Of a stretch of DNA of 64,000 nt, positions 1-64,000 are shown piece after piece. The DNA comes from Macrostomum lignano (lineage: Eukaryota), in contig NIVC01001463.1 in the NCBI GenBank assembly GCA_002269645.1, positions 220,863-284,862 on the forward strand. Reading direction: 5' to 3'. Positions within the stretch are counted from its first letter, which is position 1, and each line of letters opens with the position of its first letter. The position numbers and the translations under genes were made by a program. The notes beneath the pieces are model-generated. The model made no database searches. It saw nothing but the letters and a program-made list of their open reading frames with translations, and had not been told where the DNA came from.

Positions 1-100
1 CTTGTTGCTTGAGCGACTTCATCAGCATCCAGGTCTTGACAGTGTACAGCAAGACAGTCTCGATCACCGCCTCACCTGGAACAATGCTGCCTTCAAGCGG
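1..100 (-). mobile_element. Non-LTR (RTE-like) retrotransposon RT C-terminal fragment, decayed
   Basis: Minus strand reads LKAALFQ then (frameshift) AVIETVLLYTVKTWMLMKSLKQQ, resembling the VESVLLYGSETWTLT motif downstream of RTE-clade RT; runs off the window edge. Confidence 0.5.
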
Positions 101-1542
101 TCAGCTATACATTAAGCTGGCCTCACAGACTGCAGGACTTCCCAGACTACATGTAAATGTACTGTAGCTCAAGCCAGTAGTGTCGGAACATATTTCAGAG
201 TGGGTGGGGGGCTATTTGATAGGAGGGCACATTGCACATAATTTCTTCTAATCTAAGGGCACCCAAACTCCTGCTGTTATATCAGTTTGTGGCATTATGA
301 CATAACCAGGGCCAATATTTAATTGTGTTGGAGTAGCCAAAAGTTTGAAAATGCTCAAATTTTCAACTAATTTAAACATTGCGCAACTGTACTGCACTCA
401 TTTCAAGGACTGCACTTAAGTGACTTCAGTGGTCCAATTGACTAGGGCGCCAGTGCCGTGATCAAGTTCACCAAAGATGTTGATCCATATCTTGCACCAC
501 GGCTGGTGGGATGGCCACCTTGTCAGGGTCAGCAGCACCTTTGGGGGCTTGAAAGATTTTTCGCTCATGGTGCAGGGCTCGCAAAACATGACCAAGTCTT
601 GTGCAGCTATATGAGCAGGAATGCATGAATCAAAAGCACGCCGCTGTGGTACTGCACCCAATATTGCCAATTGGTTTGCGCGTCTGCCTGTGCCTTTGTG
701 TCTGTCTGCTCATGTCTGCTTGTGCCTTCTTATAGTGCATTGTACATTTTAGTGTTAAGCATGACAGGAGTGAAATACCTTATACATGTACGGCATGATT
801 GATGGATGAGTGCGCATGAAAAGTGTGTAATTATATATTCCAATCCAGAGCATTACCAGATATCAAGATTCACTGCGGGGGCTTCGGTTGGCTGTGCACA
901 GCGAGGTAAAGGGGTGGGAAAGCGCATGCAGTACACCAATTTTTATGACTCTATATATAGGGGACTTTAGCATCCTTGACGCGTTTTGATAGGAGAAATA
1001 TCATGTTTTGTAGTTGCATGTATTGTTGCATAAACACAAAAAGGGCCTACTCAAGATTTATTAATGCCCAGACGCATATGGGTATGAGTGCGCATGGGAT
1101 GATGCATTTGCATAGAATATTTGCATCGAAACATTTAACCTAATGGACATGCAGTCTAGTATTGCAAAAATTCAAAATTTGTTCATTTTAAAAAAATAGG
1201 GCAATTAATAAAACAAGTCATTGATAAAACAATAATTATAAGCTATATATAAGATATGCAGCTGTATCAGCTATATATCTATATCATTCATATAATGAAA
1301 ATTTTAGTCACTTTGTCAACAAGCAAATGGGAGGGACCTAGGCATTGGTCATTTTTTCAACCACCAATAAAGTTGCCCCAACACTTGGTCACTTTGTAAA
1401 CCGAGTTGATGAAACACCATTTGACAAAATGGCCATCCCCCGAAAAAACACCATTTTTTTAAATGAAAAATTTCATAACTTTTTTATTACTTGATCAATT
1501 TTTAAAAGTCTAGTGTCATTTCACTCATAATATCCAGGGCTA

Positions 1543-1908
1543 TTTTTTTATTAGAGGCAGGGGTTGTGTGCGCCCTGGCGCACTTTAAGCGACATTGGCA
1601 CACAACCGACGAGAGGCATTAGGCCCCCTACTGCCCATTCCGCCAACTTCCCTGAGCAGGCATACAAGCGCATAGATACGTACACAGGCACACACTCACA
1701 CAGGAGTGTACAGTGGCCCTAACTTTATATTATTGTTAGGCATGTACATTTCACTGGGCCTTGGGAGGTTGGCTCTCAAGGCTGTTAATTGCACAAGCAG
1801 AGCCAAGCCGAGATTCCAATTCAGCCCCAAATTAATGTGACTGCACTTGGAATCGAGCCTGGGTCGCTGGCACACCAGAGCAGCTGCGCTACTGCTGGGC
1901 TATGGTTC
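1543..1908 (-). mobile_element. tRNA-derived SINE (family A) with 19-bp TSD
   Basis: Minus-strand head has A-box-like TAGCCCAGCAG and B-box-like GGCTCGATTCC; A-rich tail; exact direct repeat CTCATAATATCCAGGGCTA at 1524-1542 and 1909-1927; close copy at about 40220-40590. Confidence 0.85.
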
Positions 1909-2120
1909 CTCATAATATCCAGGGCTACAACATGGCATGGCTGCATGGTTAAAAATTTGGATTTTGAAAAAAAAATTCTCACTGGACCCCCTACTGTACC
2001 TGTAGTATAGTATATAGACCAAGATTTTCTTTTTTATGAAATTAAAATGTTTTAATTTGACTTAGGACGTAGGTCTGAGTTAAATTAAAATTCTGTAATG
2101 CAGGCCTATTTTAATTTTAA

Positions 2121-2522
2121 TAAACGAAGAGCTTGCGTGCACGGCAGCCGTTCACGCAAGCTCAGAATTGCGTGCACGGCAGCTATCTACCTAGTGCTTT
2201 ATTTGCATGTATGCAGCCGTCCACCTAGTGTTGTAATTGCGTGCACGGCAGCCTGCAATTGGCCGGGACTGGGGCCCTTAAATCCACGCCTTGGCATTGG
2301 CAAACCTAATTAAAAAATATTTTTACTATATTGTTTTATAATGTTTTATCCCCCGTACACCATGGACTGCAAATGTAATCTTAATTCATTGTTTTTTTGT
2401 TAACTTGAATATTAATTCGAATAGTATATGACTTACTGTATAAGCCTATAAGATATAGCTCTGCCGTGCACGCAATTCTGAGCTTACGTGAACGGTGGCC
2501 GTGCACGCAAGCTCTTCGTTTA
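2121..2522. mobile_element. Foldback/MITE-like element with about 65-bp inverted arms
   Basis: TAAACGAAGAGCTTGCGTGCACGGC..GTTCACG..AAGCTCAGAATTGCGTGCACGGCAG at about 2121-2188 recurs as reverse complement at about 2455-2522. Confidence 0.6.
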
Positions 2523-4105
2523 ATAAAATAATAAAAACAGCAGATACTTAACCTTGACTGGAGACGTTAAGTGGGTTAAAAAATTAGGGAAAAATACATA
2601 CCCTACCGGCCTACCACGTACTTAGAAAGGTATGATTCTTTTAAGACCTAGTCGTCATCGACTGAACACAGGCCATGAGCCAGTCTAAGTCTCGTGAATC
2701 AAGTTAGCTAGCTTCGGTAATTCATATAAAATAAATAAAATTAAAAAGCCTAACAATAGGTGCTCTTTTTCAAAAAAAATTTTCAAAAAAATTCACTAAT
2801 GAAAAAGTTACTATTGTGACTTTAGTCAGCTAATATTTGTTATGAATTGTTATGATCGTTTTGTGTCTGTTTGTTAAAACAGAGTGAGTTTAATTTTTTT
2901 CGCACTACTGGTACTACTAACTTACTAATAACTACTACTACTACTACTGCTGCTGCTACTAGGCCTACTAGACCTACTGCCTCGGTGCACAGTACAATCA
3001 GCACTGCACAGGAGTCCCATTTAAAAACTTGCTCTTGCTGTAGTACCCTTAACCATTGTAAAATGATGTAAAGGCGTGACAGTCAGGCCTATCCATCCTA
3101 TCAATATCCTCCATCCATCCATCCAACGCCTTGGCCTTGCCATTCGTCAATTTGACAATAGATGACTTTGTCGCCTTTGTCGCCCTTTTGATCGGTTGCC
3201 TAATAGGCCTAGACATGATCGAGCCAAAATACGTCATAGCCTCTAGTACTACTACTATTTGTTCCTAGGCCTACTTAGGCCTATTTAGTTAGGCCTATTG
3301 ATATAAAAATAGGCCTAATCACTCATTCACATTATTATCAATATTTAATTCAATATATTTTCTTTCCAATAGCAATGTAATGTTATTGTCTAGGCCTATC
3401 ACCTATGTTTATGTCATTAGTGATAAGTCTGTATAAGTCTAGGAAAATAATTCTAAGGCCTAGGAAAGGCAAAGCCTAAGGCCTATCCGATAATGATAAA
3501 TTTATTTAAAATATTATATCTTAATATGCAAAATAGCAGCAATTATAGTCTTTTACTCCTGAATATTTTATACATTGGAAAATCCTAGCATACAACAGAC
3601 AAAAATGGTTGGCATAAACTTAAACTAGGGCCTATCCAGTATATAGAAAATTGCACCATAGAGCCAGCATATAGTCTAGGTTTATTTTTTGTGCACAGAG
3701 TGTGCATATGGCACCTTAAATTTTAAAATTGCACCTTGAAATTGAAAAGTGGATGCAGTTTAGGTGCGGTCTCATAACCTATTTTTCCATTGAAGCCTTA
3801 TTTGTACTACCTTAAAAATAAGAAAAAAAGATAAATTGCACTTTGAGCCTGAAAATTGCACCTTGAAATTGAGCATAAAGTGCAATTTTGCACCTTGTCT
3901 CTGGTAAAAAATAAATCCCTGCATTGGTTAGGGAATTCCTACCTATTAGTATGCAAAAGATTAAAAAACCATTATATTGTTGCAATACAAAAATGTCTTT
4001 TATTGTTGCAATACTTTTCTAATAATGTATGGCATAGATATCACAAGTAATAAGGTGTCATTTTAAAAAGAATAATCTGATCTATTGAACAAGTATAGTT
4101 TTGTA

Positions 4106-5200
4106 CTAGCAATCTTCGCCCCCCAATGGGGGACATCTTGATAGAATCTTTGTTCTTTACAAATAACAAATAAATAGCAAAATAAAGCCTTCATAAAAAA
4201 CAACAGACATTCCTTCTAAAAACAAAACATCCCAAGACAGCAAGCATCCCCAGACAGCATTCAAACATTGATCCCCAAATAGCCTAGCAGAATGGGCGCC
4301 TGCGCCTTCCCGCTGTGTCCCCTCTAAGACAGCCTTGCAATTAAGATCCCCAAATAGCAAGCATCTCCCAGACTGCAAGCATCCCCCAGATAGCAAGCAA
4401 CCCCAAATAGCAAGCATACCCCAGCTAGCAAGTATCCTCTAGACCCCAGATAGCAAGCATCCTCCAGACCCCAGATAGCAAGCATCCCCCAGATAGCAAG
4501 CATCCCCCAGATAGCAAACATTCCCTAGATAGCAAGCATCCCCCAGATAGCAAGCATCCCCCAGATAGCAAGCATCCCCTAGATAGCAAGCACCCCTAGA
4601 TAGCAAGCTTGGGATGAACAAAATGCAAACAGCACTGGTAGCACCTTAAAACAAGGGGAGGATAAATGTACCAATATTATAGTGGCTGAAAAAACAGGGG
4701 GAGAGAAAAGGGGAAAAACAGCGCAACTGTACAAATGCATACACACAAAACTGCACCCCCACTGGCTCAGATGTCGTAGCCGCAGTGGTAGCCAAGCCTG
4801 TACAGCTTTCTGACTGCGCCCTGCACTGTCGATGTCCACCACTGTGAGAGGCCAAGATTGATACAAGCGCGTGCCACATCTAGGTCACCTTCAGTGATAA
4901 GCCTGCAGACCGGCAAGCCCATTTCATGCATGGCAGTAGCTACTGCAGCTGCATTTCAAATGTCGAAGGAGGCATCTTGCACGTGCGCATCTTCAGGTAG
5001 GACTATAACCGCGGGTGGGCGTCTACGCCAGTCTGTCACTCTGCCGGCGGCGCCTACTTGTTCTTGCTTGGTGAACTGCTCCTGACTCGATTCAAGGTGT
5101 AGAGGTGCTTCTGCCGAGTTTCCCCCTAGATAGCAAGCATCTCCCAGATAGCAAGCATCCCCCAGACCGCAAGCAACCTCAAATAACAAGCATAACCTGG
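4106..5200 (-). mobile_element. Putative non-autonomous Helitron-like element (3-prime end at 4106; other end uncertain)
   Basis: Minus strand: CCCCCATTGGGGG hairpin, about 10 nt, then CTAG followed by T. A near-identical terminus is at 48640. Contains the 18-bp array. Confidence 0.4.
4240..4612. repeat. 18-bp minisatellite GATAGCAAGCATCCCCCA (second block 5125-5185)
   Basis: Direct tandem units visible; gives the spurious GDACYL-repeat ORFs. Confidence 0.9.
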
Positions 5201-6288
5201 TTACAAAGAGACCTTATAGATATCTAGTATAGTTTTGTATAGATTCACTATGGAAAAAACAAACAAGCTCTAGTTGAAATGTTTGTCTTAAGATTATATC
5301 TTTACAAAAGTGCATTTCCTCATGTACAATAAAACTTAAGCTTAAAATGTTTGAGGGTTATAGGTATGCCTTACTAAGATGCATAACATTATTAAGTTTT
5401 TTTTTAATTGTAACAAAAATCCTACTAGTAGGGGCCTAGTATAATTTCCAAATAAAAAAAGATTGATTCTAAACTTGTTAGCCTACTAACAGTAGGATAT
5501 GGGCATTTTTCTCCTTTTTATTTCTAGCCTAGCCTCAAAAATTCACCTATCCAATGCAACTTAGTTTTGTCTAGATTTGCAACTTAGTTCCTCCCGATTG
5601 CAACTTAGCTTCTCCTAATTGCAACTTCGTTTTCCCTTTGTATATGACTTTTTTGCCTTTTTTATCTTTTCTTCTCTTTCTCTTTTTTCTTTTCCCTTTC
5701 CTAATTCCTTCTTCTCCCTCTTTTTTTTCCTTTTTTCTTCTTTTTTTCTCCCAATTTTTCATTTTTTTCATTTTCAATTTTGCAACTTACCTTGGCCTGC
5801 AGCCATTTTACCCGTCTGGTTTGGATGGGTTGGACAGGTGTTGGGCATATGTTTATATTGGTAGGATTTTCATAGCTACATGATTTTGCCATACTTGTGG
5901 TCATAATAAAATAGGCATGGTTATCGCAACTTTTAGGGTCATAAATCATTGCTTGTGAGCTTGTCTGATAGCCATTAATATAATTTAGATTAACATCCAT
6001 ATCTGCTTCTATAATTTATGCAACTTACTTTTTAACCAAAAATGCAACTTATCTATAAAAGAAACCTAAGCAAAAACAATGTAATTTTGGATAAATAACA
6101 GGAATAACTAACATTTTTTGGCTATATGTACCAAATATTATATTATTATATTTGAGAAATTTATGCACATAAGCAAGCACTCATATATATTCCATATATA
6201 TTCTATATATTATATATTATTATATATTATATTATATATATTCCATATTATCATTATAGATATTATTATATATATTCCATATATTATA

Positions 6289-7176
6289 CAGTGTTGGGCA
6301 CCGTTAATGAAAATCTTAACTTCCATTAATAGCAAAAGCGTTAGCATTAAAACAAAAAAATCTTAACTTTTTAGCTCCTAATTTCGTTAAGTTAACTGAA
6401 AGTTAACTGATAATCGTTAATAAGCGTTAATCCATTAATGTTAACATAGAAAATACGGAAATCTTGCACGTTTTTTCCAAAACAGACTTCGTAATGCACA
6501 TCTTTGCTATTCCATCTTTTTAGCGAAACACAGAGGTCATCTAAGCTATTTGAAAGCTAAAAAAGTAATAAATAATCATTTTAAAAACTTGCATGCATAA
6601 TACTACTAAAAGTAAAGCATATGGTAAAAAAAGTAACTTATTTTGTTTTGAAACTTAAAAGCTAATGACGAGAAATTCATAATTAAATACGCATAGGAAG
6701 GTTGTTTCAGTACCATTAGCAGGCGCAGCAGAAAGTTGCGAAAGATTGGGACAGAAGTGAATCAAAGCAATCGATGCTCACGCGCAAGAAATAAAGTTTC
6801 ACACTATTTTAATTCATTATTTTAAAGTTTATTTGTAAGAAGTTGTTAATTACATGTATGTCTGTATGATCATCGTCATAAATAAAGAGATTATATTTAG
6901 GCATATAGGTAAGCTCAAATACGTTCGTAATGTTTAAACTTCTTGTAAGACTTCTATTTTTCGTTCTTTCTTTGCGTCTTTGGTCATTGACATAGACACT
7001 ACCGTTAACGATGAATTTATCATTAATTCACAAAATTTTTAATGCAAATTTGTTAATCCGTTAGTTCAAAAAAATCTTAACAATAGTCCGTTAACGTTAA
7101 TGAAAAATCTTAACTTAACGCTTATTGACGCTTATTAACGGATTAACACTTATTAACGGACTGGTGCCCAACACTG
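6289..7176. mobile_element. Non-autonomous TIR element, hAT-like termini
   Basis: Perfect 14-bp TIR CAGTGTTGGGCACC / GGTGCCCAACACTG; many subterminal CGTTAA/TTAACG motifs; ATTATA on both flanks but no clean 8-bp TSD. Confidence 0.7.
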
Positions 7177-10048
7177 ATTATACATATATAATATATGTAT
7201 TATATTTGTATACTCTTGTACTCTTGTATATATATATATACAAGAGGAAGTCTAAAGTTGAATGTTAAAAAAAACAAGTTCAAGGCATGCACTGCATTCA
7301 CTATGCTTTGTGTATATGAGTGTGAGTGGTAAAGTATATAAATTTTACAAATATAATGCTATACTTGTTGCAATATTGTTTTAGAATTTTGTTTACATTG
7401 GTTGCAAATGACAAAAGTTATTGTTTTAAATCAGGTGCATTTTGTAGGCCACCCTATACTATCATCTAATGCATGGGTCTCCAACCTTTTATAGGTGGCA
7501 GGCTACATTGACACATTGACAATTGGCTTAGGATCTATAAGCTGCGTGCTTCCCTCTCCCCCCTTAACCCTTTTAACCTCCAACCCCTACATCATTTGCC
7601 TTGAACCTTATTGATATTAGCAGGCATTCCTTCCTACTCTTGACTATCTATATATTTATGTGCTAGGAGTGGCTAAAATAGCAATCTAAATGATTTGGGA
7701 GTTGCATATACTCATATTTTCAAAGGCTGCACAATAGAATCTAATAATAGACTTAGCAGGCTACACATAATGTTAATGTAAACTACTAGAAGTTGCCGCA
7801 GGCTGCACAAAAAGGGCTCGCAGGTTGCAGGTTAAGGACCCCTAATATAATCCAATAGTATGCAATGATTTTGTGATAAAAATATTATAGCATCTTGATT
7901 TTTAAGATTGCATTTTCAAATTAGATTTTAAATGCAATTTTTCATCTTAGTTAGTTTTTTATATAACAGGAATATAATATTTTGACTTTCCAAATTACAT
8001 CTTAAATTAGACTTTGAATATGATTTTGAATCTTAGTAATAGCAAAAAACCTAGCTACTAAAGGACAAAGCAACTTTTTGATAGATAAATCAAAGATAGG
8101 TCCTAGTTCATTCAACATTTAATAATTAAATTGGCCATTATCAATTTGGCCAAACATGAGATAAATTAATTGGCTAGTTGATAAATAAATATATATAATC
8201 AACTATGCAACCTATATCATGCATGCTTGATGTTTATTCTTATTAAGCAAATGAGATATTTTGGATGCCATGGCATTCCTGCACTATAAACCCTAGGAGT
8301 CCAAAGAGGTGTGATAGAAGTATATATATTAGGGTTAGTAGCATTGCTACATTTAGACTCTAAAGGACAAAATATAATAAAGGTCAAAAGAAGTTTAATA
8401 GGGGGTTGTATGTTTGTATGTTAGGGTCCATATGTTGGGGTCTGAAGCATTGCTATATATGAACCTTATATTTGATTGCATTTGCATTTGAAAAGTAAAA
8501 GTTGTATATAAGCTACTTATTTATTAAATTGACAATTTATATCATAGGGTGCACCTCAAGGTGGTTAGATAGGGTCAGCCTCGGGACAAAAGGGAAAGTC
8601 CAAAACTCAGAAAAGTTCAACAGGTAGTAGTAGCCCCACTACCACAGTATTCTTAGTACAATTCTAATGAAATTCTATACCATTTACTAAAATGATATGC
8701 CAACTTTTACCTTCTTTTAGACTATGAATATGCAGCTTAGTATTCAAAAGTTTTGTAGAGTCAACACTTAATCAACCAAGAAGTAGGCAAAAGGCTGTTC
8801 ATTAGAATGGAATCATTGTCATCACATTCATTGTTTGCTAACAGCTTGTAATACATGTAATACCTCTTTGTATCTTGCCTTTGCCACATATGTTTGAGTA
8901 CATTTGAGTACATTTGAGTACATTTTGTTTGGTATCCTTTGGTACTTAAGGAAGCATATAAGCTGCCTTGTATCTAGAGCTATATAGCTGAATCATTAGA
9001 AAGGACTCTTGAAATAGAACATTTGACAGTGATAGTGGCTTGTACAATTCAACCTTCTCTCTAACAGTTTTCTCTTGGCAATGCAAGACTTGGTCAGTAA
9101 AAGAGGCTTTTCATGTTGTTTAATAATATTCAATTTCCATTATGTAGAAGTTTTCATTTAGCCTAATTCAATAAGTTTGACTCTCAGGAACACATTTCAC
9201 ATCTCCAAAAAGATCTACTTTTGGCAATGTATTAACTGTTAACCATGGTCTTTTATTGGCATTACTAGGCATAATGCTGCACCAGATATAGCCACTTTGT
9301 CATGTGTCATAGCTATGCCAGAAAATGCTTGATCAATTATTAATTGTCTGGGTTCCAGGAAAAAGAGCTCAGTATTGGCCTTACTAGGCTCTGGCAAACA
9401 CAGATCTGTATTGGTGTCAAATCTATCGGATTTCCGAATTTGCATGCCTTCAATAACAAAGATTTTGAGCTTTGCACAGCTTTGCAGAAGAAAGTCTTGC
9501 AATGAAAAAACTATAATAAGCTTCCTTTTCGACTTGTCATAGTTGCTGATACAAAGCTGCAATGCAAAAGGATTTAGGTACCTGGAGTCTACTCAAACTA
9601 ATATATTTGTACACAGTATGGTAGTTTTTATACTTGAATAGTTTCATTCTCACTGGAATGTTAAAATGCTAGTCATGAATTTTTTAACAGAATACTAACT
9701 TCTTTCACGTTATTGGCAAACTTAATATGCTGACAATTAGGATTGTAATAACTGAGGTATTTAAAACTAAATGAATTTAGGTTTCAAAATTCAAAATCTC
9801 AAGCTGTCTGTGTCTGCATGCAGCAGATAGCTGAGTCTCAACTATAGATCTCATTTATCCCCTAGATAGGCCACTTTGTATTGTGGCAATAGAAAAAGCC
9901 GACATGGGTTGCTTAAGTTTTGAGCTCAGTAGTTTATACTACTCACGTTTAGTATAATGGATTTAGGGACATAGACGCTATTTTTTAGAATTTGATAAAC
10001 TTCTTATGAATTAAAAAAGCTACATGTAATCACACAATCAAACTAAAA

Positions 10049-10606
10049 ATGATGCATGCACTGCAGAGACTACTGACGAAATCCAGTTTGAAATTGAGTT
10101 TTTCTCTGCATAAGAATCAATTTCAATCCAAAGTAGTAATTCATAAGATTGCGCTGAATAAATCTGGTCTGCTCTCTACTCTGCATGCCAGTTCGCTACG
10201 AGTCGCCCTGGCGCAGTCCTCCAGCCCCAGTAGCCAGCAGGGCCAGCAGCCTGCCCGGTTCAAGGCTAAGAAGACCCTAGGCCAGCGCCAGGCTGAATCG
10301 GCGCATATTAAATGCCGCTTCCCAGCCAAGGTGCCAGTTATTGTTGAACGGTATCCGCGCGAGCGCTCGCTAGCTAGCTTGGACAAGGCTAAGTTTCTCG
10401 TGCCAGAAGAGCTCACCGTTGGCCAATTTGCTGCTATAATTAGGCAGCGCATTCGTATCGATCAAAATCAGGCGTTCTACCTGTTAGTGAATAATAAATG
10501 CCTAGTTGCTATGTCAGCCACCCTAGGCCAGGTGTACGACTGCGACAGAGACGAAGATGGCTTCTTGTATATGACTTACGCTAGCCAGGAAATGTTCGGT
10601 TTTTGA
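10049..10606 (+). CDS. MAP1LC3C: Atg8-family ubiquitin-like protein, LC3C-like (start uncertain)
   Basis: RFKAKKTL..RQAE..IK.RFPAKVPVIVERYPRE..L..LDKAKFLVPEELT..QF..IIR...AFYLLVNNK.LV.MSAT..DEDGFLYMTYASQEMFG matches the LC3 subfamily and LC3C specifically; C-terminal Gly followed by one residue; no intron in the domain. Confidence 0.9.
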   Translation: MMHALQRLLTKSSLKLSFSLHKNQFQSKVVIHKIALNKSGLLSTLHASSLRVALAQSSSPSSQQGQQPARFKAKKTLGQRQAESAHIKCRFPAKVPVIVERYPRERSLASLDKAKFLVPEELTVGQFAAIIRQRIRIDQNQAFYLLVNNKCLVAMSATLGQVYDCDRDEDGFLYMTYASQEMFGF

Positions 10607-12099
10607 TCTATATTTACTGTGTATTAATATTATATACTGTTGCGTGTGTGCAGATTAGCAGATTCTAATCCCGTTGTCTTAGTGTGAGCAGGTTTAACAT
10701 TTGAGAACCCAGTCAGTCTGAATAATAGAAGTAGATTATTGTAAGCACTAGTCTTCATAAGTCATAACAAGACTATGGCACCTGGCTCGTCTAAGTCAGG
10801 TGTTGGCAAACTTTTGTACCTCGAGGGCTGGATAAGAATCTAGCTCACGGCTGCAGGCCATCTGAGAGAGGAAAACAGGTATAGAAGAGAGGGAATGGAT
10901 GGATGAGAGATGAAAAAGTGAGAGTGAAAAAAAGAGATAAGAGAGAGAGAGAGAGAGCTGAGAAGAGAAGAGACAACACAAACCTTGAGCAGACTGTATT
11001 GCTATTGTGAAGTCTCGAAAGACTCCGAGTGTCGTTGTAGGCCTTCATGTTTGCCAATCACTGATCTAAGCCAACGGGAATCTCAGCACTATTACATTCG
11101 TGTACTGTACATATTCGTGCTTGTCGTTAGGGTTTTTCTGCATGGACAAATCCATTTTTTGTAACTTTATATAACTCTACTGATTATTTTTGTAGTTCAC
11201 TATCTTTACAAATCGATTACAAAAACTGCCAGTCAAACATTCGACAATAGATTTTTTAAACCGTAGTTTTTTTTCACAAATTTACCAATAAATAGTTTTT
11301 ATACTTAGCCATTATTGCCTGCGCTTTGTTTTCGTGCATAATAATTTTTAAGATAAATTTAGATAATGCAAACATTATTAAACTGTATAGTATATAATTA
11401 TTCTGATGGTATTAGCGAGAAAGCTCACAGTTAAATTCCATGCCTCATTCAAGGTAAGCCAGATAGTTTTTTTGAACTATATTGCGCCATTTTCAATTTT
11501 TATTACGTTTATAATATAATAAAATTGCATGATTTCTTGTCTTATTTGGGTGCCTACTACTGCTAACACTACTGACTACTATTCTAAGTTGCTTTTGAAT
11601 TGCTTTCCGTTTTATTTTAGTTTGTTAAAGTTTATAAGTTAATAAATAAACAGGATAGAAATGTTGTAACGCATTCAATTCTCTTGATTATTTTGCTATG
11701 AATTTTATGGTTATTTTATATTTACTTGAGAACAAAAAGATAATTTAAGACTGTATCAAACAGATAGAGTAGCTCGTAAGCCGTGTTCCTTTGTTTTACC
11801 CCTATTATTACAATTATAGACAGAAAATATTAATTATAATTCAAATCCTAGGACTATACATTGGTATATATTTATACGCTTGTGTCAAGCACCCTGTTTT
11901 TTCCAAGCTAAATACTAGTTAAGTTGTGTATTTTTTATTTCATTATAAGTATCAATTATTTTATTAATTCTCTGAACTTTAATACTTCTATCAATTGTTA
12001 GGTTTGAGTAAATCTGGAAACATGGAGTCTACAGACTTCTGCAACTTCTGTGAGTCAAAAAGTTCCAGTAATGTAAAGAGTAGGGCAGAGTTGCTGGTA

Positions 12100-12820
12100 T
12101 TTTAAATTTGATTTGGAAATCTTTGTCTGATGCCAGCTGGGATCTCGGCTTTTAATTTGGGATTTGGACATCTTTGACTGATGCCAGCTGGGATCTCGGC
12201 TTTTAATTTGGGATTTGGACATCTTTGACTGATGCCAGCTGGGATCTCGGCTTTTAATTTGGGATTTGGACATCTTTGACTGATGCCAGCTGGGATCTCT
12301 ACTTTTACTTTGGGATTTGGAACTCTTTGACTGATGCCAGCTGGGATCTCGGCTTTTACTTTGGGATTTGGAACTCTTTGACTGATGCCAGCTGGGATCT
12401 CGGCTTTTAATTTAAGATTTGGACATCTTTGACTGATACCAGCTGGGATCTCGGCTTTTAATTTGGGATTAGGACATCTTTGACTGATGCCAGCTGGGAT
12501 CTCTACTTTTACTTTGGGATTTGGAACTCTTTGACTGATGCCAGCTGGGATCTCGGCTTTTACTTTGGGATTTGGACATCTTTGACTGATGCCAGCTGGG
12601 ATCTCGGCTTTTACTTTGGGATTTGGAACTCTTTGACTAATGCCAGCTGGGATCTCTACTTTTACTTTGGGATTTGGACATCTTTGACTGATGCCAGCTG
12701 GGATCTCGGCTTTTACTTTGGGATTTGGACATCTTTGACTGATGCCAGCTGGGATCTCGGCTTTTACTTTGGGATTTGGACATATTTGACTGATGCCAGT
12801 TGGGATCTCGGCTTTTAATT
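12100..12820. repeat. 51-bp minisatellite
   Basis: Unit TGACTGATGCCAGCTGGGATCTCGGCTTTTACTTTGGGATTTGGACATCTT, about 14 copies. Confidence 0.95.
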
Positions 12821-13019
12821 TGGCATCCTGAATTTGGATTAAGGATGACTAATGGCACTGCGATTGTGACGCTTTAATAAAAACTATTTAAACAGGGGGA
12901 GAGAAGAAGAGGATAGAATAGATTATTAGAGAGAAGAGAGCTGACAGAAGACAAACCTTGAGCCCTGACTAGCACTAAGTAAGAAGTTAATTCACTGATT
13001 AGGAGCTTCTAAATGAGAA

Positions 13020-13295
13020 AGTGCTCAGCGTTAAAAGCGCCTCTAGCGCCACAAGCCCCCTGTCTTGCCTCATTTAGGGATTGTGTGGTGAGATTCACAG
13101 CTATGAAAGTCAAACCTCAAGGCACAGAGAGTGTACATGCCTGACGATTAGACAGTCACAAGGGCCGCTGTACACTCTGTGTGAGCGTTGTGTACGAGTG
13201 TGTGCTCAGGAGTCTGCGGAATGGGCAGAATTGATTAGCGCTGGTTGTAAGACGATGTCGCCAAAGGCGTTGCACCAGGGTGCCGACAGCCCTGG
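13020..13295 (+). mobile_element. Diverged copy of SINE family A
   Basis: Shares GTGTACATGCCT.ACGA, GGGCCGCTGTACACTC, CTCAGG..GCGGAATGGGCAG and GGTTGT..GATGTCGCC blocks with the reverse complement of 1543-1908. Confidence 0.55.
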
Positions 13296-13515
13296 GAGTA
13301 TTATTATCGATTTCGTATTTTACGAGCTAAGACCCGTAGAACTCCTTTTTCATAGTTAAATTTAGCTACAGTGTACATAGAATATTTGCTTCACATTTTG
13401 TTCTTACTACTCATTAGTAGGCAATGTGTTTTACACGTTGGCTCATTATCCGAGCTTGCAATCCCTCTCTCTCTCTCTCTCTCTCTTATTTCCGCAGCCG
13501 CTGCAGACTCTGACA

Positions 13516-13992
13516 ATGCAGCGGATTATCAGGCCGCTTCTCAACAGCTTTCAACTGTATACTAGTAGAGCGCACCAGCAACAGCAGTGCGGGATCCGCC
13601 TGCCCGCCCATATCGCTGCCACCCTTGACAACAGCGGCGAGAGCCCCAAGCGTCAGCTGGACCAATCAGACGCCATTGCCGTTAGCAACTGCGGCGGATT
13701 CGTCCTATGCTGGCATCCCAGTAAGCGACAACCCTACGATTCCACTCTGCCTATGCCGGCTGAGTCTAGCAGCGTTGCCGAGTCGGAGTCCTTATCTGCT
13801 GCACCATTGAAGCCCAGCCTAGTCCGGCTCGCTGACAATCGCGAACGATTCGGTCCCACGCTGGATGATTTAACGGCCGTGTTTCACAAGCCGATGCCAT
13901 TCTTTAGGCCGTTTCCACAGAAAACTAAACGCGCCAGGCCATACGAGTACGCCGACGACCAGTCTGAGAGAACTCCTCGACGGGGACTGTAG
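13516..13992 (+). CDS. MRPL42: Mitochondrial ribosomal protein mL42-like, single exon, 158 aa
   Basis: ATG at 13516 gives a basic presequence-like N-terminus (MQRIIRPLLNSF); FVLCWHPSKRQPYDSTLPMP matches the mL42 motif VCYHP...PYEHTKPIP; GPTLDDLTAVFH..FFRP aligns with the C-terminal motif; AATAAA at 14056. Confidence 0.75.
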   Translation: MQRIIRPLLNSFQLYTSRAHQQQQCGIRLPAHIAATLDNSGESPKRQLDQSDAIAVSNCGGFVLCWHPSKRQPYDSTLPMPAESSSVAESESLSAAPLKPSLVRLADNRERFGPTLDDLTAVFHKPMPFFRPFPQKTKRARPYEYADDQSERTPRRGL

Positions 13993-14317
13993 CTCTTATA
14001 GTTGCTTGACTCATAATTATTTGACTGATAAATTTGCTAGCTAACAAATTTGTACAATAAATAGTCTGTTATATCGTATTTAAGCTCTTACTCATTTATC
14101 CTTGAAATTAACGATTATACGTGGAAAGGGGTAGGTTAGCTCTCAGCAACTAAAGCTTCTGACTAGCTTTTAGAGATTTAAAAATGTTTTTTGATTTTTT
14201 GATAAATTAATCTGAGGGCTTGTCGTGCGAGTCTCAGCCCAATGTAGGCCAGTCACCAAGGCACTTATTGCTATTTATTGCTATCCCGGCTTTTTCTGAG
14301 AACTTGAAAAACAAATT

Positions 14318-17300
14318 ATGGCAGGACGTGGAGCTTGGAAATCTGCGAGCCCATCAAGTAGCAACGGGCTAATCCCGTCGCCTCCTGTGCCTCATCACCC
14401 AGCTTCCCAGCCAGTCGCGCTGGGTATAGAGACTAATGCCGCTATTAACACTGGTTTCAATGGCGGCCGTGCTGGCGCCACTGTGTCTAACGGAGCCGTT
14501 GCTAGCCCGCCAACTGGGCTTAATTCTACTACTGGATTTGGCGCTTCTATAGGCTTTGGCGGCAGCGGTGGCGGTGGCGGAGGCGGAGATAGTTCCGGAA
14601 GAAGACAAGGTTGCTTCAGGTGCAATGAAACCGGACACATAGCTAGAGATTGTCCCAACCAGCCTTCAGGAGGTGGCGGCAGAGGTGGAGGCGGAGGTGA
14701 CGGCGCCTGCTACAGGTGCAATGAAACCGGACACATAGCTAGAGATTGTCCCAACCAGCCTTCAGGAGGTGGCGGCAGAGGTGGAGGCGGAGGTGACGGC
14801 GCCTGCTATAGGTGCAATGAAACCGGACACATAGCTAGAGATTGTCCCAACCAGCCTTCAGGAGGTGGCGGCAGAGGTGGAGGCGGAGGTGACGGCGCCT
14901 GCTACAGGTGCAAAGAAACCGGACACATAGCTAGAGATTGTCCGAATGCATCAGCCGAAGTTTGCTACAAGTGCAACCAGCCCGGTCACATCGCGCGCGA
15001 CTGTCCGACTCGCGTTGGTGCCGATGACGCTGCTGCCGGCGATCCCATAGTGCGGGAGACCTATATACCTACCGAACTCACAGTGGAAGCCATCGCTCGG
15101 ATGTCGGTTAAGACTGGCGTTAATGCGCTTATCTTTGACCAGATTGAGGTTCGTAAATCAGCTTGGCTGGGGGGGGGGGGTTGTAAGCGGCATGAACAAT
15201 ATGCAAGGCGGTTTGATTGCTACTAGGAGCGGAACCTAGGTAGAATTACCCATCTCCTTGTCAAAAGACCAGATGTGCAACCGACAGCTCAGCCGCAGCT
15301 ATTGCGCGGCGCATCTGAAGGTACGGCTGTTCAGTCCAATGACTGGGGGTCGCCACACACCATCAATTACCCCAGCTAATGCTGGCACCCATTTTACAGT
15401 TGGGTGAACTGAAGAAATGCAGAGTTAATGTCTTGCTCAAGGACACAAATTGTTCCAGTGGGATCGGGAATCGAACCCCCGACATTCAAGTTGTGAGTCC
15501 GACGCTCTAACCATTACGTTACAATCCCCTACCATAAATTTAAAGGTTAAACATACCTGTAAAAGGTCATTCTTAGTTTTTACTTGGCTACTTAATAAAA
15601 AGTAGTATTAATTGTATTTAATATTCAATCTGCTGTCCGCATTTTACAGGTAGAACTGACCGGTAGCAATAAGCCGCCTCCAATTAAAACGCTGCAAGAG
15701 ATTGGCGTGCCTGACTCCGTGCTGAAGGTGGTCACCGATTCGTTTAAAATCAATAGGCTATTCCCTGTGCAGGCCTATGCTATACCCATTGTAGCGTCTG
15801 GCCGCGATCTGCTGGCCTGCGCTCAGACTGGCTCTGGCAAGACTCTGGCCTATCTACTGCCTATTATTAAAATGCTATTGGATACGCTCAGTACTGATAA
15901 TACTGTCTTTAATGGAGTCTGCTATCCAACTTCGCTGATTGTTGTGCCTACAAGGGAGCTGGCTACTCAGGTAAGAATTGTTGTTGTTGTCTTAGAAAGA
16001 TTTGGAGGCTCAAAATAATTGATACTGACTCTCTTAGCTACTGTTAAGTGTAAAGTTAGCTAGGCTTCTGATATAGACCACAGACCAAACCTGTCCTGAA
16101 ACTGTGTTTCATGTTGACAAAACAAGTTGCAACCTTTAGAAGGCGAAAACACGATTTGAAATTTTGCCAAAGAGACAGATATGAGGGTTGGCATCTATTC
16201 TAACTCATTTCATCATGGCATGCCAACGGCATAGTAAAACAGCGACCGCAGACCTTTGATGCATTTGGTGTCCACTCTCTTGGTCGCACGCCAATGTTCG
16301 AGCATCACCGTGCGAACTGGGTGCCGCGTGAGCGGACGGTGGAGCCAATATCTGGAACGCTGACTTAGACAAACTGATTGAGCGCTATCAGAAATGCATC
16401 TCGTTAAATGGTGAATTTGTGAAGCAACATAAGCGACAGTAACAACGATTTGGGTAGCTGTGACTCGAAAATCGTGTTTTGTAACCGACATCAAGTGGTT
16501 TAAGATTGATCATAACTTTTGACGCATGTATGCATAGTGGCGATCTAGAGTTTCATTTTGGGGGGGGGGGCGGTCCAAGTTTGGGGCGCCAGCACGAGTA
16601 TAAGGGCGCCAGCCAAACCAAAGCTAGGGGGCTCAAAAAATGCGTGTAGGGAAGCGAAAAATCAAGCTTAGGGCCGCAAAAAATGCGTGTAGGGGAGCGA
16701 AAAATCAAGCTAAGGGGCGCAAACTTAGTTTTTTTTGGGGGGGGGGCGCAATATGTTCTGTCAAGCTATTTTGGCCTTCCGCCCCTAAATCCGCCCCTGC
16801 AGAAGAAGACAAAGCCTGACAAGACGAAGGAAAAGAGAAGCCTGGAAACTTATTAAGTTGGTATTTGAAATATTGTGCTCTTGAAAACGGATGACTTGAT
16901 ACCAGGATTAGCTAATGCTGCAGATAATAAGTACAGCAATTTTCTGTATAAAATTTGTGCTCTTATAATCTGACAAATACTGTATATACCCATCTTGCCA
17001 ATCGCCAATTCTCAGGTGTACGACCAGTGCACCGTCTATTTCAAGCCGGTCGGCCTAAAAGTACAGCGCATTCACGGCAGCATCCAGCACGCCCACCTAG
17101 TGAAATGCCTGCAGTCCGGCGCACACACCCTGGTTGCTACAGTTGGCCGACTGAAAGATTTCATTAATCGCAATTTAGTTAGCCTAGCTAGAACTAAGCT
17201 TATTGTACTGGATGAAGCCGACCGGATGCTGGAACAGGGATTCCAAGAGGACGTTGTGGCCTTTATGCAATCGGCCGACCAGCGGCGCCAGGTGATCATG

Positions 17301-19960
17301 TTCTCCGCTACTTACCCGCACTCTGTGCAGACTCTAGCCGGCAGCTACCTGGCCCAGGACTACTTGTTTTTAAGCATCGGCCGGGTTGGCAAGCCCAGTC
17401 CCGACGTGACCCAGGAGGTGCGCGAAGTGTCTCAGGGCGACAAGGTCGCCACTTTGTTAGCTTTGCTAGCAGAATTTCGCGACCTAGAGCCTAACGGATT
17501 TGGCGAGCGAAAAGTTTTGGTGTTTGTCGAACGAAAGGAGACGGCCAACCTGATTGGCATGCTGCTGTGCGACAAGGGCTTTGAGGTGAGCCATTGAGCG
17601 GAGGGACACCTGTCACTCGCATGTCTGCTGTGTCTCTGCTTGTCTGTCACTCGCATGTCTGCTGTGTCTCTGCTTGTCTGTCACTCGCGTATCTACTGCG
17701 TCACTGCTTGTCTGTCACTCGCGTATCTACTGCGTCACTGCTTGTCTGTCACTCGCGTATCTACTGTGTGTCTGCTTGTCTGTCACTCACATGTCCGCTG
17801 TGTCACTGCTTGTCTGTCACTCGCATGTCTACTGTGTCATTGCTTGTCTGTCACTCGCGTATCTACTGCGTCACTGCTTGTCTGTCACTCGCGTATCTAC
17901 TGTGTCTCTGCTTGTCTGTCACTCGCATGTCTACTGTGTCATTGCTTGTCTGTCACTCGCGTATCTACTGCGTCACTGCTTGTCTGTCACTCGCGTATCT
18001 ACTGCGTCACTGCTTGTCTGTCACTCGCGTATCTACTGCGTCACTGCTTGTCTGTCACTCGCGTATCTACTGCGTCACTGCTTGTCTGTCACTCGCGTAT
18101 CTACTGCGTCACTTCTTGTCTGTCACTCGCGTATCTACTGTGTCTCTGCTTGTCTGTCACTCGCGTATCTACTGTGTGTCTGCTTGTCTGTCACTCACAT
18201 GTCCGCTGTGTCACTGCTTGTCTGTCACTCGAATGTCTACTGTGTGTCTGCTTGTTTACTGTAGTCTCAGATATACTAGAATAAGTTATTCTAGTATCTG
18301 TGGTTGTAGGTAAGGAAAGGGCCTGAGTCACAGCTTCAAATCATGACGAAAATTGATCCGCAGCCAGTGAAGAAGGCAAATCAGTCATATTTTTATGCCT
18401 ATTTTTCTGACCATTGAGCACGCCATCAAGTCAGGGCTGCTGTGCACCCTGAGTCAGCGCGCGCGTGCTCAGGGGTCATCAGAATGGGTAATGACTGCTT
18501 GCGGCTGCAGTTTTCGACCAATTGTGAAGCTTCGATCCAGTATTGGAATTTAGGCGTTTATTAATATGATGATATCAGCCTCTATTTGGTTAATCTATGA
18601 GTGCACCTGTACTGATCGATTGCTTCGTATTCAACTAGGCCACCAATAATCACGGCGACCGGCCGCCAGCCGAGCGTCAGCGGGCCTTCTCCGAGTTCCG
18701 CAGCGGCACCACACCGGTGATGGTGACTACTAATATGATGTCCCGCGGCATCGACATCTCAGGCATATCGCTGGTGATTAATTACGACTTGCCGCAGGAT
18801 GACTCCAGCTATGTGCACAGGATTGGCCGGACTGGGCGCTGCGGCAATCTGGGCAGGTGAGGCTATCGTGAGCTTTGTTGCGCTAATCCACCAGCATAGC
18901 ATCTGTTGCGCTAATCCACCAGCATAGCATCTGTTGCGCTAATCCACCAGCATCTGCTGTGCTAATCCACCAGCATCTGCTGTGCTAATCCACCAGCATC
19001 TGTTGCGCTAATCCACCAGCATCTGCTGTGCTAATCCACCAGCATCTGTTGCGCTAATCCACCAGCATAGCATCTGTTGCGCTAATCCACCAGCATAGCA
19101 TCTGTTGCGCTAATCCACCAGCATAGCATCTGTTGCGCTAATCCACCAGCATAGCATCTGCTGTGCTAATCCACCAGCATCTGCTGTGCTAATCCACCAG
19201 CATCTGTTGCGCTAATCCACCAGCATCTGCTGTGCTAATCCACCAGCATCTGTTGCGCTAATCCACCAGCATAGCATCTGTTGCGCTAATCCACCAGCAT
19301 AGCATCTGTTGCGCTAATCCACCAGCATAGCATCTGTTGCGCTAATCCACCAGCATAGCATCTGCTGTGCTAATCCACCAGCATCTGCTGTGCTAATCCA
19401 CCAGCATCTGCTGTGCTAATCCACCAGCATCTGCTGTGCTAATCCACCAGCATCTGCTGTGCTAATCCACCAGCATCTGCTGCGCTAATCCACCAGCATA
19501 GCATCTGCTGTGCTAATCCACCAGCATCTGCTGCGCTAATCCACCAGCATTCTTAAGCTCGATCTCACAGCCTTCCTAAGAGTAGTTCCAAGGCATTATT
19601 GAGTCAACTCCGCAACTATGTGTAACAAAATCCTCAACGACACTATGTTAATCTCCATCCCCCAGATCCATCAGCTTCTTCGATCCCAACGCAGACGGGC
19701 CGTTAGCTCACCAGCTGGTCGGCAATCTCCGCAGTGCCCAACAGCCGGTGCCCGAATGGCTTGAGACAATCGCCGAACGCGAAGGCTGCTCGGGCAACGG
19801 CTACGGCGGCCGCGGCCGCGGACGCGGCGAGTATCGCGACATTCGACGCGGCATCGGTCGCACCGTCGAAATCATCGACGACAGTTTCGGCCTGGGCGAC
19901 GGCGGCGGAGCTTTCCAGCCAAGGCCGGCCGATGTGCCGAACGAGGACGACTGGTCGTGA
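14318..19960 (+). CDS. vasa: Vasa/DDX4-like DEAD-box RNA helicase, 5 exons, 744 aa
   Basis: Exons 14318-15148, 15650-15970, 17016-17585, 18639-18856, 19666-19960; all GT-AG, phases compatible, total 2235 nt. Gly/RGG-rich N-terminus with 5 CCHC knuckles; [31 protein letters not shown] motifs; acidic Trp C-terminus EDDWS. Confidence 0.9.
15277..15530 (-). mobile_element. tRNA-derived SINE (family B, CORE-like) in vasa intron 1
   Basis: Minus-strand tRNA head (TGGTTAGAGCG..GGTTCGATTCC) then GTGTCCTTGAGCAAGAC and CAACTGTAAAATGGGTGCCAGC; homologous to 53638-53903 and 62712-62850. Confidence 0.8.
16180..16530 (+). mobile_element. Internally deleted mariner transposon remnant in vasa intron 2
   Basis: Encodes WVPRE (mariner WVPHEL motif) joined closely to [20 protein letters not shown] (mariner C-terminal KL..RW.KC...G.Y motif); ends only approximately defined. 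Confidence 0.6.
16535..16799. mobile_element. Degenerate MITE
   Basis: Left end TAGTGGCGATCTAG vs reverse complement of right end CAGGGGCGGATTTAG; internal short direct repeat. Confidence 0.4.
17608..18258. repeat. 34-bp minisatellite in vasa intron 3
   Basis: Unit CTGCTTGTCTGTCACTCGCGTATCTACTGCGTCA. Confidence 0.95.
18872..19550. repeat. 23/28-bp minisatellite in vasa intron 4
   Basis: Units TGTTGCGCTAATCCACCAGCATC with or without an extra TAGCA. Confidence 0.95.
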
Positions 19961-20379
19961 GCCAGACTGGGGCGCCTCTTGATCGTTAAGAGGACAGTGC
20001 AGTCCTGTTGATTCGGCTCATTAATCACTGGACTCATTTTCATAAAATTTGCCAATTTTTTTAGAAGTCGGAAAACAAACTTTGAACTGCTAGTAATAGC
20101 CATCCGTGTTCGGTTTCTCTTGTCGTTTCTTGTTTATTTTCGTGTATTTGCTTCATGGGTGCTGGTGTGTTAATTATATTTAGTCATATTTTTATAGTTT
20201 ATAGTAATTATTAATAATAGGACATCAAATTTTGTTCTTCAACGCTTTTTTTCAAAACTTTATGCGTCATGTCTGGATTTTTAAATGTTGTTTTACGAAA
20301 ATAGTTCATCTATTTCTCATTTGTAGCTAACATACTTTAGTTGTCTGGTATATGCCAGCGCGGTTAAACTTCCCAATTT

Positions 20380-21262
20380 CCGTATAAAAGTGTGACAGTC
20401 ACATTTTGAATTTGTGATCTGTTTTGTGACCATCAAAAAATGGTATCAAATTTGACCCTCCATTGTGACCCTCTGATGTGACCGTCAAATGAACGGTCTC
20501 TCATGTGACCCTCCAATGTGACCGTCAAATAAACGGTCTCTCTTGTGACCCTCCAATGTGACCGTCAAATAAACGGTCTCTCTTGTGACCCTCCAATGTG
20601 ACCGTCCTATAAACGATCTCTCGTGAGACCCTCCAATGTGACCGTCAAATAAACGGTCTCTCATGTGACCCTCCAATGTGACCGTCAAATAAACGGTCTC
20701 TCATGTGACCCTCCAATGTGACCGTCAAATAAACGGTCTCTCATGTGACCCTCCAATGTGACCGTCAAATAAACGGTCTCTCATGTGACCCTCCAATGTG
20801 ACCGTCCTATAAACGATCTCTCGTGAGACCCTCCAATGTGACCGTCAAATAAACGATCTCTCGTGAGACCCTCCAATGTGACCGTCAAATAAACGGTCTC
20901 TCATGTGACCCTCCAATGTGACCGTCAAATAAACGGTCTCTCTTGTGACCCTCCAATGTGACCGTCAAATAAACGGTCTCTCATGTGACCCTCCAATGTG
21001 ACCGTCAAATAAACGGTCTCTCATGTGACCCTCCAATGTGACCGTCAAATAAACGGTCTCTCATGTGACCCTCCAATGTGACCGTCAAATAAACGGTCTC
21101 TCATGTGACCCTCCAATGTGACCGTCAAAGAAACGGCCGCTCATGTGACCGATCAATGTGACCCAAAAATGTGACAAGCAGTGTTACATTTTGATGTGAC
21201 AAGCAGTGACACATTTTTTACTGTCACTAAAAAATTGTGACCGTCCCACTTTTATGCGGGCT
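20380..21262. mobile_element. TIR element carrying an internal 40-bp minisatellite
   Basis: CCGTATAAAAGTGTGACAGTCACA at left vs reverse complement CCCGCATAAAAGTGGGACGGTCACA at right; interior is about 17 copies of GTGACCCTCCAATGTGACCGTCAAATAAACGGTCTCTCAT. Confidence 0.6.
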
Positions 21263-22134
21263 TGCCAAGCTTGAGAGCTTTGAAAAATCCAAATTCTGTG
21301 TTGTCAGCTTTTCCAACTTATTCGAATTTTCATCTAATAAACACGATTCTCTGAGTAAAGGTACTATTAGTAGAATATTTAGCCACAAAGACTGGTCTCA
21401 TTTATATCAGTTTTGCACCTCATTGGCTGGCTGGAAGTGCCTATAAAAAGCTAAGATTCCGTACGTAAAACACATTGTGTACCAGACTACTTATGAAAGC
21501 TTAAGCTGAAGTTTGCATTTTCTGTGCAGCATTTTTTCACCCTCGCATGCGCGCTGTTTCTTATCTCAACAATATATATTATATGACATTTTGCTATCCG
21601 GTTCTGCAGATGGCAAAGGCCTGATTGAACATCTCTGAAGTAATACATTTCTTTATTTGGAATTGTTGTCTTAATCCTTTATTACTTTGTATGTACTTTC
21701 ACCACTTGTACTCGTAGTTTATTGATCTATATCCAGTCGTTAGGGCCCACCAAGTCAGGTATATTCAAGCAGTTCCAATCTTTGAGTGTATCGCTATTGA
21801 GTCTAATGTATCACTACTGAATCTAATGTATCAATATTTAGTCTAATGTATCACTACCGAGTCTAATGTATCACTACTGAGCCTAATGTATCAATATTGA
21901 GTCTAATGTATCACTACCGAGACTAATGTATCACTACTGAGTCTTATGTATTGCATCGGTTTGCGCGAGCCCGCGAGGGCTAACCGCTGTTAGTGCAAGG
22001 GGGGCTGTTTGGGTGCTGGCTGTATGGTGGGGTGGTGGGTGCGTTGTGCGTGCGCGTGCCTATTTAGGCCGCCACCTTTGTGGCTGCGCGGGGTTGCTAG
22101 CGGTTGAATTTTTTAATTTTTTTTTTGCTGAATC

Positions 22135-23226
22135 ATGGCAGATAGCCTTGTACTGCCCGCAACTAACAAAGCGCTACGAGAAGCCCTTAGTGAGCGCGGC
22201 CTGCCTACTAATGGCAATAAGCAAGAGCTAACAAGTCGTCTAAAACTCAGCATTGCCAAGGAGCTTGAGCGGCAGGCGTTGGAGCAGGACAGAGGCTCAT
22301 CTCGTCGTGCTCAAGATGACAAGACATCACCGACGAATGCGGGCGCACCCGAGCTAAGTCTGGCTCCACCTGAGGACGAGATGCTACCGGCGGTGGGCGC
22401 CTTGGCCGAGGGTCGGGCGGCGACGGGAGGCGGTCTCGAGGATCAGCTGCGAGAGACTGAACTGCGCATTCGGCTGCTGGACCTGAAAAAAAGAGAGGCT
22501 CAGCTCGAAGCCGAGCTCGCTGAAGCGCGTCACAGTGGCACGGCGGCTGCGAGAGAACGTGATCAGACTCCCGGTGAGTGGCATGATTTGGTTGGCGAGT
22601 GTATACTCGGGCAGGCTGGGGCTGCAATTTCGCATGCTCAGGCGCCGGCGGTGTACAGAGTCGTTGATTTTATCAGTGAGCGTAAGCGGAGACAAGGAAG
22701 CCAGTCTGTTGTGGGAGCGGCAAAGCCAGAGAGGTTGAAACACGTCAGTCCCGAGTCACTGTCGTTTGGCGATTTCATCTCCGGTAGCTGTAACTTACTG
22801 GTGCAAATGCTGCGTGATGGCAAACTGCTGCACATTGTTGATGGCAGAATCGATTCATCCGAGTTGATCGATCATCTCCGACATAACGCTAGAATTGGTG
22901 ACCTGCTAGATTTAGGCTTCGATCGCATTAAAGTCATGAGATATGATGACGAATGTCGGCTTCTCCAGCATGATGGAACGCGGTGGAGCGCTGTTAGCGC
23001 AGACCTGGGTCTGGTGGCAACACACTTGATGGCACCGACAAAAATGATAAATGCAACAGCGCCTAGAAAGCGAACGCAGCCACCTGTCTGTTTCGACTTC
23101 AACAGTCTTAGCGGCTGCAACAGAACTCACTGCCGCTTCGCCCATCAGTGCCGCAGGTGCTCACAGCCGCACTCTGAAGCCCGAGCCCACGCTGATGGGG
23201 ACCCGGGCCAACTTTCAAAAAACTAG
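22135..23226 (+). CDS. Ngaro-1 Gag-like protein (SAP domain, coiled coil, C-terminal CCCH/zinc-finger cluster)
   Basis: NKALREALSERGLPTNGNKQELTSRL is SAP-like; CFDFNSLSGCNRTHCRFAHQCRRCSQPH; colinear with the Gag of element 2. Confidence 0.8.
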   Translation: MADSLVLPATNKALREALSERGLPTNGNKQELTSRLKLSIAKELERQALEQDRGSSRRAQDDKTSPTNAGAPELSLAPPEDEMLPAVGALAEGRAATGGGLEDQLRETELRIRLLDLKKREAQLEAELAEARHSGTAAARERDQTPGEWHDLVGECILGQAGAAISHAQAPAVYRVVDFISERKRRQGSQSVVGAAKPERLKHVSPESLSFGDFISGSCNLLVQMLRDGKLLHIVDGRIDSSELIDHLRHNARIGDLLDLGFDRIKVMRYDDECRLLQHDGTRWSAVSADLGLVATHLMAPTKMINATAPRKRTQPPVCFDFNSLSGCNRTHCRFAHQCRRCSQPHSEARAHADGDPGQLSKN

Positions 23227-23277
23227 CGTGCGAGGTGGGGGCACAGGACTCAATGTCTGCCGCCGGGTCACCCTCCT

Positions 23278-25109
23278 GTGCCCCCACGGGGGAGCTCTGA
23301 CCCGAGTTCAACTGAGTTGTCGAGCGACCTTGTGTTTGCGGTTTGGCGGGAAGAGCTGGCTGGGACCGAGATGCCGGAGGACCGTGTCAGGTTTGTGCTC
23401 GATGGTGTGAAGAATGGCTTTCGAATTACTAATAAAGTTATGGATTGTAAGAACCACACTGAGATGGCAAATCACAGATCAGCTACCATTCACCAGCAAG
23501 CTGTTGAGGCCCAGGTGCGCCAGGAGCTCAAGCAGGACCGCTACAGGCGCTGCCAGACAGGCAACCGGCCGCTCATCGTTAGTGCACTTGGTGCGATCCC
23601 TAAGGCGGATTCGTCTTCCATCCGCCTTATTCACGACTGCAGCCTGCCAACTGGCGCCTCTGTGAATGATTTCTTTGAGTCGAAACGGAAGTTGCGTTTT
23701 ACTTCGGCCAGCAACTTTGCCTCGAAGCTGTACAGCGGCGCGTACATGTGCAAAGTGGATCTGTCGCAAGCATATCGTTCATGTGGTGTGCACCCTGATG
23801 ACCACCGGGTCACAGGCATGAAGATTCAGCTCCAAGGCGAGGGCCAGCCAGTGTACCTGTACGACACGTTTGGTGCTTCGGCTTCCGTATTCTGCTTTTA
23901 CGAGCTGAGCCAAGCTGTGCGTTTTATGATGTTGAAGCATGGTTTCTACGCTATGGAGGCCTACATGGATGACTTCGCCTTTTGTGGAGATCTGGAGTCC
24001 TGCTGGAAGTTCTACAACCTTCTCATCGATCTGCTCGAGCGGCTAGGCTTCACCGTAGCAAGTGTGTTCCGCCGACAACGCGGATGACCTTTCTGGGCAT
24101 TTTATTTGATAGCGTGGCAGGCCAGATGTCTCTTCCTGCCGAAAAAGTCCAAGACTTGTTGCATGTTTTATCCCTCTGCTCTTCGAAGAAAAGGCTGTCA
24201 AAGTCGTGTTTGCAGAAGTTGATCGGCAAGTTAAACTGGGCGTCGCAAGTTGTTCGGCACGGGAGAGTTTTCCTCCGACCTCTTATCGACATTGTTAACA
24301 AGCTGCATCGGCCTCATGACAGGGTTCTTGTTAGTCCCTCCGTGGTGCACCAACTCTCCTGGTGGCGGTTGGCTTTGCAACATCGCATCGGTGTTGACCT
24401 GTGGACTTCGCCGAGGGCTTGTGTTGCCATAGAGACTGACTCGTCGTCTTCAGGCGCCGCGGCGGTGCTCCGTGATGGTGATGGGATTCGTGATTGGTGC
24501 TTTATTGACTGGCAGATCGACGCAAATGGTGTTTTTCAGAATTACTGCATCAATTACAAGGAGGCTGTGGTTATATTGCTGGCTGTTTTGAGATGGGGCC
24601 AATCCTTGGCTGGTTGTCGGCTTGCTGTGTACTGCGACAATGAGACGGCGTGTTGGATTCTAAGGCGAGGTGTCTCCAAGGACTCGCGTCTGATGTGGTT
24701 GCTGCAGTCTGTGGCGTTGCTCTGTCTGCGTTTTGACGTTGAATTTGAGGTCTTTCACGTTCCTGGTGCCTATCAGCTGTTTGCTGATGCAGGGTCCCGC
24801 CTGCACTCGCGTCATGAGTTGCTTAACTTTATTTTCCGTGTTTACGGGTCTGTGCCAGTTTGTCCTGTGGAGTTTTCGAATCACGCGTTTTCTGTTTTTG
24901 CCTCCCGTTTTTTATTTTCACAGGCCGCCTCCCTGCAACGCCGACCCTCGGCGCCGCCGCCTCCAGCCTCCTCGCCGCAGCATACGCACCGCAGTCACGC
25001 AGGGCGATCTCATCGGCCGTCCGGTCCTGGCACAGCTTCTGCAACGAGAACGGGACCAACCCGGCTCGATCCGACCGGTCGGTGCTACTCAACTACCTGG
25101 CTCACCTAG
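23278..25109 (+). pseudogene. Ngaro-1 RT-RNase H, frameshifted
   Basis: KVDLSQAYR, FGAS, YMDDF, then a frame switch near 24057 (GFTV / SKCVPPTTRMTFLG); RNase H IETDSS, INYKEA, YCDNET, HVPG; RLP missing before FG relative to element 2. Confidence 0.85.
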
Positions 25110-26211
25110 TCGAATGCCGCCTGAGATCGTTCAACAGTCTGCGTGTCCATGTCAGTGCACTGTCCAGCTGGTTCAAAGCCTGTGGTGCTGAGGACCTAAC
25201 AAAACACCACCTGGTCTCACTGCTCGTTCGCGGCGCTAAACGGAGGATGGGCCAGCGACCAAGACGGAAGCTGCCGATTTCGCCTGCGATGCTGCTGTCT
25301 GTGAAAAACCGGCCTAACTCGAGCAGTTCGCTTGACAGAGTCTGCTGGCTTGTGACGCTTATTGCTTGGTGGGGGATGTTTCGGCGCTCCAGTCTCCTGC
25401 CCAGTCAGCAGTCCGCTTCACCGATCTCCGTCTCAGCCTTTCAACGCCACCCGAAGGGGGTTGTGCTCTCTGTCAGTTATGGCAAGACGAATCAGTTCGG
25501 CGCGAAGCTGCACCGGGTGTTGCTTCCAAGGCTAAAAGATGGACATCCGCTTTGCCCAGTGGCTGCGCTAGAGGGTCACCTCCGTGTCAGCAAGCTTGGC
25601 TGCAGGCAGCCTGTGTTCTCCTACCAGTTGGCGAGCGGATCCTCTGTTGTCCTGTCTGCCTCAAGATTCGACAAGTACCTCAAGCGCTGCCTAGCAACTG
25701 CTGAGCAGGACGCTCGTTCTTTCTCAGCGCACAGCCTGCGCAGAGGTGGTGCCACCTGGGCCTACCGTCTCGGACTATCTGTTTGTGATAAATAGGCAAT
25801 TAGATAATAGCATGCACGGTAAGCAATTATTTAGGCCCTAGACAAACCTACTTGGAGCGTTCGGAGATTTTAAAGCTATTAATCCTAATCGCCTATCGCC
25901 GGTCGGCGAGTTCTACCAGTCTTCTCCAATAGCCGCAGGTACAGTACAAGAAAATAAAGAACACGAGGGAACACAACCGAAAGATTTAGAGAGTGATAAT
26001 GCCTCCATTTCTCTTAGGCTCTTTTGTGAGCCTGGAGTGAAATGGGTGTTAGCCATCCACCCCTCGCGCTGTACTTTGTGCCGCCTTTGTGCTCCGTCCT
26101 CTCTACCCCCCGTGGGGTGGGGGGGGGGTTTGCTCACCCGCTTATTTATTTGCACGCCGCCCTCTGTGCCCCGTCGCTCGCTTTGGCTTTGCAGCTCAAA
26201 ATTTTACCATT

Positions 26212-27276
26212 ATGGAAAGTGCACGCAATTTTACAACTAAACAGCTCAAACAAGAGCTAGCTCAGCGAGGCCTCTCACAAGCTGGTCGTAAACAACAACT
26301 CTATGAGCGTCTACACAGACACCTGCGTGCTATGTCTGAGTATCCAGCTGCAGCAAAAAGTGACGACGCAAGCCTCAACTCAGACACCATCGACGGTGGA
26401 CATTCGACGGGTGGACACGGAGCTTCAGGGAGCGCGGCGAGCGACCTGGCGGCTCTGAGGAAGGAGGTCGAGCAGCTGGAGATTGAAGCCCTGACTCGGC
26501 GCCGCGCACAACTGCAAAGCGAGCTCAATCAGTCGCAGAACCACCGGTCTCAGGAACCCCCACAACAAGGTGAGCGGAGAGAAAATGCTGGCTTGCATGA
26601 GGCGTTTTTGTTAGGCGGCGCTCTTACAGATCCCGGCAGAAGCCAGTGTGACAAAAAGACTAGCAGGGCTTATCTGATTCGCGATTTTGTCAAGCCCAGT
26701 TCAAATCAACCTAATGAGAGCCTCACAGCCTGCATGGAGAACGGGAACCTGGTCTTTAAGAAGCAGCCACCCAGCTTGGGGAAAATCTCTGTCGGCCAGT
26801 GGATTGCAGGGAACTCTAAGATTTTGCTTCGACTAGTTGATGATGGGTCGCTGATTCACATTAATGAGGATGGATCTGTCAATGTTGACGAACTAAAAGG
26901 CTATCTGGAGTACTCACAGAAGATCGGCGAGCTCTTAGACGCTAACTACAGCCCAAGTGTCGTGTGGGAATTCGATGAGGATTACAGAAAGTTGATCGCC
27001 GACTCGGATTCGCATCGATGGGGCTGCGAGCCTCCACAGCTGTACCACCGACACCTTAACGCACCAAGAAGCTTAAAAGTCACCCTAAGCAGACCAGCAT
27101 CCAACCAGTCGCAAGCTCCCATCTGCCTAAGCTACAACTCCCCTGCCGGCTGCCAGCGGTCCTCCTGTAGGTACCGTCACGTCTGCAAGCTGCGCGACTG
27201 CGGCCGGCCGCACCCCGCACACCAGCACCGTCCGGCCAGCGTCGGCGGCGACGCTGTGGAGGGAGCAAAAAACTAG
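26212..27276 (+). CDS. Ngaro-2 Gag-like protein (SAP, coiled coil, CCCH cluster)
   Basis: ATG directly after A1; TKQLKQELAQRGLSQAGRKQQLYERL is SAP-like; CLSYNSPAGCQRSSCRYRHVCKLRDCGRPH. Confidence 0.85.
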   Translation: MESARNFTTKQLKQELAQRGLSQAGRKQQLYERLHRHLRAMSEYPAAAKSDDASLNSDTIDGGHSTGGHGASGSAASDLAALRKEVEQLEIEALTRRRAQLQSELNQSQNHRSQEPPQQGERRENAGLHEAFLLGGALTDPGRSQCDKKTSRAYLIRDFVKPSSNQPNESLTACMENGNLVFKKQPPSLGKISVGQWIAGNSKILLRLVDDGSLIHINEDGSVNVDELKGYLEYSQKIGELLDANYSPSVVWEFDEDYRKLIADSDSHRWGCEPPQLYHRHLNAPRSLKVTLSRPASNQSQAPICLSYNSPAGCQRSSCRYRHVCKLRDCGRPHPAHQHRPASVGGDAVEGAKN

Positions 27277-29033
27277 ATCTTTTTTATAGCCGCCCTGCTT
27301 TTAACCCCCGTTCGCCTTTACCTTTTATCTTGCCTCCATCTGCTCATTGCCCTGCTCGCACCCTGCTCTCTCCACCGCGCCGCGCTCTGTCGTCCGACAT
27401 GAACCTTGCCGCCTGGGAGCCGCTGCTTCTGGGTGACCAAGACGAAGATTTTCTTCGCAGCGGCCTTAGCTACGGCTTTCGGCTCATCAATAGATCGCCG
27501 CCTTTTCTTGCCCGCTCCGCCAACTACCGATCGGCCTTGGACCAAGCCAAGCAGGTTGGTGAACAGCTCGCCAAGGAGCTCCGTCTCGGCCGCTTGCAGC
27601 TCGCCAATGGCCCTGTCATGGTGAACGCCATCGGGGCGATTCCAAAATCTGACGGCAGTGTCCGGGTCATTCATGACCTTTCTAGACCTTCGGGGTCCTC
27701 CGTCAACGACAGCTATGAGCAGGAAAAGGGGCTGCGCTTCGCCTCTGTCCAAGACCTGACCCGCTATCTTCGCCCAAACTCGTTTATCGGCAAAATCGAC
27801 CTCAAGCAGGCCTATCGTTCCGTCGGTATTCACCCTGACGACCAGGTGCTCACGGGCCTCAGCTGGCGGTTCTCTGCCGACAGCGATGACTCGGTGCTCG
27901 TTGACACTCGGTTGCCCTTTGGTGCTCGAGCGTCATGTGAGATTTTCCATCGCTTATCGGCCTGCATCAAGCGCCACATGTTCAGCATTGGCTTCACAGC
28001 TACCGTCAACTACTTGGACGACTGGGCAGTCGCCGGTGATACTGAAGAAGCGGCTCAGGAGGCCTTCAATTATCTGGTTGATCTGCTGCAGAACTTAGGC
28101 TTCGACATCAACTGGCAGAAGACCGTGGCTCCAGCTCAACACGTTGTGTTTCTCGGCGTGCTGGTTGACACTGTGAACGGCACCCTGTCACTTCCAAGCA
28201 ACAAGAAAGACGACATTCGGAAACTGCTGAACGATTGCCTGTCATGTGACGTTGTTAAACTGAAGCAGCTCGAAAAACTGGCCGGTAAGTTGTGCTGGCT
28301 CAGCCAGATCAACAGGCTGTTGCGTCCTTTCCTGCGCCCGCTCTTCGACATCCTCAGCTGCAGAATGGACACCCGGCTGCCATCTGAGCTTCGCAACCTC
28401 TTCCTCTGGTGGCTGCGCGTCGTGAGTTCTCTGCCGCCGACGGTCATTCGCCCCCGTTTTCGTCAACTTGTGGCCATCGAATCTGATAGCAGTTGCGAGG
28501 GTGCTGCTGGCATCGTCTTTGGCAGCGAATTCAGTGACTGGACGTACTTCAGCTGGGAGAAGGACTTTGAGAGCAAGTTCCGCGACCTTCACATCAACCA
28601 CAAGGAGGCGCTGGCTCCGCTGCTTACCATCCTGCGCTTCCGCGAGCAGCTTAGGAACAGCCGCGTGGTGATTTACTCGGACAGCACTGCTGCCGTCGGC
28701 ATGGTCAATAAGCTTTCCTGTCGGCATCCTCTGCTCATTCGCATCTATCAGACCGTTGCTCTCGTGTGCCTCACGTCGGGAATTCAGCTCCAGGCGTTCC
28801 ACCTTCCTGGCCAGATGCAGCTGCTGAGCGACTCCGCTTCTAGAATGGGGGGCTCGAGCAGAGAGCTCATTAATTTTTGCTGCCGTCTTTACGGCTCTTT
28901 ATGCATTTGTCCTTTCGAATTTGCTTCCCACACCATTTCTGCCGTGTCTCGCACCGCTCTTCATTCGCAGGTCGCAGCCGCGCTCCGCTCCGCTCCACCG
29001 TGTCTGTGTCCGCTCTGTGCCGCCTGTCACTAG
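27273..29033 (+). CDS. Ngaro-2 reverse transcriptase-RNase H (in -1 frame to gag)
   Basis: KIDLKQAYR, RLPFGARAS, YLDDW, VFLG; RNase H IESDSS, HINHKEA, IYSDST, HLPG..LSDSASR; open frame with no stops from the gag end. Confidence 0.92.
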   Translation, partial: LDLFYSRPAFNPRSPLPFILPPSAHCPARTLLSPPRRALSSDMNLAAWEPLLLGDQDEDFLRSGLSYGFRLINRSPPFLARSANYRSALDQAKQVGEQLAKELRLGRLQLANGPVMVNAIGAIPKSDGSVRVIHDLSRPSGSSVNDSYEQEKGLRFASVQDLTRYLRPNSFIGKIDLKQAYRSVGIHPDDQVLTGLSWRFSADSDDSVLVDTRLPFGARASCEIFHRLSACIKRHMFSIGFTATVNYLDDWAVAGDTEEAAQEAFNYLVDLLQNLGFDINWQKTVAPAQHVVFLGVLVDTVNGTLSLPSNKKDDIRKLLNDCLSCDVVKLKQLEKLAGKLCWLSQINRLLRPFLRPLFDILSCRMDTRLPSELRNLFLWWLRVVSSLPPTVIRPRFRQLVAIESDSSCEGAAGIVFGSEFSDWTYFSWEKDFESKFRDLHINHKEALAPLLTILRFREQLRNSRVVIYSDSTAAVGMVNKLSCRHPLLIRIYQTVALVCLTSGIQLQAFHLPGQMQLLSDSASRMGGSSRELINFCCRLYGSLCICPFEFASHTISAVSRTALHSQVAAALRSAPPCLCPLCAACH

Positions 29034-29965
29034 CGCCTAGTTCCAGGAAGTCCTATGCGAGCCGCTTACAAGTCTGGAACGAATTCTGCCGGCAGCGTCG
29101 AGTTCCCGCGACCGCCGCCTCCGAGTCTGATGTCTGCCAATTTGTCTCGTTCCTGTTACAACGTGGACCGGCGTCCTACTCCAGTGTGCAGTCAAGCCTC
29201 AGCGCGGTGTCTTACCTACATAGGGCTTCCGCGTCACCAGACCCGACCAAGGGCAGCGCTCGCCTGGCTCTCGTGTGTCGCGGGGCTCGGCGTCTTCTGA
29301 GCCGGCAGCCTCGGCGTGCGACGCCGCTGAAGCCCAGCCACCTCCGCCTGCTTTGCAGCTCCACCGAGCTACGTCATTCGCTGCCGCCCCGTCTGCTGGC
29401 CGCCTTCAAGGCAGCATTGCTGGTGGCCTGGTGGGGAGTCCTTAGGCTCGGCGAGCTCTTACCATCCACCGCTGCGGACGCTCTTCCCCGGAGCTGCCTA
29501 TCAGCGTGCCCCGGTGGTCTGCGGCTGGTGCTCAACAGGTCAAAGACAAACCAATTCAAGGAGCGGCAACTGGAATTATTTCTGCCGCAGGCCTCTGAAT
29601 GCCTGCTTATCTGTCCCGCTTCCGCACTAGCAACTCATCTGCGCGAGAATCAAATCTACGGACCGCAGCAGCCCCTGTTTTCTGTCCTAGGCAGCCGCGG
29701 CCGGACTTTCTTGTCTGCCGCTATGTTCATCCGGCTCCTAAAGCGGGGCATGTCTATGTGCGGCTTTGGCGAGTGCGGCTTCTCGGGTCACAGTCTGCGT
29801 AGAGGCGGGGCCAGCGCTGCCTTTCAGTCAGGCCTCTCAATCGCCGACATCCGTTGCATGGGCGACTGGCGTTCAGACTGCGTCTTTCGGTATTTCTCTG
29901 ATGAGGCGTCGTTTGCCCGCCGTCGGGCAGCAGCTCGGCAGGTCGCTGCCGGCCTGGCCTCTTGA
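28971..29965 (+). CDS. Ngaro-2 tyrosine recombinase (predicted second exon)
   Basis: Catalytic set present: R (GVLRLGEL), K (RSKTNQ), HxxR (GHSLRRGG), W and Y (GDWRSDCVFRY). Confidence 0.92.
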
Positions 29966-31953
29966 CTGCTTACTCGCTCGTTTTATTGACCCTTTGGCGT
30001 TTTACCTTGGCGTTCGTGGCCTGGCTTCGCTTACTTTTGCTGCCTCCTTGTTTTTATCTTCCTGTTCTCTCCTTTTCTCCTCCTTTTTTTCGGGGTTGGG
30101 GTCGCTTTCCCCACCTCTCGCGCTGCTTCGGGCCATAAGCCTTTGCCTGCCTGCTGTTCGTCTCTTTCGCTGTTGGGGTGTGATTGGTTAATGCCTCCAT
30201 TTCTCTTAGGCTCTTTTGTGAGCCTGGAGTGAAATGGGTGTTAGCCATCCACCCCTCGCGCTGTACTTTGTGCCGCCTTTGTGCTCCGTCCTCTCTACCC
30301 CCCGTGGGGTGGGGGGGGGTTTGCTCACCCGCTTATTTATTTGCACGCCGCCCTCTGTGCCCCGTCGCTCGCTTTGGCTTTGCAGCTCAAAATTATTTTT
30401 AAGCACATTCTTTTTCTTTTAATCTCGTTTGCTTGCAAAATAAACTTATCGTTACTACGGGGTCGCTTTCCCCACCTCTCGCGCTGCTTCGGGCCATAAG
30501 CCTTTGCCTGCCTGCTGTTCGTCTCTTTCGCTGTTGGGGTGTGATTGGTTAATCCTATTTCAAGAATAGCTAACTTGATTGACGGTTTAATTTGATTAGC
30601 TGAGTTACAAGATTTAGACAAACGGCGCAGATAACTAGAGTTGACAAAACGACAATAACGGTTAATAAATAATGATTATATACGCACTGACAAGCGGATC
30701 TCAGCTGAAGAAGAAGGAGGCACCGAACACAGGACCACGGAGAAGACTCCTAACCCCTGGCCTAAACCAGAACCTACTCTCAAACGAGAGCCCTGCCGAA
30801 CCGACCGTTCAACGGAGTACCGACTAAGTTCTATCGGCACTGCCCTTCAGTGTAACACTGGGGACCTCGGGGTCGAGGCCGCGTACTTGATCAGATCCGA
30901 CAGTCTCTATCTAACCGCGCTTGATAGCGACGACTTCAGACAGGAATTTGCCGTAGACGTTACGCCACAAGACTACTGCGGTTGGGCGGGAACAAAGATA
31001 TGGACCGGGGGTGATGAAATCAAACGCCTCAAAGCGCGAACCAACAAGAGGAGGAAAATCGGGCCACCGGCCGGGAACTGGACAAGACAAACCGGGGAAA
31101 AGGAGCAAGCGAGATCCGATTGCCAAAACACACTTTCATATATAGTCAGAGTCACAACCCCTCAAAACTCCCCTCAAGCCGGGTGGTGGTCGTCTGGCCG
31201 GCCGCACGATAAGCCGAATTGAACTGTGCCCGCGGCGCCGGGTAGAACTGAAACTTGCCGCGTGCCAGGGTCCAGGCCGGTTCTGATTGGCTGACCGCGC
31301 AAAGCTGGGGTTCGCAGACAAACTCAACCCTCCGCTGAGTCACAAATTTGGCGTCTAACTCTAACCTGTTTACAATTTTAGATTTCAACCAACTAGAAAA
31401 AGTACACAAAAAACGCATGACTAAACAAGCAAAATAACAATTCAATAACAATATAGAAACTAATGCAGTCAATTTACAACAAAATACACGCAAAGATGCT
31501 CACACTACATGTTCAAGAGGTGAAGTGCATCGGTGACTGGCGAAGTGATGCTGTTACTGCCTACCTTCCATCTGCTGATTCTGTGCGGGCTGGTTCGCGT
31601 TTTGCTGGTGCTTTTAGCGAGAGCTGCCTTTGAATAACTTTTGCTTGTGTTCAAAGTTTTATTTCCGTTCTTATCCCCAGCCTTATTTCCGCCGTTTCGT
31701 AAATTCTCTCCTTCGTTCAGTCATTTGTTTGTTTGGCCTTGGGGTTGCATCCTCTGGCTTTTCGCTGCCTCGCCATCGCCACACTCGGTTTGTCTTTGTC
31801 TTTGTCTTTGCCTCCCCTTCACTAACACTGCCGAGACTAATGTATCACTACTGAGTCTTATGTTTCACTACCGAGTCTAATGTATCACTACTGAGTCTAA
31901 TGTATCAATATTGAGTCTAATTTATCACCACCGAGACTAATGTATCACTACTG

Positions 31954-33872
31954 CCCGCCTGGCTGTCGTAATCCGGTTTTCATCCGGCCTCGTCCGGTTT
32001 AACCCGTTTTAGGGGGGTGTTTCCGGACCAAAAAGATGTTGATCCGGTTTTGATCCGGTTTTTTTTCCGGACCAAAAACCGGGCCGAAATCCGGAGTAAA
32101 GCCGGATGAAAGAGTTCTCTTTGTGACTCTTTTTATCCGGTTTTTGATCCGGTTGACTCGTCGATTAAACTCGAACAATCAGCCGGATTGAAAACCGGAT
32201 GAAAACCGGAAGAAAGCATATTTTGGTCCGGAATTTCGTCCGGTTTTACATCCGTCCATTGACCCGCCGAAAGCCGGATAAAGACCGATGCACGAAACGG
32301 AAGAAGTCCGGATGAAATACCGAGTTCAGAAAGGGGACTTGGATTTTTTATGAGTATGTAATTTGCAAGACCGCGTTGAGTTGTTATTAGGTAAAGAAAT
32401 ATGTAATGAGTGACCAGTGTGACCACTGCTGTTTTATGTGTTTTTCTGTGCTTTTTTAAAATAGCTGTGTTATTGTGTTTTTTTAAGAAGTCATCCCTTT
32501 TCTGTGTTGAACCTAAATAAACAGCCCCCGCTAGCGCGATCTTTGACCTGGCCAGAACTGTCTTCGCAGAGGTTGGGCCCACAAGTCAGCGTCCGGCCGG
32601 CGATGTGGACATTGCGGAAGATATGCTACTTTCCCTGATGGGATAGTATAGGCTATATAGTCGTGGGCCAGTCGTTTTGTCGCAGACTATAGGATATAAG
32701 AGGGAGCCGTGTGCCATTGCCAGTGGCCGCGGCGTGGCGCGAATATGCTCATGACACTACTGCTTCTGCGACTGCAACTTACTATTGGTCACGAATCAAA
32801 TATGTAGCGCCTAGGGGTCTTAAGAGCATGTGCTCGATTAGACAGTAGCATATCATGAGGACAAAAATTCCTCAAAAATTCTGCAGTATGTAAAGTGCAC
32901 GATGTACCCATCGCCTGCAATCTGTACATCATGGTGGGTTTTTTAGAACAGTAACGTTACTTAACGTTACTAACGTGTACAGTAATCACTGTTCTGCTGA
33001 TAGGTAATATCGCCCTCGGGTCTGCGTTTCTGGTTTTCTGTTGACACTTTCTGTTTCACTCCCAGTATGGAAAAATGTATATGTCGCTATTTTTTCTGTT
33101 GTCCCCAATTTTATAAGTGAGTTTTTTTTCTGCGCCTGTTTCTTCGTGTAGCTGGAAGTTTTTCTTCTGTGAAATTTCTAGTTTTTCTGCCTGGTACTAA
33201 TTTGTAGCCGCCCAAAAGACAATGTGTCGTCTGATTCTCCATTTCTCCTGATTTGTCCACCCAATGTGAGGTTTTGCCATTCTATTTTTGACTCAAGCAT
33301 GTCTTGTGTATTTGCATTTTTAGCGACACGCAACTTTAACAATTATCTTCGGTTTCAATATATTCAGCTTCCACTACTCTATCCAGCACAGTGAATTAGA
33401 GGTTGGCCACCCTCTGTGCAAGTGCAATATACCTTGCTTTCTTTGAGGTGTTTCCAGCAATTTGTTTTCTTACGTTTTCAAAAGATTTCGTCTTGTTGTC
33501 AACCTTACTTGGTTCTTTAACATGTCATCTGCTTTACCATCCGGTAGACATGTGCATACATTTGATCCGGCATTCATCCGGAATTTCGTCCGGTTTCTCA
33601 TCCGGTAGACATGTGCATACATTTCGTCCGGATTCGCTCCGGAATTTGCTCCGCCCTGTTCTCCGCGGCTTTCCGGATAGCTTCCCGGATGAATTTCCGG
33701 ACTAATGTTGGTTGAACACCCGGATGAAAGGTCAAATATGCATGTTTTCATCCGGTTTGTAAACTTTTCATCCGGCTCTCATCCGGTTTTTAAATGGGAC
33801 ATTTTTATTACGTACCGGATGAAATTCCGGACGTCGCTCCGGATGAAAACCGGATTACGACAGCCAGGCGGG
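31954..33872. mobile_element. Non-autonomous CMC/EnSpm-like DNA transposon
   Basis: Perfect 34-bp TIR CCCGCCTGGCTGTCGTAATCCGGTTTTCATCCGG; 2-bp TG duplication (31952-53, 33873-74); dense subterminal ATCCGG/CCGGAT repeats at both ends; no transposase seen. Confidence 0.85.
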
Positions 33873-34713
33873 TGAGTCTTATGTTTCACTACCGAGTCTA
33901 ATGTATCACTACTGAGTCTAATGTATCACTACTGAGTCTTATGTATTAATATTGATTATAATGTATCACTACTGAGTCTTATGTATTAATATTGAGTCTA
34001 ATGTATCACTACTGAGTCTTATGTATCAATATTGAGTCTAATGTATCACTACTGAGTCTAATGTATCAATATTGAGTCTAATGTATCAATATTGAGTCTA
34101 ATGTATCACTACTGAGTCTTATGTATTAATATTGAGTCTGGTGCATCAAAATACGAGGTATAATTTCAACGATCCTATGGAATTCAGCAGACCCTCGCCA
34201 TCTCTCATCGCTTGCCAACAGCGGTTGTCATCGGGATTAATTATCGATGCTGGGTTTCATTTTTTTGAAAAAGAAAAACGCCGCTGTGTTTTGAGTCTGA
34301 GTCTATTGCTTCGCCAAGAAAAAATGCACGAGCCTTCTGCCTTCCACGTTGACCGGCAATTAACGTAATGGCATGTATTGGTGTACAGGGTAGATTAAGT
34401 GAGCTGGTCATTAGGAGCCCAAGTGGCGAAAAAAAATCGGCCACTCTCTTGACTTGGAGACCGACTGACTCCCGCACTTGATCGCTCTGGCCGCATGCCA
34501 ACGGAGGCTGAGGTTTCACCATCCACTTGAGCTGGCCGGACCGGCTTAACTAAATGAAGTAGGAAGAGCCAGCATCAATTGAGAAATATTTAGCGGATGC
34601 GTGATTCACCTCTTAGGCCGCCCAGTCCCATCTCCGGATTCGTGTATATAAATCTACATTGCACTGAGCTAGTCCAGCCTCTGAACTGCATCAAAGTGAA
34701 AAAACCCATCGCT

Positions 34714-39583
<4,870 letters not shown>

Positions 39584-40219
39584 TGAGATGAGATGCAGAG
39601 ACAGAGAGACTTGATAAAAAAATTGATTTAGAGCTGAGGAGAAAAGGCAGAGAAAGGTAGAAAGAAGCAAAAAGACGGCAATCAATGCACAGGTTGTGCT
39701 GTCAAAGAAAAATCGCGAGGAAAAAAGTCGAAAGCACTCGGCGCTCTTCTGTCGCACAAGTCCCGAAAGGGATTAAGATTACTTAAAGAGAATTAATTTG
39801 TAGCAAAAATCAACAAAATGATCATGTTTTTCATGCTTTGAAGACAGGCCATGAGATTTAATCATTGAGAATTGTTGGCTCCGATGAAGTTGTCAGTGAA
39901 ATCTCTAAGCAACTAAAGCAAGCTCCTACTGCTGGATGGTAGCTCGGTTGCAAATTTAGCCCATTAATTTTGCCGGCCAGACCTTGGCTTTAATGTTGCA
40001 CATCTCTGCTGGCAGCCTTTTATCACCAATTTACTGGTACAGTACACAGTGTGTATGGCTGGAAACTTGACCGTAAGCAATGCAATATTAATAAAATTAA
40101 ACATGGAGTGCAGCGCTTTGAAGTTTATACGACTGTAGTTCGTACATCTGACCGTTAGATCAAGGAATCGTTTCCATCTATCCCATTCTGCCTAATTTAC
40201 TGCAGAGATTCGTAATTCA

Positions 40220-40590
40220 GAGCGTTTTTTATTAGAGGCAGGGGGGTTGTGTGCACCCTGGCGCACTTTAGGCGACATAGGCACACAACCGGCGAGAGGC
40301 ATTGCTGCCCATTCCGCCGACTCCCCTGAGCAGGCGCACAAGCGCGCGGATACGTACGCAGTCATACGCACAGGCACCACTCACAGGAGTGTACAGCGGC
40401 CCTAACTTTATTTTGTCGTTAGGCATGTACACTTCACTGCGCCTTGGGGGTTGGCTCTCAAGGCCGTTAATTGCACGAGCAGAGCCAAGCCGAGATTCCA
40501 ATTTAGCCCCAAATTAATGTGACTGCACTTGGAATCGAGCCTGAGTCGCTAGCACACCAGAGCCTGCGCTAGACCGCTGGGCTAACTGCC
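40220..40590 (-). mobile_element. SINE family A copy
   Basis: Colinear and highly similar to 1543-1908. Confidence 0.85.
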
Positions 40591-40759
40591 CCCTCATTCA
40601 GCGCCGTTTATAAGTTTGATCTGGGAATAGTTTTGTGTAAGTTGGCTTCTTTTTGTTTGTGTCTTTTGCTCTTTGCTAAGTAGCCATTTATTGTTAATAT
40701 TTTTGTGAGCCTCCACTGATGGGAATCTCTTTCAACTTCCTCTGTTTCCTTGCATCCGT

Positions 40760-41115
40760 GTGTCTCTGTGTCTTACTCTGCGTGAATCTCCTTCTCGCTC
40801 TGTGTCTCTCTCCCTATGTCTCCTTCTTTGTGTCTCCCTCTCTGTCTCCCTCCATTTGTGTCTCTCTGTGTCTCTTTCTGTGTCTCTCTCTCTGTCTCCC
40901 TCTCTGTCTCTCTCTGTCTCCTTCTCCCTCCCTTTGTGTCTCTCTGTGTGTCTCCCTCCCTCTGTGTCTCCCTCTCTGTGTCTCTCTCCGTTTGTGTCTC
41001 TCTGTGTCTCCCTCCCTTTGTGTCTCTCTCTGTATCTCTCTCCCTCATCTCTCTGTATGTCTCCCCTTCGTGTCTCCCTCCCTTTATGTGTGTCTCTCTC
41101 TCTTTGTCTCCCTCC
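40760..41115. repeat. CT/GT-rich low-complexity tract
   Basis: Degenerate TCTCTCTGTG repeats. Confidence 0.85.
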
Positions 41116-42009
41116 AACGAGTCTCCTATGATTTCCTTCAGAAGTTCATGTTTTGCCTTCCCTGTCTCCGATATCTCTTTGGCTCCCGACCAGCTGAGGC
41201 TTGACAAATACGAAGTACCGAGAGTGACTGCAGGAATCTCAGAGCCCCAGCCAACATTCGAAGATGAGGCGCGCTGACCTGTGTGTAACCAATTTCGGTT
41301 GCGAGTACCTGTTCAATCGGGCGGAAAAACGCTATTGGAGAAGAGTTCAGAAACAAAAAAGACAGGAAAGAAATTAATTCCAGCCTTGTGGATAATTTGA
41401 TTGGCAACTAGTGCAGGTCTGTGACTATATTACAGCTATTATTATACTAAATATGAAAGCATTTCGCAGGTTTAAATTTGAACTTATCTTCTGCTGGTTG
41501 GTTTTTTTCAGAAATTCAATAAACACTTCATTTTCTCCTGGCCAATGCGTGATAAAAAATAATCCAGTAAAAACTGCAAAAAAAGTCTGCGTTTAAAAAT
41601 ACGTCAATTCTGCCAAGGTCAGAGAGAACGGTGTGATCCTGTTCTGTGTACACATCTCACTCAATCAGCTGACTAATTAAAGATTAAGATTAGCTGAGTA
41701 ATCGCACGAGTAATTGGGTCTGCAATCCAAGAGTATGAAAGGGCACGCACAGAAATAAATTCAATTAGTTCAAGTTCATCCAATATATCAATCTCGTGTT
41801 GAAATAGCTGCATTTGCATAACATGCATGTTCAGTTCAAATTTTTACATGCAATATTGTGGGACTAGAGCGATGCACAATCTTTGTCTGTAGTCAATGCA
41901 TTATACTATTTATATATAGAAAATGACAGTTGGATTGTGATTAATTGATGTTTGTACATCCGTGATTTATGATATAGCAATGCCTTCATCGCATAATATC
42001 CGAGGACAC

Positions 42010-42985
42010 AGTGTGTGAACTTGAAGCACCCCGGGTTATAGAGTGGATGAGGACCCAGTGTGTGAACTTGAAGCACCCCGGGTTATAGAGTGCCTGCAGG
42101 ACCCAGTGGGTGAACTTGAAGCACCCCGGGTTATAGAGTGCCTGCAGGACCCAGTGGGTGAACTTGAAGCACCCCGGGTTATAGAGTGGCTGCAGGACCC
42201 AGTGTGTGAACTTGAAGCACCCCGGGTCAGAGAGTGCCTGCAGGACCCAGTGTGTGAACTTGAAGCACCCCGGATTATAGAGTGGCTGAGGACCCAGTGT
42301 GTGAACTTGAAACACCCCGGGTTATAGAGTGGCTGCAGGACCCAGTGTGTGAACTTGAAGCACCCCGGGTTATAGAGTGGCTGAGGACCCAGTGTGTGAA
42401 CTTGAAGCACCCCGGGTTATAGAGTGGCTGCAGGACCCAGTGGGTGAACTTGAAGCACCCCGGGTTATAGAGTGGCTGCAGGACCCAGTGTGTGAACTTG
42501 AAGCACCCCGGGTCAGAGAGTGCCTGCAGGACCCAGTGTGTGAACTTGAAGCACCCCGGGTCAGAGAGTGCCTGCAGGACCCAGTGTGTGAACTTGAAGC
42601 ACCCCGGGTTATAGAGTGGCTGCAGGACCCAGTGTGTGAACTTGAAGCACCCCGGGTCAGAGAGTGCCTGCAGGACCCAGTGGGTGAACTTGAAGCACTC
42701 CGGGTTATAGAGTGCCTGCAGGACCCAGTGGGTGAACTTGAAGCACCCCGGGTTATAGAGTGGCTGCAGGACCCAGTGTGTGAACTTGAAACACCCCGGG
42801 TCTGCAGGACCCAGTGTGTGAACTTGAAGCACCCCGGGTCATAGAGTGGCTGCAGGACCCAGTGTGTGAACTTGAAACACCCCGGGTCTGCAGGACCCAG
42901 TGTGTGAACTTGAAGCACCCCGCGTCATAGAGTGGCTGCAGGACCCAGTGTGTGAACTTGAAGCACCCAAGGTTATAAAGCAGCT
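42010..42985. repeat. 48-bp minisatellite
   Basis: Unit GAACTTGAAGCACCCCGGGTTATAGAGTGGCTGCAGGACCCAGTGTGT, with shorter variants. Confidence 0.95.
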
Positions 42986-43519
42986 GAGGACCCTGTGTCT
43001 GAGAACCTAAAAACATAGTGTACTACAGCCTTTGGGCGGACATACAATAGTTAAGGGAAAGATAATCGACACTAAGAGCATAAAGAACTTTTTGTGGCAA
43101 ATCAAGTGAAGTCGAAAAAAGCAAAACAATGGCTTAAATCAAAATAGATGCTGGCAATATTTTATCTACAGCTTTTGAGAAGTTCAATAGAATTGCAGTA
43201 AAAGTTCATTGTCAAAGGGCTCTGACTGAACTGGCTGCAGCGGCGCATGGTTGCAATGGGACGTGAGCATGGACATCTAGAGAGTGAAGACTGGGCTGGT
43301 CTCCTGTGTTCAAGTGACAGCTGAACAGCGAACAGTTTAATGATCTAATTGCTTAGACGATGGCAGAAAGGTGAGCTTCAATGGAAAGACGCAGACAGGG
43401 GAATAAAACTTGAAGCAGATTTAGCTCGTACGAGCGTAGTAAGCAAAAAGCGGCAAGCGAAAGTAACAAGCAAGACTTTCAAAATACGCAAGAAAAAGAG
43501 ACACGGACAGTAAGAAGAC

Positions 43520-44560
43520 GAGGGGAATGAGGAGACACGGAACAGGTAAGAAGACGTTGGGAATAAGGACACACGGAACAGGTAAGAAGACGTTGGGAAT
43601 AAGGACGCACGGAACAGGTAAAAAGACGTTGGGAATAAGGACACACGGAACAGGTAAGAAGACGAGAGGAATAAAGAGACAGAACAGGTAAGAGGACGTG
43701 AGGAATAAAGAGACACGGAACAGGTAAGAGGACGTGAGGAATAAAGAGACACGGAACAAGTAAGAAGACGTTGGGAATAAGGACACACGGAACAGGTAAA
43801 AAGATGTTGGGAATAAGGACACACGGAACAGGTAAAAAGACGTTGGGAATAAGGACACACGGAACAGGTAAAAAGACGTTGGGAATAAGGACACACGGAA
43901 CAGGTAAAAAGACGTTGGGAATAAGGACACACGGAACAGGTAAAAAGACGTTGGGAATAAGGACACACGGAACAGGTAAGAAGACGTTGGGAATAAGGAC
44001 ACACGGAACAGGTAAAAAGACGTTGGGAATAAGGACACACGGAACAGGTAAAAAGACGTTGGGAATGAGGAGACACGGAACAGGTAAGAAGACGTTGGGA
44101 ATAAGGACACACGGAACAGGTAAAAAGACGTTGGGAATAAGGACACACGGAACAGGTAAAAAGACGTTGGGAATAAGGACACACGGAACAGGTAAGAAGA
44201 CGTTGGGAATAAGGACAGGTAAGAAGACGTTGGGAATAAGGACAGGTAAGAAGATGTTGGGAATAAGGACAGGTAAGAAGACGTTGGGAATAAGGACAGG
44301 CAAGAAGACGTTGGGAATAAGGACACACGGAACAGGTAAAAAGACGTTGGGAATAAGGACACACGGAACAGGTAAGAAGACGTTGGGAATAAGGACACAC
44401 GGAACAGGTAAGAAGACGTTGGGAATAAGGACAGGTAAGAAGACGTTGGGAATAAGGACAGGTAAGAAGACGTTGGGAATAAGGACAGGCAAGAAGACGT
44501 TGGGAATAAGGACAGGCAAGAAGACGTTGGGAATAAGGACACATGGAACAGGTAAGAAGG
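43520..44560. repeat. 36/27-bp minisatellite
   Basis: Unit GACGTTGGGAATAAGGACACACGGAACAGGTAAGAA; a 9-bp shorter variant occurs in blocks. Confidence 0.95.
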
Positions 44561-44904
44561 AACGGACAGGTTACAGCGTACACTGTAGCAGCCAGGTAAA
44601 AAATGATCGAAGCTGCACACAGACAATAGAAAAAAGCTGGACAATTAGACACGAGTAGCAAGACTCGTACAAAGATAGGGGGGATTTCAGAAACAACAAG
44701 CAGAGAAATATGAAATAGGTGCATACAAAAACCATGAGACTGGATAGGCGGGTGCACTCTTCCACTACGGGCATATGAACAGATGACTAGACAAACAGTT
44801 TTTAAAGGACATATCGATAGTTGCAGAGACTCAGAGATGCTTAGGACAGACTGGCATGAGCACAGCATGAGGCAGCCAGCCCAGCGGAAGATTCAGTCGG
44901 GCTG

Positions 44905-60024
<15,120 letters not shown>

Positions 60025-60059
60025 AGCTTCTAAGATTGAAACAAATCCCTACTGTCCCT

Positions 60060-60995
60060 CCCGTTTGTTTAATCAACCACCCGCTTCAATCTCTGCCCCT
60101 CTCGTTCGTTTAATCAACCACCCGCAATGCTCACTCGTTCCTTTAATCAACCACCCGCCTCAATCTCTGTCCCTATCGTTCGTTTTATCATCCACCCCGC
60201 CTCAATCTCTGTCCCTATCGTTCGTTTTATCATCCACCCCGCCTCAATCTCTGTCCCTGTCATTCGCTTTATCATCCACCCGCCTCAATCTCTGTCCCTA
60301 TCGTTCGTTTTATCATCCACCCGCCTCAATCTCTGTCCCTGTCATTCGCTTTATCATCCACCCCGCCTCAATCTCTGTCACTATCGTTCGTTTTATCATC
60401 CACCCCGCCTCAATCTCTGTCCCTATCGTTCGTTTTATCATCCACCCGCCTCAATCTCTGTCCCTGTCATTCGCTTTATCATCCACCCCGCCTCAATCTC
60501 TGTCACTATCGTTCGTTTTATCATCCACCCGCCTCAATCTCTGTCCCTATCGTTCGTTTTATCATCCACCCGCCTCAATCTCTGTCCCTATCATTCGTTT
60601 TATCATCCACCCGCCTCAATCTCTGTCCCTATCGTTCGTTTTATCATCCACCCGCCTCAATCTCTGTCCCTATCGTTCGTTTTATCATCCACCCGCCTCA
60701 ATCTCTGTCCCTGTCATTCGCTTTATCATCCACCCCGCCTCAATCTCTGTCACTATCGTTCGTTTTATCATCCACCCCGCCTCAATCTCTGTCCCTATCG
60801 TTCGTTTTATCATCCACCCGCCTCAATCTCTGTCCCTGTCATTCGCTTTATCATCCACCCCGCCTCAATCTCTGTCACTATCGTTCGTTTTATCATCCAC
60901 CCGCCTCAATCTCTGTCCCTATCGTTCGTTTTATCATCCACCCCGCCTCAATCTCTGTCCCTATCATTCGTTTTATCATCCACCCGCCTCAATCC
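60060..60995. repeat. 41/42-bp minisatellite
   Basis: Unit TCAATCTCTGTCCCTATCGTTCGTTTTATCATCCACCCGCC. Confidence 0.95.
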
Positions 60996-62711
60996 CTCTC
61001 GTCACTCTTATTGGTTTAATCATACAATCACCCTTAATTAAAATTATTGAGCTATGTGTTCAATTTCATTTCTAGTTTCAACTATTCCATTTTCAAATAA
61101 ACAACTGTGTAATCAATTGCACTAGTGCATTTCAGTATCTATTCAAACTGTAAAAAGACTTCTGTCTTTTCATCAGACTTTCAGCCAAGCTTGGGATTAA
61201 GTCCAAAACTTTGCACGCCAATAGACACATTGAGGCGGTCTTGTTCGCCGTCAGCCTGACTGACTGCCGACTGCATTTGCAAACATTGGAAGGCTGACAC
61301 CCATTCTAAGAAAATTTATTCAAAGCTACATGCGAAGCATACTCTGCGACTTTGAATAGGCCAAGGAGGAAGCAAGCTTTAATGCAATTCAAATCATCAT
61401 TGTAGACTTTCAGCAGACAGCTGGGAAACCAATTTCAATGAAGAAAGTGATGCGAGTGCTCTCAGAACAGTTTCCTGCTCCGTTATTTTAGGCTAATGCA
61501 GGCTGAATTAATTCCGTATGTTCGGACTCGGTAGTTATCGGTAAGTATTGGGATTATATGAAAATCCAAAAAACTCATGTTCAAGCATCTTTGTGAGGTC
61601 ATCTGCTGGACTACAAGGATGCACGTACACCCTCTGGGCGGTCAGTGCACCGACGGTTTAAAAACTAAACCGTTTTTTAATCAAGGTTTCACCGGCTACC
61701 ATTGGCAGTCTCTTAAAAACTCCGTCTAGCGTAAAATCTAGGTGTCTGTTAGTATTTATTCTGGCTTGCAAATAGGTTTTAAATCGATTTTGCCTGCTTC
61801 GGTAGCTTTATTGCTAAAAAACTGATTTCTATCTCGCTGCTGAAGACTTTTTTAGCAATAATAATTCGTTGAGTCATTCATTGTTTCAAATTTTCAAGTT
61901 GTCAAGCTATACATTGTCATTGCACAGAACAAAATTTTTGTCAGGTAGAAATTGCCGGCTTCGGAAGGCGAGGAACATTTCAAAGACAGAGGAAAGTAAA
62001 AAGGCAGCTATAGAGAGGCATAGAAGTGGCCGTGATAGGCAGGTTTAGTGCGGGCAGTTGAGTCCCGGACACTCGGACAATGGCGGGCCCCCACTCCCTC
62101 CAGAGCAAACACAGGCGCATCAATACGGCCTGGCCTGAAAGCTGAGAAAGGCACGAACTGGCCGCAGATATTGCGGGTCACTCCGGCGGAATCCGCTGCA
62201 CCCCGAACGGGTTGCAGGTGCAGGTTTGCATTTCCACTGCCTCCCCGGGAGGCCAGCGGGGCGGGACTGAAGGCGGCGGGAATTTCTTCAATTGCCTCGG
62301 AGCCGACCGAGGCCTACGGAGAAGGCGCGCTCACTCATTTCCTGGAATCCGCCCGGTCACGAAACCGGATGCGGCCAAACCGCCGGTGCCCCGCCCACTT
62401 CGGCACCTCCAGGCGGTCCTCTGCTGCCGTCCCTTAATCTTCTTCTCTCACTCTTGCTTTCTAAATGAATTTTCCCGAAGGTAAAAATTAGTACTATTGT
62501 CTGCTGGCGTTTCCTGGCCTAATAGCTCATCTTTTGTCTTCCTTTGCTTCGTTCTGAGTAGCTACAGAGCCTGGCCTCTACTCGTAAGAACAATAGGCCC
62601 CTAAGGTTCTTTGTCTAATGATCGACTTTGTAAATCCATATAATCTTTTCACCAACTTTCGGTGACTTCCTGTGAAAGTCTAAGATGTTTTAAACAGTGT
62701 TAAACGTGCTA

Positions 62712-62850
62712 GGGGGTGGTAGCCTAGTGGTTAGAGCGTCCTACTCACGACTTGAAGGTCAGGGGTTCGATTCCGACACTTAATCAAGACGCTTAACTCT
62801 GCATTGCTTCAGTCCACACAGCTGTAAAATGGGTGCCAGCATTAGCTGAA
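62712..62850 (+). mobile_element. SINE family B, truncated copy
   Basis: GGTAGCCTAGTGGTTAGAGCG..GGTTCGATTCC then TTAACTCTGCATTGCTTCAGT..CAGCTGTAAAATGGGTGCCAGCATTAGCTG. Confidence 0.8.
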
Positions 62851-63282
62851 CCTATAAGTCACTTTTACTACAGCGCAAACTGTCACAGTTTAGAACAATG
62901 AGGACTGTCAGACCAAAGATTAAAGATAAACATTCTCGAAATTTAGAAACCCTAGTGCAGAGGATTAAGTATTCCTAGTTTTTACCTCGCTATATTAATT
63001 TATTCACCCCCAAAATGTTATATATTATAAAAACTTATATAATTTACATTGTGAATCGATCTCTTACAAAACACCTGCAATTTTCTCTAATGGCACAATT
63101 TTAATATTGAAACTTGACATATTATTCTATAGCTGACAGCGTTCCTGTGAAATACAGACAGGCTGCAACTTTTGGGCTGTTTGCGATTCGCAATATTCAC
63201 AGCTGTTTTGCCCAGGCAACAAATATTAATATCAGACAGCTAAAATTGTTGCAAGGTAGCCAGCCCGCTAAGCAACTTTGGC

Positions 63283-63296
63283 GTTACCATAGCAAC
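63283..63296. promoter_or_regulatory. Candidate X-box (RFX binding site)
   Basis: GTTACCATAGCAAC fits the GTNRCC-N(0-3)-RGYAAC consensus exactly. Confidence 0.45.
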
Positions 63297-63684
63297 CGAC
63301 TCCAGCCATGCGTTCATAAGCCCGCCAGACTCCGGCTAATTGGGGATTAGCCCGGGAGCAGGGAGAACCGAAATGAAAAATGCGCCGATTAGTGAAATCC
63401 CCACGATCTGGTGCCTTCCTGCAAAGCTCAAAATACATGAGCAGTCTGGGAACTTTTTGCCTGGCAACCGCGGCCTGCATTCTAACTCGGCACTTTGCCG
63501 ACAGAGAAATTCCATTTATTCCGAATTAGCGAGGCTGAGATGACCGAGAGATTGGAGACTATTCCGGCATGTTGGCAAATGAATGATCTGCTGTGCGACT
63601 GAGCCACTTCAGGCTGCGCAACAGATTTACATTTTTGCTTCAGAAACTGGTAAACTGGCTGCTTCTAGAGGCTGAGTTGGCATC

Positions 63685-64000
<316 letters not shown>

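Follow-up and report, generated by a model that had tools for sequence, protein, structure and literature searches.

A conserved A_AAA_AAC heptamer at the end of gag points to -1 frameshifting into Gag-Pol in Ngaro-like retrotransposons of Macrostomum lignano

The locus described here raises the question of how Pol is produced from retrotransposons in which gag closes with a stop codon and the reverse transcriptase and RNase H (RT/RNase H) follow behind it. The window, which is the whole stretch of 64,000 nt of Macrostomum lignano DNA that was analyzed, holds two such elements, referred to here as element 1 and element 2, and both have the heptamer A_AAA_AAC at the end of gag. On sequence grounds, the best explanation is that this conserved heptamer serves as the signal for -1 frameshifting into Gag-Pol (a predicted 940 aa in element 2), a reading to which we assign a probability of about 0.85. 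The gag stop codon would end translation for most ribosomes; the minority that move back by one base, with tRNA-Lys and tRNA-Asn on A_AAA_AAC, would continue into RT/RNase H to make the fusion.

Element 2 (25997-30553; this and all other features below lie on the + strand) is a complete retrotransposon with split direct repeats (A1 25997-26203, B1 30098-30192, A2 30189-30394, B2 30459-30553) and an insertion at a TAAT core. TAAT is found at both ends of the element and at B1/A2, and the empty-site joint 25996/30550 is present in contigs of three of the four runs that were used. The gag of 354 aa (26212-27276), identified by a SAP match (E=5e-10) and by alignment of gags, contains a SAP domain, a coiled-coil-like segment, a core and a C-terminal Cys/His zinc finger, and ends A-K-N-stop. 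It is followed on the same strand by RT/RNase H (27273-29033; RVT_1, E=1e-11) and then by a third ORF encoding a tyrosine recombinase (YR), as judged by Phage_int_SAM matches. A Pfam match to RNase H was obtained in element 1 only, and none of the seven proteins scanned gave a Pfam match to a methyltransferase after RNase H at E<=0.1. Element 1 has a gag of 363 aa (22135-23226, ending S-K-N-stop) and a broken copy of pol and YR (23227-25783) with small deletions near 23297, 23866 and 24051, cut off at 25783. The closest named relatives of gag and YR are labelled Macrostomum lignano. Split direct repeats and a YR are shared with the PAT-like and VIPER elements; PAT-like elements differ in carrying a methyltransferase, and VIPER apparently places YR before RT/RNase H, unlike the elements here. 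Ngaro YR retrotransposons are said to go back to Goodwin and Poulter in 2004. By their architecture, set beside the available parts of published Ngaro descriptions (PMC8547959, PMC9210276, PMC4157794), we classify both elements as Ngaro-like: they have in common with these, in the complete element 2, the arrangement A1-[gag, RT/RNase H, YR]-B1 A2 B2, and further the lack of a methyltransferase, short ORF overlaps and a YR ORF that is -1 to RT/RNase H.

As the first-pass annotation of this DNA had reported, both gags end A AAA AAC TAG although the preceding residue differs (Ala for element 2, Ser for element 1); the heptamer occupies 27267-27273 and 23217-23223, respectively, with the gag stop directly after it. 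The string AAAAAACTAG has two matches in the window (27267-27276 and 23217-23226) against 0.24 expected, and two matches were reached in 3 of 100 shuffles. Conservation among intact relatives, set beforehand as a test, was found both in close copies and in 15 representative families. Among the close copies, A6C is kept in 14 of 18 for element 2, 10 of 11 for the sister subfamily and 16 of 17 for element 1; in the 15 representatives, whose RT identity is 37-68%, gag closes with A_AAA_AAY, always in one codon register. The Lys codon is AAA in 15/15, the preceding codon, for Ala, Ser or Thr, ends in A in 15/15, and the Asn codon is AAC in 14/15. By comparison, AAA makes up 74 of 258 Lys codons in the gag background, A ends 20% of GCN, TCN and ACN codons, and no column among 36 invariant degenerate RT columns has a single codon across all 15 families (best 14). 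With the heptamer codons kept against both the gag background and the scrambled synonymous sites of RT, selection acts on nucleotides and register. The register X_XXY_YYZ is kept in all representatives, including one family in which the site is set one codon ahead of the stop.

Because the 15 representatives were chosen with a requirement for pol in -1, only the copy census tests the frame. For this census the genome was searched by DNA and by RT protein, 150 of 1663 and 150 of 522 RT candidates were scored, and 80 stretches were taken to cover the apparent families, favouring long open RT frames. Among 83 loci, counted with near-identical copies, 16 were without the zinc-finger anchor and the other 67 comprised 43 whose gag closes with the heptamer in register, 18 where TGA-CT takes its place and 6 with other gag ends. 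Pol is -1 and open into RT in 36 of the 43 heptamer loci, with distances from stop to RT ranging from 65 to more than 800 nt. The remaining seven are not -1; two of them (L094 and L095, identical in RT) are open in frame 0, explained here as the result of a deletion in the linker relative to their sisters. Twenty further stretches included seven without RT or anchor, and the heptamer was present in 9 of the other 13, with pol in -1 in five and in other frames in four. A 16th family (L156, L158) also has the heptamer, with no copy showing -1.

The window copy of element 1 is 8 nt shorter than its sisters just 3' of the gag/pol junction. Its RT lies in frame 0, not -1, and the -1 frame is shut after 25 codons; this frame was not stated in the first-pass annotation. 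Readthrough of the element 1 stop was considered and rejected, as frame 0 comes from a short deletion shared with L045 and the nine sisters (L032-L040) have pol in -1, open over 636-641 codons.

In element 2 the RT/RNase H frame is -1 to gag and stop-free over 27273-29033, and the 354 aa of gag with the 586 codons after the shift give the 940 aa that had been predicted earlier. As an alternative, Pol could start independently of Gag at ATG 27399 or at another AUG close by, whether through reinitiation or on an RNA of its own that is spliced, trans-spliced or begun internally, with the T-rich tract behind the stop serving as acceptor or leader. Such an in-frame ATG is present at or before the start of RT in 10 of 15 frameshift-type families, but in the other five the first in-frame ATG is at codon 20, 41, 119, 132 or 194, past invariant Pol residues in each case and beyond codon 118 in three. 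ATG 27399 itself (27399-27401), the first pol-frame ATG of element 2, was the start that the first-pass annotation had named as counting against frameshifting; of 19 families, only 5 have ATG at the homologous codon and 7 have CTC, CTT or CTA, as at an internal M/L position and not as at a constrained start. The linker from the heptamer to this ATG changes as coding sequence of the -1 frame would, with 6, 9 and 18 differences at codon positions 1, 2 and 3 between element 2 (L001) and L023. A leader or acceptor role would suit the TTTTTTATAG found directly after the stop in element 2, the T-runs also found ahead of most gag ATGs, and the fact that these elements already use splicing for YR. Against it, no acceptor upstream of pol is shared in position or phase across the families compared, AG 27288-27289 is in phase 2 whereas the gag donor is in phase 1, no joint into pol was found among those listed, and a contig of run X1 is unbroken over 26746-27469. 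A separate route to Pol would also leave the heptamer unexplained, and we consider it very unlikely. Of two further candidates, a near-cognate start at the position of ATG 27399 was rejected on the codon comparison over 19 families, and stop/start coupling through a TGATG overlap, which would also suit a separately made Pol, occurs in two families only.

The A6 run may also be regarded as a site of polymerase slippage, where an extra A added in transcription would fuse gag and pol in a few RNAs. Viral polymerases slip on GA6, and length variation is seen in genomic copies: the run is A5 in three and A7 in one of 18 copies of element 2, and L096 combines A7 with a fused ORF of 1036 codons. However, neither the fixed codon register nor the C after the run is required for slippage, and both are kept, while the run stays at six A, which makes this explanation highly improbable.

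Frameshifting on the heptamer does not extend to all relatives of the two elements. In four families and L126 the heptamer is absent; CAY-TGA-CTN stands at the end of gag, with pol immediately after it in frame 0, and the distance from stop to RT is 48 nt in all five representatives. The context is UGA-CU in five out of five, the third base being G, A or C (CTG, CTA, CTC), and pol is open in frame 0 in 16 of the 18 TGA-CT loci of the census. In quick trees, as all trees here are, of both RT and gag, the TGA-CTN families form one clade (SH-aLRT 96-98), which belongs to a larger one together with element 1 and L122/L124, and a single group of all frameshift-type rows was rejected (p-AU 1.4e-10, with 16 distant gags as outgroup). 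The earlier proposal that -1 frameshifting is the route to Pol in this lineage thus appears to stand for the heptamer families and not for the lineage as a whole, since only one TGA separates gag from an in-frame pol in the nested clade. To judge from its sequences, this clade likely swapped -1 frameshifting for stop-codon readthrough, which would yield the same Gag-Pol fusion; a clean swap of signals is to be expected if it is the fusion on which selection acts.

UGA-CUA is described as a type II readthrough context in the available part of PMC3159437. The nested clade resembles type II readthrough (UGA-CUA/CGG; alphaviruses and tobraviruses) and gammaretroviral gag-pol in its single in-frame stop before the polymerase, and the former also in its UGA-CU context. 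It differs in the varying third base (CUG, CUA, CUC), in that no 3' structure is predicted within 180 nt of the stop in the readthrough families, and in having arisen inside a frameshifting lineage of YR elements. That Gag requires a C-terminal Lys-Asn, or that a DNA motif without a role in recoding was inherited by chance, is scarcely credible: all the families are of common ancestry and KN is the most frequent C-terminal pair in 143 gag-like proteins (15), but selection on protein cannot fix AAA over AAG or the preceding wobble A where synonymous sites are scrambled, and KN is lost exactly where pol shifts to frame 0.

The heptamer families share with -1 frameshifting on A_AAA_AAC in retroviruses and LTR elements the heptamer, its register, pol in -1 and, as predicted, a Gag-Pol fusion, whereas neither a protease nor a DDE integrase is found in the elements here. 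According to the available part of PMC5009743, which does not mention 'DIRS', A_AAA_AAC is among the most shift-prone heptamers and pol is in -1 in 28 of 51 animal LTR elements. A further difference is that many families here appear to be without a 3' stem or pseudoknot, and several have a 5' hairpin and UUUUA. The 8-bp hairpin noted on first inspection of element 2 (27237-27256, stem 27237-27244/27249-27256) ends 10 nt 5' of the heptamer, and none of 200 shuffles folds as well as its 51-nt region (z -3.8); L023, of the sister family of element 2, also has a hairpin this far from the heptamer, with a different 5' arm. The absence of a clear downstream stimulator in element 2 was likewise borne out, the 147 nt 3' of the site folding worse than shuffles (z +2.3), which indicates no local 3' structure. 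In the 45 nt after the site, z was below -2 in only 4 of 15 families. Stems start 5-8 nt past the site in L073, L089, L100 and L108, within the 5-9 nt spacing usual for a 3' stimulator, and no 3' structure was predicted in element 2, L023, L061, L067, L071 or L117; when 300 nt were folded in each of six stem-less families, no long-range helix was common to them. A 14-bp stem in element 1 (23235-23287, pairing 23235-23248 with 23274-23287) begins 11 nt 3' of the heptamer and is a candidate stimulator, with a z of -1.24 that is not significant (21 of 200 shuffles equally good). In the 45 nt 5' of the site, mean z was -1.27, with 5 of 15 families below -2, compared to -0.36 to +0.31 in eight other windows; with nine windows tested, this excess of 5' structure is only suggestive. 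A 5' stem-loop affects frameshifting in barley yellow dwarf virus, according to the part of PMC5009743 available. Three TTTTA motifs follow the gag stop of element 2 (27282-27327), at distances of 8, 25 and 49 nt counted from the first base of the stop codon. Over the 90 nt from the stop, TTTTA is present in 16 of 19 families, compared to 0-4 of 19 in 26 other windows, and it is found with both recoding types and in all three codon phases.

The third protein, YR, likely comes from an RNA of its own, in which splicing links the N-terminus of gag (SAP and coil) to the recombinase, as suggested by a joint in contigs of element 2 and by conserved sites in the other families. In element 2 a phase-1 donor with the conserved GTRAG lies in gag (26564-26576, the exon ending at 26569), and a pyrimidine-rich CAG acceptor, also in phase 1, opens the YR homology (28955-28970). 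Contigs of runs X2, X5 and X6, which come from three studies and are probably RNA, join 26569 to 28971 with GT..AG borders (joint 26567/28969, cut +2); the joint was absent from X1, the fourth run. All four runs are assembled contigs, from which no level, strand or ends can be read. Across this phase-1 joint, gag codons 1-119 are followed in frame by 330 YR codons (exon 28971-29965, Phage_int_SAM), which predicts a SAP-coil-YR protein of 450 aa. No genomic break was found at either splice site among the best candidates (15 and 20 close matches). For element 1, with a predicted donor at 22573/22574 and acceptor at 24923/24924, no gag-YR joint was seen, and its contigs cross both sites unbroken. 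A phase-1 GTRAG donor is present just past the coil in 17 of 18 gags (alignment columns 155-176), so that 17 of 42 GTRAG sites are concentrated in 22 of 480 columns, and a phase-1 pyrimidine-rich YAG, judged partly by eye, opens YR in 18 of 18 families for which a YR start was available. Two UniRef gene models, both predictions, agree with these sites: P0175 has the same gag-YR joint in the sister family of element 2, and P0005 enters YR at the predicted acceptor of element 1.

A second frameshift, at a U_UUU_UUA in the RT/YR overlap of element 1, was also considered and rejected; this heptamer belongs to the pyrimidine tract of the acceptor and is missing from the corresponding place in element 2. 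Programmed frameshifts for the Ngaro YR ORF were proposed by Poulter and Butler (2015), as quoted in the available part of PMC13003380. The splice evidence conflicts with this proposal, in that a conserved acceptor marks the start of YR here and contigs of element 2 show the joint. In the portions available of the YR-element and recoding literature (PMC8547959, PMC3783388, PMC6681497, PMC13003380, PMC9210276, PMC7192593, PMC9341512, PMC2632668, PMC13465315, PMC5009743, PMC3159437, PMC3266345, PMC4157794 and bioRxiv 10.1101/2022.06.16.496473), no gag-pol slippery site, readthrough or gag-YR splice is described for Ngaro, and an earlier mention of the heptamer is possible. Within these same portions the expression of Pol and YR in YR retrotransposons is untested, and frameshifting into YR is the sole proposal found.

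Frameshifting, readthrough and splicing are each known elsewhere. The scheme outlined here is exact and testable: it specifies the slippery site and the splice, and it includes a probable switch in nature from frameshifting to readthrough. Sister families of both recoding types in one genome would allow a direct test of what persists across such a change. Under this scheme the working recombinase would carry the SAP domain and coil of Gag, which matters for packaging and targeting, and the elements add natural A_AAA_AAC sites without a predicted 3' structure. A more complete model, speculative and on present evidence unlikely, would combine three proteins from one transcript (by the retrovirus-like routes of stop, recoding and splicing) with one frameshift-to-UGA swap, a shared UUUUA bound by protein, possibly the CCCH-type zinc finger of Gag, in place of 3' structure for both kinds of recoding, and feedback on the Gag:Gag-Pol ratio.

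Frames were assessed in one genome, and relatives elsewhere were compared by their protein ends only. Searches of viral contigs, phage records and prokaryote genomes for relatives returned nothing, and a scan of metagenomes for related DNA gave 12 loci, of which the nine inspected resembled Gypsy-type LTR elements. A search with a gag profile recovered 6375 gag-like proteins. Of ten close gag relatives taken from metagenomes and Logan, eight have the C-terminus [ASP]-K-N, and the two without KN both fall in the readthrough clade. Among 124 distant gag-like proteins, KN was found in the last residues of only 14 (0-5 in five equal upstream windows), so the signal is not general; five of these 14 form a clade.

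In one clade of element copies from the genome searched for relatives (G000; copies L079, L123, L126, L127 and L134, with their sisters), the A_AAA_AAC heptamer at the gag stop is replaced by a single CAY-TGA-CTN, with pol in frame 0. Pol is likely reached in this clade by stop-codon readthrough at CAY-TGA-CTN. Both junction types share a repeated UUUUA(A/U)YYCC motif. Sixteen of the 19 families carry it within the first 90 nt 3' of the gag stop; it occurs in all codon phases and lies at 27282-27327 in the window. Seven A were observed in the heptamer run of copies L096 and L018, and in L096 gag and pol are fused as a 1036-codon ORF. Another copy, L064 (G000:C326), has an internal deletion in gag and a single open frame of 849 codons leading from gag to pol.

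In assembled contigs, the N-terminus of gag is joined to the tyrosine recombinase (YR) by a phase-1 splice at 26569/28971, and these splice sites are conserved across families; the counterpart in element 1 is predicted at 22573/24924.

Tandem repeats with a frame-keeping unit (e.g., PAAG-type and 11-residue units) lengthen the gag-pol linker to 400-800 nt in several copies (L074-L078, L115; L094, L095, L100, L101, L154-L159). T-runs were seen 10-40 nt 5' of the gag ATG at 22110-22134 and 26190-26211 and in most gags of the cross-family alignment (A2), and several element 1 clade families carry GCTGA(A/G)TCATG at this ATG. P0174, a gag of the Ngaro-like lineage encoded on a 1280-base contig, carries a bacterial MAG label but is probably eukaryotic contamination.

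Contig depth was much higher in the repeat enclosing element 2 (25784-25996 and 30554-30668), and the same repeat cuts off element 1 at 25783; element 1, the high-depth repeat and element 2 are nested insertions.

Elsewhere in the window, an array of 40-nt units (20344-21283) has inverted arms at 20380-20407 and 21232-21259. The region at 31954-33872, rich in CCGGATGAAA-like units and bounded on both sides by a perfect 34-nt inverted repeat, is possibly a non-autonomous DNA element. An ORF piece at 19652-19960 is presumably similar to the C-terminal portion of a DEAD-box helicase with an RG-rich tail.

Follow-up and report, generated by a model that had tools for sequence, protein, structure and literature searches.

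A predicted cis-splice that attaches the Gag N-terminal module to the tyrosine recombinase (YR), with the full-length transcript being used in three ways, is the probable mode of YR expression in two retrotransposons of Macrostomum lignano. The elements, termed E1 and E2, lie in a window of 64,000 nt (the whole stretch of DNA analysed; assembly GCA_002269645.1, contig NIVC01001463.1, positions 220,863-284,862 of the forward strand), and their genes, repeats and sites are all given below in window coordinates on the plus strand. The conserved intron is a concrete, testable answer to how an overlapping and mostly start-less YR frame is translated, and the same layout in amphioxus, molluscs and a tardigrade would explain how the recombinase is made without a start codon of its own.

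Arrangement of E1 and E2

E2 carries split direct repeats in the order A1...B1-A2-B2, as in Ngaro, with A1 at 25997-26203 and the 3' repeats at 30098-30553 (B1 30098-30192, A2 30189-30394, B2 30459-30553); A1 and A2 are 95-99% identical and B1 and B2 are 100% identical. The gag ORF (26212-27276, 354 amino acids) has a CCCH-type zinc finger at the C terminus and is homologous to the gag ORFs of E1 and of a third flatworm-type element on Logan contig L001 (E3). An exact-match look-up of the E2 gag protein returned no record. The RT/RNase H frame (27201-29033) is placed at -1 relative to gag and is open across the gag end, with its first ATG at 27399, and the region 27399-29033 matches Pfam RVT_1 (E = 1e-11) and RVT_thumb. 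A Pfam search of this ORF gave no match to a methyltransferase (Dam/MT), and a Dam match is present in the DIRS-like metagenome relative L004. Ngaro, a member of the DIRS order, is described in PMC9210276, PMC13465315 and PMC2632668 (citing Goodwin & Poulter 2004) as having gag-like, RT/RNase H and overlapping YR ORFs, split direct repeats arranged A1...B1-A2-B2 and, unlike DIRS1-like elements, no methyltransferase domain. E1 and E2 are assigned to the Ngaro-type YR retrotransposons by their RT/RH and YR sequences, the split direct repeats of E2 and the lack of a methyltransferase match.

The two elements are nested and not simply adjacent. E1 is interrupted at approximately 25784 by a 5.7-kb insert (25784-31513) in which an unknown sequence X (25784-25996 and 30554-31513) carries E2. 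The first part of the E1 YR, corresponding to its proposed exon 2 (24924-25783), is truncated by the nested insertion and is 98.6% identical to residues 433-719 of the M. lignano model A0A1I8G0Z6. The YR C terminus (QEVKCIGDWRSDAVTAYL...SESCL*), which holds the catalytic Trp and Tyr, resumes after the insert at 31514-31633, and tblastn with the C terminus of the M. lignano model P0024 gives 89% identity in this region. The E1 RT is also frameshifted near 24060, and at the termini of E1 only a shared 20-mer array is seen. E1 is a disrupted copy. The RT sequences of E1 and E2 are 37-40% identical.

E1, E2 and L001 each have an in-phase A_AAA_AAC heptamer immediately 5' of the gag stop, at 27267-27273 directly before the TAG in E2 and at 23217-23223 in E1, and no run of identical nucleotides in the three-way gag codon alignment is longer than CAAAAAAC. 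The RT frame is at -1 relative to gag in E2 and L001 and in the same frame as gag in the degraded E1. A strong stem follows the heptamer after 11 nt in E1 (a perfect 14-bp hairpin) and after 7 nt in L001, compared with a reference spacing of 5-9 nt, and no strong stem follows it in E2.

Splice sites and the predicted fusion protein

The proposed exon 1 of E2 (26212-26569) consists of gag codons 1-119 plus 1 nt, encoding a SAP domain, a disordered spacer and a long helix, and its length of 358 nt places the donor GTGAGC (26570-26575; CAACAAG|GTGAGC, boundary 26569/26570) in phase 1. The acceptor, CTCTTCATTCGCAG|G at 28970/28971, is also in phase 1 and ends a pyrimidine-rich tract (28950-28970, ...TTCATTCGCAG|) that is only moderate in strength (13/18 pyrimidines). 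Most of the RT/RNase H frame lies within the proposed intron, with 63 nt extending into exon 2 (28971-29965). The join has 1353 nt with 450 open codons plus a stop and the junction peptide PPQQGRSRAPLR. The proposed exon 1 of E1 (22135-22573) consists of gag codons 1-146 plus 1 nt, encoding SAP and a coiled coil, and its 439 nt again place the donor GTGAGT (22574-22579; CCCG|GTGAGT, boundary 22573/22574) in phase 1. Here the acceptor is TTTTTTATTTTCACAG|G at 24923/24924, in phase 1 at the end of the pyrimidine tract at 24903-24923 (CGTTTTTTATTTTCACAG|), and the join is open over 1311 nt, giving a 436-amino acid protein. The open YR frame of E1 begins at 24827 and contains no ATG ahead of the conserved domain, and the E2 YR has an in-frame ATG at 28901, 23 codons upstream of the acceptor. 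The coordinates, phases and open joins that the preliminary description gave for both elements, and the missing ATG that it reported for E1, all hold.

With a generic donor matrix, the proposed donor ranks first among all GT dinucleotides of the respective 3.7-kb element, with scores of 10.8 and 10.4 bits, and only 4-5 GT[AG]AG motifs occur per element. Among pyrimidine-rich YAG|G sites, the proposed acceptor ranks first in E1 and near the top in E3. Both sites match the motifs of M. lignano cis-splicing, GT[G/A]AG for the donor and CAG for the acceptor (PMC8629364). The three flatworm gag genes have an overall nucleotide identity of 24% in a three-way alignment, and a GTRAG common to all three occurs at one place only, in this linker (columns 451-460, same codon position). 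Similarity in the YR frame begins directly after the acceptor, with the YR-frame peptides upstream of it being unrelated between elements. An alternative acceptor for this donor, the T-rich TAG at 27289/27290 that precedes RT, was considered and rejected as the frame closes after approximately 38 codons.

The Pfam SAP match in E2 gag covers residues 6-39 (E = 5e-10) and that in E1 has E = 4e-7; the PF02037 bit scores are 39.1 for E2, 30.1 for E1 and 35.1 for L001 (cut-off 23.9). The N-terminal exons of the amphioxus, limpet, tardigrade and oyster elements described below fall under the PF02037 threshold. SAP is a feature of the flatworm lineage, with other lineages carrying different N-terminal modules, and the shared N-terminal exon is general. 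In the AlphaFold model of the E2 fusion (overall pLDDT 83.9) SAP occupies residues 1-42 with helices at 9-18 and 27-42 (pLDDT >90), a long helix spans 73-112, the junction residues 119-127 have pLDDT <50, and the recombinase fold starts at 132. The model puts the junction in a linker predicted to be disordered, with the SAP/helix module on one side and a complete Cre-like fold on the other. Foldseek with this model finds Cre (3crx_A, E = 9e-9, target TM 0.68, 311 columns), and against full-length Cre structures 311-325 columns are aligned with target TM values of 0.65-0.70. The N-terminal domain of the YR matches Pfam Phage_int_SAM_1. Exon 2 of E2 has the two-domain fold of Cre and the R-K-H-R-W-Y set of the tyrosine recombinases (R278, K311, H393, R396, W419, and Y427, fusion numbering). 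The predicted fusion differs from Cre in being encoded by a retrotransposon and in adding an N-terminal SAP and coiled-coil module of approximately 120-146 residues.

Conservation of the intron and alternative explanations

The layout was compared in seven elements, the flatworm-type E1, E2 and L001 and those of Branchiostoma belcheri (L010), Patella vulgata (L011), Paramacrobiotus metropolitanus (L012) and Saccostrea (L013), which span 4-5 phyla, the flatworm-type elements belonging to Platyhelminthes, and diverge to 22-51% protein identity. In every one, a GT-AG intron of 2.17-2.83 kb runs from gag codon 113-146 to the first YR residues, donor and acceptor are in phase 1, and the fusion frame is open; the conservation of donor and acceptor position and phase that the preliminary description proposed to check across Ngaro families is thus seen in 7/7. 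In L001, whose YR is 51% identical to that of E1, the sites are CCCT|GTGAGT and CCTTTCTCCATTTTCAG|GT, both phase 1, with a 2362-nt intron. The intron runs from AAG|GTAAGG to TTTTACAG|GT in amphioxus, CAA|GTATGT to CTAAACAG|AT in the limpet, CAG|GTAATG to GTTTTCAG|AT in the tardigrade, and GAG|GTGAGT to AATTTCAG|GA in the oyster (2168-2833 nt in these four, phase 1, fusions open). The amphioxus, limpet and tardigrade elements have split direct repeats that are 99-100% identical; none were detected in the oyster element. In all elements but that of amphioxus, the acceptor CAG also encodes Gln in the RT frame, so that part of its conservation could reflect dual coding.

Existing gene models use the same junction. 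The GT-AG joins of L010-L013 reproduce their four RefSeq proteins exactly, with XP_019639177.1, XP_050388701.2, XP_055356622.1, and XP_062617009.1 each using exactly this intron. The sequence ...NGNQTAVSSQ|GRSRAPHRHTVSV... in the M. lignano UniProt model A0A1I8J2F9 (69% identity with the E2 fusion) shows the SAP-coil|GRSRAP junction as predicted, and the acceptor of E1 is likewise used by A0A1I8G0Z6 (G|RLPATPTL). The M. lignano annotation is unreliable when taken alone because other models of these elements (P0020, P0021, and P0024) are chimeric, with P0020 joining RH to YR through a tiny intron and P0021 fusing YR to methionine synthase. Word-indexed protein searches matched M. lignano UniProt models and, beyond these, nothing closer than distant YRs. 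P0004-P0008 were rejected as comparable elements, being DIRS-like or other protist elements or phage integrase with start codons of their own. No relatives were found in the metagenome scan with the fusion alignment, and the homology-search matches contained no spliced-fusion contig, the two Logan contigs of the third element, L001 and L002, both being unspliced and coming from runs that may be of DNA or RNA.

A second ribosomal frameshift, from RT/RNase H into YR within their short overlap, would yield a Gag-Pol-YR polyprotein and make the GT and AG incidental. The position of YR at -1 relative to RT/RH in 6/7 elements suits this reading, as do the putative -1 site at the gag end of the same elements and an in-phase T_TTT_TTA in E1 (24908-24914), just upstream of the YR homology. 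However, inspection of the E2 and L001 overlaps by eye reveals no canonical X_XXY_YYZ heptamer, the amphioxus YR is in the +1 frame with an acceptor that lies downstream of the RT stop, and the limpet YR frame opens just one codon ahead of the acceptor. A second frameshift also leaves unexplained the conserved phase-1 GTRAG/GTAWG donor in gag and the models that use it, and we regard it as improbable.

Slightly more improbable is the translation of YR alone from an unspliced or internally initiated RNA, by means of an internal promoter, an IRES, a non-AUG start, or flatworm spliced-leader (SL) trans-splicing onto the acceptor. The in-frame ATG of E2 at 28901 would suit such independent translation, but E2 is the exception, and in 6/7 elements the stretch from the upstream stop to the conserved YR domain contains no ATG. 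The YR frame begins just 1-32 codons upstream of the acceptor in the seven elements. In the three flatworm elements that were checked, 82-250 residues of the protein precede the next Met. For the SL version, approximately 30% of M. lignano genes receive the SL by trans-splicing at acceptors of the form [T/C]TNCAG, which L001 fits, but the M. lignano SL ends in ATG (PMC8629364) and joined at the acceptor it would read phase 0, the tail of the RT frame and not YR, so this version is rejected. The presence of the same layout in the amphioxus and tardigrade elements also argues against it. To our knowledge, SL trans-splicing is not known in either of these groups.

The least probable explanation is an artefact of annotation or chance, in which consensus-like GT and AG happen to keep the frame open and no such mRNA exists, as some in-frame GT...AG pair is available in any 3.7-kb sequence and several M. 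lignano models (P0020 and P0021) are obviously wrong, but this is countered by the canonical phase-1 GT-AG at the same position in seven such divergent elements, by the donor being the sole GTRAG common to the three flatworm gag genes, by the coincidence of the junction with the start of YR homology and the predicted disordered linker, and by the fact that an ab initio gene finder is not expected to skip a 2.2-2.8 kb stretch of long ORFs in four genomes that were annotated separately.

Proposed expression mechanism and relation to known systems

In the favoured cis-splicing mechanism, unspliced RNA would serve as mRNA for Gag and as the template for reverse transcription, and a -1 ribosomal frameshift at A_AAA_AAC near the gag stop would produce Gag-RT/RNase H from the same RNA. 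A fraction of the RNA would be cis-spliced from the GTGAG donor that follows gag codon 119 in E2 and codon 146 in E1 to the CAG|G acceptor in the 3' end of RT/RH, removing approximately 2.4 kb comprising the remainder of Gag and nearly all of the Pol coding sequence. Splicing would be partial, given the weak acceptor of E2. The spliced RNA, translated from the gag AUG, would encode SAP, a flexible spacer, a coiled-coil helix, the disordered linker containing the junction, and the Cre-like recombinase; by splicing to the gag exon the otherwise ATG-less YR frame would gain a start codon. That this splice occurs in vivo we infer from the sites, their phases, the open frames, the conservation, the gene models and the domain architecture. 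The YR would thereby share the putative DNA-binding and oligomerisation head of Gag.

One transcript giving Gag, Gag-Pol and a spliced SAP-YR was the scheme of the preliminary description. Its Gag-Pol product is consistent with the conserved A_AAA_AAC before the gag stop and RT at -1 in E2 and L001 (gag frame in E1), and its splice is supported by the deep conservation and the independent gene models; its SAP head applies to the flatworm lineage only. The broader proposition, that the phase-1 intron is ancient, at least Bilateria-wide, and the general means of Ngaro YR expression, with YR always fused to a Gag N-terminal module (a DNA-binding or basic head plus coiled coil), stands at about even chances.

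In that case, Gag and recombinase would share an address and an oligomerisation handle, and the common module could couple Gag particles and recombinase such that the latter is recruited to the Gag-RNA/cDNA particle. Intron-less "processed" Ngaro copies would be expected, and splicing efficiency would set the transposition rate. The "three ORFs" view would miss the real recombinase protein, and several RefSeq entries named "uncharacterized protein" would be Ngaro Gag-N::YR. No published description of a spliced Gag-YR fusion was found, and the intron, the fusion and SAP are unmentioned in the papers on Ngaro that were covered, PMC9210276, PMC13465315 and PMC2632668 among them, which give three (or four) overlapping ORFs and no mechanism for YR expression. 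E2 and its amphioxus, limpet and tardigrade relatives share the split direct repeats of Ngaro as described.

With such a mechanism a YR retrotransposon would be added to the retroelements, retroviruses among them, in which spliced and unspliced RNA are kept in balance. The env mRNA of avian leukosis/sarcoma virus has its donor within gag, so that translation of the downstream protein begins at the gag AUG and adds Gag residues to it, and the unspliced RNA is both the Gag/Pol mRNA and the genome. Approximately six Gag codons are passed to the envelope protein in this virus, whereas in the Ngaro elements 113-146 codons of folded domains (SAP and coiled coil) would be passed to the integration enzyme and the intron would hold nearly all of pol. 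Foamy virus makes Pol from its own spliced subgenomic mRNA with no Gag part, and the likeness is that a retroelement enzyme comes from a spliced mRNA of its own and not only via a Gag-Pol polyprotein. The difference is that in Ngaro RT/RH is apparently still a Gag-Pol frameshift product, and the recombinase alone would be split off.

Reading frames and proposed splice sites of the two window elements

The two Ngaro retrotransposons of the window, element 1 (E1) and element 2 (E2), are both read on the plus strand. In E2 (sequence read over 26100-30200) the gag ORF occupies 26212-27276, the RT/RNase H frame stays open over 27201-29033 and has its earliest ATG at 27399, and the tyrosine recombinase (YR) frame spans 28877-29965. 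The donor CAACAAG/GTGAGC at 26569/26570 ends a 358-nt exon 1 in phase 1, and the acceptor CTCTTCATTCGCAG/G is placed at 28970/28971. The joined exons (1353 nt) translate into an open 450-amino acid protein reading ...PPQQ-G-RSRAPLR... across the junction (junction peptide PPQQGRSRAPLR), and reading and translation confirm every figure of the preliminary description for these sites, their phases and the join. The split direct repeats A1 (25997-26203), B1 (30098-30192), A2 (30189-30394) and B2 (30459-30553) are 95-100% identical with a layout that is textbook Ngaro. The YR retains Arg-278, Lys-311, His-393, Arg-396, Trp-419 and Tyr-427, and no methyltransferase match occurs in E2.

E1 has the same layout, as had been proposed, despite amino acid identities to E2 of 26% in gag, 37-40% in RT and 33% in YR. 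Its gag ORF lies at 22135-23226, the donor CCCG/GTGAGT at 22573/22574 ends a 439-nt exon 1 in phase 1, and the join to the acceptor TTTTTTATTTTCACAG/G at 24923/24924 is open. E1 is a damaged copy with a frameshift in RT near 24060 and a YR interrupted after 25783 by a 5.7-kb insert (25784-31513) within which E2 is located; the YR C terminus (QEVKCIGDWRSDAVTAYL... to the stop codon) resumes past the insert at 31514-31633. E1, insert and E2 form a three-level nest and not two tandem elements. Apart from E2, the insert consists of 25784-25996 and 30554-31513, and GTT flanks it on either side.

A 20-nt minisatellite (TGTATCACTACTGAGTCTAA) at 21787-21951, upstream of E1 gag, recurs downstream of the E1 YR end at 31823-31953 and 33873-34139 and may be part of the E1 terminal repeats. 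The window is minisatellite-rich, as reported for the M. lignano genome (PMC5730564), with arrays of 20-51-nt units exceptionally dense across 1-64000 (for example 12110-12823, 17610-18255, 20464-21163, 36747-37582, 42003-43002, 43501-44559 and 60052-60994), a density that fits the reported 15% tandem-repeat content. A tandem repeat at 14612-14943 comprises 3.5 copies, 98% identical, of a 96-nt unit; the unit translates to a CCHC zinc knuckle of 14 residues followed by a Gly/Arg-rich stretch, and the repeat may belong to a CNBP-like gene or to another retroelement gag.

Conservation of the predicted gag-to-YR junction

A search with the E2 fusion finds the M. lignano UniProt entry A0A1I8J2F9 (a 344-amino acid fragment with a Pfam SAP match, 69% identity), which belongs to another family and reads ...LEIKALTRRRAQLQRELNGNQTAVSSQ/GRSRAPHRHTVSVPILCRLSLAPS..., precisely the junction that was predicted. 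This entry represents either an intron-containing gene or an intron-less genomic copy, and splicing is favored either way. A second model, A0A1I8G0Z6, is 88-99% identical to E1 over the aligned segments and reuses the E1 acceptor (...G/RLPATPTL...) with a different donor. This identity and the abundance of minisatellites in the window point to M. lignano or a very close relative as the source of the DNA. The M. lignano models are supportive and not decisive because others are plainly chimeric, with P0020, P0021 and P0024 consisting of Ngaro parts joined to each other or to host genes. A0A1I8JHY2, named "methionine synthase," carries a full Ngaro YR at its N terminus, and names in the public M. 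lignano proteome are to be used with care. A third flatworm-type element (L001, a Logan contig from SRR31628425) has a SAP gag, an RT and a YR 51% identical to E1, with the predicted phase-1 splice sites CCCT/GTGAGTAC and CCTCCTTTCTCCATTTTCAG/GTCGCC, an intron of 2362 nt and an open fusion.

An exhaustive HMMER search with A0A1I8J2F9 returned several YR proteins that are extended at the N terminus by about 110-170 residues, four of them RefSeq models whose loci were examined. Removing a single GT-AG intron from each locus yields exactly the RefSeq protein: the initial 113-144 codons of a gag-like ORF, plus 1 nt, become joined to the beginning of the YR ORF, and the remaining gag and an RT/RNase H ORF of 560-752 amino acids are skipped. 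The last exon 1 and first exon 2 bases are 8433/11267 in the amphioxus Branchiostoma belcheri (XP_019639177.1, locus L010; AAG/GTAAGG to TTTTACAG/GT, intron 2833 nt), 7373/9622 in the limpet Patella vulgata (XP_050388701.2, L011; CAA/GTATGT to CTAAACAG/AT, 2248 nt), 7340/9693 in the tardigrade Paramacrobiotus metropolitanus (XP_055356622.1, L012; CAG/GTAATG to GTTTTCAG/AT, 2352 nt) and 7424/9593 in the oyster Saccostrea (XP_062617009.1, L013; GAG/GTGAGT to AATTTCAG/GA, 2168 nt). The A1/B1/A2/B2 repeats at the amphioxus, limpet and tardigrade loci are 99-100% identical, and these elements are young, bona fide Ngaro. Donor and acceptor are GT-AG and in phase 1 in all seven elements, so that the conservation of position and phase, proposed earlier as a check, is found in these seven, and the YR frame starts only 1-32 codons upstream of the acceptor. 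The amphioxus acceptor lies beyond the RT stop, and its conservation there therefore does not come from RT coding.

Domain architecture of the predicted fusion

Pfam SAP matches the gag N termini of E2 (E = 5e-10) and E1 (E = 4e-7), bearing out the assignment made from the sequence, whereas the N-terminal exons of the amphioxus, limpet, tardigrade and oyster elements have no SAP match and are instead basic or rich in Cys, with a coiled-coil-like stretch in some of them; SAP is confined to the flatworm elements among the seven. The Pfam matches of RT and of the YR N-terminal domain are RVT_1 and Phage_int_SAM_1, respectively. The AlphaFold2 model of the E2 fusion (mean pLDDT 83.9) places a SAP helix-loop-helix in residues 1-42, at pLDDT above 90; residues 47-71 are disordered and 73-112 form a single long helix, with the predicted splice junction in a disordered linker (pLDDT below 50 at residues 119-127) and a well predicted fold from residue 132. 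Foldseek aligns this recombinase fold with full-length Cre over 311-325 columns (E = 9e-9, target TM 0.65-0.70), and exon 2 is on these two grounds a complete two-domain recombinase. Exon 1 is modeled as a separable DNA-binding and oligomerization module.

The gag ends carry a CCCH-type zinc-finger-like motif (C-x8-C-x4/5-C-x3-H) at 27120-27230 in E2 and 23090-23190 in E1, which is also present in the limpet gag, whereas a CCHC knuckle matching Pfam zf-CCHC occurs in that of the tardigrade. A related M. lignano UniProt model is named "C3H1-type domain-containing protein."

Possible routes to YR expression and relation to known systems

In E1, E2 and L001 gag ends in A_AAA_AAC, a candidate Gag-Pol frameshift heptamer, in the correct phase directly before the stop (23217-23223, 27267-27273 and about 1257-1263, respectively). 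The RT frame of E2 and L001 is -1 relative to gag, and the longest identical-nucleotide block of the gag alignment is CAAAAAAC. Strong hairpins follow the heptamer at 11 nt in E1, where the stem is perfect over 14 bp, and at 7 nt in L001, with no strong hairpin downstream of the E2 heptamer. In amphioxus gag and RT/RNase H share one frame with a single TGA CTA between them (L010 8994-9005), suggesting stop codon readthrough rather than frameshifting.

The frame geometry would allow YR to be reached from RT by another -1 frameshift in six of the seven elements, and an in-phase T_TTT_TTA occurs in E1; however, the overlap of E2 or L001 contains no canonical slippery heptamer, amphioxus would need a +1 shift, and the conserved gag donor would be left unexplained. 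That one site and one phase, with canonical GT-AG, recur in five phyla is difficult to explain as nothing but an artefact of annotation or chance. Scored with a generic donor matrix, the top GT of each 3.7-kb window element is the claimed donor (10.8 and 10.4 bits), the best pyrimidine tract of E1 belongs to the claimed acceptor, and each element contains only 4-5 GT[AG]AG motifs. A codon alignment of the three flatworm gag genes (24% three-way nucleotide identity) places GTRAG in all three only in the donor linker (columns 451-460, same codon position). The predicted splice-site pattern exceeds chance, with a coincidence probability roughly estimated at about 1e-3 to 1e-4. Independent initiation of YR fails, the absence of an ATG before the conserved domain noted for E1 extending to six of the seven elements, with an in-frame ATG (28901) in E2 as the exception. 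Trans-splicing of the M. lignano spliced leader (SL), which ends in ATG (PMC8629364), onto the YR acceptor was also considered and rejected; the SL ATG would fall in phase 0 and therefore read the RT-frame tail, not YR.

The interpretation that YR would be made as a spliced Gag-YR fusion has strong comparative support at the sequence level, as well as the support of existing gene models. The Ngaro/DIRS papers examined, on elements of fungi, Xenopus, kinetoplastids, nematodes, amphioxus and Dictyostelium, give overlapping ORFs only, with no spliced YR mRNA, Gag-YR fusion or SAP domain; the founding Ngaro paper may mention them. Retroviruses use subgenomic splicing in a comparable way: ALV/RSV env is translated from the gag AUG, and a spliced mRNA encodes foamy virus Pol. 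The proposed Ngaro mechanism resembles these, is best seen as a variation on a retroelement strategy already known, and is probably general for metazoan Ngaro elements, with the difference from retroviral splicing that whole folded Gag domains would pass to the integration enzyme.
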